From positions 930 through 64,929 of the forward strand of contig JACROF010000003.1 in NCBI GenBank assembly GCA_016214555.1: 64,000 nucleotides of DNA, read 5' to 3'. Below the pieces are notes generated by a model. It saw only the letters and a list, made by a program, of their open reading frames with translations, did no database searches and was not told the origin of the DNA. The stretch comes from Candidatus Levyibacteriota bacterium (lineage in GTDB: Bacteria > Patescibacteriota > Microgenomatia > Levybacterales > UBA12049). Made by a program: the position numbers and the translations under genes. This document shows positions 1 through 64,000 of the stretch, one piece after another; position 1 is the first letter of the stretch; the number at the start of each line of letters is the position of its first letter.

Positions 1-38
1 CCAGCATTCATCCTGAACCAGGATCAAATTCTCAAAAA
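1..38 (-). rRNA. rrs: 16S rRNA gene, extreme 5' end only; the gene runs off the window start
   Basis: The reverse complement of 1..33 is GAGAATTTGATCCTGGTTCAGGATGAATGCTGG. This matches the universal 16S 5' end (AGAGTTTGATCMTGGCTCAG-GATGAACGCTGG) with a few substitutions. Confidence 0.7.
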
Positions 39-222
39 AATACTTCGACTTTCGCCAAAGTACTCTGACGGTAATCGGATAAAAAAATCTGGTGTGTGCA
101 CCAGAAGGGGAAATCCAATTCCTAATTATTCCCTACCACTTTCCAGATGTCAAAGTACGAATTACGTCTTGTTAGTCCCGAAGGGACAAGTTAAGAGGTA
201 AATGAGGTAGTAGAGCTAGAGA

Positions 223-246
223 CAAAAAAAACTCGCCGAGGCGAGT
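223..246 (-). terminator. Rho-independent terminator downstream of udg
   Basis: Hairpin CTCGCC-GA-GGCGAG (232..245), preceded on the + strand by an A-run (T-run on the - strand). Confidence 0.55.
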
Positions 247-315
247 CCAATGAGATTGCTCAATTGTCTTCTCTCTACATACGTATTAGCTATTATAGCT
301 AGAATCCCACGATTG

Positions 316-900
316 TCAAGCTCCCAGAAGAGTTTTAACTCTCAGAAAATCTTCTTTAAGAAATGGCTTGAATTTATTGGGAAAACGAAGTGCTGCTGCG
401 GGGTGGTAGGTCAAGAAATATTTAATACCAGCTTGTCCTGAGCTTGCCGAAGGATCTTTTTCTTCAATGATATGACCCCTATCTTTGGTAACAAAAACTT
501 TTCTCTGCAAAACTCCTTCGGCTGCAACCCGACCAAGTAATACGACAAATTTTGGCTGAATAATCTCAAATTGCTTCATCAAATGCTCCCTGCCATGCGC
601 TATGTCATCACTTGTTGGTGTACCGCGATCTGGAAGGTATTTTACAGGGCTTGTGATGTAGACATCTTCTTGATCATCAAAACCAATTTCACGAATGAGA
701 CTTCGAAGCAGCTGTCCTGAACGGCCAATAAACGGACGTCCAGTTGCTGCTTCAGTCTTTCCAGGCGCCTCACCAATAAAAACAATATCTGCATCTGGAT
801 TCCCCTCACCTGGCACAGCCATACCACTTTTATTTTCTTTACAAACTTTACAACTCTCAATCTCTTTTGCAATTTCATCCATTGCCCTTTGTTTATTCAT
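316..900 (-). CDS. udg: Uracil-DNA glycosylase, family 4-like
   Basis: Carries GEGNPDADIVFIGEAPG and a C-terminal YHPAAAL motif, both typical of family-4 UDG. Confidence 0.8.
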   Translation of the reverse strand: MNKQRAMDEIAKEIESCKVCKENKSGMAVPGEGNPDADIVFIGEAPGKTEAATGRPFIGRSGQLLRSLIREIGFDDQEDVYITSPVKYLPDRGTPTSDDIAHGREHLMKQFEIIQPKFVVLLGRVAAEGVLQRKVFVTKDRGHIIEEKDPSASSGQAGIKYFLTYHPAAALRFPNKFKPFLKEDFLRVKTLLGA

Positions 901-996
901 TACTTTATTTTACATAATTGAGATCTTTTGGTATAGATTATTCTATTGACTCAATATATTTTGAAACGTACAATAAGATTGAAGTGCACAATGTAA

Positions 997-2079
997 ATGC
1001 CTATTTCTCCTGATATCCAAAGACCAGCACAAAGCCCTGAAGAACTTCGCGCAAAATTTGAACCAGAGGTCATCCTACGTACAGATAAAATAGAGATCAT
1101 TGCAGGAAAAGGAAATCCTAAATTAGCACAAAAAATTGCCTGGTTAGTCGGAAAAGATCTCAATGAACCAGTTACTATATTTGCAGATGGTGAAAAAAGA
1201 CTCAAAACTACTCAGGCAAACCTTAGGAAAAAAGGGGTTTTTATTATTCAGTCAATGCAGCCATCACCTGATGAACGCTTGATGGAGATGTATATCATGA
1301 TTGATGCGGTGCGTCGAGCATCAGCTGATGATATAGCAGGAGTTATTACCTACCCTGCATATATGCGTCAGGATCAAAAAGACCTCTCAAGGGTCCCTAT
1401 TAGTGCTACTGTCCCACCAAGAATTCTGCAGATGCTTGGTCTAAATAGAATGCTAAGCATGGAGCTTCATACTGGTGCACAGCAGGGTTTTTTTGATGGA
1501 CCCCATGACATTGTCGACTCGAGTTTTGTAACTGTGCCTGAAATATCATCGAGGCATCTTGCAAATCCGATAGTCGCTGCTGCAGATGTTGGCGGAACAA
1601 AACGTGCGAGGAATTTTTCTCGTCTGATGGGACTTGGGGATCGAGTGATACAAGGCGACAAGGAACGAGATACGGGAATAGAAAATGAGTCAAAGTCTCA
1701 TGGAGTTGAAGGTAATGTTAGAGGAAAAGACGTCATAATTGTTGAGGACATGATCGATACAGCAGGTACCCTTGTGGATGTGGCAAAAGCACTTAAGCAA
1801 CAAGGTGCCGAAAGTATTCGTGCTGTTGCGCCTTATGGAATTTTTTCAACCAAAATTGATCCAGAAACCTATCAACCTATTTCTGCAATTCAAAGAATTA
1901 TTGATTCAGATATTGATGAAATTATCACGACAAATGCGATACCTGCTCAACCAGGAGTTGTTGAAAGCGGAAAAGTGACATATGTAGATATTGCCCCCAT
2001 GCTTGCTGAGGCAATTCTTTGTATTCATACTGGAGAATCGATAAGCGAACGGTTGATTCTTCCAAAACCCCAGCATTAA
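997..2079 (+). CDS. prs: Ribose-phosphate pyrophosphokinase (PRPP synthetase)
   Basis: Prs-like motifs GNPKLAQKIA near the N-terminus and DMIDTAGTL (PRPP-binding). The exact start is uncertain. Confidence 0.8.
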   Translation: MPISPDIQRPAQSPEELRAKFEPEVILRTDKIEIIAGKGNPKLAQKIAWLVGKDLNEPVTIFADGEKRLKTTQANLRKKGVFIIQSMQPSPDERLMEMYIMIDAVRRASADDIAGVITYPAYMRQDQKDLSRVPISATVPPRILQMLGLNRMLSMELHTGAQQGFFDGPHDIVDSSFVTVPEISSRHLANPIVAAADVGGTKRARNFSRLMGLGDRVIQGDKERDTGIENESKSHGVEGNVRGKDVIIVEDMIDTAGTLVDVAKALKQQGAESIRAVAPYGIFSTKIDPETYQPISAIQRIIDSDIDEIITTNAIPAQPGVVESGKVTYVDIAPMLAEAILCIHTGESISERLILPKPQH

Positions 2080-2089
2080 GCACTATATA

Positions 2090-2623
2090 TTACTGGGATT
2101 TTTTCATTGCCTCAAATAAAACAATTGCCAGGCTGACCATCACATTCATAGACTTATTAACTCCCCACATAGGAATTTCTGCAATCTCATCACATGCCGC
2201 AAGTGTTTCTTGAGAAATCCCATGAGATTCATGACCTACAACCAATGCAAGAGGCAATGAATAATCAATCTGATCATATGGCCTACTTTTTTTGTCTAAT
2301 TCAACCGCCACTACTTGCAAGTCTTTAATCTCAAATCGCAAATCTTTAATCGCCTCAACTGCAGTCTCTGCGTACTCCCACTGGACCCATTCAGTAGTAT
2401 TAATTGAGGCTTTTTTGATCCTAGTATCAGGTGGAGTCTCTGTCCTACCACAAAGAATAACTTTCTTTGCAGCAACTGCATCAGCGAGTCGAAAAATCGC
2501 TCCCGTATTATACGTATCCAAAACATTATCTACTATAATATAGACTGGATTTTTCTTAATTTTTGAAACTTCTTTTGGATCAGCAATCGTAGTACGAAGC
2601 TCTGCAGCACCTAATTTAATCAT
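2090..2623 (-). CDS. SpoU/TrmH-family RNA 2'-O-methyltransferase
   Basis: YNTGAIFRLADAVAA and a C-terminal SpoU-type knot region (EIPMWGVNKSMNV). Confidence 0.65.
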   Translation of the reverse strand: MIKLGAAELRTTIADPKEVSKIKKNPVYIIVDNVLDTYNTGAIFRLADAVAAKKVILCGRTETPPDTRIKKASINTTEWVQWEYAETAVEAIKDLRFEIKDLQVVAVELDKKSRPYDQIDYSLPLALVVGHESHGISQETLAACDEIAEIPMWGVNKSMNVMVSLAIVLFEAMKKSQ

Positions 2624-2646
2624 AACATGAATTATACACTATCGGC

Positions 2647-3525
2647 CTATTGTGTGGAAGTAGAAGACTCTTTTAGCTGTTTGAGTTGTTCTTGGAGACT
2701 TTTAATCGTAACTTTTAGCTGCGCTAGCTCCTGTTCACGTTGTTTTCGAAGTTGCTCAACCTTGACAAGGTAGTCTTGTATTGCTTTTTGTCTTTGAGCA
2801 ATAAGTGCTTTTCTTTGCTGCTGCTGGGCAGAACGGGATGCTTCTTGTTGCTCTTTTTTCAACTTTACTTCTGCAGCTCGACTTGCGAGCTTTTGATAGG
2901 CTGCAAATCTCTTGTCAAGCTTTTCATTTGAACTAGTTACTCCCATCACTGCTTCGTCAAGTTCCTGATCCAAATTTGCAGCAAGCTCATGCTCTCGATC
3001 TCCCATTGGTAGTGCTTCCTCTGTAGCTAATTTTGCATCCCACAACACATCTGCTGCTGCAGTAAGTTTTTGCTCAAATACGGTATCTGGCATCTGAGAC
3101 CTAACCTGTAAAAGAATACTTCGATAATCAGCCAATCCTTGATGAATTGTCCTCGCAAGTTGTGTGACGTCTTTCCCTTGAGCAAAAGCGTCTTTCACTT
3201 CTTTTGCAGCTGCCATTGTCTCAATTTGCAATTCTGAAAGTGCTTGATCAATACCTGCTTGATTGTTACGAGAAGTTTCAACGCGAAGCTCTGCCAAACG
3301 TTCATAAGCAATCTGCATATGAAGTTTTGCTTTGTTTTCGGGAGTAAAAACAAATGATAACCTAGTTTTTTGATAAAGCTTATCAAGAAAATACAATGGG
3401 CTATCAGGAAGAATATAGCCTGGACCTGCTGTTACATCAGGAAAAGAAATTTTTTGTCCATCATCAGCAACTGCTACTGGAACAAAAAAAAGAAGAAGAG
3501 CAAAAAAGGGCAATATTCGCCTCAT
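2647..3525 (-). CDS. Secreted coiled-coil protein of unknown function
   Basis: N-terminal signal peptide (MRRILPFFALLLFFVPVAVA) and a long Q/E/K-rich coiled-coil C-terminus. Confidence 0.4.
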   Translation of the reverse strand: MRRILPFFALLLFFVPVAVADDGQKISFPDVTAGPGYILPDSPLYFLDKLYQKTRLSFVFTPENKAKLHMQIAYERLAELRVETSRNNQAGIDQALSELQIETMAAAKEVKDAFAQGKDVTQLARTIHQGLADYRSILLQVRSQMPDTVFEQKLTAAADVLWDAKLATEEALPMGDREHELAANLDQELDEAVMGVTSSNEKLDKRFAAYQKLASRAAEVKLKKEQQEASRSAQQQQRKALIAQRQKAIQDYLVKVEQLRKQREQELAQLKVTIKSLQEQLKQLKESSTSTQ

Positions 3526-3599
3526 ATGAACATATTGTGTACACCTTTGCAGTAATTTGTCAAGAACATGTATTATTTTGTTATACTATCTAGTACTTT

Positions 3600-4067
3600 A
3601 TGACAGCAACTGGCCATGCACTTTTAGGCGTCGCACTCGCAGCGGCTATCCCAAACCCTCTCATAGGAATACCTACAGCCATTATTTCACATGTTGCAGC
3701 TGATGCTTTTCCGCACTGGGATACTGGGACAAATCTTAAAAGAAATAATCCAAAATCCAAAAAAACAAAACTGCAATTTGTCATCCAATCATACATCGAT
3801 CTAGGAGTAAGTTTTGTTCTTCCCTATACTGTGATGCAGATTTTCTTCCCACACCTCAATATTTTGTATGGATATTCCATGATAATAGCAGCACAACTTT
3901 TTGATTGGCTTGCAGCACCTTATATTTTCCTTGATTGGAAATTTCCTCCATTTTCCTGGGTTTCTTCACTTCAGAAAATGTTTGATCACAGACTTGATAA
4001 ACCTTGGGGAATTATTGGACAAGTGGCTATTATTGCCTTCTTTCTCTATGTAGCAATACTTGTTTAA
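3600..4067 (+). CDS. Small integral membrane protein, unknown function
   Basis: Four hydrophobic segments; no recognisable motif. Confidence 0.35.
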   Translation: MTATGHALLGVALAAAIPNPLIGIPTAIISHVAADAFPHWDTGTNLKRNNPKSKKTKLQFVIQSYIDLGVSFVLPYTVMQIFFPHLNILYGYSMIIAAQLFDWLAAPYIFLDWKFPPFSWVSSLQKMFDHRLDKPWGIIGQVAIIAFFLYVAILV

Positions 4068-4072
4068 AACAA

Positions 4073-6142
4073 TTATTCTTCCTTTTTAATATCCTCTAAC
4101 TTCCAGCTAGCAAAAGTGCAGTTGGGATAGTTACTGCAGCCATAAAATTTTCTTCCTTTTCGAGTTTTCTTGATAATAATTTTTCCTGGATTTGATGGAA
4201 GATTGCCATCTTTTGGACAGGATAGCTTAGTTTCTTCAATAAGAGGTTTTGTAAATTTACACGTAGGAAAAGTACTGCATGACACAAATTTTCCAAATTT
4301 CCCTGTTCTGATTACAAGATCTGAACCACAATCAGGGCACTTCTCTCCTGTCTTTTCTGTCTCAATTTTTATCCGGTCAGCATCTTTTACATCAAGTAAT
4401 TTTTGAGAAAAAGGTTTATAGAATTCTTTCATCATATCTATCCATCTGGTATCTCCGCTCGCAATGCCATCCAACTTATCCTCCATTTGGGCTGTAAAAG
4501 GAATATCGTCAATTGATGAAAAATTTGTTACCAAAAAATCATTTACCGCAGCTCCAACAGGCGTTGCTTCAAATCTTTTCTCAACCCTTTCAACATATGA
4601 CCGATCGACAAGTGTTGAGATGATTGAAGCATAGGTCGATGGTCTCCCAATCCCTTTCTCCTCAAGAGTCGCGATAATTGAAGCGTCATTATACCGTGGA
4701 GGTGGAGGCGTCTCATGATGCTCTCCATAAACAGACTTAGCTACCAAGACTTCATTAACTTGAAACTTTGGTAGCTTATTATCCTGAAGTGCTTGAGGAT
4801 TAATTTTTAAAAATCCGTCAAAAATTAGCACAGAACCACTTGCTTTGAATGTATAGCTGTGTTTTTTACCTTTCGAATTTACGAAAACAGTCGTTGACTC
4901 AATAAGCGCATCGCTCATCTGAGAAGCCACTGCCCTTTTCCAAATTAATTCATAGAGTCTTGCGCAGTCTTTACCAAGAGATGACTCAATCGATGCAACA
5001 TATGAGCTTGTGAGTTCTTCAAACTTTGTGGGTCTTATTGCTTCATGAGCTTCCTGGGCTGATTTTTGCTTGGCAGTATAGACACGTGATTGAGGTGGAA
5101 TATACTTATCCCCATAAGCTTTTTTGACATAAGCTCTCATTTGATTGACAGCAACAGGTGAGAGTGTTGTCGAGTCTGTCCTGTGATAAGAGATAAATCC
5201 TTCCTCATACAACTTCTGCGCAAGACTCATGGTTCTTTTTCCTGAATAGCCATATCGTCGTGATGCGTCTTGCTGAAGCGTTGAGGTAGTAAAAGGCGCA
5301 TAAGGACTCCTCTTTGCCTGCTTTTGAGAAATATCTAACACAACGTAATTGCTGTTTTTTAAATCAGTGATGATATCCTCTGATTTTTCCTCCGTATCTA
5401 TTATTGTTTTGGAAGTTTTGTATGTTCCATCATAGAGCTCAAATGATTTTGACTGCTCAATTTTTTTCTCATCGATTTCAACTAGATCAAAAACTACTTC
5501 ACTCCCTTTTATCTTGTCTTTGGACAACTCTGCATGGATAGACCAATAACTCTCTTTGGAAAATTTTTCAATTTCCCGCTCTCGCTCAACAATCAGACGA
5601 AGCGCGACACTCTGAACTCTACCTGCCGATAATCCTCTTCGCACTTTTTGCCAGAGAAGTGGCGACAACTTATAACCAACAAGTCTATCCAAAACCCGTC
5701 TTGCAATTTGTGCATCTACCAAATGAGTATCAACATTTCTGGGGTGCTTAACTGCTTCTTTAATAGCGTCTTGTGTAATTTCATGAAAGACTATCCTTTG
5801 AAATTTTAAATTTTTAATTTTTAATTTTAAATTTGAGCTGAGAACATCTTTGATGTTTGAAGCTATTGCTTCTCCCTCACGATCAGGATCTGTTGCTAAA
5901 ATAATACTGTCTGCATTTTTTGCTGCTGATTTTAATTCGCTAATAAGTTTTTTCTTATCTGCAATTACTATCAAATCTGGCTTAAAGTCATGTTCGACAT
6001 CAACACCAAGTGTGCTCTTCGGAAGATCCATAATATGACCCATTGAATATTTGATCACGTAATCATCTCCCAAATATTTTGAGATAGTTCTTGCCTTGGT
6101 GGGTGATTCAACTATTACTAAATTTTTCATATAAAAAAGCAA
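4073..6142 (-). CDS. topA: DNA topoisomerase I
   Basis: N-terminal TOPRIM (VIVESPTKARTISKYLG), an active-site region, and C-terminal C4 zinc ribbons (CPDCGS, CSTFPTC, CSNYPNC). Confidence 0.9.
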   Translation of the reverse strand: MLFYMKNLVIVESPTKARTISKYLGDDYVIKYSMGHIMDLPKSTLGVDVEHDFKPDLIVIADKKKLISELKSAAKNADSIILATDPDREGEAIASNIKDVLSSNLKLKIKNLKFQRIVFHEITQDAIKEAVKHPRNVDTHLVDAQIARRVLDRLVGYKLSPLLWQKVRRGLSAGRVQSVALRLIVEREREIEKFSKESYWSIHAELSKDKIKGSEVVFDLVEIDEKKIEQSKSFELYDGTYKTSKTIIDTEEKSEDIITDLKNSNYVVLDISQKQAKRSPYAPFTTSTLQQDASRRYGYSGKRTMSLAQKLYEEGFISYHRTDSTTLSPVAVNQMRAYVKKAYGDKYIPPQSRVYTAKQKSAQEAHEAIRPTKFEELTSSYVASIESSLGKDCARLYELIWKRAVASQMSDALIESTTVFVNSKGKKHSYTFKASGSVLIFDGFLKINPQALQDNKLPKFQVNEVLVAKSVYGEHHETPPPPRYNDASIIATLEEKGIGRPSTYASIISTLVDRSYVERVEKRFEATPVGAAVNDFLVTNFSSIDDIPFTAQMEDKLDGIASGDTRWIDMMKEFYKPFSQKLLDVKDADRIKIETEKTGEKCPDCGSDLVIRTGKFGKFVSCSTFPTCKFTKPLIEETKLSCPKDGNLPSNPGKIIIKKTRKGRKFYGCSNYPNCTFASWKLEDIKKEE

Positions 6143-6241
6143 TAAGATTAATCAAAAAGATTTAGGCAGCAATACAATTTGGTTTGACTTATTGCTTGAA
6201 TATTGTAGTCACCATTATACAAGCACTGTCAAGTAGAGGTA

Positions 6242-7324
6242 TCAATAACCTAACAAATGGTACTTCCCTTGGTCCGATTTACGAAGAATTTTTTTGATCT
6301 CCATAACAGACAAAATGATATTCAACCTTGAAGGATCAAAAGAAATTCTTTTTACAAGCTCATCAAACGTTAACTCTTCATGAGCTAATAAAGTAATAAT
6401 AGTTTGCTCGTCCGGTACATCGCTTTTGAATAATGTATGTTTTATCATTGGTGATGCTTCACCTAAAGAACTCAAGATATCATCACCTGATGTGACAAGT
6501 ACAGCTCCCTTTTTAAGAAGCTTATTGGGTCCCTTTGAAAGACTGGATGTGATAGGACCAGGTATTGCAAAAACAGACCTTTTGTTAACAAAACAGTCCT
6601 CAGCAGTAATCAAAGCACCACTATCCTCTGCCCCTTCAGTGACAACTATTGCCTTTGATAGTCCAGCGATAATACGATTTCTTGATGGAAAAGAACCTTT
6701 AGTAGGCTGAGATCCCGGTGGGTATTCTGAAACAATCAAGCTGCCCTCTGACAAGATCCTTTCATAAATTTTTTCATTTTCTTTCGGAAAACAAAGATCT
6801 ACCCCGCATCCCAAAACAGCGATAGTTTTCCCTTTGTTCTCAAGCGCTGTCTGGTGAGCAATAGCGTCAACTCCCATCGCAAGACCAGAAATAATGCAAA
6901 AATTTGCCTCAACGAGCTCACGAGTCACCATTTCAGTCACCTGTCGACCATATGTCGTTATTTTTCTAGTTCCAACAACACCAAGAGTATTTTGTAACAA
7001 AAACAAATCAGGATTCCCTTTCCCAAAAAGCACAAAAGGTGGATTTGCACTCTGCCTTAGCAACTCAGGATAATCATTATCTGCTAATGTGACAAACCAT
7101 ATATTTTTTGCCTCAAGATTTTTAACGTAAGAATCAAGGGAGAAATTCTTTTTGAAAACAAAAAACTTTTGAGCTAGGGCAGGTTTTGCTATCGCTTCAA
7201 AACTACTCTCTGATGCATTCCAAGCATTTTCTGCTGAACCAAAAGCTTCCAGAAGCTGGCGAAATTTTTTAGGTCCAATTCCTGGAAAAAGTGAAAATCC
7301 TAACCAATATAATTTTTCTTGCAT
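6242..7324 (-). CDS. dprA: DNA processing protein DprA/Smf
   Basis: Rossmann-like DprA core (GLAMGVDAIAHQTAL, SEYPPGSQP) and a C-terminal winged helix. Confidence 0.8.
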   Translation of the reverse strand: MQEKLYWLGFSLFPGIGPKKFRQLLEAFGSAENAWNASESSFEAIAKPALAQKFFVFKKNFSLDSYVKNLEAKNIWFVTLADNDYPELLRQSANPPFVLFGKGNPDLFLLQNTLGVVGTRKITTYGRQVTEMVTRELVEANFCIISGLAMGVDAIAHQTALENKGKTIAVLGCGVDLCFPKENEKIYERILSEGSLIVSEYPPGSQPTKGSFPSRNRIIAGLSKAIVVTEGAEDSGALITAEDCFVNKRSVFAIPGPITSSLSKGPNKLLKKGAVLVTSGDDILSSLGEASPMIKHTLFKSDVPDEQTIITLLAHEELTFDELVKRISFDPSRLNIILSVMEIKKILRKSDQGKYHLLGY

Positions 7325-7371
7325 GAGAGAATAAATTCAGTATAGCAAGGACTAGAAGATAACAAAAAAAA

Positions 7372-9150
7372 TCAATGGAGATTGCCAAAATACGACTCGA
7401 GAATTTTCTTAGCAATTGGTCCTGCTTCACTTGAGCCCTCACCTGATGATTCGTTGAGAACAGTAATAATAATTTGTGGGTCATAGGCAGGAGCATACAG
7501 CGTGATCCACGCATGAGGAAGTGTCTCCTCGGTACCATGCTGAGCTGTTCCCGTTTTGCATGCTATCGATATATGACGATAATCACTCAATGCGGCAGAA
7601 TTACTTGCTTGAGGATCTGGTAATATATTTTTCCCATCGATTCTTAATTCTGAATTCTTAATTCTGAATTGGAACAATGGCCATGCTGTTCCTCCTGTGT
7701 CGCATGCCCCAATCATGCCAGAACGAATAAGAGAAATATCCTCTTTTGATAAAGGCACTTTAGCAATAACTTCTTCGCGAGCGTTCTTCAAAAGATGAGG
7801 CTTATACAATTTTCCTCCATTGGCAATAGCTTGAGTCCATGCGTTAACCTGGAGAGGAGATGTTAATAAATACCCTTGCCCAATACCATAGATATAGGTG
7901 TCCCCTAAATACCACTCCTCACCTACATTTTTTTGCTTCCATTTTTCATCAGGCAAAACACCCGATGCCTCACCGGGAAGGTCTATACCAAGCTTTTTCC
8001 CAACCCCCATATTTTTGGAAGTTTCTACAATAGTTGACAAGCCAATTTTTGCTGCTAATTCATAGAAAAAAATATCATTGGACCTGGCAAGCGCTTTCAC
8101 TACATCTACCTCACCTTCTGTTCTACCATATTGGCTAAAATACCAATTTGAGTAGGAATATGGTCCAATAGTAATTTTTCCTTTATCAGTAACCTTATAA
8201 GACCCATCAATTTTTTTACTTTCCAGCGCTCCTGCTGCCATCACAATTTTAAATGTAGAACCCGGTGGATAGGTTCCTGAAATTGCACGGTCTAAGAGTG
8301 GCTGATTTTCTCCTGTAAGTATTGCTGACACTGTTGGATATGCCGTATTAGTAGCTTTATATGACTGAGTCAGTGTGAAAAGATTTGGATCAAATGATGG
8401 CTTGGACATCAGTGCTAATACCTCACCATTTGGAGTCGTCACAACAACCGCCCCTTTATGAACATCTTTCATCGCATCGTAAGCTGATTGCTGTAATCTT
8501 GCATCAAGAGTAAGCAGGAGGTCGTGACCTGGAGTTGGATCTGTCTGACCAAGTATCCTTACTTCCTTTCCTGATGCGTCCACTTCAACAAGTCGCTTCC
8601 CATTTATTCCCTTAAGAAATGGTTCATACTGATACTCAATTCCTGTCTTACCTATAAAATCAGTAATATCATAATCTTGATAAAGCGGAGAGTTCAATTG
8701 CTCTTTATCTACCTGCCCAACATATCCTAAAACATGTGCCATTGCATCTTTAAAAGGATACTGCCTCAAAGAATCAACAAACAATGACTTATCGCCTTTT
8801 GCTATTTTTTCAAGCGCATCTTCTTGCGTTAAAAGTTTTGTTTTCTCTCCGATCGTCTGACGAAATCCTGGAATATTATAGATAAGCGGAATCCCGTTTC
8901 TGTCAAAAATAACGCCTCTTGGGGCATAAATTATTGATGTCCTAATACGATTTGAGTCAGAGAGACCTCGATAAAAATCACCTCTTATAATCTGCAAAAA
9001 AACAATTCTAAAAAAAAGAATACCGCCAAAAAGAGCAACAAAAAGAATAAGAATTTGCGATCTCATACCACGAGAAATATTTTCAGAAAAGGTATGACGT
9101 TTGATTTTTTCTGTCCTGATTGCGTCTGGAAATGCTATACCATGCTTCAT
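7372..9150 (-). CDS. mrdA: Penicillin-binding protein 2 (peptidoglycan transpeptidase)
   Basis: N-terminal TM segment and an STFK active-site motif. Sits immediately downstream of mreBCD. Confidence 0.8.
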   Translation of the reverse strand: MKHGIAFPDAIRTEKIKRHTFSENISRGMRSQILILFVALFGGILFFRIVFLQIIRGDFYRGLSDSNRIRTSIIYAPRGVIFDRNGIPLIYNIPGFRQTIGEKTKLLTQEDALEKIAKGDKSLFVDSLRQYPFKDAMAHVLGYVGQVDKEQLNSPLYQDYDITDFIGKTGIEYQYEPFLKGINGKRLVEVDASGKEVRILGQTDPTPGHDLLLTLDARLQQSAYDAMKDVHKGAVVVTTPNGEVLALMSKPSFDPNLFTLTQSYKATNTAYPTVSAILTGENQPLLDRAISGTYPPGSTFKIVMAAGALESKKIDGSYKVTDKGKITIGPYSYSNWYFSQYGRTEGEVDVVKALARSNDIFFYELAAKIGLSTIVETSKNMGVGKKLGIDLPGEASGVLPDEKWKQKNVGEEWYLGDTYIYGIGQGYLLTSPLQVNAWTQAIANGGKLYKPHLLKNAREEVIAKVPLSKEDISLIRSGMIGACDTGGTAWPLFQFRIKNSELRIDGKNILPDPQASNSAALSDYRHISIACKTGTAQHGTEETLPHAWITLYAPAYDPQIIITVLNESSGEGSSEAGPIAKKILESYFGNLH

Positions 9151-9569
9151 ATCAAATGTTTTGCTGTCTTTTGTCCCAAAATAACAGAAAAAAGAAGAAA
9201 GTTAGCTGATGCAACAATACTACTTATGATAATTTGCAAAAAAGGGTGAGGTGATGGATACACAAAAAAATATGCTGAAGAAAGAACCACTGATGCTCCC
9301 ACTATAAAAGGAAGAGATTTTGTTTCAAATTTTCTCTCATAAAGAAAAACAAGTAGTACACTGCAAATAAAAAAAAGGCTACTTTGCCCGATATGTCTCA
9401 CAAGAAATATATCGATAAGTAATCCAAATATAAATGACAAACCAAAAACAAAAGTGTCTTTGGTAAAAACAGTTACTAATAATAGGGCCATTAAAACAAT
9501 TGGCAGAGAAGTAAAAACAGCTTCAATATACAAAGCTATAATAAGCAAAAAAACAAGTGCTATTTTCAT
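9147..9569 (-). CDS. mreD: Probable rod shape-determining protein MreD
   Basis: Small polytopic membrane protein between mreC and mrdA, with a 4-nt overlap to mrdA. The call rests on position. Confidence 0.45.
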   Translation of the reverse strand: MKIALVFLLIIALYIEAVFTSLPIVLMALLLVTVFTKDTFVFGLSFIFGLLIDIFLVRHIGQSSLFFICSVLLVFLYERKFETKSLPFIVGASVVLSSAYFFVYPSPHPFLQIIISSIVASANFLLFSVILGQKTAKHLI

Positions 9570-9575
9570 AAATAA

Positions 9576-10361
9576 TTATCGATGGACAAATACAGTAGTG
9601 AGTCTTGGGATATCCACCAATCGAGAGAGTTTTGCTGTTTGGAAAAGTGAACTTGGTTTTTTTTCAATGGATATAATCTTTCCTATTTGTAAATCAGAAA
9701 TAACACCAACACCATCGATATCAACACTTCCTTTAGTCAATACAATATCGTTTTTCTTTAACTCATCTGAAAGAACCACGTTGTCAAGTAAAAATTCTCC
9801 ATTCCCTTGTCCTTTCACAACACCAAGCGCCTGAGTTTCAGACGTAATAGCTGTTACTGAAAATCTCTTATGAAAACTCAAGTCAACAAGTGATACATGT
9901 TCACGAACCTCACTGATCTGCCCGATGAGAACATTTTCATACACAACTGTCATTCCCTTTGCCAAACCATCGCTTGCTCCTTTATCAATAACAAATTGCT
10001 CTGGGAGTGAGTAGCCTGGAAGAAATGATTTCATCCCAACAACCTTTGCAGGAAGAAGCTTAGAGAATTCTAATTTCTCTGTAGCAAATTGGTCTCGAAG
10101 AGCGTTGATTTCTTTTTGCTGCTGTTTGCTTGCTATAAGCTGTGACTGAAGCGAGGCAATCTGCTGACGGAGCCTATCGATCTCTGAGCTTCCAGTTGTT
10201 ACTGCGTATGCAGTAAATGACACGCTCCTCACTATATTACTTGGACCCTCTAAAAAACCACTCACCATCCTACCCATTGCGGATCGAAAGAAAAGAAAAC
10301 TAAGTATTGAAAGAAAAAAGAAGAAAAGAAAACTGAGAAAAAAATTCCCGCGTCGTGGCAT
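9576..10361 (-). CDS. mreC: Rod shape-determining protein MreC
   Basis: N-terminal TM, a coiled coil, and a C-terminal beta-rich MreC domain. Lies downstream of mreB. Confidence 0.7.
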   Translation of the reverse strand: MPRRGNFFLSFLFFFFLSILSFLFFRSAMGRMVSGFLEGPSNIVRSVSFTAYAVTTGSSEIDRLRQQIASLQSQLIASKQQQKEINALRDQFATEKLEFSKLLPAKVVGMKSFLPGYSLPEQFVIDKGASDGLAKGMTVVYENVLIGQISEVREHVSLVDLSFHKRFSVTAITSETQALGVVKGQGNGEFLLDNVVLSDELKKNDIVLTKGSVDIDGVGVISDLQIGKIISIEKKPSSLFQTAKLSRLVDIPRLTTVFVHR

Positions 10362-10403
10362 GGGAACTATTGTAGCACGATAGAAGTCGAGGTCAAGTTT
10401 GGT

Positions 10404-11516
10404 CTACTTCAAACCTCCAATAATCTTAACTTTATGGAGTAGTGACTCATCCTCAAGCACTTTTCCCGTTCCTCTTGCAACACTTGTTAAAGGATCATCT
10501 GAAAGAATAACGGGCATTTTTGTCCTCTCAACAATTAGCTGATCTATTCCAAGCAAATTTGACCCGCCTCCTGTAACCAAAATTCCTCTCTCCAATATAT
10601 CGCCCAAAAGCTCAGGTGGTGTCTCTTCAATTGCATCTGCTATTCCTTCGACAATCCTTGAAAGTACTGGAGAAAGCGCTTCTCGGATTTCTGAAGCAGT
10701 TACCTTGATACTTCGAGGAAGACCTGTCTCTATATCTCTCCCTCTGACGATCGCAAGTTTTTCTCCTCTTTCTTCAGTAACCTCATCATCCTCTTCTTTG
10801 ATAATTTTCGATGCATTTTTTTTCTTTGAACCTTTTTGATAAGCACTCCCAATTTTTATCTTCACATCCTCTGCTGTCTTTTCACCAAGGAGTAACCCAT
10901 GCCTAAGCCTAACATAATGCAAAATTGCCAAATCCATATCATCACCAGCAAGCTTAAGAGATCTGCTTACTACAATTCCCCCAAGCGAAATGACAGCAAT
11001 CTCAGTTGTACCCCCGCCAATATCGACAACCATAATGCCGGTTGGTGAAGAAATAGAGATATTTTCACCGATAACTGCTGCCATTGGCTCTTCGATAAGA
11101 AATGCTTCTCGTGCGCCAGCGCTTAATGCTGCCTCCCAGACAGCACGTCTTTGCACTTCAGTAACTGATGACGGAATCCCAATGACCACTCGAGGCCTTG
11201 CTAAAAAAGTCTGAATCGGTCCTCCCATCTGATGAACCTGCTTAATATAGTGCTCAATCATTGCCTCAGTTGCATCAAAATCAGCAATGATTCCACCCTT
11301 CAAAGGTCTTACAGTAACGATAGTCTTAGGTGTTTTTCCAACCATTCTTTTTGCTTCACTTCCTATAGCAATCAATTGCTTTGATTTTTTATGAATAGCA
11401 ACCACTGAAGGCTCACGAATAACAATTCCCTTTCCTTTTACAAAAATGAGGGTATTAGCGGTACCAAGATCAATCCCAATATCATGGCTAAAATATGAAA
11501 AAAGTCTCCCAAGCAT
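10404..11516 (-). CDS. mreB: Rod shape-determining protein MreB (actin-like ATPase)
   Basis: IGIDLGTANTLIF, VVDIGGGTTEIAV and LVTGGGSNL. Also carries a roughly 20-aa K/E-rich insertion relative to canonical MreB. Confidence 0.9.
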   Translation of the reverse strand: MLGRLFSYFSHDIGIDLGTANTLIFVKGKGIVIREPSVVAIHKKSKQLIAIGSEAKRMVGKTPKTIVTVRPLKGGIIADFDATEAMIEHYIKQVHQMGGPIQTFLARPRVVIGIPSSVTEVQRRAVWEAALSAGAREAFLIEEPMAAVIGENISISSPTGIMVVDIGGGTTEIAVISLGGIVVSRSLKLAGDDMDLAILHYVRLRHGLLLGEKTAEDVKIKIGSAYQKGSKKKNASKIIKEEDDEVTEERGEKLAIVRGRDIETGLPRSIKVTASEIREALSPVLSRIVEGIADAIEETPPELLGDILERGILVTGGGSNLLGIDQLIVERTKMPVILSDDPLTSVARGTGKVLEDESLLHKVKIIGGLK

Positions 11517-11595
11517 TGCCTCTATTCTAGCAGGATCAAAAATCCTTTTCTATGGATCAAAAAACGATAATAACCCTTGAGGCATTTTTTTTTGT

Positions 11596-13845
11596 TTGTT
11601 ACAATCATCAGATATGAACGGTATGGTTGCCTTTTGTGATAGAGTTATTAGATATTCTTTTTACAGCCTCTTCTTCTTTGTCCCACTCTTTTTCACCAGT
11701 AATACCTCAGAGCTTTTTGAACTTAATAAAATGTGGCTTACTTGGGGACTCACTACCATTATAGCTGCATCATGGATAATCAAAATGATTGTTCAAAGAA
11801 AAATTTCCATCCAGAGAACTCCCCTCGACATCCCAATTCTTCTTTTCTTACTCTCACAAGCTATCTCAACTATTATCTCGCTTGATTCTCGCGTCTCATT
11901 TTGGGGATACTACTCAAGATTTAATGGCGGCCTCTTGTCTTTTATCAGCTATACCATTCTTTACTACGCTTTCGTCTCAAATGATATGGAAAAACATCTC
12001 AAAAAAGTCTTTTATGCAACACTCTCATCGCTACTTATTGTTGCATTATGGGGTCTTCCTTCACATTTTGGGTATGATCCGACGTGTCTTATATTTAGAG
12101 GGACTCTTGATACCTCATGTTGGACCGAGGGATTCAAGCCTACTGTTCGCATTTTCTCATCACTTGGACAGCCAGCTTGGATGACTGCATATCTTGCAGC
12201 ATTATTGCCAATAGTTGTTGGCATATGGGTTGGTATCTGTGAAAAAATAAACGGTCCTTTCTCTATCCAAAAACTTAAGAACTGGAAAGTACTATCTCTT
12301 CTTGTCTTCATCATTGTTTTGTATTTTGATCTTCTTTTTGCTAATACAAGAGGAGGTTTTCTTGCATTCTGGGCTGCAAATGGTATTTTTTGGTTAAGTC
12401 TTTTCTTCCTTAAAGTCTTTCCAGTCAAAAAACTTGTTACGTATCTTGTTGTTGTTAACTTTTTCTTTTTCTTTGCAAATTTTCTTATCGGAACCCCTGT
12501 TGGTCAACTCAACAAACTTACTATGAGAAGCTTTCAGTCTCCATCCAAACCAGCGACAACGCAATCACCCTCTACTCCCACACCAACACCAGTTGCACAA
12601 CCAGAAACGCCAATCCAAACAGGCATTACTGATTCTGCTGATATTCGTGTACTAGTCTGGAAAGGGGCTGTTGATATTTGGAAAAGCCAACCTCTTTTTG
12701 GCTCAGGAGCAGAAACATTTGCGTATGCATACTATCAACATCGTCCTGCTACACATAACATGACGTCAGAGTGGGACTATTTATACAACAAAGCCCACAA
12801 TGAATACCTCAACTACCTAGCAACAACAGGAGCTGTTGGGCTCTTGACTCACCTCTCAATACTTGGAGTATTTATCTATCTATGGATAAGATATCTCCTA
12901 AGCATGAGAGGCATTAAAGAAAAACACAACAATCTTTCAGACCTTCTTCTCGCATGTGCGCTACCTGCTGGATTTGTAAGTATTATTATCTCTAATTTCT
13001 TTGGATTTTCTGTTGTTATCATGAATATTTTTCTTTACTTTTTTCCACTATGGTTTTTTATGCTCACAAACAAAATCCGCTACGACAAAACTCTCTCCCT
13101 ATCATTTCAAGCTGTTGGAAAATATGTTTCGATAAATCCCTATCAGTGGACAGGAATTATAGGAATTTTCTTTATTGCAATCTGTCTTTTGTACCAACTT
13201 GTTATGTTTTGGCAGGCAGATGTAGCCTATGCACTAGGATACAATTATGACCGAGCACAAAGCTATCAAAATGCTTACACATATCTTGCTAAGGCAGTTC
13301 AGATGAGATCTGCAGAGCCAGTTTTTAAAGACGAATTTGCTCTTAATTTAGCAACGCTCGCAACAGCTTTTGTGCAAAACAATGATGCATCAACAGGTGC
13401 TCAGCTAGCTGAACAAGCAATAACACTCACCAAAGATGTAACTGAAAAACATCCTAATAACGTGGTTTTCTGGAAAACTAGAGTTCGGGTTTATTACCTT
13501 CTTGCTCAAGTTGATAACAAATACTATCAGGATGCTCTCAACTCAATACTTAGTGCTCAAAAATTAGCCCCAACAGATGCAAAAATCTCCTACAATGTTG
13601 GAGTTTTGTATGGCCAAAATGGCATATTTGACAAAGGCATTACAGAATTGACCCATACCATAACGCTTAAGCCAAATTATCGTGATGCGTATTTCGCAAG
13701 AGCTCTTTTTTATAAAGAACTAGCAGCAAGATCTGGAGGCGTTGACAAAACAAATTTTGAACAAAAAGCAAAAGACGATCTCAACTATATTATAAAAAAT
13801 ATTAACCCCAATGACGCTGATACGCTAAAGGCTTTATCAGGTTGA
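11596..13845 (+). CDS. O-antigen ligase (Wzy_C)-like polytopic membrane protein with C-terminal TPR repeats
   Basis: At least ten TM segments, a P/T-rich linker, and C-terminal TPR-like repeats (AYALGYNY, AYFARALFY). The start is uncertain. Confidence 0.55.
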   Translation: MLQSSDMNGMVAFCDRVIRYSFYSLFFFVPLFFTSNTSELFELNKMWLTWGLTTIIAASWIIKMIVQRKISIQRTPLDIPILLFLLSQAISTIISLDSRVSFWGYYSRFNGGLLSFISYTILYYAFVSNDMEKHLKKVFYATLSSLLIVALWGLPSHFGYDPTCLIFRGTLDTSCWTEGFKPTVRIFSSLGQPAWMTAYLAALLPIVVGIWVGICEKINGPFSIQKLKNWKVLSLLVFIIVLYFDLLFANTRGGFLAFWAANGIFWLSLFFLKVFPVKKLVTYLVVVNFFFFFANFLIGTPVGQLNKLTMRSFQSPSKPATTQSPSTPTPTPVAQPETPIQTGITDSADIRVLVWKGAVDIWKSQPLFGSGAETFAYAYYQHRPATHNMTSEWDYLYNKAHNEYLNYLATTGAVGLLTHLSILGVFIYLWIRYLLSMRGIKEKHNNLSDLLLACALPAGFVSIIISNFFGFSVVIMNIFLYFFPLWFFMLTNKIRYDKTLSLSFQAVGKYVSINPYQWTGIIGIFFIAICLLYQLVMFWQADVAYALGYNYDRAQSYQNAYTYLAKAVQMRSAEPVFKDEFALNLATLATAFVQNNDASTGAQLAEQAITLTKDVTEKHPNNVVFWKTRVRVYYLLAQVDNKYYQDALNSILSAQKLAPTDAKISYNVGVLYGQNGIFDKGITELTHTITLKPNYRDAYFARALFYKELAARSGGVDKTNFEQKAKDDLNYIIKNINPNDADTLKALSG

Positions 13846-13900
13846 ATCATAAGAGATTGTCAGTTTCACTTTTTTTCAGTATAATGCCAAACTTAATACT

Positions 13901-14476
13901 ATGTTGACAATCGTCCAAGCACCAAATCCTGTTCTTTCTTCCATTGCAAAAAAGGTTACAAGAGTAGATAAAAATATCTCCTCTTTGATAATTGAGATGG
14001 AAAAAGCACTCAGCAGCGCCAAAGATCCTGAAGGTGTTGGACTCGCTGCTCCTCAAATTGGAAAGTCTCTTCAAATCTTTATTATCAAAGAGTCAAAAAA
14101 TGATCCTCTTCTCACATGTATTAATCCCGTTCTCAGCATCCCCAAAGAACAGAAATTAAGTGATGATGTTGAGAAAAAAGTAAAAACAAAAAAAACTAAA
14201 GAAAACAAAGAAGTAAAATTGGAAGGCTGTCTCTCTCTTCAAGATGTATGGGGAATTGTTAAAAGATATCCTGAAGTTGATCTAACCTACATGGATGAAA
14301 ATGGAGTTGAACAAACCAAACATTTTGATGGATTTTTAGCTACAATTATTCAACACGAATATGACCATCTCCAGGGAATTCTTTTCCCAAGACGCGTTCT
14401 TGAGCAAAAAGGACAATTATATAAATCAGTGAAGAATAAAAAGGGAGAGACGGAATTTGAAGAATTAGTCGTCTAG
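13901..14476 (+). CDS. def: Peptide deformylase
   Basis: All three peptide deformylase motifs are present: GVGLAAPQIG, EGCLS and HEYDHLQG. Confidence 0.85.
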   Translation: MLTIVQAPNPVLSSIAKKVTRVDKNISSLIIEMEKALSSAKDPEGVGLAAPQIGKSLQIFIIKESKNDPLLTCINPVLSIPKEQKLSDDVEKKVKTKKTKENKEVKLEGCLSLQDVWGIVKRYPEVDLTYMDENGVEQTKHFDGFLATIIQHEYDHLQGILFPRRVLEQKGQLYKSVKNKKGETEFEELVV

Positions 14477-14642
14477 AGGATTTACCTGTGGCTCATTCTG
14501 TCCACTCTGAAATTCACCCATGGGAATAGCATCAATCTCTCTACGCGCACGCTCAATCATCTCATGTAATATTACATTCTGATCCGATGTAGATGGTTTT
14601 TCTTCAATTGGTTGTCCTGGTACTGATCTTCTTTGTTCCATA

Positions 14643-15671
14643 TTAGAAAGCTTGTAAACGAATGATACCCTGAAGTAAGGTATTTGGCAAGCTTTTATCA
14701 GTAAAAGTAGCAAATCGTTGAAGCTCAGCTTTTGGTGACGTTCCTTCTGGTGGTTCTCTAAAAGCACGAAGATAGCCAGGGGCAGTAGGAATCATTACCA
14801 ATCCCCTCCTCCAATCTCTTTCAGGGGAACAATAATCTATTACACCCCTCAGGCTATTAGGCAAGTTGCCCCACTGAACTTGTTTAGGTCTTCTGTCACG
14901 ATTAGCATGGACTGAAACATGCCTTCTGAGTTCTTTTCTATCATCGTCCTCAAATCCACCTTCATCTGCAAGTCTGCCTTTAACATCAAGGAGATACACT
15001 TGACCGTGCTTTGCTGCAACAAGATCCACACCCGATCGTACATCCCAATCAAGAACTTCCTGGGTCATACCAAAATCATTTGGCTCTTCGGCATAGTTAG
15101 GCAAAATAACGGTATAGCCATTCTCAGTTAATACTTTAGCAACTGCTAACTCACTTTTCACTCCTGACCAAAAATTATGAAGACTCGATGAATATGCAAC
15201 CTGACTTCTCTCAAATAAATCATGATGCATTTTTAATATTTTATACATATTGTCAGAAAATGCAGGATCTGCACCCTCAGTTGCTCCATAAAAAAGATTG
15301 TGTGCTAAATTGTGCTGAATTCTAGCACTTGCCTCTTTTCCTAACTCGCCAGGCTTTACTCGATCAGAAAAAGTATCGAAATCAAGTCGAAATGGCCCAC
15401 CTAATAAATCTCCGTATCGATCACATACATGCTCCGGAACTTTTCCTACTAGCAATCTTTTCATGTCCGAAACGAGACCATCATATACAGCATTAACTTT
15501 TCCCCAATAAAAATCAGGCTTTCTATACTCCATATCAATCATCTCTCGAACTGAAGGATCTGGGGAAGGAAGTGTACGAACAGGAATTCTTGATACAAGT
15601 TTATTTCCCGGAGGGGATCTGTGAATATGTGCATCAACTGGGATAAGATCTGACATATATCTACTATACAT
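14643..15671 (-). CDS. Mrr-like (PD-(D/E)xK) restriction endonuclease-domain protein
   Basis: The central region SELAVAKVLTENGYTVILP...SGVDLVAAKHGQVYLLDVKGR resembles the Mrr catalytic core (G-Y-V...DGGIDI-A-K...VQCK). GC is elevated (about 50%) and the gene lies antisense between def and fmt. Confidence 0.4.
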   Translation of the reverse strand: MYSRYMSDLIPVDAHIHRSPPGNKLVSRIPVRTLPSPDPSVREMIDMEYRKPDFYWGKVNAVYDGLVSDMKRLLVGKVPEHVCDRYGDLLGGPFRLDFDTFSDRVKPGELGKEASARIQHNLAHNLFYGATEGADPAFSDNMYKILKMHHDLFERSQVAYSSSLHNFWSGVKSELAVAKVLTENGYTVILPNYAEEPNDFGMTQEVLDWDVRSGVDLVAAKHGQVYLLDVKGRLADEGGFEDDDRKELRRHVSVHANRDRRPKQVQWGNLPNSLRGVIDYCSPERDWRRGLVMIPTAPGYLRAFREPPEGTSPKAELQRFATFTDKSLPNTLLQGIIRLQAF

Positions 15672-15692
15672 AAATGCCTACTGTGATACAAT

Positions 15693-16586
15693 TTGTCCAT
15701 AATGAACCTAAAAATTGTCTTTTTTGGTACTCCTACTTTTGTTATTCCTATTTTGGAAAACCTCAGCAAACATGTTGAAATCGTAGGAGTTATCACAACC
15801 CCTGATTCACCACAAGGAAGACATCACGTCCTCACGCCAACGCCTGTTAAACAATTTGCCACTACAACCTTTCCCCCTATTCCAATCCTTACTCCGGAAA
15901 AACTTGATAACGAAACAAAACAGATCCTTGAAGATATCAAACCCGATATCTTTGTGGTTGCAGCATACGGAAAAATTATCCCTCAAAGTATTCTTGATAT
16001 TCCAAAATATGGAAGTATCAATATCCATCCATCGCTCCTCCCAAAATATCGAGGCAGCTCACCTATTCAGACAATGTTACTTCATGGAGACAAAGAAAGT
16101 GGCGTCACCATCATGCTTATGGATGAAAAAATGGATCACGGCCCAATACTTAAGCAATGGACAGTGCCAGTTTCAAACGATCAGACATTTGAAAGTCTTC
16201 ACCAGAGTATGTTTAAGGATGCTGCTGACCAACTTCCTCAAGTCATACATGATTTTGTAGAAAAAAAACTTACTCCTATTCCTCAAAACGATAACGATGC
16301 AACTTACTGTGAGAAAACGACGAAAGAAAGTGGATATTTTGATAGTGCCAATCCTCCAATGCCGGATGTCTTAGATCGCATGATCAGAGCATTTTACCCT
16401 TGGCCCAGCGTATGGACGAGACTCACAATGCCAAACGGAAGTAAGCAAATTATTAAATTTTATCCTGAAAAACGAATACAAGTTGAGGGGAAAAAGATAG
16501 TGACAATCGAGGAATTTCTTAACGGATACCCAAAGCTTAGGCAGCAACTGGAGCAACTTCTCCCTGAGGGTCTACTTTCTCATTAG
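15693..16586 (+). CDS. fmt: Methionyl-tRNA formyltransferase
   Basis: IVFFGTP, VVAAYGKIIP and NIHPSLLPKYRG. Confidence 0.85.
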   Translation: MSIMNLKIVFFGTPTFVIPILENLSKHVEIVGVITTPDSPQGRHHVLTPTPVKQFATTTFPPIPILTPEKLDNETKQILEDIKPDIFVVAAYGKIIPQSILDIPKYGSINIHPSLLPKYRGSSPIQTMLLHGDKESGVTIMLMDEKMDHGPILKQWTVPVSNDQTFESLHQSMFKDAADQLPQVIHDFVEKKLTPIPQNDNDATYCEKTTKESGYFDSANPPMPDVLDRMIRAFYPWPSVWTRLTMPNGSKQIIKFYPEKRIQVEGKKIVTIEEFLNGYPKLRQQLEQLLPEGLLSH

Positions 16587-16794
16587 CTGCGGCCACAACT
16601 TTTTTGTACATACGAAGACACTTTGTGCAAAGTTTTACTCTTTGAGTAGCTCCATCAACTACAATTTTTGCACTATGAAGATTTGGCCTGAAAACACGAG
16701 GTGTTCGACGCTTTGAATGAGAAACATTGTGTCCATACTGGACTCCCTTGTGACAAATTGTACACTGCATTGCCATATTTATCTCCATGACCAT
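16537..16794 (-). CDS. rpmB: Ribosomal protein L28
   Basis: CTICHKGVQYGHNVSHSKRRTPRVFRPNLH matches the L28 core. The likely start is the internal Met (MQC), and the C-terminal extension overlaps the fmt 3' end. Confidence 0.65.
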   Translation of the reverse strand: MVMEINMAMQCTICHKGVQYGHNVSHSKRRTPRVFRPNLHSAKIVVDGATQRVKLCTKCLRMYKKVVAAANEKVDPQGEVAPVAA

Positions 16795-16955
16795 AAAACT
16801 TCTGGTCTTGAATTGCTAGTATACTAAAAATCAGCTACAATTACAATAACAATATCTAAAATCTGAGAACTCAAATCACAAATCTAAAACAAAAAATCCT
16901 AAAGTCAAACTCGGTGGTTTTGAGATTTCCCATTTAAGATGTAACATTTTTTATT

Positions 16956-17603
16956 ATGGATTCACTTTTTTCTCCCATTGGCATAGCTACTATTGGCATA
17001 CTTGTTTATTCAGCAATTCTTCATGAAATTGCTCACGGGTATGTAGCGGGTAAATTAGGTGACCCCACAGCAAGACTACTTGGGAGGCTGACTCTTGATC
17101 CACGTCCCCATATAGACCCTTTTTTAAGTCTTATTCTTCCCCTTTTGCTTTTTCTCTCAAATACTGGAATAATTTTTGGAGGAGCAAAGCCAGTCCCTGT
17201 TGATTCATTTAATCTCAAAGATGGGAGAAAAGATATCGCTCTCGTATCTCTGGCTGGCCCTGCAACCAATATTGCTCTCGTCATTGTTGCAACAATACTT
17301 TTTAAACTTCTTAATGGAAATTATCAAGGAAACCTAGGAATCCTTGTCATTTTCCTGGGTCTTATTATTAAAGTCAATCTTTCACTCGCCATTTTTAACC
17401 TCCTGCCAATTCCTCCTCTTGATGGATCAAAAATTTTTGCACTTATCCTTCCTGAAAAAATAGCTGATTCTTACCTATCACTTAGCTCAATTGGAACGTT
17501 GCTTCTTCTTGTCTTCCTCATGTTCCCAATTGGTGGATTTTCTCTTATGTCACTAGTGAGCGTTGTCTATACTTTTTGCCTTCATATGCTCGGCCTTGTA
17601 TAA
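16956..17603 (+). CDS. Site-2 protease (peptidase M50)-family membrane metalloprotease
   Basis: HEIAHG (HExxH) in the first TM segment; polytopic membrane protein. Confidence 0.6.
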   Translation: MDSLFSPIGIATIGILVYSAILHEIAHGYVAGKLGDPTARLLGRLTLDPRPHIDPFLSLILPLLLFLSNTGIIFGGAKPVPVDSFNLKDGRKDIALVSLAGPATNIALVIVATILFKLLNGNYQGNLGILVIFLGLIIKVNLSLAIFNLLPIPPLDGSKIFALILPEKIADSYLSLSSIGTLLLLVFLMFPIGGFSLMSLVSVVYTFCLHMLGLV

Positions 17604-18041
17604 AGTTTTACTCTAGATAAAAACAATCAAAAATACTTTAGACAGAGCTTGGACTGATCTAGTAATAAATACCGCGATTTTCACGAGTAACGACTATACA
17701 CCTTGACACCACTATGGGAGAAACCTATACTGATCCAGCTCTTTGATACTTGAGTTGGTTGCATTTAATTTTTTCTACAAACCATTTAATTGAGGTAGTC
17801 CGATGGACATCGGACAACAAGGCGGTTTTCTTTATTCTCAAAAGATAAAGATAGCCTCCCTAATTTACACTTCGAGAAAAATGAGCAACCGTTAGCTCGG
17901 TATTCAAGGAGCAGAATTTATCTCCCATATTTTACAAACATACCTTCATTGATCTTATAGGTTGCTTTTGTTATACTCTTCTTCGATTGACCCAAAGTCA
18001 GTCGTGTACCTTAACGTTTCATCGCTCGGGAGGAGAATATC

Positions 18042-18473
18042 ATGAAAGCAGCACTTGAAAAGTTTCAGAAGAACGGATCGAGTCTTCTTTTTGTAGAATT
18101 GCTCTATATCTTTGATTTCTTTCCCTTCGATCCCGAGAGACCATACAGGGCGATTTTTTATGATCAAAGCAGCAACAGTCTTGAGCGAATCACTGGAATT
18201 TCCCGTGAAGAACTTTCAGAGATCATCGTCAACGATGGCTTTTATGAATCACCCAATTCCCATTCACCCAATTTATGGATCAATCTCCGCGCTCCATTTA
18301 TCGTAGGAAGCGAGATGCGTGATCCCATAACTGAGAAGGTAGTAATCTCTTTCTTTCAGGGATTTGGCCACCGAAATGGACTTGTAATTGAACCAAGCGG
18401 CATCCCTGATCCACGTGAGTTTCACGCAAAAATTAGTCAGGCCAGGGATAAGTGGCAAGGAATTATTACGTGA
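18042..18473 (+). CDS. Hypothetical protein
   Basis: ORF with a GGAGAA RBS-like element upstream, followed by a terminator at 18493..18522. Confidence 0.4.
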   Translation: MKAALEKFQKNGSSLLFVELLYIFDFFPFDPERPYRAIFYDQSSNSLERITGISREELSEIIVNDGFYESPNSHSPNLWINLRAPFIVGSEMRDPITEKVVISFFQGFGHRNGLVIEPSGIPDPREFHAKISQARDKWQGIIT

Positions 18474-18492
18474 GTGATATGAACATTTTTTC

Positions 18493-18522
18493 GGGGGAGA
18501 AATCATTCTCCCCCATTTTTTT
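18493..18522 (+). terminator. Rho-independent terminator
   Basis: Stem GGGGGAGAA/TTCTCCCCC with an ATCA loop, followed by T7. Confidence 0.7.
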
Positions 18523-18534
18523 ACTCGTTAGCCC

Positions 18535-18564
18535 TTGCTCGTAGGATCGCTTCTCTGCTAAAAT
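18535..18564 (+). promoter_or_regulatory. Candidate sigma70 promoter for the tRNA cluster
   Basis: TTGCTC - 18 nt - TAAAAT, about 17 nt upstream of the first tRNA. Confidence 0.4.
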
Positions 18565-18614
18565 GAAGCTCTAAACTTTAGCCGACTTAGCTCAGTGGTA
18601 GAGCAGTTGTTTTG

Positions 18615-18718
18615 CCTGCCCGCCAGATGCCGAGATAGCTCAGTGGTAGAGCAGTTGTTTTGTAAACATCAGGTCCGGGGTTCAAATCCCCGTCTCGGCT
18701 CCAGACATGGCAGGCGGG
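18615..18718 (+). other. Intervening element inside tRNA-Thr: 14-nt and 15-nt GC-rich complementary arms flanking a complete tRNA
   Basis: CCTGCCCGCCAGAT and GACATGGCAGGCGGG form a roughly 11-bp helix with one mismatch, abutting anticodon-loop positions 35 and 36. Confidence 0.55.
18629..18703 (+). tRNA. tRNA-Thr(UGU), complete copy nested inside the split tRNA-Thr
   Basis: Acceptor GCCGAGA/TCTCGGC, D arm identical to the outer gene, anticodon loop UUUGUAA, T arm CGGGG/CCCCG, CCA encoded. Confidence 0.75.
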
Positions 18719-18760
18719 TAAACATCAGGTCGTCGGTTCAAATCCGACAGTCGGCTCCAG

Positions 18761-18847
18761 GCTGGGGTGGCAGAGTAGCAATTGCACGTGGCTGTAGACC
18801 ACGCGGTCGAAAGGCCTCCGGGGGTGCAAGTCCCTCCTCCAGCACCA
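18761..18847 (+). tRNA. tRNA-Tyr(GUA), type II with a long variable arm
   Basis: Acceptor GCTGGGG/CTCCAGC, anticodon stem CGTGG/CCACG with loop CUGUAGA, variable-arm stem GGTC/GGCC, CCA encoded. The T loop is the non-canonical TGCAAGT. Confidence 0.7.
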
Positions 18848-19035
18848 CGTCAGATTTTTGATATCTGCTTTCGTTCCGATTTAGTCGGGACTTCAGCTTT
18901 CTATCAAATCTTCCTTGTCAAATTTCAAACAAATTTGATGTGCTCAAAATCCAAAGGATTTTGAAGAGGAGAAACCGACGATAGGTTGAAATCCGAAAAA
19001 AGTTCGGATGAAAACAAGAAGTCGAGCTTCGACGA

Positions 19036-19107
19036 GCCCAAATGGCTCAGTGGTAGAGCGAGTTCTTGGTAAGAACTAGGTCGCGGGTCCGATTCCCGCT
19101 TTGGGCT
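19036..19107 (+). tRNA. tRNA-Thr(GGU)
   Basis: Acceptor GCCCAAA/TTTGGGC, anticodon stem AGTTC/GAACT with loop UUGGUAA, T arm GCGGG-TCCGATT-CCCGC. Confidence 0.8.
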
Positions 19108-19115
19108 CAGAGATC

Positions 19116-19144
19116 TTTTATTTCTGCTTCAAATCGTGTATACT
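19116..19144 (+). promoter_or_regulatory. Candidate extended -10 promoter for rpmG
   Basis: TGTATACT (TGnTATAcT) at 19137..19144, with an AGGAG RBS at 19152..19156. Confidence 0.35.
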
Positions 19145-19163
19145 ATCGCTCTAGGAGTTTTTT

Positions 19164-19340
19164 ATGCCAAAAAAAGGAGAACATCGCATCATTATTGGAC
19201 TCGTTTGTTCGGTTTGCAAAAACCGCAATTACGTCTCGCAAAAAAACAAGCTTGAGACTCCAGACAAGCTAAAACTTAACAAATTCTGCAAACACTGTCA
19301 AAAGGTAACAGAGCACAAAGAAAACGAGAAACTCAAATAA
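19164..19340 (+). CDS. rpmG: Ribosomal protein L33 (58 aa; below the ORF-track length cutoff)
   Basis: The translation [58 protein letters not shown] has the L33 zinc-ribbon pattern. Confidence 0.85.
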
Positions 19341-19457
19341 GTATTTAGTATCTTGTATAAAGAATCAAGCATACTATACTCTTATATTTCCACCTCAAAT
19401 CTCATCATTCATTCCTTTATACTTAATACTAAATACTGTATACTTTATACCTGAATT

Positions 19458-19529
19458 AGGGGTGTAGTGAAATGGCTATCACAGCAGTCTCCAAAACTGC
19501 TTTTCACAGTTCGAATCTGTGCGCCCCTG
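19458..19529 (+). tRNA. tRNA-Trp(CCA)
   Basis: Acceptor AGGGGTG/CGCCCCT, anticodon stem GCAGT/ACTGC with loop CUCCAAA, T arm CACAG-TTCGAAT-CTGTG. Sits in the conserved rpmG-trnW-secE position. Confidence 0.8.
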
Positions 19530-19580
19530 CTACATTCAGTTCACTTCTCCACAATTATATAAACAAATTGTGGTTCGTTC

Positions 19581-19904
19581 ATGAACGTGGCTAGCCACGT
19601 GAATAGAAGTAGAAGATGGATGTGGCCTGCCATCATGTTTTACTTCTACATCCTCAGAAGTTTAAAAAATCAAAAACTTTATCTTGGCTATTCCTCTGAC
19701 TTAAAAGAAAGAATAAAATCTCACAATAATGGCAAAAATAATGCCACTAAACCAAATATTCCCTATGAATTAATTTACTATTCTGCATTTAAAAGTGAAA
19801 AAGACGCTATTAATTGTGAGCAATATTTCAAAACCACTGCTGGGTGGAAACGAATTCATAAAATGCTTGAAAACACATTAAAAGATACTCAGTCTCTGAT
19901 ATAA
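19581..19904 (+). CDS. GIY-YIG nuclease-domain protein
   Basis: FYFYILRS...KLYLGYSSDLKERIKSHN matches the GIY-YIG core. The start is probably an internal Met. Confidence 0.65.
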   Translation: MNVASHVNRSRRWMWPAIMFYFYILRSLKNQKLYLGYSSDLKERIKSHNNGKNNATKPNIPYELIYYSAFKSEKDAINCEQYFKTTAGWKRIHKMLENTLKDTQSLI

Positions 19905-19911
19905 TTTCCTC

Positions 19912-20346
19912 ATGATTAAAATACCATATTACGAGACTTCTTATTTCTCCTTCTCCAACTTCTCATCCCACTCTATAAAAATAGATGGAGTTTTATATCC
20001 TACCGTTGAACATGCTTTTCATGCTGCGAAATTCGATAATGAAAAAATAAAGGAAGAAATCAAAAGCGCGGGCAGTCCGCTGAAGGCATTTGAGATTGGT
20101 AAGAAGTATAAACCACAAAGGAGAAGCAACTGGGATGAGACAAAAGTGTCTGTACTTCAAAAAATCATTGCTGAAAAAGTGAAACAACACGACGAAGTCA
20201 GAAAAGCATTACTCGCAACTGGTAATGAGGAGATCATAGAAGATAACCCACTTGATGATTTCTGGGGAAATGGTAAAGACGGAAACGGACAAAATCATAT
20301 GGGTAAAATCTTAATGAGGATCAGAAATGAACTACAATTTCAGTAA
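19912..20346 (+). CDS. NADAR (YbiA/DUF1768)-family protein
   Basis: FSNFS...YPTVEHAFHAAKF...EDNPLDDFWGNGKDGNGQNHMGKILMRIR matches the NADAR signature. Confidence 0.7.
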   Translation: MIKIPYYETSYFSFSNFSSHSIKIDGVLYPTVEHAFHAAKFDNEKIKEEIKSAGSPLKAFEIGKKYKPQRRSNWDETKVSVLQKIIAEKVKQHDEVRKALLATGNEEIIEDNPLDDFWGNGKDGNGQNHMGKILMRIRNELQFQ

Positions 20347-20429
20347 TTTTTGTAAATAATACGTTCCAACATATCCACATAGACCTATCTTCTTGTTGCA
20401 TATAAAAATATAAAATCTACAATATCACC

Positions 20430-20957
20430 ATGGTTATTTCTCCATATCAACAAACACTTACCCATAGCTGCTTGGCAGCTTGTTTTTTGATGCTTCAAGA
20501 AAAACAGTTTACAAAGTTTGATGAACAGGAACTGGCTCTTAAAGGGTCAAGCAGAAAATATCCTTTCTATGTTGTGGGTATTCCTGAAGAGTTTGTCAAA
20601 AAGTATGATGGCAACATTAAAATTTATGCAGATAATAATTTTTTTGCTACAACACTTCAAAAAGCATTTATAGGCAATAAAAAAATACATGTTACTCACA
20701 AAAAGATAGATATGGCTTTTATCACTGAATTACTTAATGAAAAACCACTTATTTGTCATATTGATAACCATGCATTAGGTGATTATTCTCATGTATCACA
20801 TTTCATAATTCTAGAGAAAGCAACAAAAGAATTTGTAACTATCATTGACCCCTGGAGTGGAAAGAAAAAGAAAATTAGCAAATCTACACTGACTGAGGCA
20901 ATATCTGATTTAAAAAATCATGTAAAAATGTGTCCCCTTCTATTCTCAGTTGAATAA
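20430..20957 (+). CDS. Peptidase C39-like cysteine protease domain protein (standalone)
   Basis: A Gln/Cys motif (QQTLTHSCLAACFLML), a His motif (SHFIIL) and an Asp motif (IIDPW), in C39 order. Confidence 0.65.
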   Translation: MVISPYQQTLTHSCLAACFLMLQEKQFTKFDEQELALKGSSRKYPFYVVGIPEEFVKKYDGNIKIYADNNFFATTLQKAFIGNKKIHVTHKKIDMAFITELLNEKPLICHIDNHALGDYSHVSHFIILEKATKEFVTIIDPWSGKKKKISKSTLTEAISDLKNHVKMCPLLFSVE

Positions 20958-21049
20958 TACACCCAACATAGTTGCTTAGCACGTAAAACAAAATTAAAAA
21001 GCGGACATTATTATTCCAACCATAACCACCCCAATGGTGCAAGAAAAAA

Positions 21050-21634
21050 TTAAAGCAGATTGCTATTTTTGAGCATGCGCTGCTGGATATCAATCCTATT
21101 AATCTCACGAGTAACAAAATTTTGACCCTGTGGTGAACCTTGACGAATCTGATCGATAACCCCTTCACTTGGCACAACTTTTCCCTCTATGTCGACATAC
21201 TCAGGATTCTGGCCAATACGTCGTATTGCCACCTCTCTTGCATGCTCTGGGTCATCTGTATAAAAACCCCATGCATTCGTTTTCAAGGTTCCTTTAAATT
21301 CCCTTGCGACTCTGTCTTTAAAAGATGTAGCCTCACCTACGTATCCTTCTCGTACTCTCATTATCTCACCCATGGTATAAAAATAATCCAGATCAGGATA
21401 ATACCCTACAACCTGATTTTGAAATGCTTCAGACTGGGGATCTATTCCATCCATCTGAATTCTTGCTGCTTCAAGTGCTAAATTAAGCGATTCCATATCC
21501 CATCCCTTTCCTGGCCCATGAATCGAGCTGTCTCTATAGCGAATAGGTGGTGGATTCTCGGGTGCAGGAGAATTGTAGTAGTTTATAACAAAAGCGCCAC
21601 TTTTTTTAAAAATAACCATAATCCAACCAAACAT
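21050..21634 (-). CDS. Hypothetical protein
   Basis: ORF only; no recognisable motif. Confidence 0.4.
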   Translation of the reverse strand: MFGWIMVIFKKSGAFVINYYNSPAPENPPPIRYRDSSIHGPGKGWDMESLNLALEAARIQMDGIDPQSEAFQNQVVGYYPDLDYFYTMGEIMRVREGYVGEATSFKDRVAREFKGTLKTNAWGFYTDDPEHAREVAIRRIGQNPEYVDIEGKVVPSEGVIDQIRQGSPQGQNFVTREINRIDIQQRMLKNSNLL

Positions 21635-21681
21635 TTGCGAAAATCTTACATTACTTATAGTTTTTCCTTTATAATAGTTTT

Positions 21682-22305
21682 ATGAGGAAATTGATCGGGG
21701 TTATTATTGTTACCTCTTTTGTTATTGGAGGAGCATTTCTTCTGATACAAAATAATACGACTCGCCAGCTTCCCAAATCTCTCTCTGAGTCAAACCAAGT
21801 CGCACCTTCCTCGTCTAGCTCAGAAATAATTGATAAACTCAAGGCTGGAGGAAGTAGTCTTTCAGATCCAAAAGGCGTTTTTAGCATTCTCTACCCAAAT
21901 GATTACAAAACAGATACCCAAAATAACGGACAATATATTCGTATTTACAAAACTGGTTCAACACAACGAGGACAAACCGAAATGTATGATGGAGTCATTA
22001 TTACCTTTGAAAGTATCACTCTTAACAGTCAGAAGCTGGAATCCTTTGTAGATGAACATATTAAAAGTAGTACAGTCGATGGCACCACCACGGTGAGCCA
22101 ACCAAAAAGAGCTACTGTGGTCAATGGTTATCCTGGCTTTAGCTATACTCTTCACGGACTTGGTGAATCCACATATATAGTCCTTCAGAAAGATACCCAA
22201 TCAGACTATGCAGTAAGCATATCCTATGCTGTGATGGACCCAGAAAAAGTTGGCTATCAACAAGAAGTCGATGCCACCTTCTCCACTATCCAGCTTCTCA
22301 AATAA
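21682..22305 (+). CDS. Hypothetical exported or membrane-anchored protein
   Basis: N-terminal TM or signal anchor followed by an S/T-rich linker. Confidence 0.4.
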   Translation: MRKLIGVIIVTSFVIGGAFLLIQNNTTRQLPKSLSESNQVAPSSSSSEIIDKLKAGGSSLSDPKGVFSILYPNDYKTDTQNNGQYIRIYKTGSTQRGQTEMYDGVIITFESITLNSQKLESFVDEHIKSSTVDGTTTVSQPKRATVVNGYPGFSYTLHGLGESTYIVLQKDTQSDYAVSISYAVMDPEKVGYQQEVDATFSTIQLLK

Positions 22306-22421
22306 ATACTATAGGTTGACTTCTGATTTCATTTATGGTAAAGTTCACCTAAGTCAATGGCCACACAAGGCTATTAGAACATTCACAGCTTAGTCGTTTT
22401 AAAAGTGAAAGGATACCGCAG

Positions 22422-22781
22422 ATGGGTCGTTATCTTGCTCTTTTGCCATTCGATTTCGATTGGGTGAAAACTGATTTTTCTCACTCGATATTAGAGTGCA
22501 CCCAGCGATCGGAGCTTTTCGAAGAGCTTGAAAAACTTCCGAGCATGCCTGTTCCAGAGCAATTTCATACCTATCTTGGCTACGATCCTGAGACTGAGAG
22601 GACTTGCTACGGCAACACCCAGACCACAAATGATGGCGAGCAGCTCATGTATGTTTTGGTCGAACAGCTCCTTCCATTTTCCACTCACGAGCTCGTGAGG
22701 GACAATTTTCTCAATAGGGCTGTTTGGGCGTATCTGAAAGAGCTTCCAAGGAAAACAAAAATAGCTCTTTACTTTCACTGA
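22422..22781 (+). CDS. Hypothetical protein
   Basis: ORF followed 20 nt later by a strong terminator. Confidence 0.4.
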   Translation: MGRYLALLPFDFDWVKTDFSHSILECTQRSELFEELEKLPSMPVPEQFHTYLGYDPETERTCYGNTQTTNDGEQLMYVLVEQLLPFSTHELVRDNFLNRAVWAYLKELPRKTKIALYFH

Positions 22782-22800
22782 TCCAACTTTACCACCCACA

Positions 22801-22824
22801 CCCCGGCCATTGGCCGGGGTTTTT
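22801..22824 (+). terminator. Rho-independent terminator
   Basis: CCCCGGCC-ATT-GGCCGGGG followed by T5. A near-identical 31-nt copy lies at 26105..26128. Confidence 0.75.
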
Positions 22825-22930
22825 CTTTGGGAAAAAACTCCAAATCTATCTCTATAGGACGTTTTTATGCTATACTTCCCCAACTGCAAACCGCAGGCAC
22901 ATTAACCTTGATAAAAAGAAAGGCACGGAT

Positions 22931-23743
22931 TTGGTCATACCAACAAATATCCCTATACCGACCCTCACGAAAAATGAGGTAGCAATACTATCTCATATAG
23001 TCACTACTCAAAGTCCATGCTATATAGGCAATATCTCAAAAGAGCTTGGCCTTGCTGAGTCAACGGTACGCTCCTCTCTTAGATCGCTCTGCACCAAAAA
23101 TTTGATCGTTCGCGACAAAATTGAAAAGACAAATGTCGGAGCGGCAAGACAGCTTTATATCCTTCGTGACCTTCAATTTGCTCGGCAAGTTCTAGGAGCA
23201 CGAGGAGGAGTACCTCAACCTACGCCGGTAGCACAAATTGAGAAAAAAGGACTACGAGTTATCTACGCTCGGGAAGATTTTGATCCGTCAACAATTGGAA
23301 GATCAATCTTTCTTGCCGGACCAACACCTCGCTCAAAGCGCGTACCATCCTGGAGAAAGAAAGCCCTCAACTTCCTCTCCCAGATGGTTGCAACGCCTTT
23401 GACAGTATTTGTTCCGGAAGATCATGATGGCACCTTCCACAAAGCGTTCTTCGATGATCAGGTCGAGTGGGAAGAGAAAGCTCTTACAGCAGCAACTGTC
23501 ATCGCATTCTGGATCCCACGAGATCTCAGAACTCTTCCTGGTTTTACCACCAACGATGAGTTTGGAGCATGGAAGAGGTCAGGGAAAGTAGTCCTTGGTG
23601 TACCACCTGAGACTCCAAAGACTCGCTACCAACTGTATTACGCCAGAAAACTTGGTATTCCTACAGCCAAGTCGCTTGAGAAAACACTGGCACTTGCGTG
23701 CATCAAGGTAAAAGAAATTAATTGCGACACCCCGGCTTCATAG
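22931..23743 (+). CDS. Winged-helix DNA-binding domain fused to a nucleoside 2-deoxyribosyltransferase (NDT/DNPH1)-like domain
   Basis: The ORF-track start (22724) lies upstream of the terminator at 22801, so the real start must be downstream; an in-frame TTG at 22931 is proposed. The wHTH is EVAILSHIVTT...ISKELGLAESTVRSSLRSL. The C-terminal part reads IFLAGP ... PGFTTNDEFGAW, which aligns with the NDT pattern I-Y-x-A-G-P/W...G-[ST]-x-x-E-x-G-[YA]. Confidence 0.45.
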   Translation: MVIPTNIPIPTLTKNEVAILSHIVTTQSPCYIGNISKELGLAESTVRSSLRSLCTKNLIVRDKIEKTNVGAARQLYILRDLQFARQVLGARGGVPQPTPVAQIEKKGLRVIYAREDFDPSTIGRSIFLAGPTPRSKRVPSWRKKALNFLSQMVATPLTVFVPEDHDGTFHKAFFDDQVEWEEKALTAATVIAFWIPRDLRTLPGFTTNDEFGAWKRSGKVVLGVPPETPKTRYQLYYARKLGIPTAKSLEKTLALACIKVKEINCDTPAS

Positions 23744-23754
23744 CCGGGGTTTTT
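23730..23754 (+). terminator. Rho-independent terminator
   Basis: CCCCGGC-TTCATA-GCCGGGG followed by T5. The stop codon sits in the loop. Confidence 0.7.
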
Positions 23755-23861
23755 CTTATAAGCGCACTATGGGATTGTTCTATCACAATCATTTCGCTAT
23801 AATACATACTGTTCTCAGGCAAATCACCTTGAGCTCATTTAGCACATTTAAAGGAGGAGAT

Positions 23862-24275
23862 ATGTATCTTAAAATAAAAGCGCTCATGTACGTTGTTGGG
23901 TATCCTTTGTTCTATCTGCTCACAAGAGGTCTTTTGCACATCAACAAGATTGAGACAGACCTACCTCACGACAGTATTGAGGTTGCTCTGAAAACATTTG
24001 TTTATTGGTCTATTCTCTTCGCGGTGATACCAGTTAGTTTCATGTTATTTCTTGGACTAATGGAAGCGCCTCCACCAATAGCTGTCATAGCTTTTATACC
24101 AGGCTTGATGCTGATTGGCCTTACCTATGCAGCAATGCCTACAACCGTTGGCATTGGTGGCCTAAGCTTTGCTTGTTTGTTGAGCCTCATTCTTGTGGTC
24201 ATAACACACCCATTCGAGCGATGCATGGTTGAAATCGAGTTCCCTAGCTCAGAAAGGTCTTTACACGAAAGATAA
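23862..24275 (+). CDS. Small polytopic membrane protein
   Basis: An AAAGGAGGAG RBS precedes the ATG at 23862 (the ORF track starts at 23769). Four hydrophobic helices. Confidence 0.45.
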   Translation: MYLKIKALMYVVGYPLFYLLTRGLLHINKIETDLPHDSIEVALKTFVYWSILFAVIPVSFMLFLGLMEAPPPIAVIAFIPGLMLIGLTYAAMPTTVGIGGLSFACLLSLILVVITHPFERCMVEIEFPSSERSLHER

Positions 24276-24290
24276 CTATATCCACTCATG

Positions 24291-24318
24291 CGGTGGCCAT
24301 CAGGCCACCGCTTTTTTT
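24291..24318 (+). terminator. Rho-independent terminator
   Basis: CGGTGGCC-ATCA-GGCCACCG followed by T7. Confidence 0.75.
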
Positions 24319-24750
24319 GTTGTGATCACATTAATACTCTCTTAACATGCTCGTCTCTACCTACAATGATAAATATTCCCTATTATCACTATAGGTTTAC
24401 TTTTTAAGACTTCTAGTGTATAATCCATACGCTTTACAGGTTAGTACAGAACAATTGCGTTTTGCTACTTTCTAACGTAAATAGTTCTTTAACAACTTGA
24501 GATTCAAATTTTAAGAATTTATCTTTATTTCTATCGATATGAAGCTAATTTCGGGTCGATGGCGCTTTGCTCATGGTATCGTGCGTAAAGTGCCGTCGAT
24601 CAGGAAGAATCAGCGCGATTCAATCCTGCATTGTAATGGCTTTGTTTGAAATGGAGAAAGGCCTGTAGACATATGCAAGGAGGTGCACAACCCTAACAAA
24701 CAGGTAAATTCTTTCGTCGCCAAACTTTACCCAAAAAAGGAGAAGAATCG

Positions 24751-26076
24751 ATGTCAGATCAGACAGGAGCCCTTCAGATTCCCGTTGTCGGAACCGGCAC
24801 TCTAGCAGTTCCACCGCAACCACAGGGATCAGCCAGCTCCGCCCTCATGCAGACGGGAAATACAGCAACAGAGCGAAAGCAGCTCATCTGCAAGGACATC
24901 CTCAGGGCATTAAGCCCCGAAAGATTCCAACAAGCCACGGTCGTTGCCCAAGCCGACTACCCCAATATGCTGGTAAACAGCCAGATCGGTATGGTATACG
25001 GCTCTGAAGCGATCGCCGCCATGAACGCACTCGTCAGTTCGATGCGCACCAGAGTCACTCCGGTAGAAATACCGCAGCTTGACAAGATGATGGCTGCGAT
25101 CAACGATGAGATGCGCAGCTTCCGCGGCCACTACGACACCAGCAAGGACCCCGAACTTCGCGAGAAATACGAAAAAGCGATGGGCGGGATCAAGAAGCTA
25201 TTCAACCGAGGCAAGACCTACATGGAAATGCTCCATGAAGATATGCAATCCTCGGTCGAAAGGCTCGATGGCATCAAGGCAGAGCTACTTGCTAAGCAAG
25301 CTCAGCTCATACGAAATGTCGGCCTCTACGACGAGCTGTATCTGGCAAACGAACAGGAAATCGTCAACGTCATCGAAGCCATCGCACGGATGGAGATGAT
25401 TTGCGATTTGGCAGCTGCAGAAGCAGCTGCAATCGTTGGCGACCCCAACGATCCCGTCAATCACGCCAAGTTCGAGCGGAAACGTTTCATTGCAATATTT
25501 GCCAACAACCTGACGCTCAGGCTCACCGAATTCAAAAACCGCCTATTCGCCGGCTATGCGATGTCACCACAGATCACTCAGTCTCGAGACATCGATACTG
25601 CGATGGCGATGAAACTTTATTCTGTCTGCGATACCACCATCCCTCTCATCGAGTCAACCATGCTTCGATGGCAGATGATGGTCCAGGCAGAACTCGCAGC
25701 CGAAGCCGCAAACGCAGTCGCAAGACTCACCAACGAGGTACTCGTCGCGAATTTCGAAGCCGGAGCGGATATCCTGCCTCGAGTCGCCCAGGCGATTCAA
25801 ACGCCGACGATAACCCCCGAGACCATTTTGGCACTCGGTACAAGTATCGAGAAGCAGACTCAAGGCATCATCGATGCCTACGCTGCCGGACGTGAGCGAC
25901 GCGCAGCAGTCGATGATGCGATCGTAACTACGTACCGTGTCATCCAAAATGCTACGGCCAAGGTGAGCGACGAAGTCGTTGATCAACTGCTTGCGCAAGC
26001 CAACGCACCGCTCCCAGCTGTCATCACTGCGAAGCTTCCCGAGCTTCCAGCAGGTATTGAATCTCAAGCTTCCTAG
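24751..26076 (+). CDS. TelA-like (toxic anion resistance / KlaB family) protein
   Basis: GC is about 55%, well above the window average. An N-terminal Q-x-G...LSS element and a central GLYDELYLANEQEI region resemble B. subtilis TelA (compare DMLDEMYEKNKDYY). Long helical architecture and a strong AAGGAG RBS. Confidence 0.45.
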   Translation: MSDQTGALQIPVVGTGTLAVPPQPQGSASSALMQTGNTATERKQLICKDILRALSPERFQQATVVAQADYPNMLVNSQIGMVYGSEAIAAMNALVSSMRTRVTPVEIPQLDKMMAAINDEMRSFRGHYDTSKDPELREKYEKAMGGIKKLFNRGKTYMEMLHEDMQSSVERLDGIKAELLAKQAQLIRNVGLYDELYLANEQEIVNVIEAIARMEMICDLAAAEAAAIVGDPNDPVNHAKFERKRFIAIFANNLTLRLTEFKNRLFAGYAMSPQITQSRDIDTAMAMKLYSVCDTTIPLIESTMLRWQMMVQAELAAEAANAVARLTNEVLVANFEAGADILPRVAQAIQTPTITPETILALGTSIEKQTQGIIDAYAAGRERRAAVDDAIVTTYRVIQNATAKVSDEVVDQLLAQANAPLPAVITAKLPELPAGIESQAS

Positions 26077-26104
26077 TTCCTAGCAGCGCCTAGGAGATTT
26101 CTAA

Positions 26105-26128
26105 CCCCGGCCAATGGCCGGGGTTTTT
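26105..26128 (+). terminator. Rho-independent terminator (duplicate of the one at 22801)
   Basis: CCCCGGCC-AAT-GGCCGGGG followed by T5. Confidence 0.75.
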
Positions 26129-26154
26129 CTTTGGAAAAACGTTATACTAGATAT

Positions 26155-26286
26155 ATGGGAAACAAGAAAAAAATTATCCCTTTTTTTGAAAAAAATGAAT
26201 TACGAATTATTGCAATAAGTCTGAGTATTTTATCTTTTGGTCTTGCCATCGCATGGATTGGATTCGCGCTCTTTTCCGCAAAATAA
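26155..26286 (+). CDS. Candidate 43-aa single-TM small protein
   Basis: Translates to MGNKKKIIPFFEKNELRIIAISLSILSFGLAIAWIGFALFSAK. Below the ORF-track cutoff and has a weak RBS. Confidence 0.25.
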   Translation: MGNKKKIIPFFEKNELRIIAISLSILSFGLAIAWIGFALFSAK

Positions 26287-26344
26287 TTTTTTAAATTTCT
26301 CTCTTGTTTTTTTGTAAAAAATTATTGATACTTATATCTATTCA

Positions 26345-27763
26345 ATGAAGTATATAGTTATTACTTTTTCCGGTCTTGGTCTCCCCATCGCCTACAAACT
26401 ACATCAGCAAGGATACGAAGTGCATGTTGGTATGGTCCAAAACATCAAGGATTATGTTTTGGAAGAAGAAATATCACGAGCAAAAGAAGGTGAAGAAGAC
26501 AGAAATAAAAGAATGCAACTTTTCCAAGGCATGCTTCCCATTGAGCCTGCAGATAAAGTTATTGAACGGATGAGATCAATCCCCAACCCTCAGGACTACT
26601 TTGTCTTTTTTGATGAAAACTGTCTTTATAGGTGGGTAGATAAAATTCGCGATCTTAACTTTCATGGTAATTTCCCAACAAAAGCAGATTTTTTATTTGA
26701 AGTTGATCGCAAAAGAGCCAAGCAATTTGTTCAGGAACACTACCCCAAACTTAACACCCCTGAGGTACACGAATTCACCAAAATCAAAGATGGTATAAAA
26801 TTTCTCAAAGAAAGCAAAGAACTTTGGGTACTCAAAGGACAAATTGATACCGCTCGAACTTTTGTCCCTGCAGTTGAAGACCCAGGACTTGCCAATACCC
26901 AACTTGCTGAAGTTTTGGCTAATTTTCCTTACAAATATGAGAGGCTGGGATTTATTCTTGAGAGATTTATTCCCGATATCATCGAGCTGACGCCTGAAAA
27001 ATTTTATTACGACGGTGAACCCATTGCTACATCTCTTCTCTTTGAAAACAAACCATTTGGCAGTGGCAATATCTCAGTCCAGACGGGTTGCGCTGAAGAC
27101 CTCTGCTTCCCAACTGATATGAATGACCGCATCAATAAGATTGCTTTCCCACCTATCATTGATGAAATGGCTAAAGAGCATAAAGGGTGGTTTATCTGGG
27201 ATGCCTCAATTCTCATTGGAAAAAGAGATGGAAAAATGTATTTTGGTGAGTTTTGCTCAAATCGGCCAGGTTATAGCAGTTTTTTCAATGAACTCGCACA
27301 ATGCAATAGCGTCAATGGATTTTTTGAAAGCCTTGTCAAAAAGAAAAATCCTTATACACTAGGGACCGTTGGCTGCTCCGTATCAATTTTTAATATGAAC
27401 CGAGATGAAGACACCGATGCAATCTCTTCAAATATTCTTATTAACTACAAGCCTGAAATCGAAAAAGATGTCTGGTTGTGGGACGTAAGACGAAACGAAC
27501 GAAATAATATCGTCACCATAGGTACAGATTGGAATTTAGCCGTCATTACTGGAGCAGGGAAATCAATTCCTCAGGCTGTTAACAGACTCTATAGAAATGT
27601 TGAGAATTTTGCTATTGTTGGATCATACCATCGACCAAAAGACGATTATTTGTCCATGGATTATCAATCATCAATTATCAATAGGATTAACTATGGCCTC
27701 GAGCGAGGCTTGTTTCACATACCATTTGATGTTAAAATCGGCGATATCGACGCAACGGTATGA
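26345..27763 (+). CDS. ATP-grasp superfamily ligase, PurD (glycinamide ribonucleotide synthetase)-like
   Basis: N-terminal pre-ATP-grasp region (MKYIVITFSGLGLPIAYKL), a central region LWVLKGQ...ERFIPDIIELTPE, and a C-terminal YFGEFCSNRPGYSS that aligns with PurD EFNxRFGDPE. Confidence 0.5.
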   Translation: MKYIVITFSGLGLPIAYKLHQQGYEVHVGMVQNIKDYVLEEEISRAKEGEEDRNKRMQLFQGMLPIEPADKVIERMRSIPNPQDYFVFFDENCLYRWVDKIRDLNFHGNFPTKADFLFEVDRKRAKQFVQEHYPKLNTPEVHEFTKIKDGIKFLKESKELWVLKGQIDTARTFVPAVEDPGLANTQLAEVLANFPYKYERLGFILERFIPDIIELTPEKFYYDGEPIATSLLFENKPFGSGNISVQTGCAEDLCFPTDMNDRINKIAFPPIIDEMAKEHKGWFIWDASILIGKRDGKMYFGEFCSNRPGYSSFFNELAQCNSVNGFFESLVKKKNPYTLGTVGCSVSIFNMNRDEDTDAISSNILINYKPEIEKDVWLWDVRRNERNNIVTIGTDWNLAVITGAGKSIPQAVNRLYRNVENFAIVGSYHRPKDDYLSMDYQSSIINRINYGLERGLFHIPFDVKIGDIDATV

Positions 27764-28236
27764 CAAAAAATCGACTTTTGGATTTAAAAAAACTCAAATT
27801 TGAGGTTCGTGACGTCATGCGATATGACGATGCAGGGGATTATTTTGCCAACACGATTGTAGCCTACGACTTCAAAGACGACGTGATCACCAACGCTATT
27901 TTTCTCCACGAATTTATTGAGTATATGCTCATCAAGTCATCGGGTATTGAGCCTGAGCTGATTGACAAACTCGACACTGTTCCCAATGCTGAAAAAGATT
28001 ATCCAAGAGAGTGGAAGCTCTATGAAAAATATCACGATATGGCAAATAGTGTAGAGAGACAATTTATCGAAAATCTTGGCCTCAACTGGGAAGAATATGA
28101 CAAAACAGTCAACACCGCTAAAATCAAAACCGCAGTTCGTCACCTCTCAGATGAGATGCATAAAAAACAAATGGATAAAAAAGATATTACCAAAGCAAAA
28201 AGAATTGTCCGCGCAATCTTTAGAAAAAGAAAATAA
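27760..28236 (+). CDS. Hypothetical protein, translationally coupled to the ATP-grasp gene
   Basis: ATGA start/stop overlap with the upstream gene. Confidence 0.45.
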   Translation: MTKNRLLDLKKLKFEVRDVMRYDDAGDYFANTIVAYDFKDDVITNAIFLHEFIEYMLIKSSGIEPELIDKLDTVPNAEKDYPREWKLYEKYHDMANSVERQFIENLGLNWEEYDKTVNTAKIKTAVRHLSDEMHKKQMDKKDITKAKRIVRAIFRKRK

Positions 28237-28345
28237 TATTCCCTTTCTATCTTATAGTTTTTGAGTTTCTCCTCGCCATTTGCTATAATCCACCTAACGT
28301 GAAAAGGCATGGCACGAGCCATATACCAACCTTTTCATTTGCACC

Positions 28346-28756
28346 TTGAAAGGGAAAGAAATGACTGAGACAGCAAAACGCGGTGACTACGAAGTTGTCG
28401 CCTGTGTTGGCCTTGAGGAAATTGATGATCTCCCCTTCCGGGAGGCTCATCTTATCTGCTTGATTGGCATGTGTAATGGAAGCTGGAATATTACCTATGC
28501 CCGGGATGGCTCATGCTGTATGCGCATAGCTGTCACGAACGATCCTGAACTTTTTACGTATAGCCTCATCAAGAGCGCTGCATTCCTTGCTCAACTTCGC
28601 ATCCACAGTGCGAAATACACAACAGGTGAAAATATCGAACAATCGATCATATCTAGACTCAAGGGGCTTAAAGCTCCTCCGATAGTCTTTGCCAGATATC
28701 TCTGGCAATCAACGACCATGATCATTCGCGGCGTTCGAAACCAAAAGAAAGGTTAG
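28346..28756 (+). CDS. Hypothetical Cys-rich protein
   Basis: ORF with elevated GC; Cys cluster CLIGMCNGSW...GSCCM. Confidence 0.35.
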   Translation: MKGKEMTETAKRGDYEVVACVGLEEIDDLPFREAHLICLIGMCNGSWNITYARDGSCCMRIAVTNDPELFTYSLIKSAAFLAQLRIHSAKYTTGENIEQSIISRLKGLKAPPIVFARYLWQSTTMIIRGVRNQKKG

Positions 28757-28760
28757 ACAA

Positions 28761-29321
28761 ATGGACATTGTAGACATGCTAAAGCACAGTGTGACCATGG
28801 CGTACTTCTCAGAAGTCGCTCCTTGGTTTGCGGCAATTGAAGTTGTCGCACTCGGATTTTTCATTACGATGGCGATCCGCTACAGCATTGAGCCTGAACA
28901 CAAGCTATATTTCCTACCCTACTCAACGTTTTGGGCAGGTATGACGCTTGGATTTGGACTTATTGCGTACTTTGTCTCAAGAGGAACGCAGGACTATCAT
29001 CCAACGCATCACTGGTATGACCAATTCTGGTTCATGCTACTCATCGGTGCCATAGGGATGTTTATTGCCTTGCAAAATTCCTACAACACACAAAGAAACA
29101 CTGGTCGGGATATCTGGACACATAGTGAGTGGTGGTTGTGGCTTGTTGTCGCACCCATACTCACGCCTGTCTTGGTCCGAGGAATTATCGTCCTAGCAAA
29201 GACTGATGGAGCTGCCTCCACTAACTTTGCAGGAGTCATAATCGGCCTGTCTATCTATGTACTGACTCTATCTGTTGATGCTTTGAGATCACCCTCTAAA
29301 GCTTCAACAAAAAAAGAGTAA
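28761..29321 (+). CDS. Polytopic membrane protein, unknown function
   Basis: Five hydrophobic helices; lies 5 nt downstream of the previous ORF. Confidence 0.4.
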   Translation: MDIVDMLKHSVTMAYFSEVAPWFAAIEVVALGFFITMAIRYSIEPEHKLYFLPYSTFWAGMTLGFGLIAYFVSRGTQDYHPTHHWYDQFWFMLLIGAIGMFIALQNSYNTQRNTGRDIWTHSEWWLWLVVAPILTPVLVRGIIVLAKTDGAASTNFAGVIIGLSIYVLTLSVDALRSPSKASTKKE

Positions 29322-29340
29322 CTTTCCTTTTCTCCAATTT

Positions 29341-29376
29341 GGCATTCCGGGCTCGTCTCGGAATGCCATTTTTTTT
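29341..29376 (+). terminator. Rho-independent terminator
   Basis: GGCATTCCG-(9 nt)-CGGAATGCC followed by T8. Confidence 0.7.
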
Positions 29377-30034
29377 ATCTCTTCAAAATTTTTTTAAATC
29401 CCTTGAAGTAATAAAAAACCAATCCCATACACCCTAAAGCAAATCCTAAAAGACCTCCTCCTATAACATCAGAAAACCAATGCTCGCCTAAATAGATTCT
29501 GGACACAAGCATAATAACAACAAATACACCAACCAAAATTGATAAAAATATTTTTGTATGTTTTGACCATCCACTATGCCAGATAATAAAAAGGAGAACT
29601 GTTGCTAAAAAAACGGCTCTCCCACTATGGCCTGATGGATAGGAGAACTCTGTCCTTACGTGAAATTGATCAAACTGCACAATTTTATGTGTTCGAAGCA
29701 TAAATTCAGGAGGTGGCGGATGATCAACAAAAAATTTTCCAAAAAGTTCAATTACATGAAATCCCACAAAACCACCAAAAAGCATAATCCCAGAAATAAT
29801 TTTTCGCCAATAAATGAGGGTGAAAATTACTATAACAAGCATCGGCTCAAAGCTCCCTATGTCACTAAAAAATGAGAAAACATCATCAACATTACGAGTG
29901 ATGTTATTTTGAAGCCTCACGGTCGTATCAAAATCAATTCGAGTCAAAAAATCTTTGTGGACTAGATAAGAAAAAAGGATAAAAAGAAGAAAAAAACCGA
30001 TACCAACAAGAAAAAATTTCAGTTCTTTTCGCAT
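29375..30034 (-). CDS. PAP2-family phosphatase (undecaprenyl-diphosphatase-like)
   Basis: PSGHS and SRIYLGEHWFSDV motifs in a membrane protein. Confidence 0.7.
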   Translation of the reverse strand: MRKELKFFLVGIGFFLLFILFSYLVHKDFLTRIDFDTTVRLQNNITRNVDDVFSFFSDIGSFEPMLVIVIFTLIYWRKIISGIMLFGGFVGFHVIELFGKFFVDHPPPPEFMLRTHKIVQFDQFHVRTEFSYPSGHSGRAVFLATVLLFIIWHSGWSKHTKIFLSILVGVFVVIMLVSRIYLGEHWFSDVIGGGLLGFALGCMGLVFYYFKGFKKILKR

Positions 30035-30056
30035 CTATCTATCATAGCAAAAAGAC

Positions 30057-30317
30057 TCAGGGCTGTCTGGATCTGATGTATCTATGCAAAACCTTTGCAC
30101 CACCAGCACCTACGACTGCTGCAGATGCACCAATAGCAATTGATTTCCTATTTCTTGAAACAAAATTTACTACTTCGACAGCATTGCCTCCGACTGCTGT
30201 GATTGATGGATGAGGATCTCCGCGGGGAATGATAATATCATAGGGACTATCAACGATTTGGGCATATTCATTCATTTTGCCGACCTCATACGGATCGCGA
30301 CTCTCTCGCCCTCTCAT
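30057..30317 (-). CDS. Small Gly/Ala-rich hypothetical protein
   Basis: ORF only; lies 4 nt downstream of galU. Confidence 0.3.
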   Translation of the reverse strand: MRGRESRDPYEVGKMNEYAQIVDSPYDIIIPRGDPHPSITAVGGNAVEVVNFVSRNRKSIAIGASAAVVGAGGAKVLHRYIRSRQP

Positions 30318-30320
30318 ATC

Positions 30321-31205
30321 CTAATCAAGATTAAGTGTTTTTAGAAATGCCTTAAAATCTCCATTAATATCCGGATGCTCAAGCGCTAATTCTACAGCTG
30401 TCTTCATATACTCAAGCTTATTTCCTGTGTCATAATACTTACCATTCTCAATCTCAACAGCATAGACAGGAACCCCTGAGTCTTGCAGCTTGTTAATAGC
30501 ATCAACAAGCCAAATTTCTCCACCTTTCCCAGGCTCAAGTGACCTGAGCGCTCCAAAAAGTTCAGGAGGGACGATGTATGCTCCATGAGTTGCGATATTA
30601 GAAGGCGCCTCATCAGGCTCTGGTTTCTCAACAATACTTTTAATTTTATAAACATTTCCCTCGACAGGATCCAAATCAGCGATCCCATATCTCTTAAGAT
30701 CTTCTTTTTTATCAATTCTGACTCCCGATATAACAATTCCCCCGTATTTTTCATAGACATCAATCATCTGGGAAAGCCTGGGAGGGTTTGCGTAAATAAA
30801 TTCATCTCCCCATAAGACAGCAAAAGCTTCATTTTCAATAATTGGCTCTGCAGCAAGAACAGGAGTACCATTACCATAAGGCCCCTTCTGCCGTACATAA
30901 ATAAAATTAGCAAGATCTGCTATTTTTTTTGTCTCTTCAAGAAGCTTTTGCTTATTTCCCTGCTCTAAATTCTTGATAAGGTCCTGATTTGGTACATCAA
31001 AATGATCCTCAATTGCTCTTTTGAGAGCCCCTGTAACAATTACGATATCCTCAATACCGGAAGCTACAGCTTCCTCTACAACATATTGAATAACAGGCTT
31101 ATCTACAATAGGAAGCATTTCCTTAGGAAGAGCTTTTGTCTGAGGAAGAAATCTGGTCCCAAAACCAGCTGCGGGGATAACGGCTTTTCGTATCCTTTTT
31201 GCCAT
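30321..31205 (-). CDS. galU: UTP-glucose-1-phosphate uridylyltransferase
   Basis: KAVIPAAGFGTRFLP...LPKEMLPIVDKPVIQY. Confidence 0.85.
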   Translation of the reverse strand: MAKRIRKAVIPAAGFGTRFLPQTKALPKEMLPIVDKPVIQYVVEEAVASGIEDIVIVTGALKRAIEDHFDVPNQDLIKNLEQGNKQKLLEETKKIADLANFIYVRQKGPYGNGTPVLAAEPIIENEAFAVLWGDEFIYANPPRLSQMIDVYEKYGGIVISGVRIDKKEDLKRYGIADLDPVEGNVYKIKSIVEKPEPDEAPSNIATHGAYIVPPELFGALRSLEPGKGGEIWLVDAINKLQDSGVPVYAVEIENGKYYDTGNKLEYMKTAVELALEHPDINGDFKAFLKTLNLD

Positions 31206-31368
31206 ATTCTATTTTGTCACAAAAGATAAAATTTTACCTGCCATGACAAAGTAAAATTAATTGTACGCGAGCTCTCTTTACATGTCAATGAGGATTTGGT
31301 ACAATTACTTGATCTCAAATCATATATCTCAAAGCTCGTCTTGACATTTGAGTTTTACGGTTTGAGTT

Positions 31369-31557
31369 TTGTTTATGACATCGCCAGTTTCTTTTCTTAC
31401 CCAAACATATGATGAGTTAAAAAAAGTCGTCTGGCCAACACGTCAGCAACTTATGAAATTAATGCTGATAGTTATGTTTGCAAGTCTTGTTGTAGGACTC
31501 TACATCGGTGGCATAGACTTTGTTCTTACTAAACTAACAGAATCGTTATTAAAATAA
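31369..31557 (+). CDS. secE: Preprotein translocase subunit SecE
   Basis: EL+KVVWPTRQ followed by a single TM segment. Confidence 0.8.
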   Translation: MFMTSPVSFLTQTYDELKKVVWPTRQQLMKLMLIVMFASLVVGLYIGGIDFVLTKLTESLLK

Positions 31558-31569
31558 CAATAGTAACTT

Positions 31570-32160
31570 ATGACACAAGCAACCGATTTACCAAACGGAC
31601 CATCTGAAGAAGAAATTAAAAAAGCATCATTATCTGAGGCTGCTAAATGGTACATTGTTCATACCTATGCTGGTCATGAAAATAAAGTAGCTCGCAATCT
31701 CAAACAACGTGTTGAGACGATGGGTTTTGAGACCCGCATCTTTGACATCATCGTTCCTACTCGCCAAACCATTAAAGTGCAAGGTGGAAAAAAAGAAGAA
31801 GTCAGTGAAAAAATCTTTCCAGGATATGTTCTTGTCAAAATGATTCTCGATGATGAATCATGGCTTCTTGTTAGAACAACGCAAGGAGTTACAGCATTTA
31901 TTGGTGCTGGCAATAAACCAACGCCAATTTCAGAGAAAGAAGTTGAGGCTATTCAACAGTTCATGACACAAGAAGAACCTCTGTACAAAACTTCATTCTC
32001 TCTTGGTGAAGCGGTCAAAATCGTTGATGGACCTTTCGCAGATTTTCTGGGTACTATTGACAGCATAGATGAGACTCGTGGTAAACTACGCGTCTTGGTA
32101 AGTATCTTCGGACGAGAAACGCCCGTTGAGCTTGATTTCCTGCAAGTACAAAAAATATAA
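31570..32160 (+). CDS. nusG: Transcription termination/antitermination factor NusG
   Basis: KWYIVHTYAGHENKV (NGN domain) and a C-terminal KOW domain (GEAVKIVDGPFADFLGTI). Confidence 0.85.
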   Translation: MTQATDLPNGPSEEEIKKASLSEAAKWYIVHTYAGHENKVARNLKQRVETMGFETRIFDIIVPTRQTIKVQGGKKEEVSEKIFPGYVLVKMILDDESWLLVRTTQGVTAFIGAGNKPTPISEKEVEAIQQFMTQEEPLYKTSFSLGEAVKIVDGPFADFLGTIDSIDETRGKLRVLVSIFGRETPVELDFLQVQKI

Positions 32161-32243
32161 GAAGGATGTAGAAGATAGTAAGTAGCTTTTAGTTACGTTT
32201 TAACTACACGCTATTGCCTACTTTACTACCTACTAAACAAAAT

Positions 32244-32666
32244 ATGGCTAAAAAAATTAAAACATTAATAAAGCTTAATATCCAAGCAGGTGCAGCGACT
32301 CCTGCACCACCTGTTGGACCAGCTCTTGGTCAACACGGACTTCCTATCATGGAATTTGTAAAGGCCTTCAATGACAAAACAGCAGATCAGAAAGGCAATC
32401 TTCTTCCTGTTGTTATTACTGTTTTTGAAGACCGAACCTTTACTTTTATTACCAAAAAGCCTCCTATGGCTGAAATGATCAAAAAGGCACTTGGACGAGG
32501 CGGGTCACAAAAGCCTGGAAAAGAAAAAGCAGGTTCTATCACCAAATCCCAAGCTGAGCAAATTGCTAAAGACAAAATGGAAGATCTTAATACCGATGAT
32601 CTTGACATGGCAACACGAATCGTCGCGGGTACAGCACGAAGTATGGGAGTGGAGGTTTCAAGCTAA
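32244..32666 (+). CDS. rplK: Ribosomal protein L11
   Basis: [38 protein letters not shown]. The start is trimmed to the canonical Met. Confidence 0.9.
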
Positions 32667-32718
32667 TTCAAAATTTAGAATTCTGAATTCTAGATTGTGA
32701 ATTATGAATTAATAACAT

Positions 32719-33543
32719 ATGGGAAAAATTAGAGTAAAAGCATTAGGAGACGAAGAGTTAGAGCTCAAACAGGCTGAGGAAGCTAAAGTTCGTAAGGAAG
32801 CTAAAAAGGCTGAAAAACAAACTGAAATTTCTACTGATCAAGTTATTGAAAAAGTTGAAGCAGCTTCAGTTGAAGAAACAAAACTTCAGAAAAAACAGAA
32901 AAAAGAAAAATTTGTTAAGACAAATAAAAAAATCCGTTCAAAAAGTTATATGACAAAAGTAGATCTCGTTGATAAAAATAAAAATTATTCTCTTTCAGAG
33001 GCTATTACTCTCTTGCCTCAGTTAAAAAGGGCGAAATTTGATGAGACAGTCGAGCTTCATATTACGACAGTTGAAACAGGCGTCTCAGGCAGCGTTAGCC
33101 TTCCCCATGGAACTGGAAAACAAATGAGAATTGCTATCGCAAATGGTGCTGATCAAAAAACTCTTGATGAACTTCTTGCAAAAATTGAGGCAGGAAATAT
33201 CGATTTTGATATCCTTATTGCTACCCCTGACAGTATGCCAAAATTGGCAAAAGCAGCACGAGTTCTTGGACCTCGAGGACTTATGCCAAATCCAAAAAAT
33301 GGCACTGTTACTCCAAAACCTGAAGAAGTTGCTAAAAAGTATGAAGGTGGACAAATTAATTTCAAAACAGAGTCTAAATTCCCTCTTCTTCACATCTCTG
33401 TGGGAAAAGTCTCTTTTGGTGAAGATAAAATTCGCGAGAATGTTAAAACAGTTCTTAATGCAATTGATAGTAAAAAAATTAGAAGCATCACTCTCAAATC
33501 AACCATGTCCCCAGCAATTCGTTTAGATATTGCCTCCTTATAA
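32719..33543 (+). CDS. rplA: Ribosomal protein L1 with a roughly 70-aa K/E-rich N-terminal extension
   Basis: The canonical L1 core begins near residue 78 (KVD...YSLSEAITLL...KFDETVEL). The upstream in-frame K/E-rich stretch has no stop codon. Confidence 0.8.
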   Translation: MGKIRVKALGDEELELKQAEEAKVRKEAKKAEKQTEISTDQVIEKVEAASVEETKLQKKQKKEKFVKTNKKIRSKSYMTKVDLVDKNKNYSLSEAITLLPQLKRAKFDETVELHITTVETGVSGSVSLPHGTGKQMRIAIANGADQKTLDELLAKIEAGNIDFDILIATPDSMPKLAKAARVLGPRGLMPNPKNGTVTPKPEEVAKKYEGGQINFKTESKFPLLHISVGKVSFGEDKIRENVKTVLNAIDSKKIRSITLKSTMSPAIRLDIASL

Positions 33544-33651
33544 GTCCTGTTTACCCCGCGAAGCTTTAGCGAAGTAGGGCAATTCACCTCGACCTCGCCT
33601 CACTCTAACGCTTAAATTGACGACGGAGTAAACCTACCCTAGAATAAAGTT

Positions 33652-35076
33652 ATGCCTGAAAATGCTGAAGTAAATCCCGTTGTTGAACCAAAAGCTGAAT
33701 TTGACGTAGGCTTCTTTACCATAAATTTTCTCTCTACAGACCCTCATGGCTTTGAGGTTCAGACAAGACACAGCCTTCCCCGCCGTGACAGAGATCCTGT
33801 GACAGGATTGCCTGCCACTCCTCTTGCACTCAACCAAGAACAAAGAGGAGACCTCCGACGAGGCATGGGAACAGAGGCATTCTTTGCTCTTCCTGGAGAT
33901 TTCCCTCATGAAAAAAGGCCAGATGTTAGAAGACTTTTTAGCCTTATAGATCAAACAGCAACGCTTAAGGAGCAAGCTGGAACAACTGAACAACTGCAAG
34001 AAAAATTAATGGAGATGAGAATGCTTCGTAAAGAACTAAGGCCGTTATTTAAAGAATATAATCTTCGAGATAGATTAGGTCTTAAAGTTGGGACTCGAAA
34101 TGTGCAGAAAGTTGGAATACGTAAAATTGAACGGGCTGGAAATAAGCTTCTTATTGATACAAGACCTATTAGTTATCCTGTCTATGCCGTGGCAAGTAGC
34201 CCCGACGACACTGAAGAATCTCTGGATTTAGGCGCTGTTACAGGCACAGCAGGTGTTCTTATTACAGCAGATAACAAAATGATTCTTCAATACAGAAGCA
34301 AAAAAAATAGTCCTTATGGTGATATGCCAGGGGCGAGTTTTGCTGGCATGCTTGATGCTCGTTTCAAAAGAATAAAACTAGAAAATGGCAAAGAACTCAA
34401 AACAGGTGTTCTTCAAGATGTAGATGATACATATATCAAAGAAAGTTCAGCTGAGGAACGATTTCAGGAAATTGCTATCGTTGGTGAAGACGTAACAGAT
34501 TTTAGGATTATCGGCGAAGCTCGTGATCATGTCCGTGAACATGACGAATTTCTTTTGTTGGCAAAAACATCTCTTACAGCGCGTGAGGTGGCAAAAAGAA
34601 CTGAAAACGCTCCCCGAAGTAGCAATGCACGGAAATTAAATGGCCAGGGAGACTTTCATTTTGAAGAAAATTTTCTTGTGATAGATGCCACACCTGAGGC
34701 TATTGAGACCCTTGTAACGCAAGTCAAATGTCCTCGCCCACCTACCCATGATGCAGCTTTTATAGCTGCAGGCTATAACATGATGCTTGAAAGAACACAG
34801 GAAGAAGGCGGTGGGCTGAAAGCAGCTAATGAGTGGCTTGAAAGGATGCAAGAGGCAACTCGTCAAAACTACGAGGATATGAATAAAATAGTCAAGGAGT
34901 TCTATGAACAACATCCTGAAAAGCTTGAAGATAATAAGCCTGGCAAACCCAAACGAAATCCTAATGCATATGAACCCTACTACTTTCCAACCGAACAAGG
35001 GCTACCAGATCTCATGAATGAACTTTATAGAACTGGACTTATGACCAGACCCGAGACAGATTCCTCCCCAAGCTAG
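33652..35076 (+). CDS. Hypothetical protein (474 aa) inserted between rplA and rplJ
   Basis: Long ORF at about 47% GC with no recognisable motif. Confidence 0.5.
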   Translation: MPENAEVNPVVEPKAEFDVGFFTINFLSTDPHGFEVQTRHSLPRRDRDPVTGLPATPLALNQEQRGDLRRGMGTEAFFALPGDFPHEKRPDVRRLFSLIDQTATLKEQAGTTEQLQEKLMEMRMLRKELRPLFKEYNLRDRLGLKVGTRNVQKVGIRKIERAGNKLLIDTRPISYPVYAVASSPDDTEESLDLGAVTGTAGVLITADNKMILQYRSKKNSPYGDMPGASFAGMLDARFKRIKLENGKELKTGVLQDVDDTYIKESSAEERFQEIAIVGEDVTDFRIIGEARDHVREHDEFLLLAKTSLTAREVAKRTENAPRSSNARKLNGQGDFHFEENFLVIDATPEAIETLVTQVKCPRPPTHDAAFIAAGYNMMLERTQEEGGGLKAANEWLERMQEATRQNYEDMNKIVKEFYEQHPEKLEDNKPGKPKRNPNAYEPYYFPTEQGLPDLMNELYRTGLMTRPETDSSPS

Positions 35077-35142
35077 CCTTGACTCTCACGAGTAATCGTA
35101 CTATACTCACCCACAAGAATAAGCTGCCGAACTGGCAGCTTT

Positions 35143-36684
35143 TTGCATATTATGTCATCAAAAATAGAACTCGCCTCGTCTCCTCACCTTCCGCCTGAGA
35201 TGCAATCAGGGCAAAGTTATGACGGAAATATTATTCCTCGTAGATTTTTACCGCTTGATCCCAATGGTATGACTGGTCGAGATTTACAAATATATGCACA
35301 AGGATTCAAGGCTGGAGATGGTCAAAGACCCTCACCTACTCTTGGAGAGAACGACATACCACTCTCCACACACACAAGGCGTCAATTTGGATATGAAGCA
35401 GCGCTTGGACTGACATTACTTGCTGGAGCTGGAGGTTTATTAGCAAGATCGCTCTATGATACTCTCACAAATGTCAGCGCTCCTGATTTTGCTCAAAAAC
35501 TATTGGATAAAAAAGCTGACACAACTGCCCTAAATGGTGAGACAGTCTATCATGATATCCTTCCGGGAATGGTTGGGACTCACGGCTTCTCAGTACTATT
35601 TAATCCTCTTGAGCTTTCCGCATTCTCAGACAGAGCAGGAAAAAATTATAACTGCGTTATCTCGACAACAACCCTTGGTGAGGATGGTAGGGAAAAAGTT
35701 GAACCCTGCATCGTCTACAACAACGGAAATTCTCTTAAAATCCCTTACAGTTTTCAGATCTCTCTTGAGGGACAACAACGCGCATCATACATACCAATCG
35801 ACTGGTATCCAATCGACGAGACATCTTCAACTGTTGTCACTTTTCATACCGCACAAGCTGGTCAACAGCCTGATGAGGAACACGCAAGAAGATACACTTT
35901 TATGCCAGACGACTACACAAAAATCGAATGGCCCACATCAAATACAGTTGTCTCAATCATAAAAGAAAACCATGCCAGAATGCCGCAGGAATTAGAAAGT
36001 TCACTGCAAAATTTTTTCTCAAGAGTTGGAGCAGACTACACCCCACAAATATATCTACGCGGTAATGAATGGTCAAAAAATGGAAAACTCTATACACTAA
36101 CTGATAATAGTTCACGCCTTGTGCTTGGAGAATCATTGGGATACCTAGATGAAAAAGAGAGATACTATCATCTCAATGCAGCATGGGGAGAAGTTATCTT
36201 TGACAAAATGCTTGCATCATTCCCCAACACTTCCACCAGTGTTATTATAAGCACTTTTATAAAAACACACCGCGACGTATTAAGAATGAAAGATGAATAT
36301 GAGACTAATGAAATAGGAAGTCACGGAGCAGCAACGTATACTGAAGCACAGAATCCATATTTTAAGCTTTTTTTAGATCTTGATAAAATATTTAAACCTC
36401 AACGAAATAAAAATGGTGATCGCTACTATTTTACTGATCCAAGAGAAGAGTTTGGGAGAATACTTGCCATAATGATGAATAATCCAAGCGAACTTATTTT
36501 TCTTAAAGATCAATCTTCTCGTGAGCCTGCAGAATGCATAAAAAAACTCTGTGGGGCAATAAGGGCTGCTATTAACGAAGAACTGGTCGCTAACAAAGAA
36601 GACTCACTTGAGATTCTTAACAATCTGTTTCCTGATGCAAGCTCATCTTCAACATTTCTCCAATGGTTTTTCCAAACACAATAA
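35143..36684 (+). CDS. Hypothetical protein (513 aa) inserted between rplA and rplJ
   Basis: Long ORF with no recognisable motif. Confidence 0.5.
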   Translation: MHIMSSKIELASSPHLPPEMQSGQSYDGNIIPRRFLPLDPNGMTGRDLQIYAQGFKAGDGQRPSPTLGENDIPLSTHTRRQFGYEAALGLTLLAGAGGLLARSLYDTLTNVSAPDFAQKLLDKKADTTALNGETVYHDILPGMVGTHGFSVLFNPLELSAFSDRAGKNYNCVISTTTLGEDGREKVEPCIVYNNGNSLKIPYSFQISLEGQQRASYIPIDWYPIDETSSTVVTFHTAQAGQQPDEEHARRYTFMPDDYTKIEWPTSNTVVSIIKENHARMPQELESSLQNFFSRVGADYTPQIYLRGNEWSKNGKLYTLTDNSSRLVLGESLGYLDEKERYYHLNAAWGEVIFDKMLASFPNTSTSVIISTFIKTHRDVLRMKDEYETNEIGSHGAATYTEAQNPYFKLFLDLDKIFKPQRNKNGDRYYFTDPREEFGRILAIMMNNPSELIFLKDQSSREPAECIKKLCGAIRAAINEELVANKEDSLEILNNLFPDASSSSTFLQWFFQTQ

Positions 36685-36880
36685 TCATTCATGAGTTGAT
36701 CTTTTCTATCTATTCTGCTATGATACATAAGTCCAAAGACAGCAGGCCCAAAAGCATATAGCCTATGGCTAATAGCAAATGGTTAAACATTCCTGCCGAG
36801 GGCTTCACTAGGATTTAGTAATTAGGTAATAGCGCTTAGTTCAAAAACTACTCCCTACACACTACTACCTACATCCTTTA

Positions 36881-36902
36881 AAAGCACCTCGAGTGCTTTT
36901 TT
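36881..36902 (+). terminator. Hairpin plus T-run 12 nt upstream of rplJ; terminator for the inserted ORFs and/or an rplJL leader attenuator
   Basis: Stem AAAGCAC/GTGCTTT with a CTCGA loop, followed by T6. Confidence 0.5.
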
Positions 36903-36914
36903 ATTAGGAAATAT

Positions 36915-37478
36915 ATGGCTAACAAAACAGCATCAATGAAATACCAGCCAAAGCCTCACCAAGGCAAGGCTCGAAAAGAACAGCTTGTAGCAGAACTTTC
37001 AGAAAAGGTTCAAAAATCACAGGCTTTTGTTTTCGTAAATTACCAAGGCCTTACTCATCTTCAATTAGAGGCTATCAAAAAGACATCAAAAAAATTAGAT
37101 GCAGATTTTGTTGCTGTCAAAAATACCCTTATGCTTCGAGCTCTCTCTGAATACAACCTTTCAGATGAAGACAAGAAAAATTTTGAACAACCAACAGCTA
37201 CTCTTTTTATCTATGGAGATATCGTTGAGCCACTCAAAAACCTCGCAAAAACTGCAAAAGAACTTGATTTGCCAAAAATTAAATTTGGCATTATTGAAAA
37301 AAATCCTATTACAGCAGAGCAGGTTCTCAAATTGGCAACGCTTCCACCACTTCCTCAACTTCGAGCACAACTTTTGGGCATGATGATGTCTCCTATTCAA
37401 GGTCTACATCGTGCACTTTCATGGAATATGCAAACACTTGTTATGACACTTAATGCAATCGCTCAAAAAAAAGCTTAA
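36915..37478 (+). CDS. rplJ: Ribosomal protein L10
   Basis: Typical L10 sequence and its position upstream of rplL. Confidence 0.85.
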   Translation: MANKTASMKYQPKPHQGKARKEQLVAELSEKVQKSQAFVFVNYQGLTHLQLEAIKKTSKKLDADFVAVKNTLMLRALSEYNLSDEDKKNFEQPTATLFIYGDIVEPLKNLAKTAKELDLPKIKFGIIEKNPITAEQVLKLATLPPLPQLRAQLLGMMMSPIQGLHRALSWNMQTLVMTLNAIAQKKA

Positions 37479-37496
37479 AGGGGGTGAACAGATTTT

Positions 37497-37892
37497 ATGG
37501 CAAAACTAACAAATGATGAATTAATGAAAGCAATTGAAGAGATGTCTGTTCTCGAACTTTCTGAGCTTGTTAAAGCTCTTGAAGAAAAATTCGGAGTTTC
37601 TGCAGCAGCTATGGCTGTAGCAGCAGCTCCAGCATCAGGCGCAGCAGCAAGTGCTGATGCAGCCCCAGCTGAAGAACAAACAGTCTTCAATGTTATTTTG
37701 GCTAGCGCTGGCGCTAACAAGATCGCTGTTATTAAGGCTATTCGAGAACTCGTTCCAACACTTGGTCTTAAGGAAGCAAAAGATCTTGCTGACACAGCAC
37801 CAAAAGAAGTTATGACACAAGTCAACAAAAAAACTGCTGATGAGGCAAAAGAAAAACTCACCGCAGCAGGAGCAACTGTTGAATTGAAGTAA
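37497..37892 (+). CDS. rplL: Ribosomal protein L7/L12
   Basis: N-terminal dimerisation helix, an Ala-rich hinge, and a C-terminal domain ending [17 protein letters not shown]. Confidence 0.9.
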
Positions 37893-37894
37893 CA

Positions 37895-37946
37895 AAAAAC
37901 CTCGTCCTCTCTAAAAATAATTTATTTTGCGGCCGAGGTTTTTTTG
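37895..37946 (+). terminator. Terminator-like hairpin after rplL
   Basis: AAAAACCTCG ... CGAGGTTTTTTT enclosing a long loop. Confidence 0.45.
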
Positions 37947-38769
37947 TGGTCATAACGTATACCTTAGGCTGATTTAATAATCTAATCATTTATCCAATAT
38001 TTCTTATTTTAATAAAAAAGATGATCATAAGATTTTAGGCAAGCTCAAAAGACTTGTAAAGAATTGATACTCTAAAAAGACATAAAACTCTCCCAAAAAG
38101 GAAAATACTACACCAATAAGAGGCCACATTGCATAAGAGTCGCTTCGAAAACGCGAAATATAGCCCAATTCCCTCTTTTGAAACAGTGTTTTGACAATTA
38201 TTTTGATTCTGATGTCATATGATGTAGTCATTTTTCGACTTTTTGAACGATTCAAAACATATATACAATTTTTTCACGTCGGATAATATTCTTGTAAGAA
38301 TAAGACCGCGACTTGATCGAACAATTCCCGAATGAGTATAAATATTGTTCTATAGAATAGAACTCATGAAAATTCCAAAAATCCAAAAAAATGATTTTTG
38401 TACCAGCTGCCAAAAAATCCCAATACTTTCATAAAGTTTTGGAAAATTAAGACAAAAATTTCAAAAAAAGAAAAGTTTTCCTGTGGATATCCCCAAATAA
38501 CTCTCTTACTCCAAGCTCCTCCCCTATAGCCTTATAATGGGAGACTATAGGTAAAACAAGAGTTAATAAAATGGCTATAGTAAATTACTGTAGGACTATT
38601 GTCCAATTTCTCCCTTCCAATATAGGATAAGACCCTTTAGATACCTTCTAGGTCATCCTACGCCCTTAAAATATTATTTTGAGGCTAAGAGCTTTTAGTA
38701 TTAATGTTTCTAAAGATATCTTGACCAATAAAAAATTGTGATATATACTACATGTAATACGCGCAATTT

Positions 38770-38796
38770 AGCAGCTCCAAAGAGCTGCTTTTTTTG
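38770..38796 (+). terminator. Orphan rho-independent terminator
   Basis: AGCAGCTC-CAAA-GAGCTGCT followed by T7. A TTGACC-17-TATACT promoter lies at 38720..38748. Confidence 0.55.
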
Positions 38797-39016
38797 TATG
38801 AAAAGCCTTAACTACTCTGATAAAACACATAAAATAAAAATATGAAGATACAAAACGTAACATCCATAAGAAGTGTCAGGTATTTTCGATATAAAGATGT
38901 ACCAAAACTTTTTCTTATTAACCTTTGTGAAAGACCAATAGCAACTCTAAATCTAATAATTTTTCTCATTTGGGTACTTTTGTCAATTATAACCAGCTAA
39001 ACCACCAAACTCCCCC

Positions 39017-39077
39017 TTGACACTAATGTTCTAGTTTGTTACTTTAGTGATAGGTAATTATTACAATGATTACCTAT
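39017..39077 (+). promoter_or_regulatory. Promoter (TTGACA-17-TACTTT) plus a 9-bp-arm inverted repeat operator upstream of the excisionase-type HTH gene
   Basis: ATAGGTAAT-N10-ATTACCTAT at 39050..39077, 18 nt before the ATG. Confidence 0.45.
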
Positions 39078-39094
39078 GAGTTACTCTCCAGGCT

Positions 39095-39310
39095 ATGGCT
39101 GATCAAAAGATATCAATCAACGACCTACCAGATCTACTTACTGTACGAGAAGTTGCAGAAGTTTTACGCGTCTCTCCTCTTACCATCAAACGCTGGGGGA
39201 AAAGGGGTAAATTACCAGCAATTCGTATCAACAGCAGGGGGGACAGGCGCTACAAAAAAGAAGCAGTTTTTTACCTCCTAGGTATTCAGGAAAAAAGTGG
39301 GACTATCTAA
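39095..39310 (+). CDS. Excisionase/MerR-superfamily helix-turn-helix DNA-binding protein
   Basis: LLTVREVAEVLRVSPLTIKRWGKRGKLPAIRI matches the excisionase-family HTH pattern. Confidence 0.6.
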   Translation: MADQKISINDLPDLLTVREVAEVLRVSPLTIKRWGKRGKLPAIRINSRGDRRYKKEAVFYLLGIQEKSGTI

Positions 39311-39385
39311 ATAGATAGAAAGCTAAACCTCATTATTCCTCCATTTTTACTATATCAGACATATTACTAAGATGATCACTTTGCC

Positions 39386-39413
39386 ATAAAAAAAGCCCCG
39401 GCAAAGCCGGGGC
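39386..39413 (-). terminator. Rho-independent terminator for paralog 1
   Basis: GCCCCGGC-AAA-GCCGGGGC with a T-run on the minus strand. Confidence 0.7.
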
Positions 39414-39417
39414 AAAA

Positions 39418-40086
39418 TTACCACATAGAGAAAACCCAACAACCAGGACCAGAAAGCCCTTGTATGTCTTTCACAGACAAAAAGTAGGCAGAGACTGCCT
39501 CTTCTATCCTGCGATAACCCTGCACCTCCTCGATGGTAACATCCTCAGGAGCGCAATAGGTGATGTCAATTGAGTGAACATTGCCATCCTGAAACTCCAG
39601 AGAGCTTCTCAGATCAGTAATAATTTCCTCAGTGAGAGCTGAGGCCCTTTCTTCTGGAAAATAGACCTCAAAGAGCGACTCTGCAAAGACCCTAAAATCC
39701 TCCTCAAGCTGCTCAAGACCGCAGTCGAGAAGACCCACTGCCGGTGCAAAGCACAGCTCCAAATACCCTTCAGAGTTACCCTGCAACATTTCATTGGTGA
39801 TCACGATCAAGTCGCCTGGAAAGACGAGCTGACCATATTGACCGTTGCCAAAACTCAGTGGCTCTTTACCATCAAGCTTTGCCCAAGCAAGGCAGGCAAC
39901 AGACATAGGATTTTCAACAAGAAATTCAAGGGAATTCCCTACATAAAGATCGTGTCCATCGCAAAACGGACAAGACAAAGCCTGGATCTCTTTTCCGCTC
40001 TTTTCAAAACAAAAGACAGAACGACGATCAGCGCTAAGCATCTCAGGTCCTTTTCTACTAAACCAATGCGGGCAATGCTGCCGCAT
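39418..40086 (-). CDS. Paralog 1 of a four-gene family of unknown function, with an N-terminal Cys pair region
   Basis: Shares PGDLIVIT, ITY and a C-terminal GPGCWVFSMW with paralogs 3 and 4. TAGGAGT RBS. Confidence 0.55.
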   Translation of the reverse strand: MRQHCPHWFSRKGPEMLSADRRSVFCFEKSGKEIQALSCPFCDGHDLYVGNSLEFLVENPMSVACLAWAKLDGKEPLSFGNGQYGQLVFPGDLIVITNEMLQGNSEGYLELCFAPAVGLLDCGLEQLEEDFRVFAESLFEVYFPEERASALTEEIITDLRSSLEFQDGNVHSIDITYCAPEDVTIEEVQGYRRIEEAVSAYFLSVKDIQGLSGPGCWVFSMW

Positions 40087-40169
40087 ACTCCTATCAATGC
40101 TAGTTGACAGAGAGCTTTCTAGGCATAAGATTGCCTACAAAGCCCGCTACCATATGTAGCTATAGAAAT

Positions 40170-40197
40170 AGAGCCTAAAGATCACTCTTTAGGCTCT
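40170..40197 (-). terminator. Terminator for paralog 2 (perfect 11-bp stem)
   Basis: AGAGCCTAAAG-atcact-CTTTAGGCTCT. Confidence 0.6.
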
Positions 40198-40208
40198 AAA
40201 GAGAAATA

Positions 40209-40922
40209 CTAACAAACTAATTGAGTCGAATAGAACATCTTGATGATCATATCCTCATCATTGGTAGTCGAGACAAAGCCAGGAATGTTCCTGATGGCAG
40301 AATGCCCACCTGGCCCAACTAAATAGGCAATACCAATGACAACGTCAAACAACCTCTCCTCTTCAGGTTGTTTTTCTAACAAATCAATCATGGTTTTAGG
40401 ATGCATGTAAAAAATACTATATTGAACTTCCTCACCATCATGCAGTCGACATGCATCCTCAATAAGCTGAGGATTCATGTCGCCCAAAAGCGAAAGGCCA
40501 ATTTCATCCTGATTGTCAGCATGACTAAAGAAAAAAGTGAGAGTTCCTGAAAGACCTTCAGAAAATGAAAGGGAGGTAGCTTTGAGCAGCTCAGGATCAA
40601 ATCCTATTACCTCGCCTACTGACAGAATCACCTCAAGATTATCATTAATCAACACCGGACTCTCATCGTGCTCCACTCTCAACGTAACTGGGAAATTGAA
40701 AGGATTCTCAAATATAAATAGTGGAATATCATGCACGACAAAAAAAGGAGCACTTACCAAAGGTGACTTGAATATCTGGTATTCGCTTCCATCATTATCA
40801 TATGACCTCACTGTATAGAGATCCTCACTCGATGGGCTTGTTCCAAGGTGTGGGCTGCTATGAACTAAAATACGTGGAACAGCAAGGAGCGGAGATACTT
40901 GAGATGGAATCCAGTTAAACAT
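40209..40922 (-). CDS. Paralog 2 (divergent) of the same family
   Basis: Shares TFFF and YSIFY...LL blocks with the others. Has its own TTGAGG-18-TATAAT promoter and a GGAGG RBS. Confidence 0.5.
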   Translation of the reverse strand: MFNWIPSQVSPLLAVPRILVHSSPHLGTSPSSEDLYTVRSYDNDGSEYQIFKSPLVSAPFFVVHDIPLFIFENPFNFPVTLRVEHDESPVLINDNLEVILSVGEVIGFDPELLKATSLSFSEGLSGTLTFFFSHADNQDEIGLSLLGDMNPQLIEDACRLHDGEEVQYSIFYMHPKTMIDLLEKQPEEERLFDVVIGIAYLVGPGGHSAIRNIPGFVSTTNDEDMIIKMFYSTQLVC

Positions 40923-41030
40923 AACATCGGCCTCCTTCTTGGTAGACTCTATGCCTCAACTCTTGTTAATGTGCCAAACTGGTTTTTATTATAACAAAAA
41001 GCTGTTTGACACCTCAACTATAGGATCGGT

Positions 41031-41060
41031 AAAAGAAAACCCGACCCTAAAAGGGCCGGG
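41031..41060 (-). terminator. Terminator for paralog 3
   Basis: CCCGACCC-TAAAA-GGGCCGGG hairpin with a T-run on the minus strand. Confidence 0.6.
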
Positions 41061-41066
41061 TAGTAA

Positions 41067-41651
41067 TTACAGCTCATGAAGTTCTGAAATGAGCGGGGCG
41101 ATTGCAGCTGCAAAATCATTGCGAAGCTTGGCTAGATACAACTCGTTAAGATATGTAATCGTCACATCAACTGAGTCGTATATCCCTTCGTGGAAATGAG
41201 CTGCAATGAACACTTTCGCACCCGCAGCCGGATCATCAACTGTGCCTGTCAGAGCAAAACACTGCTCGATATGCCTCTCTGCCACCTCAAGGGCACTTTC
41301 GAAATCTTCCCTGTTGATCCGAGGTCGGAATGAAAAAGTCACATCCCCGTGGTAGTATCCTCGTTGACCAGACTCTGGAACAAGCTGCTCGCTTAGCACT
41401 CCTACAATCGCATGTGGAGCGATATCTTCATATTTTTCAACTTCGGTTCCATTATGAAGAACCACTACATCTGTTTGATGCTTCTTGATAGGATTTGGCA
41501 ATGCAAGAGTAGGCGTCTGGCCAGGTGGTACAATGACAACTAGTCTCGAACCGACTTCTACGTCTGGAATAACGAGAACATCCCTACTCTCCCCATCCAC
41601 TTCAGCAATAATGCCTAACGTATCAAAAACATCTCCATCGACACTGATCAT
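41067..41651 (-). CDS. Paralog 3
   Basis: Aligns with paralog 4 across its length (VDGESRDVLVIPD, LHNG, VTFSFRPRINREDFESALEVA, VDVTITYL). AGGAG RBS. Confidence 0.6.
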   Translation of the reverse strand: MISVDGDVFDTLGIIAEVDGESRDVLVIPDVEVGSRLVVIVPPGQTPTLALPNPIKKHQTDVVVLHNGTEVEKYEDIAPHAIVGVLSEQLVPESGQRGYYHGDVTFSFRPRINREDFESALEVAERHIEQCFALTGTVDDPAAGAKVFIAAHFHEGIYDSVDVTITYLNELYLAKLRNDFAAAIAPLISELHEL

Positions 41652-41675
41652 GAACTTCTCCTCTTTTGATCTTTA

Positions 41676-41696
41676 TCAGATCGGACATCGATCTGA
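41676..41696 (-). promoter_or_regulatory. Palindromic operator-like element in the paralog-3 5' region
   Basis: TCAGATCG-GACAT-CGATCTGA, between a TTTATAAG (-10-like) element and the RBS. Confidence 0.45.
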
Positions 41697-41740
41697 CACC
41701 TTCTTATAAATGAGCCTGATGATGATAGCATATTTTTAAC

Positions 41741-41781
41741 AAAAAACCAAAAAAAATCCCGACCCCATGGTGGGATCGGGA
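41741..41781 (-). terminator. Terminator for paralog 4
   Basis: TCCCGACCCCA-TGG-TGGGATCGGGA with a T-run on the minus strand. Shares a 25-nt block with 42546..42570. Confidence 0.65.
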
Positions 41782-41788
41782 CGCAAAA

Positions 41789-42439
41789 TTACCAAACAAA
41801 CATGGAAGCGGGACCAGTAAAGCTAAAAGGCGGATCGCCTGGTAGCTTGAGTTTTTCTTTGAGAAGCTTTACATACTCTTCGTATGTGAGATATGTTACC
41901 TCGATGCTTATGCCATAGACCTCAACTTCACAAATACGCTTGATTTCCTGTTTTAGATCTATGAGGTGTAAGACACCAAGGGTCTCGTAATATGACTCAA
42001 GAGCAGCCTCAAGAATCGTATGCTGACGAGAAAGTGCTGCTTCGTTGACATGAGGCTTAAACGTGAAAAGAATCTTCCCTGAGTAGGGATTTTTACTCTC
42101 GCCACTTGATCGCTTGTCTTTCATAAGCATCCCAGGAGTAATCACAACTATATCTCCCGGGGTGACACTCTCTCTCTCAAAAATCACAATGCCATTATGT
42201 CTTACCTCAACACTACAAGTCTTGAGCGTTGGATTGAAAAGCTCAATTTCTGGAACCTCTTGATCTCCTACAATAATTGCAGGCATCTGACTCGGAGGCT
42301 TGTCTGGATCAAGACAAAGAATTGCTACTTCCTCACCCCCAACCGTCGCACCTATGGTGATGAGCCGCTGACAGAGAGCCAGAAATGGCAATCCATTTGC
42401 CTTAAGATATTCACCCTGTTCATAAGGAGACATCAACAT
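41789..42439 (-). CDS. Paralog 4
   Basis: The start is trimmed to the ATG at 42437..42439, which has a GGAGG RBS; the ORF-track start (42451) is a TTG. Carries the family motifs PGDIVVITPGML and a C-terminal GPASMFVW. Confidence 0.6.
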   Translation of the reverse strand: MLMSPYEQGEYLKANGLPFLALCQRLITIGATVGGEEVAILCLDPDKPPSQMPAIIVGDQEVPEIELFNPTLKTCSVEVRHNGIVIFERESVTPGDIVVITPGMLMKDKRSSGESKNPYSGKILFTFKPHVNEAALSRQHTILEAALESYYETLGVLHLIDLKQEIKRICEVEVYGISIEVTYLTYEEYVKLLKEKLKLPGDPPFSFTGPASMFVW

Positions 42440-42463
42440 GATTTCCTCCAATACGCTGCTATA

Positions 42464-42484
42464 TCAGATCGACAATCGACCTGA
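42464..42484 (-). promoter_or_regulatory. Second copy of the palindromic operator-like element
   Basis: TCAGATCGA-CAA-TCGACCTGA, preceded (minus-strand sense) by GCTCATTTACAATG (-10-like). Confidence 0.45.
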
Positions 42485-42550
42485 ATCATTGTAAATGAGC
42501 TTGGAAAGTATAACATAATATTACTATAAGTTAAAGTTTAGATAAAAAAC

Positions 42551-42605
42551 CAAAAAAAATCCCGACCCCCTTTCGAGGGCCGGGTGCGTCCCGATATATC
42601 GGGAC
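42551..42605 (-). terminator. Tandem hairpin terminator
   Basis: A 10-bp stem with a GAAA tetraloop (CCCGGCCCTC-GAAA-GGGGGTCGGG on the minus strand) followed by T8, plus the perfect palindrome GTCCCGATA|TATCGGGAC. Confidence 0.7.
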
Positions 42606-42616
42606 AGAAATGCAAG

Positions 42617-42838
42617 TTAGTCGTCGTCGCCGAAATCATCGCCATCATGGCGATCCGGCTGCCAAGCCCCAGAGCGCGGCTTGTTGCGATACAACCAAGC
42701 GTTTCTGCAGACTTCAAGCTGAAGAGAGTCACCGCGTTGACGAAGCTGCCTGAGGGCATCTTCGTGCGCGCTCCTTGACATCCGAATGTAATCATCCTCT
42801 GTGAGAGAATGACCACTGTTGAACGAATGCAAGTCCAT
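42617..42838 (-). CDS. Small protein with an acidic C-terminal tail; GC-rich (about 60%)
   Basis: ATG with an AAGGGGGAAG RBS and a strong terminator. No recognisable family. Confidence 0.4.
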   Translation of the reverse strand: MDLHSFNSGHSLTEDDYIRMSRSAHEDALRQLRQRGDSLQLEVCRNAWLYRNKPRSGAWQPDRHDGDDFGDDD

Positions 42839-42872
42839 ACTTCCCCCTTTTTGGGCTAGATCGACACGGAGA

Positions 42873-43070
42873 CTACGGCTTCATCGCCGCCTCAGCGGCA
42901 CGCTGGTAGTTTGGAAACCAGATCGTACCGGCGTAGCTTTCCAAAGCCGTTTTGATCAGGCTCGGATTGCTCCGGAAAGTCTCAACAAGAGAGGCGAATG
43001 CCTCGCTTGGTTTCATTCGCCTGGTCCTTCTTCCAGACGTGCGACATGAAAAACCTTTATCGATCCTCAT
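42873..43070 (-). CDS. Possible small ORF in the GC-rich segment
   Basis: ORF only. Overlapping ORFs on both strands make the coding assignment here unreliable. Confidence 0.2.
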   Translation of the reverse strand: MRIDKGFSCRTSGRRTRRMKPSEAFASLVETFRSNPSLIKTALESYAGTIWFPNYQRAAEAAMKP

Positions 43071-43118
43071 ATCCCCTCCTGCTTTTTACTTGCACCGTTG
43101 CAAGCCTGCAAAAAGAAG

Positions 43119-43148
43119 AGCCAGGGAGCGCAGAAGCGCTCCCTGGCT
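43119..43148 (-). terminator. Perfect 13-bp hairpin
   Basis: AGCCAGGGAGCGC-AGAA-GCGCTCCCTGGCT with a T-rich tract on the minus strand. Confidence 0.4.
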
Positions 43149-43863
43149 GTAACCGCTACTTGCGGCCGGAAGACTGCGACGTCTGAGACTGCGGCGAACT
43201 ACCGCTCGCTGCCGCATTTGCTGCGGCAAGCATTCGCCCTTCGGCGATTCGATCGAGCCTGATCTGTCCGCGTCCGATTGGACGCAGGCCAAACGGCGAC
43301 TGATCCCGAACGGAATGATAGCTCTGTCCAGACATATGTCCTCCTCGTCACGCTGCAGTGGACTCCCAGTGGAGACCACGCCCTCAAGACTACTGTGCTA
43401 GCCACGAAGTTTGTTGCTCCGTGAGCCTACCCAAAATAGCCTCATTACTCCCTGAAAAGAATATGTCTGCGTTTGGGTCATTAAAAACCCAGTCGCGAAA
43501 TGAATCGCGCATCACAGACTCCGCCTCATCCGGCGGTGGCAATCCTCTTATCGTGACAATATTGTCTAAAAAAAGAATGTTTTGCCCTCCTTTCTGGACA
43601 AAGAGAAAGCGTTGGTGTCGTTGGTCAGCAGGTGAACAATAGACCTTTCGGACTTATTGATGCAAAAAATTATGCTGAGCTGACCAACGACCACAAAACC
43701 TGAACCATCAGGACTTATGGTCGCTGATCAGACAAACCAACAGACGACTAATTTGTAAAAGAACTCTTATGAATTCCTTATTTCATAACTCTCTAAAGAG
43801 AGCTTTGAAATAAGGGCGGTCCGACGAATCGGACACGCCCAAGAATAGAGCTGAAGCCTTGTA

Positions 43864-44358
43864 TCAGCAATGAATCACAACGACACTCTCAGTGGTGAGT
43901 AGCCTGATAGGCTCCCGAAGCTGATGAGCTGCCGTGGTAACGATGAACGTCACCTGACGAACATGCTTTGTTACCCGAATCTCAGGCAAAACACGCTCGT
44001 TTTCCAAAAGCAAGACGTCTTCAGTGACCGTCACGGTGAACACCGCGACCTCATGGTTGCTCTCGACTCGAATCGGAATTCCGTTGAACACCCTGGGTTC
44101 TCGCGGTCGAGCATAGCCCGTATCAGGAATGATACCAGAGCCGTGCTTGTCAATTACGACGAAGACCGATTGGTCTCGAACATTCCAAACGCCAATCGCG
44201 TGCAGCTGATCCCTAGGGACCGTGACTAGATAGATTTCCTCGTTAGCATTGTTTGGATCATCGATGGGAATCATCGCTCTCGGCGATCCTTCGCCTTGAG
44301 CAAAAAAGATTCCAATCGAGACTCCGTTATCAGAACGATTACTAAACCCGGAGGACAT
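43864..44358 (-). CDS. Hypothetical protein in the GC-rich segment
   Basis: ORF followed on the minus strand by a roughly 10-bp hairpin at about 43811..43838. Confidence 0.35.
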   Translation of the reverse strand: MSSGFSNRSDNGVSIGIFFAQGEGSPRAMIPIDDPNNANEEIYLVTVPRDQLHAIGVWNVRDQSVFVVIDKHGSGIIPDTGYARPREPRVFNGIPIRVESNHEVAVFTVTVTEDVLLLENERVLPEIRVTKHVRQVTFIVTTAAHQLREPIRLLTTESVVVIHC

Positions 44359-44604
44359 ACCAGTGCTCCCTTCGTTGCTACAAACAAGGTGGCTAACGCC
44401 CTTTTGGACAGATCAAAAGGCCATTAGCCATATATTCAGAACTATTAATGTGCAATTACAGCACAAGCTGTAAATAGGTCGTAAGTATAGCATATTTTAT
44501 ATCTAAAATCAACTATAGGATGTTTGCCGAGAGGCATTTGAGCTCACTTCCAAAGGGAAATGAAGTCCAAATGACCTCCCGGCTTGCCTCATTTGAGGCT
44601 GCTA

Positions 44605-45459
44605 CTAAAAGGTAGCATGAGAAAAAAATGCGCCATCAGCGCCATCAAGATTGTTGTGAGCGTGAGTTCGTCGCAACTTTAACACTTTGCCTACATAGGC
44701 GATTTGTTGCCGCACGAGCAAAAAGGTATGTAGGTCCTTACAAGAACTCAGACCTTTCTGTGCAGCCGCACTGAAGACCCTAAGATCTGCGGTGGTGCGA
44801 CCTCTCAAGCAAAGCTTTTCCTGATCGCTCAGCTCAGGAAGACGCCCTCCCTTCAGGTGGTAAAGGAAAGCCTGTGCTCCAAGACTTGAGGCATACACGA
44901 TCGTATTCGATCGTTGAGGCTGATCCACCACACCATCAGCAATCAACTCGCCAATGAGGTCGTTGGTTGTGAGGCCAAGGTACGAACGCGCATTGGCCTC
45001 AGAGCCCAAGATAGCACAAAGTCGGGAATTCCGACCTTCAATACCTTCCAGGCTCTCGCTCTGGAGAAGACGAACTATCTCCCCCGGATACGAAATGAGG
45101 TTGCAAAAACCAAGACTATAGCTACCAAGGTCTCCAAGGGAGACCTGAGAGCATCGATCCGGGCTGCAAAGAGCAAAACGATGTGTTCCCTTTTGAGGAA
45201 CGTATGTCGGCGAACATGGTGCACTTGCCGACGATTGCTTCCCCAACGCTGCGCTATTTTGGAAGCACAAAGCTGCGCCCCCAGATTTTTTCACGTCAAC
45301 TATGACAACCGGACTTCGACGAGGATTTGACACCTCCCATACCGAAAGCCCGTTGAGTGTTTCATGGTGTTTTGCCTCCCCTGATGCGAACCGAATGTCT
45401 ACTCCGGGTACCAAACAGTTCATTTTTCCACCTTTCAGGACGGATAAGCCTCCCGTCAA
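44605..45459 (-). CDS. Hypothetical protein in the GC-rich segment
   Basis: 284-aa ORF at about 55% GC with no recognisable motif. Confidence 0.35.
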   Translation of the reverse strand: MTGGLSVLKGGKMNCLVPGVDIRFASGEAKHHETLNGLSVWEVSNPRRSPVVIVDVKKSGGAALCFQNSAALGKQSSASAPCSPTYVPQKGTHRFALCSPDRCSQVSLGDLGSYSLGFCNLISYPGEIVRLLQSESLEGIEGRNSRLCAILGSEANARSYLGLTTNDLIGELIADGVVDQPQRSNTIVYASSLGAQAFLYHLKGGRLPELSDQEKLCLRGRTTADLRVFSAAAQKGLSSCKDLHTFLLVRQQIAYVGKVLKLRRTHAHNNLDGADGAFFSHATF

Positions 45460-45671
45460 ACAGTCTAGCTCAGAAATTTCTTTTTCTGAAAACTCCTTTC
45501 TCTATAAAAGTGAGCTGACTGTCGACTCGCTCTCTACAAAATAAAGAGGGAGCCAACAACCAGATACACAAAACTGTTCTCAAGGCATTCTTTTTGTATT
45601 AATGTGCTAAAGGATAGTGATTGTAAAACAAAAATCAAGCCTACGTCAACAGATGCCTTGTGTGAGACACA

Positions 45672-46553
45672 CTAAACAGTCCTGTGATATTCGGCTTGAT
45701 GATCTTTAATAATGCTATCAACATCGGGATTGTTCATATGAGTTTTGATAAATGCCAATGTCTCTTTCGGATTTTGAGTGTTCACAAAAACATTAGTTCC
45801 TACTTCAAATCCACCTAACGTCTTTTGACGAGGAATGATCCTTAGATACCAATCTCCTCCCGGATAAATATAAAAATTATAAGGAAAATCGCTATTGTAA
45901 CGAAGGTTAAAAATAGTAATAAGTGATGAGAGGACACCTGCAGCATCTGAAAGCTCGTCATCCGTGACCTCTCCAAATAATCTACCCGACTTTTTAGGAG
46001 CGATCCACACTTCATCTGGCCATACCGAATCAGATGGACAAAAAACGCTAAAATGCTGTGACTGATAACCGGTCGGCATATCATGTACCACTGTTTGAAG
46101 TCGAGGAATATCTAAATAAACCTTTTCAGGAATCACTGCAATTTGCGTATGAGAATGAGGAATACTCTCTCCTGCTTTTTCTCCGTGATTGTGAAAAATA
46201 TATACCTGACCTGCGTGACTATGCTCATTATAGCGATGGCGATATGTCTGGAGTATTCGCTGTGTATGCTCAACGGGAAAAGCGTCAAAGGACACATGGT
46301 GATCTGGAGTATCAATCACTAATTCATGAATTGGCGCAAAAGGAAATTTATTGGGAACAACGCGTACTTCCCATGCATCATCTCCAGTCTTCCCTCCAAT
46401 CCGATAGAGTTCTGTTTCATTACTTTCCCTACCAGGACAAAAAGGACACGCAGGCTCAGTTCCGTTGGCGACATCGGGTCTTTTTGCTCTTCTAGGGGCT
46501 GAGATCACCCATTTTTTAGATTGCTGATTTTTTAGAAATTGAAACTCGTCCAT
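45672..46553 (-). CDS. galT: Galactose-1-phosphate uridylyltransferase (HIT superfamily)
   Basis: CPFCPG zinc motif and the HxH active site IPHSHTQI. Confidence 0.75.
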   Translation of the reverse strand: MDEFQFLKNQQSKKWVISAPRRAKRPDVANGTEPACPFCPGRESNETELYRIGGKTGDDAWEVRVVPNKFPFAPIHELVIDTPDHHVSFDAFPVEHTQRILQTYRHRYNEHSHAGQVYIFHNHGEKAGESIPHSHTQIAVIPEKVYLDIPRLQTVVHDMPTGYQSQHFSVFCPSDSVWPDEVWIAPKKSGRLFGEVTDDELSDAAGVLSSLITIFNLRYNSDFPYNFYIYPGGDWYLRIIPRQKTLGGFEVGTNVFVNTQNPKETLAFIKTHMNNPDVDSIIKDHQAEYHRTV

Positions 46554-46637
46554 ATTCTTAGTATCAGATAAATTTATGTAAAGTGCAATAAAAAAGACTA
46601 GTAAAAGCTAGTCTTTTTTTAGCCTTAATTATGAAGT

Positions 46638-46937
46638 TTATTTTTTCTTATAAAGTCTATCCAGTCTTAAAAGACGAACTCCAAAATAAACAACCAAAGC
46701 AATAACAAGAAAATCAATCGTGGTGCTAATAAAACTCCCCCACATAATTTTTGATGAGCCAAGCTTGATATATGCATCGTCAAGATTTCCTGCAAAACCC
46801 AAAACAACGCCCAAAAGAGGATTAATAATATCAGTAACTAATGATGCTACTACCTTTGAAACTGCACCTCCTAAGATAAATCCAACCGCCAAGCCAATAA
46901 CGCCTTGTTCGCGTATAAATTCAATAAATCCTTTCAT
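46638..46937 (-). CDS. mscL: Large-conductance mechanosensitive channel
   Basis: MKGFIEFIREQGVIGLAVGFILGGA is the MscL N-terminal signature. Confidence 0.8.
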   Translation of the reverse strand: MKGFIEFIREQGVIGLAVGFILGGAVSKVVASLVTDIINPLLGVVLGFAGNLDDAYIKLGSSKIMWGSFISTTIDFLVIALVVYFGVRLLRLDRLYKKK

Positions 46938-46966
46938 ATGACACCTCCTTCCTATTACAGTATATC

Positions 46967-47953
46967 TTAATTCCGTTTTTGAAGCTCAAGGTGAACAGTA
47001 GACGAAATATCTCTAATAACACTAGATAATTCTGTAAAATCTTTCCCTCGCGTCATGATACAAAGAAGATACGGATTATTTGGTATATAAACGATACCAC
47101 AGTCATGAAGCTGCTTGATTGATGCTGAGATTTCGCGTTCTCCCATCTTATGGGCAACAACAACATCTTTCCCAACCCCTGCAACAATACCACTTTTAAA
47201 ATCCGAGTTGCTTAATAACTTCAAAGCCTTTTCGGAATACTCCTGATTAAGATAGGATGCATTAAAAAGCACCCTAAAAAGACCCGAATAATCCTTAACT
47301 GTCATAAAATCCACGAGAGCGCTATTCTCCGTTGGCGTTACTATACCAAGATCAATGGTGACCTTGTTTATTAATTCTTCTGAGATATTTTCTGACAACA
47401 ACACCAAGGCTTGATTGTCTGAATATACGATCATTCGCTCAAGAAGCTCCTCAACGGTATAGCTTTTCCCCTCTTCAAGAGCCATTTTGGGGACAATATC
47501 CTGAGGAATAACATACTTCTTACCTGAAATTGTTATTTTTTGTTTTAAAATTTCTGGCGTTATTTCAGCTTGCTTGTAATATGCCATAAGAACAGGAAGC
47601 TTCAGAAGACTAGCTGGAGAAAAATCCATTTTTTCATTGATACCAAACCACGGTCCATTATTTAAATCTCTATAGTAGATAGCTACATCAACGACTTTCC
47701 CTTGATTTTTTAGTTTTGCAATCAAATTTTGTAATTTATCATCAAGAATATTCAAGCCCCTACCCGTAAATTGCGCAATATTACACTCAAGAAGCGGATT
47801 GATGAACGAAAAACCTTTTCCAAGTCTTGATTCATAAGTAACGCTATGATCAATTGTCTCTTTTATGTCCTGCAAAAAGAGATACTTTCCACAAAATACA
47901 CCTCCCGCAAATAAAAGAACTCCCAAAAGGACTGATAGCAAAATCTTTCTCAT
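46967..47953 (-). CDS. Class A beta-lactamase-like / PBP-type serine hydrolase
   Basis: Signal or TM anchor, then an SxxK motif (SPASLLK), an SDN motif (YSDN) and a K[MT]G-like HKMGE. Confidence 0.5.
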   Translation of the reverse strand: MRKILLSVLLGVLLFAGGVFCGKYLFLQDIKETIDHSVTYESRLGKGFSFINPLLECNIAQFTGRGLNILDDKLQNLIAKLKNQGKVVDVAIYYRDLNNGPWFGINEKMDFSPASLLKLPVLMAYYKQAEITPEILKQKITISGKKYVIPQDIVPKMALEEGKSYTVEELLERMIVYSDNQALVLLSENISEELINKVTIDLGIVTPTENSALVDFMTVKDYSGLFRVLFNASYLNQEYSEKALKLLSNSDFKSGIVAGVGKDVVVAHKMGEREISASIKQLHDCGIVYIPNNPYLLCIMTRGKDFTELSSVIRDISSTVHLELQKRN

Positions 47954-47962
47954 AAAATCATT

Positions 47963-48604
47963 TTACTTTGGATGAGAGCTGTCGTATTCTGTTCCAAGAA
48001 TAATAAGTATTTTTGCCTCAGATGGCGCAGTTTCTTCCTTTGGAAGACTTACTACTTTCCCTCCAACAAAAGTAGCTATCTTTTCTGCAATCGCCTTCTG
48101 CTTGCTATCAATCACAATGACAACCGATGCTTCATAATCGCCCTCGGCATTATCTTTTTGCACGACACTCACTTGATCAAATTTCTTCTCAATGTCAGTC
48201 TCGCCTCGTGCTGCAAGACCCTTTATCTTTGTACCATTGTAGATTGCTAAAGAAACCTTTTCTGCAGTAGTTGGAGTTGTCTCTTGAGGCGTTGGGGACG
48301 ATGATCGTGAAGATGATTTTGAAGCAGCGATTTCAGGACTCTTTGGAGCTTTGATAACCGCACTGTCTGACTTTTTAACGGCGGCCTCAGGTTTGGCTAA
48401 CAACATTTGAGCATGTTTGTATTGTTGAAAAAAGAAAATTGTAGCCAGTAATACTACTGTAACAAAAAGAAAACTACCAACGAGTATGATTGGCCTTGAT
48501 AGCACCGCTTGACCTGTCTGAAGATATTTTTTTGCACTCTCACTTCCGATCCGATTGTTACCCATGTGTCCGCATATCATACGAAAGGTCATGATGAGTG
48601 TCAA
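47963..48604 (-). CDS. LytR_C (LytR/CpsA/Psr C-terminal) domain membrane protein
   Basis: TM anchor, S/T/P linker, and a C-terminal LAIYNGTKIKGLAARG...VIVI segment. Confidence 0.45.
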   Translation of the reverse strand: MTLIMTFRMICGHMGNNRIGSESAKKYLQTGQAVLSRPIILVGSFLFVTVVLLATIFFFQQYKHAQMLLAKPEAAVKKSDSAVIKAPKSPEIAASKSSSRSSSPTPQETTPTTAEKVSLAIYNGTKIKGLAARGETDIEKKFDQVSVVQKDNAEGDYEASVVIVIDSKQKAIAEKIATFVGGKVVSLPKEETAPSEAKILIILGTEYDSSHPK

Positions 48605-48680
48605 GATAATGGCGATTGAGACCTAAGAAACATTTTGACAAGACATAAAAAACACTCTACCATAATTTGAGAGGATCACT

Positions 48681-49481
48681 ATGCGAAAATATGATGCGTT
48701 CTTTTTTTATTATACCCTTCTCCTTGTCCTAATGCTTTTTGCTGAAGCATTTTTGACGTCGCTTTCTCCCCACTTTGTACTATTACCCTTTGTTCTTCTT
48801 CCTCTTCTCATTTTCTTATGGCTCAACTTAAAAAGGGCTTATGTCAAACAAGAGGTAATAAAGCATGAAAAAATAGATCAAACTGAACCTCTTCCAACAG
48901 ACCGCCCTCATCTCTCAACAAAAACAAAAAGAGGAAGTAAAAATACCATTCTTATTACAACCTCAGCACTAGGCATGCTTACTATCTATGCTGCTCTTGC
49001 ATATCGAGCATTCACACAACCTAGCCTTTCACAACTTCTTGATGAGCAAATTGCAATAACCAAAGAGATTACAGCTGTTAAGGACGAGGTGTCATCGCTT
49101 TATGACATACAAAAAACAAATTCTCTATCAAATGACAATCTCGAACAACTAAAAGAAGAAATAGCAAAATATCAAAAATCAAAACTTTCAGATAAAGAAA
49201 TTTTGTCTATCTTAGGAGCGACAACACAATCAATTTCTTCAAATAGTGCAAATGAAAATACATTATCAAAACAGTCTAAACAGACTTATGTGATGATAAA
49301 AAGTAATCAAGGATCAACGCTTGATGTATATGCTGAGAAGTACTCATCCTCCAAAGTCGTTGGACAAATGAAACAAGGCATTACTTACTCAAGTCCCAAC
49401 CAAGACGGGAACTACTACATGATTGAACTATCTGCCGATGTAAAAGGCTGGGTAAACAGTCAATACCTTAAGGAACTTTAA
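48681..49481 (+). CDS. Membrane protein with a C-terminal SH3b-like domain
   Basis: Two TM segments, a coiled coil, and a C-terminal YSSPNQDGNYYMIELSADVKGWVNSQY. Confidence 0.35.
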   Translation: MRKYDAFFFYYTLLLVLMLFAEAFLTSLSPHFVLLPFVLLPLLIFLWLNLKRAYVKQEVIKHEKIDQTEPLPTDRPHLSTKTKRGSKNTILITTSALGMLTIYAALAYRAFTQPSLSQLLDEQIAITKEITAVKDEVSSLYDIQKTNSLSNDNLEQLKEEIAKYQKSKLSDKEILSILGATTQSISSNSANENTLSKQSKQTYVMIKSNQGSTLDVYAEKYSSSKVVGQMKQGITYSSPNQDGNYYMIELSADVKGWVNSQYLKEL

Positions 49482-49484
49482 TCT

Positions 49485-49844
49485 ATGAAAATACTTAACA
49501 AACTTCTTTTTGGGTACTGTTTTATCTTTGCTCTTTTTCTTTTCCTCAGCGGACTCCTTTCTAGCAAAAGTCCTCCACAGCTTTTGATGCAAGCAATTAC
49601 CCTTCCTCTTGTTGGCTATTTTGTTGTGGAACTAATCTCAGCAATAACCCACAGAGGCACAAAAAAAGACCACGACACTCACTCACGCAAAGCAAGAATA
49701 ATCTCATTTGTGATCATTTGTATTATCCTTGGCACGCTTGCAACGTACAGTATCCTTCGTATCATTTCACAGCCACAAAAACAACCTATGATAGATAAAA
49801 ATGCCAATAAAATTATCCTAGAAAAATCAATAGAAAAAAAATAA
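49485..49844 (+). CDS. Small membrane protein
   Basis: Three hydrophobic segments. Confidence 0.3.
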   Translation: MKILNKLLFGYCFIFALFLFLSGLLSSKSPPQLLMQAITLPLVGYFVVELISAITHRGTKKDHDTHSRKARIISFVIICIILGTLATYSILRIISQPQKQPMIDKNANKIILEKSIEKK

Positions 49845-49849
49845 CTTGC

Positions 49850-50563
49850 ATGAAAAAATTGTTCATTTACTATAATTTCATCCTCGTCAGTATCATTACG
49901 ATCCTTGGGTTTCTCCAGGCGCAATCATCTGCTGAGATAATTAGCGCAATTCTATTCTTTCCGTTCTTCATTTATTTCTTTCGTCTTGTTCTCCCCCAAC
50001 AAAGAAAAGCAGTACCCCTTGTTACTCATACGAAAATTGATGCTATACCGCTTCATATCGAAATCAAAAAAATATTTGATGAGACTGAAGAAACGATATC
50101 AGTTGACATAGAACCAATTGGTGAGGGAGATGAAAATACTGAGGCTGAAGCAGATTCAGAGACAGATAACATCCTCAATAGGCTTGATATCGACAGAAGA
50201 ATGTTTCTCAAGCTTATCGGCTCTGCAGGTATTACTGTCTTTCTTTTCTCCCTCTTTACAAAAAGAGCTCAGGGAGCGTTCTTTGGAAGCGTACCTGGAC
50301 CAGGAACAGTTGCTATCAAAGACACCACGGGTGCAAAAATTGATCCCGCAATTAAGCAACCAACAGATGGCTATACCCTAGCCCAGCTTGATGATTCAAG
50401 CTCAACAGCGTACTATGGCTACCTCAACAAAGATAGCGCATGGTATATCCTCAAGGAGGATAGTAGTGGAAATTACCGTTATGTCAAAGGCTCAAGTAGT
50501 TTTTCAACTAACTGGACAAATAGAGCATCGCTTACTTACGATTATTTTGACGCCGTATTCTAA
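49850..50563 (+). CDS. Membrane-anchored hypothetical protein
   Basis: Two TM segments and an acidic linker. Confidence 0.3.
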   Translation: MKKLFIYYNFILVSIITILGFLQAQSSAEIISAILFFPFFIYFFRLVLPQQRKAVPLVTHTKIDAIPLHIEIKKIFDETEETISVDIEPIGEGDENTEAEADSETDNILNRLDIDRRMFLKLIGSAGITVFLFSLFTKRAQGAFFGSVPGPGTVAIKDTTGAKIDPAIKQPTDGYTLAQLDDSSSTAYYGYLNKDSAWYILKEDSSGNYRYVKGSSSFSTNWTNRASLTYDYFDAVF

Positions 50564-50605
50564 ACTGATTGAAAAATCACCACAGATGGTATTATAATAC
50601 GGATT

Positions 50606-51079
50606 ATGAAGAAAGAATATTTTCTTGTACTTGCTATCGGGCTCTTCATCCTTTCATATGTTCTTGATGCGCTCGTCAATCCCCTCTCATTTAACCTTCC
50701 AACACCCTATCATTATTTTGCACAGGATATTCTGACTACCTATGCATTCACAACAACAACCATCCTCATGAGGACAATAGGCGTAGTCATCTGTGTCTTG
50801 CTTGTCTTCTCATCAATTGGCATTCACCCCTTTGCCAAAAGTGGATCACTCTTTATCATTTCAGGACTTGTTCAGCTCTATGCCCTCCAAGACGTTGTAA
50901 CAGGCAGCAACACTATTCCAGTTGAGTGGTCGGTATCCCTGACTCTTTCTGGGATGATTTTACTTCTACCAACAATTTTTTACGTCATAAAAGGGATTAC
51001 TTATGGACCACCCGAGGAGTCATATATCGTACGTGAGGAAGATCAAAAAAGATATATAGATGATCTAAAGAAAAGTTGA
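50606..51079 (+). CDS. Polytopic membrane protein
   Basis: Four TM segments. Confidence 0.3.
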   Translation: MKKEYFLVLAIGLFILSYVLDALVNPLSFNLPTPYHYFAQDILTTYAFTTTTILMRTIGVVICVLLVFSSIGIHPFAKSGSLFIISGLVQLYALQDVVTGSNTIPVEWSVSLTLSGMILLLPTIFYVIKGITYGPPEESYIVREEDQKRYIDDLKKS

Positions 51080-51454
51080 GGATTTACCAACAATTACTCT
51101 CCATACTACCCTCTGACAAAGCGTCATAATGGCACCAACTACAAAGATCCAAAATGATAGATCAATCGTAAATCCTGTCATAAATGAAAATCGTGATACT
51201 GCTAGTAACCCAAAGCAATTAATGATAAAAAACGCCAGCAATGAAGCAGCTTTACCAAAGCGTATTTTTCTTGCAATCGTAAAATCCCACCATACCCATA
51301 CACAAAAAGTCAACCAAAATCCTGCATAGATTGCAGACTCTATAAGCCTGAGCCTGTCATTTCCAAGATTGATATCAGGAAGAAAAAAACTTAGAAGATA
51401 CAGGAGAAGCGAATTAACGATCCAATATCCGAGGTACAAAAGATGATTATACAT
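51065..51454 (-). CDS. Polytopic membrane protein
   Basis: Four TM segments. Confidence 0.3.
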   Translation of the reverse strand: MYNHLLYLGYWIVNSLLLYLLSFFLPDINLGNDRLRLIESAIYAGFWLTFCVWVWWDFTIARKIRFGKAASLLAFFIINCFGLLAVSRFSFMTGFTIDLSFWIFVVGAIMTLCQRVVWRVIVGKSSTFL

Positions 51455-51505
51455 GGTAATTTTTTATAACACAGCGACAAATGACTAGTCAATCTCAACG
51501 ATGAT

Positions 51506-51958
51506 CTAAAACGCAGCTTTTATTTTCATCAATAATTGTTCAAGGGAAAGCTTGCTATTAACACCTGTGACAGGATTTGCAGAAAGAAATCCTGAAAAAA
51601 AGTTCAGCTGAGCCTCATGATAGACGGTAAGCCTACATTGATCCCCCATCTCCTCTATACGAAAGCCAAAAATTGATACAAAAGACTTTGTCTTGTCCTG
51701 GAGGGCAAAATGATTTGGCGCTATCTTCTGGACTACTTCAAGAAGAGCTTCTTCTTTTCCTAGAAATGTTTTTTTTATTATTTTATAGATTGTACCTACC
51801 TCGCCTGTTCCTGATACTTTTTCAATATGTGATACATCACTCCAGTATGGATAATAATCCATGTCAGTTATAAATCCATATGCTTGAAGTGCTGATTTAT
51901 TCAAAACCATGCTTGCTGAAACAATCTTTTTGGACATATATTCAGTATAGAAAGCCAC
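51506..51958 (-). CDS. SRPBCC (polyketide cyclase/START-like) fold protein
   Basis: 150 aa with a pattern consistent with a beta-grip/helix fold. Weak call. Confidence 0.3.
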   Translation of the reverse strand: MAFYTEYMSKKIVSASMVLNKSALQAYGFITDMDYYPYWSDVSHIEKVSGTGEVGTIYKIIKKTFLGKEEALLEVVQKIAPNHFALQDKTKSFVSIFGFRIEEMGDQCRLTVYHEAQLNFFSGFLSANPVTGVNSKLSLEQLLMKIKAAF

Positions 51959-52021
51959 CTTTTATTCTGCAAGTGTCATTTCTAAATTGACACCTTCCAC
52001 ATCTTGTGCTAACTTCTAATA

Positions 52022-52642
52022 ATGGATGACGATGGTAAACTTCCAAAAAACACCTACCTCCATGTCATGAACTTAGGAATAGAAAAAAGACTAGTGTTCA
52101 TGGACAAAAAAGACCTTGACCGTTTTATTGATCTTCTTAACTACTACCAATTTGAAAATCCTCCAGCTCGGTTTTCTTTTCGAAAACGACCCGGATATGA
52201 AAGAGATATAAACACTGTACCTCTAGTAAAAATACTTTCTTTTCTCATGATGCCTGACCACTTTCACCTCATCCTTGAACAAGGAAAGCCAGAGGGTGTA
52301 AGTCGATTCATGGCGCTAGTTACAAATAGTTATACGAAATATTTTAATAGCAGACATAAACGATCAGGACCTCTTTTCAAAGGTATTTTTAAAAGAGCAG
52401 AAATCCAAACTCTCCCTGAACTTTTGGATGTAGCGTCCTTTATCCACCTAGAACCTCTTAAAAAAGGCCTTGTAGATGATCTCAAACGCTTTCCATTTTC
52501 TTCATTTCATGAATATGCAGAGATACACCAAGGGTTTTGCGCAAAGGATGCCATTATGAAAAATTTTGCCGACCCCAATGCATATCAAAACTATCTTCTT
52601 CAAGAACACAACCTCGTAAATAAAAATCTTTTTCTTGAATAA
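52022..52642 (+). CDS. IS200/IS605-type Y1 (HUH) transposase-like protein (REP-associated tyrosine transposase-like)
   Basis: HUH motif MPDHFHLIL. The expected catalytic Tyr region reads FKGIF rather than containing Y. Confidence 0.5.
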   Translation: MDDDGKLPKNTYLHVMNLGIEKRLVFMDKKDLDRFIDLLNYYQFENPPARFSFRKRPGYERDINTVPLVKILSFLMMPDHFHLILEQGKPEGVSRFMALVTNSYTKYFNSRHKRSGPLFKGIFKRAEIQTLPELLDVASFIHLEPLKKGLVDDLKRFPFSSFHEYAEIHQGFCAKDAIMKNFADPNAYQNYLLQEHNLVNKNLFLE

Positions 52643-52645
52643 TGT

Positions 52646-53440
52646 ATGACAGATAATAACTACCAAAAAGCAGCTAAGTTGATCGATCTTGCAAATCAAC
52701 AAAACACAAGCGGACACTTAGCGAAAGCTCTTGCAAATTATCTAAAAGCTGCTCATTTTACTCCAAAAAATCCTAAAATTTATAGTTCAGTTGCAGTAGT
52801 ATTAACAAAACTTGAGAAATGGGATGAAGCTATTTTGGCTTATAAAAAGGCGCTCAAAATTGATCCTACATACTCTGACGCAGCATACGATCTGGCACTT
52901 TTGTTTCAGAGCTTGGATAGACTTGAGGAGTCAGCCATCTATTTTAGTAAAGTCACAAGGCTCTATCCCTCACATACTGATGCATATATAGGCCTTGCAC
53001 AGACATCATCGTCTATGGGAAAAATTGATAAAGCCATTAGGGCATATGAAAAAGTCCTCCTTCTTCACCCAACAAATAGCGAAATTAGACAAGAAGTTGC
53101 TTCACTTTGCGCAAGAAATGGTGACTTTAAAAAAGCAGGAATATTTTATCAATCAGCTCTAATTCTTACCCCTAAAGATCCTCATATCCTTGGGAATTTA
53201 GCTCTTGTCTATAAAAAAAGCGGTAGTCTCACGCTAGCAGAAAAAACTCTGAAAAAAGCTATTAAGTCAAATCCAACTCTGCCCCATCTTTACTATGCTT
53301 TAGCAGTCGTTTATCGTGAGCAAGGAAAATTTGAAAAAGCCGTTGTTGCATTAAAAAAGGCATACAAACTTGATCCTGACCTAAAGAATGATTATGAACA
53401 ACTACTTAGACCTCCTCAAAATAAAACTCTAAAAAATTAA
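52646..53440 (+). CDS. TPR-repeat protein
   Basis: Seven to eight tandem 34-aa repeats with the A-x-x-x-Y/A-L-G pattern. Confidence 0.65.
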   Translation: MTDNNYQKAAKLIDLANQQNTSGHLAKALANYLKAAHFTPKNPKIYSSVAVVLTKLEKWDEAILAYKKALKIDPTYSDAAYDLALLFQSLDRLEESAIYFSKVTRLYPSHTDAYIGLAQTSSSMGKIDKAIRAYEKVLLLHPTNSEIRQEVASLCARNGDFKKAGIFYQSALILTPKDPHILGNLALVYKKSGSLTLAEKTLKKAIKSNPTLPHLYYALAVVYREQGKFEKAVVALKKAYKLDPDLKNDYEQLLRPPQNKTLKN

Positions 53441-53462
53441 CCAGTTAAGGCTGCAGAGGAAA

Positions 53463-54467
53463 CTACTCTTGTGAGCCGATGATGATTCTAGCTGATGCGG
53501 AGCCATCAACTAAATCCCCAGACTTCGTTGGTTTGTTAACAACATCTTTAATGTCTTCCAGCACTAGCTCTGTCTCCTCATTTGTCTTGCTATCGATGAT
53601 TAAAATTTCTGTCTCCTCATAATCTTTAGTGTCAGCATTACCAGTCTTTATAACGCTATACCCTTTTTTAGTAAGCTCCTGAGCCAAGTTTGCTGCTTTA
53701 CCTGGAGTTGATGTACCATTAAGCACTTCAAATGTCCAGTCATCCCTATCCAGCGTCAAATCAACTTTAGGAGTAGGTGTCGCCTCCACAACAACTTTCT
53801 TTTCTTTCGATTTGTCTTGTGATGCTTGTTGCAAAAGATAAATACCAAAAGCCATAGTGATGATCACAACCACAAGGCTAATAATAGCTCCAAGGATAAA
53901 AAGTTTTTTATTTGACTTTTCAAGAGGCGGCTCTTCCTCCACTTCTTCCTGCGACTGCTCTTCAACTTTTAAAGGAGCATCGGGAGCAACAGTTGGTACA
54001 GTTGGTGAAACAGTTGCATCGCTACTCTCAGCTGCTTTGATTGCTGGCGTCTCAGGACTAATAACTGTAGATGTTGCAGCTGGTTCTTCAGCGCTTGCTT
54101 CACCACTTGTCTCAGTACCCGCTGACGCAGATGGCTCTACAGGGCTAGGAGGTACTTGATTTACTATATCTGTAGCTGGCTTGAGTAACCCTAAGTTATC
54201 AGCTAGCACCTCAACCTTGACCTCCTTCGGTTCATTTGCAATCGCAGTAGGCGCAGGGGCACCTTGAGCCGCCTGCGAGACACCCTGAGGGTCTTTAGTC
54301 AAGACTTCTTGTGTGTTTTCCTGAGCTTGCTCAACAACAGGAGACGGGATATTTTCTGAAGACACTAAAGCTTTCGCTACTTTCTTAACTACTTTTTTCT
54401 GCGGCTTTTTTTCTTGAGAAACCTTCTTTGGTGTTTTGGTATTTTTTTTGGAGGCAGGCTTTTTCAT
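53463..54467 (-). CDS. Lys-rich membrane protein with a C-terminal LytR_C-like domain
   Basis: K-rich N-terminus, one TM segment, and a C-terminal FEVLNGTSTPGKAANLAQELTKKGYSV...ILIID. Confidence 0.4.
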   Translation of the reverse strand: MKKPASKKNTKTPKKVSQEKKPQKKVVKKVAKALVSSENIPSPVVEQAQENTQEVLTKDPQGVSQAAQGAPAPTAIANEPKEVKVEVLADNLGLLKPATDIVNQVPPSPVEPSASAGTETSGEASAEEPAATSTVISPETPAIKAAESSDATVSPTVPTVAPDAPLKVEEQSQEEVEEEPPLEKSNKKLFILGAIISLVVVIITMAFGIYLLQQASQDKSKEKKVVVEATPTPKVDLTLDRDDWTFEVLNGTSTPGKAANLAQELTKKGYSVIKTGNADTKDYEETEILIIDSKTNEETELVLEDIKDVVNKPTKSGDLVDGSASARIIIGSQE

Positions 54468-54478
54468 GTGAAGACAGC

Positions 54479-54874
54479 CTAAGCTGTAGGAACTTCGTTG
54501 CGAGTATATCCTGCTAAAATTTCCTTTACCATATTTGCGACTTCTTTGGGCTCGTGTTCGCTTTTGATGATATATTTAACCGCCCCTTTAGCCATCGCTG
54601 CTTCAGCGTCCTGTTGACCTGCCAGGTTGGTAAGCATAATAACAGGGATTGTTTTGGTTTCTGGATCTAATTTGAGCTTTTCAAGAACTTGAAGCCCATT
54701 CATTTTGGGCATCATGATATCAAGGAGCATGATGGTTGGCTTGGTACTTTTAGCCTTCTCAAATCCCTCAACACCATCTGAGGCCATCTCCACTTCATAT
54801 TTTTCAAATGTGAAGATTTTGTGATACATCCGAGACATGAGCGGATCATCCTCAACTATGAGTATCTTTGCCAT
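54479..54874 (-). CDS. Single-domain response regulator (CheY-like receiver)
   Basis: ILIVEDD...LLDIMMPKMNGL...IMLT contains the receiver Asp and Lys residues. Confidence 0.85.
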   Translation of the reverse strand: MAKILIVEDDPLMSRMYHKIFTFEKYEVEMASDGVEGFEKAKSTKPTIMLLDIMMPKMNGLQVLEKLKLDPETKTIPVIMLTNLAGQQDAEAAMAKGAVKYIIKSEHEPKEVANMVKEILAGYTRNEVPTA

Positions 54875-54936
54875 AAATTCAGTATATTCCTATTTAAACA
54901 CTTGTCAAGCAGATCCAAAAATGCTTGATATTGTAC

Positions 54937-57675
54937 TTATTTTGCCTTCCTCAAGCCTGTTGCAATATCAATTTTGGAGGAAGCCTGATCAGGGGTTGAG
55001 ATAGTTTGCTGCTCCTTTGTCGCAATCGGTAAAGTAAAACTGAATGTGGTTCCCTTACCTTCAACTGAGTCCTCAATCTTTATTTCCCCCCCCATACCTT
55101 CAACTATCAGCTTGGAGATATACAACCCAAGACCTGTTCCTTTGGTCGTATCACGCGTCAAAATGCTCGTGTTTGCCTGCTGGAATTTGTGGAATAGGAG
55201 AGCTTGATTTGCCTTTGAAATTCCCCGTCCAGTATCTGAAACAAAAACTTTGACGAAATCCCCAATTATTTGGGTAGTAATAGTGATTCCTCCTTTTTCA
55301 GTAAATTTTAACCCATTGCCGATAAGGTTGATTAAGACTTGCTTTGTTTTACCAATATCAGCAAAAACCTGCGGAAGTGTGATTTTAGTATCGGGATGAT
55401 ACTCAATCGAAAGCATCTTACGAGAACCTGTGACCTGGTATTCTTTGATAACATCCTGGATAAGCTGAGGTATCGCTATCGGCACTTTTTTAAACTCCAT
55501 CCTGCCTTGTTCTAGCCGTGAAGTATCCAAAAAATCATTGACAATTTGGATAAGTCTCTCGCTTGATTCATGAATATCTCCAATCATATCTTTTAACTCG
55601 GGATCCTTAATCCTATCGCCATAAAACTGCTCAATCATCGAACTATTGCCTTTTATAGCAGTAAGAGGCGTTCGAAGCTCGTGTGATGCAATAGAGAAAA
55701 ATTCATCTCTAGATCTCTCGGTGATTTTTGCCTCAGTAATATCCTCAACGAGAACAACACAACCAATTGCTTGATTATCTTCAATAATAGGAGTCAAAAT
55801 AATCTTTAAAAAACGGTTCTGAAATGGCAATTCTCTCACCAGCAAAATTTGCCCTTTTGTGACTGAACGAGCGATAAGACCCCTGAGATCAATTGCTCCT
55901 TTTAACTCATCCTCAATATGGGTAAGAGTACAATTTTTAACAGTAGCAAGTGGCGAGGTATTTGAATTACAAAAAATATTTCTTGCTGCTTGATTGATAA
56001 CCAAAATATTGTTGAGCTTGTCAGTCATGATAAATCCAACAGTAAGTGAAGATATAGAAGCAGAAAGCTTTATCTTCTCTTCGTTTAGCTCTGCAGTTCG
56101 CTGGATAACTTTTTTCTCAACACTCTCTTTTTCGAGCTTTAACTGCTCCTCAAGTTCTCTTGCATCCTCTAGGACATTGGCAAGAGCTTTTTTTGAATCT
56201 TCCAAATCCTTTGTTTTAGCCTTAAGATCTTTAAATGAAGATTCCACCAATTTTTCAGCATCAATATTTCGTTCGTTTCCGACAAAAAATAATATATCCC
56301 CGTTATCATCAAGAATAGGATTTATCCCAAGCTCTACACTGTATTCATTTCCATCCTTTCTTTTATTGACGAGCTTTCCTTTAAATGGTTGCTTCTTATC
56401 CTTAATTGTTTCCCACATAGTCGCATAAAATTCTTTTGGCATAGTCCCTCCCCAAAGCCGTGGCGTGTTACCAATCATTTCTTCCTTGGCGTATCCGGTC
56501 ATTTGTTCAGCTCCTTTATTTGCAAAGAGTATCCTGCCTTCTTTATCGGTAATAACAATATGGTCTGAAGAATTTTCGATGGCTAATTTAAATTTAACTA
56601 AATCACCTTCGGCCTTAACTTTCTCATCAAGCATTTGGTTTATGCTCAGGGACAAATTGGTAAACTCATCATTTCCTTCCACTTTTAATCGTTGAGTCTG
56701 ATTATTAGAACTAATAATCTTATCTAGCCCATCACTAAGAATAGTAATTTTTGAAAGTACATACTTATTGATGAGAAAAAGAACAAAAATAATACTGACA
56801 ATAAATACAGCGACAATAATAAATACATAGTTAACTATCGCGGTAAAACCTCGATTATATATTTCCCTTTGACCAATATTTTCAAGGAGGTATATTGGTT
56901 TGTTATTAACATCATAAATAAGGGTGTAGCCAGCAATTTTGTCCTCAGATAAAGTTGAAGCATAATATTTGTCACCACCATTCAAATTCTTTTTTGCTAT
57001 TGTTAAATCAGAAGATAATTTCTTTGAATCATAATCAATGATCTCAACAAGATTATTGCTATTCACTCTCCTAAGATACTCACTAATCTGCTTGTCATAA
57101 AATCTAATAAAAACAAGCGTACCTGCAATTGGTCCTTTGCCGTCACTTTGTAAAATAGGACGAGAAGCATAAAAAACGAGCTTTGATCCGTCTTTAATAA
57201 CCCCTGAATTTTTTCCACTCAATCCCGAATGGGTTGTAATCGGTTTTGTCTGCAAGATAATCCTTCGAAGAGTATCTGATGTTTTCTGACTCTCAAGTGT
57301 ACTAAAGTCTATCTGCTTCTCATACAAAAGAGCTCCTTTTGAGTCTATAAAAAACATAGCGTTCACTCCTAAATTATGGAGTGACTCATTTTTAAGATTA
57401 CTATCGATATAGTCTTTATTTTTATCCTGGACAAATTGGTACGTGTCATCCCAAATAGCCCAATCAGCTAATTTAGTATCTAAATTAAATAATTGCTGAT
57501 CAAAGACAACCTTGGTCCGCTCAACACTTTTTACCGCTTCTTTATTTTCTAACTCAAGAAAACTTGCCAAAATAACCTGTCGAGAAAAAAAAGCGATAAC
57601 CAATAATAGCCCAATGGAAAATACAACTAGTGCTATAAGCACTTTCATCCTAAGAGTACTGCGAAGTTTTTTCAT
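54937..57675 (-). CDS. Sensor histidine kinase (extracytoplasmic sensor, HAMP-like linker, PAS, HisKA, HATPase_c)
   Basis: H-box SIASHELRTPLTAI, N-box NLIGNGLKFT, and G-boxes DTGRGI and GTGLGLYISK. Confidence 0.85.
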   Translation of the reverse strand: MKKLRSTLRMKVLIALVVFSIGLLLVIAFFSRQVILASFLELENKEAVKSVERTKVVFDQQLFNLDTKLADWAIWDDTYQFVQDKNKDYIDSNLKNESLHNLGVNAMFFIDSKGALLYEKQIDFSTLESQKTSDTLRRIILQTKPITTHSGLSGKNSGVIKDGSKLVFYASRPILQSDGKGPIAGTLVFIRFYDKQISEYLRRVNSNNLVEIIDYDSKKLSSDLTIAKKNLNGGDKYYASTLSEDKIAGYTLIYDVNNKPIYLLENIGQREIYNRGFTAIVNYVFIIVAVFIVSIIFVLFLINKYVLSKITILSDGLDKIISSNNQTQRLKVEGNDEFTNLSLSINQMLDEKVKAEGDLVKFKLAIENSSDHIVITDKEGRILFANKGAEQMTGYAKEEMIGNTPRLWGGTMPKEFYATMWETIKDKKQPFKGKLVNKRKDGNEYSVELGINPILDDNGDILFFVGNERNIDAEKLVESSFKDLKAKTKDLEDSKKALANVLEDARELEEQLKLEKESVEKKVIQRTAELNEEKIKLSASISSLTVGFIMTDKLNNILVINQAARNIFCNSNTSPLATVKNCTLTHIEDELKGAIDLRGLIARSVTKGQILLVRELPFQNRFLKIILTPIIEDNQAIGCVVLVEDITEAKITERSRDEFFSIASHELRTPLTAIKGNSSMIEQFYGDRIKDPELKDMIGDIHESSERLIQIVNDFLDTSRLEQGRMEFKKVPIAIPQLIQDVIKEYQVTGSRKMLSIEYHPDTKITLPQVFADIGKTKQVLINLIGNGLKFTEKGGITITTQIIGDFVKVFVSDTGRGISKANQALLFHKFQQANTSILTRDTTKGTGLGLYISKLIVEGMGGEIKIEDSVEGKGTTFSFTLPIATKEQQTISTPDQASSKIDIATGLRKAK

Positions 57676-58961
57676 GATTTTTTCTTTAGGGTTGCTATCT
57701 GTTTTTTTAGCTCTACCATTTTAAGCTCCCTCCCAACGAGTAATTTATTGATCCTCTCAGTCTCCTCAAGCTGTTTTACCTGAAGTACCTGCGCATCCTC
57801 AAGCTGTTTTGTTCTCTCGGTCACTTTCTGCTCCAAGCTCTCTTGATAGTCCTTCAATTTTGTCATCATTTCATTAAATGACGTACCAAGCATCCCTATT
57901 TCATCACGTGATGTCACATCAATTCTCTTGCTAAAGTCTCCTTTTGATAGAGCTTGCGCACTATTTGTTAAATTTATAACAGGTTTTATAAATACTTTCT
58001 GAAGCACAAACAAAACAGCAATTGCAGCCATAAAAACAACAGGAATAACTATCAGCACCATGTTCAAAGCATTCTGTGTAGCATCAGCAAAAGCTATCGC
58101 AACCGGAGTCTCTATGATAAGACCCCACCCATTTCCTTTATTGATCAAAAAACCTTTTTGAGGAACAAATGATATAAGCTGATCTTTATCTTTGTTCTTA
58201 TCAATACCTTTTCGTACTTCCGAACCACTTACTCCTGAAAGCGCTTTTTTAACTGAGGGATGAGAAATAAAACTATTACTCAATATCTCACTGGCGTTTT
58301 CTGATTCATTGTCTCCAATCTCTTGACCATTTTTATTAAATAATTCGACCGTATTGTCATGGGTACTCTGAAGAATTTCAAGAATAACCGGCCACGAAAG
58401 ATAACCAATTGCCATGCCAATAACGGGTTGTTTGACGTCTTCTTCATTCCTGATGGGGGAAGCAAAAATCATAGTAGGTTTCTTCGTTCTACTATCTATC
58501 AAAACATCAGAGTACCGAACCTCTCCATTGAATACATCATCAAAATTAATGTGCTTTATCAATTCTTCTTTGATATTTTGTCCTATAAAACGTCCCGATG
58601 CTGATAGCACAATCTCACCTTCTTTATTAACTAAATTAAGAGCATCCCAGGGACCAGTAACTGATGAGAGTTCACGAAGTTTGGTCGTGCTTTCTGCTTT
58701 TTCACTCAGTATTGTCAGATCTTTTCCTGCTAAAAAACCTTCAAATTCTTCATCTTCAGAAATAGCGATAATATTATTCATTCGCTCATACAATAGACGA
58801 TCAATTTTGTCCATTGTCTGCCTAGCAACCTCAACCTGCTCTGTTGAAATCGCTTCTTTAAGAGATGAGAGCGTCAACATATAAATAATTGAGGCAAAAA
58901 TGACAGCGACAATTATTGCCAGGGAGAAAATAATAACAGCAACTTTATGCAGGAGCTTCAT
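57672..58961 (-). CDS. Membrane sensor protein with HAMP domain and no kinase output
   Basis: TM, periplasmic domain, TM, HAMP (LSKGDFSKRIDVTSRDEIGMLGTSFNEMM) and a coiled coil. Shares a 4-nt overlap with the kinase gene. Confidence 0.55.
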   Translation of the reverse strand: MKLLHKVAVIIFSLAIIVAVIFASIIYMLTLSSLKEAISTEQVEVARQTMDKIDRLLYERMNNIIAISEDEEFEGFLAGKDLTILSEKAESTTKLRELSSVTGPWDALNLVNKEGEIVLSASGRFIGQNIKEELIKHINFDDVFNGEVRYSDVLIDSRTKKPTMIFASPIRNEEDVKQPVIGMAIGYLSWPVILEILQSTHDNTVELFNKNGQEIGDNESENASEILSNSFISHPSVKKALSGVSGSEVRKGIDKNKDKDQLISFVPQKGFLINKGNGWGLIIETPVAIAFADATQNALNMVLIVIPVVFMAAIAVLFVLQKVFIKPVINLTNSAQALSKGDFSKRIDVTSRDEIGMLGTSFNEMMTKLKDYQESLEQKVTERTKQLEDAQVLQVKQLEETERINKLLVGRELKMVELKKQIATLKKKS

Positions 58962-58969
58962 ACTGGTGA

Positions 58970-59983
58970 CTACTTAATAAATTGGCTTGTGTATGCTTTA
59001 ACAACATCAAATTCATCGCTAACTAATTTTGAGCTTTTAGCAAGATCAGCAATCTGACTCCAAATAATAAAGCTCATATCGCCAATTGCCTGCCCACCAG
59101 ACGGCCTAATAAGAGGTGCGCTTTGTTCAAGGATATGCTTTTGTCTATCGGGATCAGCGTAGTCAGAATTTTGATACTTTTCAACAATGCGTAGAGCCTC
59201 TTCAGGGTCATCAAGCGCCTGCTCCCAACCAGAAATCGTCGCCTGGACAAAAGCTTTAACCATCTCAGGATTTTTACTTATCAGACTATCTGTTGTGACA
59301 ATGGTATCTCCATATCCAGAGATACCAAAACGCTCAGGCAGAAGGAGATTAATATCTACTCCCTTCTCTTTCATTATGTATGGCTGATCGGTTCGATACA
59401 GATCAATAAGATCAACGCGCTTCTTAAGCAGATCATCGGCTTCATCCATCTGGTAATCAACATCCTTAATTCTGACATCTGAGCTTGTTAATTTGTAGCT
59501 TTGCATCAACGACCTGTATTTGACTTTTGCCTCTTGATTTCCCCCTTTTGCTCCTATTGTCTTTCCTTTAAAATCAGCTGGTGATGTAATATGGGATGAC
59601 TTTAGGCTAGCAAAGGCCAATGGGGATGTTTGATAAATAGCAGCGATTGCTTTGATTTGATCTCCCTGATCAACGGCTGTGATAACCTCCAGTGGCGTAA
59701 CTAACGTAAAATCTGACTGACCTTCCTTTAGCTCCTCAAGACTTTTTAAATTTTCCTCATACTCCTTTAGCTCAACATCAAGCCCAGCTTTTTCATAAAG
59801 CCCTTTCTCCTTTGCCACATAAAATCCTGCAAATTGAGCCTGATGCAACCAGGCCAGTCTAACAGTAACTTTCTGAAGCGGCTTACGATTGAGTGAAAAA
59901 TTAAAGCTGTTCGTCTGATAGATCAGAAACCCCAACCCTAACAGGAGTAAAAATGAACAAATAATAACTGCGTATTTAAGCAT
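58970..59983 (-). CDS. NMT1/THI5 (SsuA/TauA)-like periplasmic substrate-binding protein
   Basis: Signal anchor and LAWLHQAQFAGFYVAKEKGLYEKAGLDVEL. Confidence 0.55.
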   Translation of the reverse strand: MLKYAVIICSFLLLLGLGFLIYQTNSFNFSLNRKPLQKVTVRLAWLHQAQFAGFYVAKEKGLYEKAGLDVELKEYEENLKSLEELKEGQSDFTLVTPLEVITAVDQGDQIKAIAAIYQTSPLAFASLKSSHITSPADFKGKTIGAKGGNQEAKVKYRSLMQSYKLTSSDVRIKDVDYQMDEADDLLKKRVDLIDLYRTDQPYIMKEKGVDINLLLPERFGISGYGDTIVTTDSLISKNPEMVKAFVQATISGWEQALDDPEEALRIVEKYQNSDYADPDRQKHILEQSAPLIRPSGGQAIGDMSFIIWSQIADLAKSSKLVSDEFDVVKAYTSQFIK

Positions 59984-60054
59984 CGTATATCCATGATCAC
60001 ACTAATTTATATAAAAGTAAAGCGGCTCACTTGGGGAGATATGAAGCTAGTTTC

Positions 60055-60882
60055 CTACTTCTTGCTTTTCGATTCGACTGCAAGCTTGCCAGCTATAGCG
60101 TGCTGGGCATCCTTAACGATAAGTCCAAAGGAAAGAAGGCCATAAGCAAAAAATAAATAAGCTGTAATCCACAAAATATCTATTCCTTCATAATATGGCC
60201 ACAACTGTTCTCCATACTGCACATAAAAAAATGTAAAGAAAATATCAGCGACAAGCTGTACAATCATGCCTATAAAAATGGCAAGCCAAGGCAAGAACAT
60301 CTTTCCCCCCCTATACTCAACTGCCATCATTAAAACCACAATAAGTGTCATTAACAATATAAGATCCCAAACTCCGTATGCAACCGAAACAAAATTAACA
60401 AACCAGGAAGCCGTTGGGTCAATAGCAAGATAAAATCCAAAGTAAAAAATTACTACCCCTATAACAAATCCAATAGCTAAAAGTGCCAATTTATAAGGAG
60501 TTCTAAATGAAACCTTTCTTTGGACAATTTCATGAAGCAGACCAGCTAAAATGAAAAAGTAACCCGTAAGAATAAACAGATCTGCTAAAGAAGGGTACTC
60601 ATCAATGCCTAATACAAATGTATTTATGCTATATGTTGTAGAGCCAATCATCCATAGAAAAAATCCTATTATTAAAATTAAGACTGTTTTTCCTGTTATA
60701 TTACCCAGGCCATATTTGATCACCGTAAAAATTCCGCTTACGATTATCGTAATTTCACCAAGAATAAACAATGCGCTTCGCAACAAATCGTGAGACTGCC
60801 AACCATTTTGGAATGAATAAATATAGACACTTATCACCCACATGCATATAAGTCCAACAATAAATAGTGTTCTGTTTTTCAT
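60055..60882 (-). CDS. Eight-TM membrane protein, unknown function
   Basis: Hydrophobicity pattern only. No EAA motif, so not an obvious ABC permease. Confidence 0.35.
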   Translation of the reverse strand: MKNRTLFIVGLICMWVISVYIYSFQNGWQSHDLLRSALFILGEITIIVSGIFTVIKYGLGNITGKTVLILIIGFFLWMIGSTTYSINTFVLGIDEYPSLADLFILTGYFFILAGLLHEIVQRKVSFRTPYKLALLAIGFVIGVVIFYFGFYLAIDPTASWFVNFVSVAYGVWDLILLMTLIVVLMMAVEYRGGKMFLPWLAIFIGMIVQLVADIFFTFFYVQYGEQLWPYYEGIDILWITAYLFFAYGLLSFGLIVKDAQHAIAGKLAVESKSKK

Positions 60883-60885
60883 ATG

Positions 60886-61101
60886 CTAGTTTTTAACTCC
60901 CTCTATTTTTTCAGTGAGTTTTGTCATGCGTTTTCTTGCCTGCTGTTTTCCAACGACTTCTGTGAGGAGTTCTTCAAGTGATACCTTAATTACCTCAGAT
61001 GGTTTGTCTTTATAAAATTCGCTGTACATTGTAGCGGTTTTTTTTCCAAGAGTATCAGCGATTTCCTCCACTGCTAGCTGCCGAAAGTGTGCTATATCCA
61101 T
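60886..61101 (-). CDS. Small hypothetical protein
   Basis: ORF coupled 3 nt upstream of the membrane protein. Confidence 0.3.
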   Translation of the reverse strand: MDIAHFRQLAVEEIADTLGKKTATMYSEFYKDKPSEVIKVSLEELLTEVVGKQQARKRMTKLTEKIEGVKN

Positions 61102-61287
61102 ACTTTAATTAAGTAAAATTAATTCTTAAATGTCAACAGAGAATGAATAGTTTAATAAATTGACCTAATTAACCTAATTCCTAATTTACCTAATCAAATC
61201 TCAATCAACCAAAATCTAAATTGTTAACGATTTATTGCTTGGTCATTTTTTAGGTTAATTAGAATAATTAGAAATTAGAAATTTCAA

Positions 61288-62883
61288 TTACTCCAGCTGT
61301 CTTGCAATATATTTTGAGACCAGGAGGGCTGGAACTATTGAGAAGACGAGAAGAAATGCAGCGATAATAAAAGTAAGCTCAATTGATTTTGCTGCAGCCG
61401 CAAGTACGCCAACCTGCCTGCTTCCTACAAAAAGCATACCAACGGGGTTATCATCGATATCTTTAAGAGGAAAATAAGAGGCAAAGTATGAAACATTGGC
61501 AAAAGAGACACCCGTACTTAACGCCTCACCTTTGTCCAAGACGGTAGCTTTCACCGATTTATTTTCCTCAGCAATACCCGTTAGCCTCGTCTTTCCATCA
61601 GCCGCAAGGAGTGTAGTTGCAGAAATATGATTACCTCCATACATCGATGCTTCAAGTCCTGTTGTCTTTTTCATATTGTCTACAAATGCATCATCCACAC
61701 TGACACCTGTCATCACAGCACCAATTACCCCACCATCACTTTTAATAGGCGCTGCGCCCCTGATACTGATCTGAGGAGAAATTACTCCATCTTTTGAGAT
61801 AATTGAAGCAGCCAATTCTCCAAGTAACGCTTTTTTAATCAACGAGTCATCTGACAATGAGTCTTTGCTATGCTCTTTATCCTCTCCTCGAACCAATACT
61901 TGCCCGTTGGCATCAGTTATGACCAAAAAACTTTCTTTTTTTGCCAACAAATAGCTCTCACTTATCTCAAAAAGCTGACTGAGAGAACGATCATTTACTA
62001 GTTGAATAACCTGCTCATTTTGGGCAAATGCCTGGGCGTCAGAGGTAACTTCTCCTTTTTTACTCTCGACTACCAACCCCAAAACTTTAACGTCTGAGGT
62101 GAGATGAGAAAGAGTATCATTTTCAAGTTGCTTAACCAGAAGCGCTGTAAAAGAAACAGTCGTGAGTAAAAATATAACTAGAATACAGGATGAAAAAAGA
62201 ATAAAAAGCTGAGATTGAAAACGTTTTAAGAGATATCCAAATGCCCATTTTCCAAGAACAATTGTTACTGCTAAAAGGACAAGATGCTGGACTACCCACA
62301 CAATACCAAAAGGAGCAACGAGATTAAAAAGCGCTGCGTTACTGGTATTTTGAAAAAGAGTCGTTGCTGAGAGCAACTCAGAAATAGATAATATAAAAAA
62401 AGAAAGGGAAACTGGCTTAATGTGATCCTCAAGACCAACTGTCGAACGCCTAAGATACAAAAATCCTGTCACCACAGCCAAAATGGGGAAAAAAAGCTGA
62501 ACAGAAAATACGCCTGAAAAAAGCGTTAATGGCAACACAACCGAATCTGTTTTTTTAGTTCTCGTGTGTGGCTTTGGCAACAACGGCTCGATAACAAGAC
62601 TAATAATTAAGAAAAAATAGCCTAGAATTCTCACAAAGCCTAAAAGAGTTAGGCTCAATTTTTCACTCAAAATAGGTGAGGTTAAAATCGTGGACTCAAT
62701 ATGAATTGCTGAAATAACAAAAGAGATAGCCAAAAATAAAAATCCTAGCCATCTGGCGACTTCTTTTAGCCTCCTTCTCTCTGACCAGGCGTCAAAATAG
62801 AGCCAAAAAACAGCAAAAAATATCAAAGCTGCTGCTAGGTTGATAGCAAAATGAAAATTTTCTAAAAAAAATTGTAACCACAT
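61288..62883 (-). CDS. Polytopic membrane protein with a C-terminal extracytoplasmic Cache-like sensor domain
   Basis: About eight N-terminal TM segments, a roughly 250-aa soluble region, and a C-terminal TM segment. Confidence 0.4.
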   Translation of the reverse strand: MWLQFFLENFHFAINLAAALIFFAVFWLYFDAWSERRRLKEVARWLGFLFLAISFVISAIHIESTILTSPILSEKLSLTLLGFVRILGYFFLIISLVIEPLLPKPHTRTKKTDSVVLPLTLFSGVFSVQLFFPILAVVTGFLYLRRSTVGLEDHIKPVSLSFFILSISELLSATTLFQNTSNAALFNLVAPFGIVWVVQHLVLLAVTIVLGKWAFGYLLKRFQSQLFILFSSCILVIFLLTTVSFTALLVKQLENDTLSHLTSDVKVLGLVVESKKGEVTSDAQAFAQNEQVIQLVNDRSLSQLFEISESYLLAKKESFLVITDANGQVLVRGEDKEHSKDSLSDDSLIKKALLGELAASIISKDGVISPQISIRGAAPIKSDGGVIGAVMTGVSVDDAFVDNMKKTTGLEASMYGGNHISATTLLAADGKTRLTGIAEENKSVKATVLDKGEALSTGVSFANVSYFASYFPLKDIDDNPVGMLFVGSRQVGVLAAAAKSIELTFIIAAFLLVFSIVPALLVSKYIARQLE

Positions 62884-63087
62884 AAAATTAACTCAAAATT
62901 AAAAAGTCAAATGTCAAAAGTTAAAGTAAAAAGTCAAAAGCTCTTTGCCTTCAGCTTTATAACCCCAGCTCCTAACATTTTACTTATCTGCACTACCTCA
63001 TCTAATAAAAAATTTATCTTATCAGCGAATTTTGAATTTTGAATTGTAATTTTGCATTTTGATTTTTGCCTTTTGACTTTTAAGCGC

Positions 63088-63984
63088 TCAGAAATTACTT
63101 GTAATTTCCTGTGCGCTAAGTATTCCCTTCTTAATTCCAGTAATTATCCCCTTTCTATCTAAGAATACATGTGTCGGTAGCGATTGTAAATTGAGTGGTG
63201 TGACGAGTGTCCCGTCAGGATCTGCATACATGGGGAGGCTATATCCTCCACGTTTTTTGTAAAGTGCTATCTTTGAAGCGCTTTCTTGGGGAAAAATCGT
63301 AACGACTTTCAGTCCTGAATCCGAGAGCTTTTCCAGTATTTTTATTTGTTCAGATGAAGCCGGATGCCATGTATTGATAAACGCTACAAGATATGGTTTG
63401 CCACGAAAATCTAAAGTTTTGACCACTTTTGTCCCCTCAAATAGGTCTGCCTCAGGGATTTCTTTCCCCAAAAGGCTTTTCTGATTCTCTGATAAAGATC
63501 CATTCACACCTAATGCTGTTTTGATTTCTCCTGTTGTAATCTCAAAATCGGGTATCGGAAGACTGATGCCAAAAAAAGTAAATGTTCTTGCTTTTTCAAG
63601 CACAATATCACCATTTATTGGAGAACTTTTATTTAGCTTAAAAATATCGCTTCGAAATGTCCTAAATCCTCCCTTACGGACTTCCAGATAATAAGACCCA
63701 GATGGCAAAAATAGCATATAATCCCCATCAGCAGTCGTTTTTTGAGGATTGGATTGACTGTACGCTTTGCCATCCCACAACACAAATTGCTTACCAACAG
63801 GATCATAATAAAAGACAGAAACCTCTGCATCTTTGATCAGTTGTGAACCAAACTTGACTCGCCCAGTGTCAAGAACAGTTACCTCTCCTATGACTCTTTT
63901 GGTCGTATTTGAAGCTCCGTCTAGTGAGTTGGCAGTAAGCGAATAATTCCCAGCCTCCTCAAAAGACAAAACCCCACTCCACAA
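63088..63984 (-). CDS. TlpA/redoxin-like protein lacking the CxxC motif, with an N-terminal Ig-like (CarboxypepD_reg-like) domain; truncated at the window end
   Basis: YLVAFINTWHPAS sits where TlpA carries WCxPC. The ORF runs into the window edge. Confidence 0.4.
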   Translation of the reverse strand: MWSGVLSFEEAGNYSLTANSLDGASNTTKRVIGEVTVLDTGRVKFGSQLIKDAEVSVFYYDPVGKQFVLWDGKAYSQSNPQKTTADGDYMLFLPSGSYYLEVRKGGFRTFRSDIFKLNKSSPINGDIVLEKARTFTFFGISLPIPDFEITTGEIKTALGVNGSLSENQKSLLGKEIPEADLFEGTKVVKTLDFRGKPYLVAFINTWHPASSEQIKILEKLSDSGLKVVTIFPQESASKIALYKKRGGYSLPMYADPDGTLVTPLNLQSLPTHVFLDRKGIITGIKKGILSAQEITSNF

Positions 63985-64000
63985 ACCACTATCCGCATTT

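What the first reader, a model, noticed from the sequence alone, without database searches (positions are those of the whole stretch)
42551..45600. Approximately 3-kb compositionally foreign block (55-60% GC) embedded in a 37% GC genome
GC rises abruptly at 42.55 kb and falls again before galT. ORFs overlap on both strands, which is typical of high-GC DNA, so the gene calls are uncertain. The minus-strand ORFs with an RBS or a terminator are the most credible:
- 42617..42838, a small acidic-tailed protein
- 43864..44358
- 44605..45459

The block is physically tied to the AT-rich paralog array by a shared 25-nt terminator-flank sequence, so it is not a chimeric join. The donor would be a high-GC organism. 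If the host is an epibiotic CPR bacterium, its high-GC partner is a candidate, but that is speculation.
Basis: partly seen in the sequence, partly recalled or inferred. Interest (0 to 1): 0.55.

Follow-up and report, generated by a model that had tools for sequence, protein, structure and literature searches.

The report
Fast-evolving GC-rich orphan-gene island
The GC-rich 3 kb stretch is real and correctly assembled, but it is an old, rapidly evolving cluster of six orphan genes that related Levybacteria carry at the same variable spot, not fresh DNA from a GC-rich donor.

Summary
The block is real. 42551-45600 has 49.9% GC against about 39% elsewhere, not 55-60% against 37%. It is the most GC-rich 3 kb in the window and has the most deviant tetranucleotide signature.

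It is not a misassembly. A second assembler gives identical sequence, and both junctions recur in three other datasets.

It holds six minus-strand genes (272, 164, about 62, 59, 65 and 73 aa). Most have Shine-Dalgarno sites, and there are sigma-70-like promoters and intrinsic terminators. Five of the six show purifying selection in orthologue comparisons.

Together with the four-paralogue array it forms a 6.4 kb island (39311-45671). The island sits between a galT-like gene and a highly conserved HTH_17 gene next to rplL, a site that holds 0-6.4 kb of differing content across about 45 Levybacteria loci.

Orthologous islands in relatives carry the same genes with the same raised GC3, although synonymous sites of flanking core genes are saturated. 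The raised GC is therefore maintained, not a decaying transfer signature.

No homologue was found outside Levybacteria. There is no integrase, phage or defence match.

The genes evolve about five times faster than their neighbours and are mosaic between lineages, which points to gene-sized recombination. Intergenic regulatory RNA hairpins are better conserved than the proteins.

Function and the cause of the high GC remain unknown.

The parts
44605..45459 (-). p284 gene. The ORF opens at TTG 45459. The likely start is ATG 45423, which gives the 272-aa product that NCBI calls HZC02_01700.
   Evidence: ORF and RBS (GAAAGGTGGAAAAATG). The NCBI protein P0001 was found. Orthologues are 48-49% identical in L002 and L003 and 24% in L005. 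dN/dS is 0.21 for the L002-L003 pair. No Pfam, PHROG, PADLOC or NCBIfam hit.
45620..45649 (-). Promoter-like site upstream of p284 (TTGACG, 18 nt spacer, TACAAT)
   Evidence: Consensus scan, 10 of 12 positions matched. The galT-p284 spacer aligns with L002 and L004.
44359..44604 (-). Intergenic control region between p284 and p164. It holds a long terminator-like hairpin, a promoter (TTGATT, 17 nt spacer, TG-TATACT, 44512-44484) and a 5'UTR hairpin at 44429-44391. About 40 nt of that hairpin region are invariant in all three lineages.
   Evidence: RNA folding z of -9.5 on the minus strand and -8.1 on the plus strand. Promoter scan. Alignment and consensus fold. Nucleotide identity is 74-86% here, against about 50% in the flanking coding sequences.
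43864..44358 (-). p164 gene (164 aa, HZC02_01695). Predicted to be all-beta.
   Evidence: Homologues P0008 (53%) and P0009 (47%) were the only ones found. dN/dS is 0.26-0.33. The AlphaFold model has pLDDT 56 and pTM 0.58 and consists of strands. No meaningful PDB fold match.
43778..43841 (-). p164 terminator hairpin (43841-43814) followed by a second conserved hairpin (43813-43778)
   Evidence: Seen in the sequence. The second hairpin has 16 pairs, 3 of them with compensatory changes, and 97.9% of cells are paired.
43585..43733 (-). Structured leader upstream of the p62-p59 genes. It contains a 24-pair hairpin X:Y (43733-43678), a downstream segment Z (43629-43617) that is perfectly complementary to Y and so offers an alternative pairing, and a hairpin that sequesters the Shine-Dalgarno sequence GAAAGGAGG (43606-43585).
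   Evidence: Minus-strand folding z of -5.4 to -9.9. In the three hairpins, 8 pairs changed on both sides against 0-2 in slid controls, and 97% of cells are paired. Y:Z forms 13 of 13 pairs with one compensatory change. The same variable position covaries in X, Y and Z. No Rfam match.
43390..43578 (-). p62 (called p50 in the notes). A small acidic protein. It probably starts at ATT 43578, seven bases after the conserved GAAAGGAGG. The first canonical start is TTG 43542.
   Evidence: The peptide LPxPDEAES...ADIFFSG is conserved in L002 and L003. Reading frame shown. pN/pS is 0.58, but an antisense frame gives 0.55, so the coding strand is not settled by this test. The ORF also holds hairpins with compensatory changes.
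43156..43335 (-). p59 gene (59 aa) with a GAGGAGG ribosome-binding site
   Evidence: The core PFGLRPxGxGxIxL..AEGRM is conserved. This frame has the lowest pN/pS (0.30) and no stop codons.
43119..43148 (-). Intrinsic terminator after p59 (13-bp stem with 10 GC pairs, then a T tract)
   Evidence: A hairpin sits at the same place in L002 and L003 with a different stem sequence.
42873..43070 (-). p65 gene (65 aa, basic N-terminus, AGGAGG ribosome-binding site)
   Evidence: SEAFASLVETFR is conserved. A distant homologue occurs in L010. pN/pS is 0.41-0.48 in this frame with no stops.
42617..42838 (-). p73 gene (73 aa) with the conserved acidic tail QPDRHD[GD][DE]DFG
   Evidence: pN/pS is 0.56-0.57, the lowest of the six frames.
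42561..42584 (-). Intrinsic terminator after p73. It marks the low-coordinate edge of the GC-rich block and is homologous to the terminator after paralogue 1.
   Evidence: (repeat D1). Conserved in L002 and L003.
39418..42439 (-). Array of four divergent paralogues: 42439..41789, 41651..41067, 40922..40209 and 40086..39418. Each has its own promoter, 5'UTR hairpin and terminator. This is the other half of the same island.
   Evidence: Orthologues in L003 are 35-38% identical with dN/dS of 0.24-0.38. A distant relative occurs in L009.
39095..39310 (+). HTH_17/MerR-like gene. It is the conserved right flank of the variable site and is not part of the island.
   Evidence: Pfam PF12728, E = 1.8e-10. 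It is 80-97% identical across Levybacteria and is present whether or not an island is there.
45672..46553 (-). galT-like gene. It is the conserved left flank of the variable site.
   Evidence: Pfam hits GalP_UDP_transf and DUF4931_N, both weak. It is 84% identical in L002 and L004 with dN/dS of 0.03-0.07.

Best explanation
The block is the GC-richest half of a 6.4 kb lineage-specific flexible genomic island (39311-45671). The island sits at a conserved variable site of Levybacteria, between the convergent 3' ends of a galT-like gene and an HTH_17 gene next to rplL-rplJ.

**Shown**
- The block holds six minus-strand genes. The island as a whole is organised as short transcription units with sigma-70-like promoters (several with an extended -10), strong Shine-Dalgarno sites and intrinsic terminators.
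- Five of the six block genes are protein-coding under relaxed purifying selection.
- The island is resident and old. Relatives carry orthologous islands with the same gene order and the same raised GC3.
- Its proteins diverge about five times faster than neighbouring core proteins.
- Different genes give different lineage relationships, so gene-sized segments have been exchanged by recombination. The better-conserved intergenic control regions lie at the breakpoints.
- The intergenic regions carry conserved RNA hairpins, including a leader upstream of the p62-p59 genes.

**Inferred**
- The leader's alternative pairings and sequestered ribosome-binding site would gate expression of the p62-p59 genes.
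- The raised GC is a locally maintained state and not a decaying transfer signature. It could be kept up by recombination-associated GC-biased gene conversion, by selection for structured, stable transcripts, or by both.
- The products serve an interaction or conflict function (phage, host or stress). This rests on their rapid evolution, allele shuffling and lineage restriction, and on the PIN toxins and a KGG stress protein found at the same site in other lineages. This last step is a guess, at about 0.3.
For: **Assembly.** The Logan contig from SRR12113407 is 100% identical over 33864-54358. The galT|p284 junction recurs in L002, L004 and L005, and the p73|paralogue junction recurs in L003.

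**Hotspot.** In about 45 Levybacteria loci, galT and HTH_17-rplL are separated by 9 nt to 6.4 kb of differing content.

**Genes are real.** RBS and terminators are present. Peptides are conserved. dN/dS is 0.1-0.5. The called frame has the lowest pN/pS for p59, p65 and p73.

**Fast evolution.** galT is 84% identical between lineages, p284 is 48%, p164 is 47-54% and the paralogues are 35-38%.

**Mosaicism.** L002-L003 nucleotide identity is about 0.9 in p284, 0.5-0.6 in p164, 0.96-1.0 in the leader and p50, and 0.55-0.58 in p59. In p59 the window-L002 identity is 0.8.

**Stable GC3 offset.** p284 has GC3 of 0.44-0.47, p164 0.52-0.61 and p65 0.61-0.67, against 0.30-0.35 for galT in the same genomes. 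This holds despite galT dS of 1.5-2.3.

**Same site in other clades.** Islands there are also GC-raised: L009 0.48 against 0.39, L011 0.52 against 0.42, L019 0.49 against 0.42, L025 0.49 against 0.42.

**RNA structure.** Folding z is -11.75 for 42845-43560 on the minus strand. By my tally of the windows, mean z is about -3 in the block and about 0 in the galT region. Compensatory pairs are reported.

Against: - No function is established. There is no Pfam, PHROG, PADLOC, NCBIfam or PDB match, and the structure models are poor (pLDDT 56).
- By my recollection the GC3 shifts reported for gene conversion in bacteria are a few percentage points. Here the offset is 15-35 points, so gene conversion alone is probably not enough.
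- Only three sequences, which amount to two effective lineages in the leader, support the RNA structures.
- Allele divergence could have accumulated outside Levybacteria chromosomes. That would weaken the argument that the high GC is at equilibrium.
- The coding strand of p62/p50 is not resolved.
- Mosaicism is inferred from identity profiles of three sequences. No formal recombination test was run.
Confidence: 0.72

Rival explanations
1. Repeated import from an external, GC-richer gene pool. The candidates are an unsampled phage, plasmid or other mobile element of Levybacteria, or a partner organism. Alleles would diverge at high GC in that reservoir and be dropped repeatedly into this site by recombination through the conserved flanks and intergenic regions.
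For: - GC3 is 15-35 points above core genes in every lineage.
- The tetranucleotide signature is deviant.
- Gene-sized mosaic segments are present.
- Unrelated GC-rich orphan genes sit at the same site in other clades.
- Gene families can occur at either GC level. The p65 homologue in L010 has GC3 of 0.26, and the paralogue homologue in L009 has 0.61.
Against: - No homologue in IMG/VR or PHROGs, and no nucleotide-level match among GenBank phage records.
- No homologue outside Levybacteria among 1.84 billion representative proteins for p284.
- No integrase, att site or tRNA at the borders.
- The control regions are AT-rich, host-like and shared with the neighbouring array.
Confidence: 0.2
2. 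One reading: a recent horizontal transfer of a 3 kb block from a high-GC organism, possibly the host of an epibiotic CPR bacterium.
For: Atypical GC, GC3 and tetranucleotide usage with sharp borders. Genomic islands and gene transfer are reported as common in Patescibacteria (PMC12455944).
Against: - Orthologous, syntenic and equally GC-rich blocks occur in lineages whose core genes are saturated at synonymous sites.
- No donor homologues were found.
- The terminator, promoter and UTR unit is shared with the adjacent lower-GC paralogue array.
- There are no mobility genes.
Confidence: 0.05
3. The central 42.85-43.86 kb is mainly a locus for structured non-coding RNA, and the small ORFs there are incidental open frames in GC-rich sequence.
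For: - Folding z of -11.75.
- Hairpins with compensatory changes lie inside the p50 ORF.
- GC is flat across the three codon positions in p59.
- p50 lacks a canonical start, and its antisense frame is equally open and equally constrained.
- Synonymous divergence is low in p50 and p59.
Against: - p59, p65 and p73 have conserved Shine-Dalgarno sequences and ATG starts.
- Their peptides are conserved.
- The called frame alone combines zero stops with the lowest pN/pS.
- No Rfam family matches.
- The strongest structures lie in the untranslated leaders and terminators, not in the ORFs.
Confidence: 0.08
4. Assembly chimera or contaminant sequence joined into a Levybacteria contig.
For: An abrupt compositional change in a metagenome-assembled genome.
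Against: Two assemblies give identical sequence. Both junctions are reproduced in assemblies from three other datasets. Regulatory repeats span the border.
Confidence: 0.01

Closest known systems
Flexible (replacement-type) genomic islands at conserved hotspots between core genes
   Same: - Conserved flanking core genes (galT-like, HTH_17-rplL).
- Content differs between related genomes, from nothing to 6.4 kb.
- Mostly orphan genes.
- Alleles are mosaic between lineages.
- Composition differs from the core genome.
   Different: - The GC deviation is upward and stable across lineages. It is not the usual AT-rich signature of accessory DNA.
- There are no glycosyltransferase, surface or defence genes that would explain the diversification.
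- The intergenic control regions are more conserved than the genes.
Classical horizontally acquired genomic island or integrative element
   Same: Atypical GC and oligonucleotide usage, sharp borders, hypothetical genes, and an adjacent excisionase-like HTH_17 gene.
   Different: - No integrase, tRNA target or convincing direct repeats.
- The HTH_17 gene is present in genomes without any island.
- The block is orthologous in relatives.
- No donor homologues.
Leader RNAs with alternative hairpins and Shine-Dalgarno sequestration (attenuators, riboswitch expression platforms, RNA thermometers)
   Same: Three mutually complementary segments (X, Y, Z) lie upstream of a hairpin that pairs with the ribosome-binding site. 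Compensatory changes keep both pairings possible.
   Different: - No match to any Rfam family.
- No identified ligand, leader peptide or aptamer.
- Known from only two effective lineages.
- The switching behaviour is inferred and has not been shown.
GC-biased gene conversion in recombining bacterial genes (Lassalle et al. 2015, PMC4450053)
   Same: Raised GC3 coincides with evidence of recombination, and codon-usage selection for AT-ending codons plays no role.
   Different: The effect here, 15-35 GC3 points, is much larger than the shifts I recall being reported for bacteria. No polarised substitution data are available.

Membership tests
   GC is 49.9% against 39%. GC3 is 0.47-0.61 against about 0.28. 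Tetranucleotide correlation with the rest of the window is r = 0.21.
   The same genes in the same order occur in L002/L008, L003 and L004, where galT is 84% identical. Partial versions occur in L005, L009 and L010.
   The exhaustive search with p284 and the word-based search with p164 found only relatives in Levybacteria-type loci. The small proteins and the paralogues were tested only against fetched loci, JGI contigs and IMG/VR.
   GC3 of orthologues is nearly the same in three or four lineages, although core-gene dS exceeds 1.5. This is indirect, because substitutions could not be polarised.
Flexible genomic island at a conserved hotspot | Conserved core genes flank a segment whose content varies between related genomes | tested here: met
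   The layout galT -> [9 nt to 6.4 kb] <- HTH_17 <- rplL <- rplJ holds across the Levybacteria loci.
Flexible genomic island at a conserved hotspot | Allelic replacement or mosaicism within the island | tested here: met
   The identity profile switches at gene boundaries. Per-gene distances are incongruent. No formal recombination test was run.
Prophage or integrative mobile element | Integrase or recombinase, att repeats, phage or mobility genes | tested here: not met
   No such Pfam family within 10 kb on either side. No significant PHROG hit among block genes. No IMG/VR or GenBank phage match. The only flanking repeat is 27 nt at 78% identity, and one copy is not conserved in L003.
Known anti-phage defence system | Match to a PADLOC model | tested here: not met
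   No families at E <= 0.1 for any of the 10 island proteins.
Known structured RNA family (Rfam) | Covariance-model match at or near the gathering score | tested here: not met
   Only tRNAs elsewhere in the window reach the gathering score. The best hit in the block is Termite-leu at 24.8 bits, against a threshold of 51.
Assembly artefact or contaminant | Junctions unsupported outside this assembly | tested here: not met
   An identical Logan contig exists. The junctions are reproduced in GCA_964457465.1, SRR29948352 and SRR20074301. Read depth could not be tested with these tools.
PixA/AidA inclusion-body protein family (paralogue array only) | Significant sequence or profile match | tested here: inconclusive
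   The profile of 8 paralogues hits PDB entry 4lzk at E = 0.18 and 14 bits. The single paralogue sequences do not hit Pfam PixA.

The most novel reading that the evidence does not exclude
Levybacteria keep a dedicated variable site next to rplL. Orphan-gene cassettes there are held at a GC3 that is 15-35 points above the genome's mutational equilibrium, across lineages that are saturated at synonymous sites.

This would imply a strong local GC-raising force that has not been characterised. Candidates are unusually intense biased gene conversion at a recombination hotspot, or selection for highly structured transcripts.

The site would also carry new cis-regulatory RNA elements: an X/Y/Z alternative-pairing leader with a sequestered ribosome-binding site, and a 5'UTR hairpin with about 40 invariant nucleotides. 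These would control new families of small proteins.
Probability: 0.25. Interest if true: 0.65.

Novelty: new member of a known kind. Interest (0 to 1): 0.4.

Why it matters
**Method.** An abrupt GC jump in a CPR genome need not mean contamination or recent transfer. Comparison with relatives here turned a "foreign block" into a resident, rapidly evolving island.

**Biology.** The locus gives a defined, comparable site in Levybacteria, with conserved flanks. It can be used to study how streamlined epibiont genomes generate and exchange orphan genes. It also poses the question of why composition can stay far from the genomic equilibrium.

**New elements.** It adds six new protein families, four of them under 75 aa, and two candidate regulatory RNA elements that are in no database.

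**If the GC maintenance is confirmed.** It would be an unusually strong case of local base-composition control in a bacterium.

Tried and rejected
- **Rfam.** Gathering-threshold and E-value scans of the block, and of the AT-rich spacer at 37.8-39.15 kb, found nothing meaningful.
- **Protein family libraries.** Pfam, PHROGs, PADLOC and NCBIfam on all island proteins gave nothing significant.
- **Phage DNA.** blastn against GenBank phages found no match.
- **Concatenated query.** A concatenated query of five proteins returned nothing, not even the query's own 164-aa member, so that search is void.
- **Public contig scans.** JGI metagenome contigs were scanned with the p164 and p65 alignments, and IMG/VR with the p164 and p284 alignments. 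None found a relative. The paralogue alignment was too divergent to scan with.
- **PDB profile searches.** Nothing significant. The weak PixA lead has E = 0.18.
- **p164 as a fifth paralogue.** Rejected by jackhmmer and hhalign.
- **Integron-like cassette array.** Considered and rejected. Each unit has its own promoter, the 3' hairpins are ordinary T-tailed terminators, and there is no integrase.
- **Flanking direct repeats as att sites.** The 27-nt pair at 38692 and 45590 was judged to be chance.
- **Island nucleotide similarity to more distant Levybacteria loci.** None found.


Full report
**Observation**

The window has 39.7% GC. The stretch 42551-45600 has 49.9% GC. That is the maximum of all 3 kb windows (mean 39.7%, sd 3.0%). 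Its tetranucleotide z-score profile correlates with the rest of the window at r = 0.21, against 0.45-0.75 for most segments.

GC rises at about 42.55 kb and falls at about 45.45 kb. The figure of 55-60% holds only for 300-nt peaks at 42.65-43.4 kb. Inside the block, intergenic stretches fall to 0.41-0.42.

GC3 of the block's ORFs is 0.47-0.61. Core genes have about 0.28, and the neighbouring paralogue array has 0.37-0.45.

**Source and assembly**

The genes are annotated in a Candidatus Levybacteria MAG with locus tags HZC02_01670-01705, on a 131 kb contig. An independent Logan assembly of SRR12113407 is 100% identical over 33864-54358.

Both borders of the block recur in other datasets:
- galT|p284 appears in L002/L008 (GCA_964457465.1), L004 (SRR20074301) and L005.
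- p73|paralogue appears in L003 (SRR29948352).

Together with D2 and D5 it shows that a whole unit of terminator, promoter and 5'UTR hairpin is duplicated on both sides of the border. Misassembly and contamination are excluded as far as sequence comparison allows.

**Anatomy**

All genes lie on the minus strand:
- **p284.** The likely start is ATG 45423, giving 272 aa. A TTGACG-18-TACAAT promoter lies upstream.
- **A long hairpin**, then a TTGATT-17-TGnTATACT promoter and a roughly 110-nt 5'UTR.
- **p164** (44358..43864).
- **A terminator** followed by a second hairpin.
- **A structured leader.**
- **p62.** A conserved GAAAGGAGG is followed by ATT at 43578. The first canonical start is TTG 43542.
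- **p59**, with a GAGGAGG ribosome-binding site and a 13-bp terminator at 43148-43119.
- **p65**, with an AGGAGG ribosome-binding site.
- **p73**, with the terminator at 42584-42561.

Four paralogue genes follow, each with its own promoter, 5'UTR palindrome and terminator.

Three small genes were missed.

**Are they genes?**

The orthologues in L002 and L003 conserve the peptides. dN/dS is 0.1-0.5 for every gene.

For p59, p65 and p73, only the called frame combines zero stop codons with the lowest pN/pS of the six frames. For p62/p50, the sense frame and one antisense frame are equally open and equally constrained, so its coding strand stays open.

**Comparative context**

I scanned one genome per species with a galT alignment, then ran tblastn with the island and flanking proteins. 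This shows a conserved layout in Levybacteria: galT -> variable segment <- HTH_17 <- rplL <- rplJ.

- In L013, L017, L027, L028, L036 and L040, galT abuts HTH_17 with only 9-210 nt between them.
- Other loci hold 1.1-5 kb. The window holds 6.4 kb.
- Content is specific to each clade.

The window's families occur in full only in the closest group. Traces occur further out:
- p284 has a relative in L005 at 24% identity.
- p65 has a relative in L010.
- The paralogues have a relative in L009.

Most of these segments are GC-raised relative to their own flanks, by 4-15 points. They consist of orphan genes, with occasional PIN toxins, a KGG stress protein and a DUF218 protein. The island is therefore 39311-45671, and the block is its GC-richest half.

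**Why this is not a recent transfer**

- The flanking galT and MscL genes are 81-84% identical between the window and L002/L004, with dS of 1.5-2.3, which is saturated.
- Over that same distance the island genes keep almost the same GC3. p284 has 0.47/0.45/0.44, p164 has 0.54/0.61/0.52, p65 has 0.61/0.67/0.61 and p73 has 0.58/0.60/0.54. galT has 0.30-0.35.
- In L005 the offset also holds: 0.65-0.67 against 0.43.
- A foreign signature should have decayed over more than one substitution per synonymous site.
- No donor is visible. The exhaustive HMMER scan with p284 returned only the query itself, P0010, P0011 and a spurious repeat protein. p164 has only two relatives. JGI contigs and IMG/VR gave nothing.
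- No integrase, tRNA or convincing att repeat flanks the island.
- The HTH_17 gene is a fixed chromosomal gene, present with or without an island.

**Fast evolution and mosaicism**

Where galT is 84% identical, p284 is 48%, p164 is 47-54%, p65 is 51-54%, p73 is about 40% and the paralogues are 35-38%.

Distances are incongruent between genes:
- L002 and L003 are 86% identical in p284.
- They are 53% identical in p164.
- They are 96% identical in p50, with dS of 0.
- They are 47% identical in p59, while the window and L002 are 81% identical there.

An 80-nt sliding identity profile shows sharp switches at gene boundaries. Intergenic control regions are more conserved than coding regions. This fits gene-sized allele replacement by homologous recombination, with conserved intergenic sequences at the breakpoints. 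No formal recombination test was possible with three sequences.

**RNA structure**

The minus strand of 42845-43560 folds with z = -11.75. The plus strand gives -6.8.

In 160-nt windows the strongest signals lie at:
- 43560-43960, with z down to -9.9 on the minus strand only.
- 44440-44680, with z of -9.5.

The galT region scores about 0.

In the alignment of three lineages, three hairpins are 97% paired. They are the hairpin after the p164 terminator, the 24-pair X:Y hairpin and an anti-SD:SD hairpin. Eight of their pairs changed on both sides, against 0-2 in slid controls.

Segment Y is also perfectly complementary to a downstream segment Z, with 13 of 13 pairs. The one variable position of Y covaries with its partners in both X and Z. 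This suggests a leader with alternative pairings that controls access to the p62 ribosome-binding site. It rests on two effective lineages and remains a hypothesis.

The p164 5'UTR carries a hairpin at 44429-44391 with about 40 invariant nucleotides, next to coding sequence that is only about 50% conserved.

**Function**

No function could be assigned.
- The family libraries, PDB sequence profiles and fold search gave nothing reliable.
- The models suggest that p164 is all-beta and that p284 has a beta N-terminal part and a helical C-terminal part, at low confidence.
- By inspection of their sequences, p59, p65 and p73 look charged, low in complexity and probably partly disordered.
- A weak profile hit of the paralogues to a PixA inclusion-body protein (E = 0.18) is not significant.

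The proteins evolve rapidly, their alleles are shuffled and they are restricted to one lineage. At the same site other lineages carry PIN toxins. On those grounds I guess a conflict or interaction role, at about 0.3.

**Cause of the raised GC**

This is unresolved. Three options remain:
- Recombination-associated GC-biased gene conversion, a process documented in bacteria (PMC4450053). By my recollection its reported effects are far smaller than the offset seen here.
- Selection for structured transcripts.
- Continued import from an unsampled GC-richer pool.

GC is not a fixed property of the families. The p65 homologue in L010 has GC3 of 0.26, and the paralogue homologue in L009 has 0.61.

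**Verdict**

This is a genuine, correctly assembled, compositionally atypical block. It is best described as part of an old, recombining, lineage-specific orphan-gene island at a conserved hotspot.

The "foreign DNA from a high-GC donor" reading is not supported. Genomic islands are already reported as common in Patescibacteria (PMC12455944).

Interest is moderate. The island type is ordinary. The stable GC offset and the conserved regulatory RNAs are unusual.

Noticed in passing
window 22700-29300, especially 24751-26076: A second GC-rich accessory stretch. A TelA-like gene (Pfam PF05816) has 54% GC and GC3 of 0.61, and its neighbours have GC3 of 0.41-0.48. The window 23051-26100 is the second most GC-rich 3 kb in the sequence (0.48).
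   Followed up: partly
window 39095-39310 (+): A 71-aa HTH_17/MerR-like (excisionase-type) protein is 80-97% identical across Levybacteria, in genomes where ribosomal protein L10 is only 50-76% identical. It always lies next to rplL, with or without an island. That is unusually strong conservation for a small DNA-binding protein.
   Followed up: partly
window 37893-39094: A 1.2 kb AT-rich (about 30% GC) spacer between rplL and the HTH_17 gene, with no ORF longer than 76 aa. The part at 38207-38598 is 78% identical to L003, and no Rfam family matches. The HTH_17-rplL spacing also varies between Levybacteria, from 0.1 to 5 kb.
   Followed up: partly
window 43358-43642 (+) and 43390-43578 (-): The p50/p62 region is open on both strands in all three lineages, with similar pN/pS on each. 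The minus-strand ORF seems to start at ATT after a conserved GAAAGGAGG. It contains three hairpins, two of them with compensatory changes that alter the encoded amino acids.
   Followed up: partly
window 41671-41696 and 42459-42484; also 44512-44522 and 41015-41027: The 5'UTRs of paralogues 1 and 2 share a palindrome, TCAGrTCGA-N3-5-TCGATCTGA. The p164 and paralogue-3 promoters share CCTATAGTTGA overlapping the -35 element. These may be operator sites.
   Followed up: no
L019 3457-3693 and 3730-4056; L025 12027-12482; L049 11415-11789: In other Levybacteria the same galT/HTH_17 site carries a KGG-repeat stress protein and PIN-domain toxins. The PIN genes have host-like low GC3 (0.28) and sit among GC-rich orphan genes.
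   Followed up: partly
L010 4045-4392 and L009 11068-11820: GC level is not tied to gene family. The p65 homologue in L010 has GC3 of 0.26, against 0.61 in the window. The paralogue homologue in L009 has GC3 of 0.61, against 0.37-0.45 in the window.
   Followed up: no
window 38692-38718 and 45590-45616: A 27-nt direct repeat at 78% identity brackets the island together with the HTH_17 gene. The 38.7 kb copy lies in a stretch that does not align with L003, so it is probably a chance match.
   Followed up: partly
window 39418-42439 (paralogue array): A profile of eight paralogues gives a weak, non-significant match (E = 0.18) to a PixA inclusion-body protein (PDB 4lzk). From memory, that family also occurs as tandem paralogues.
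   Followed up: partly
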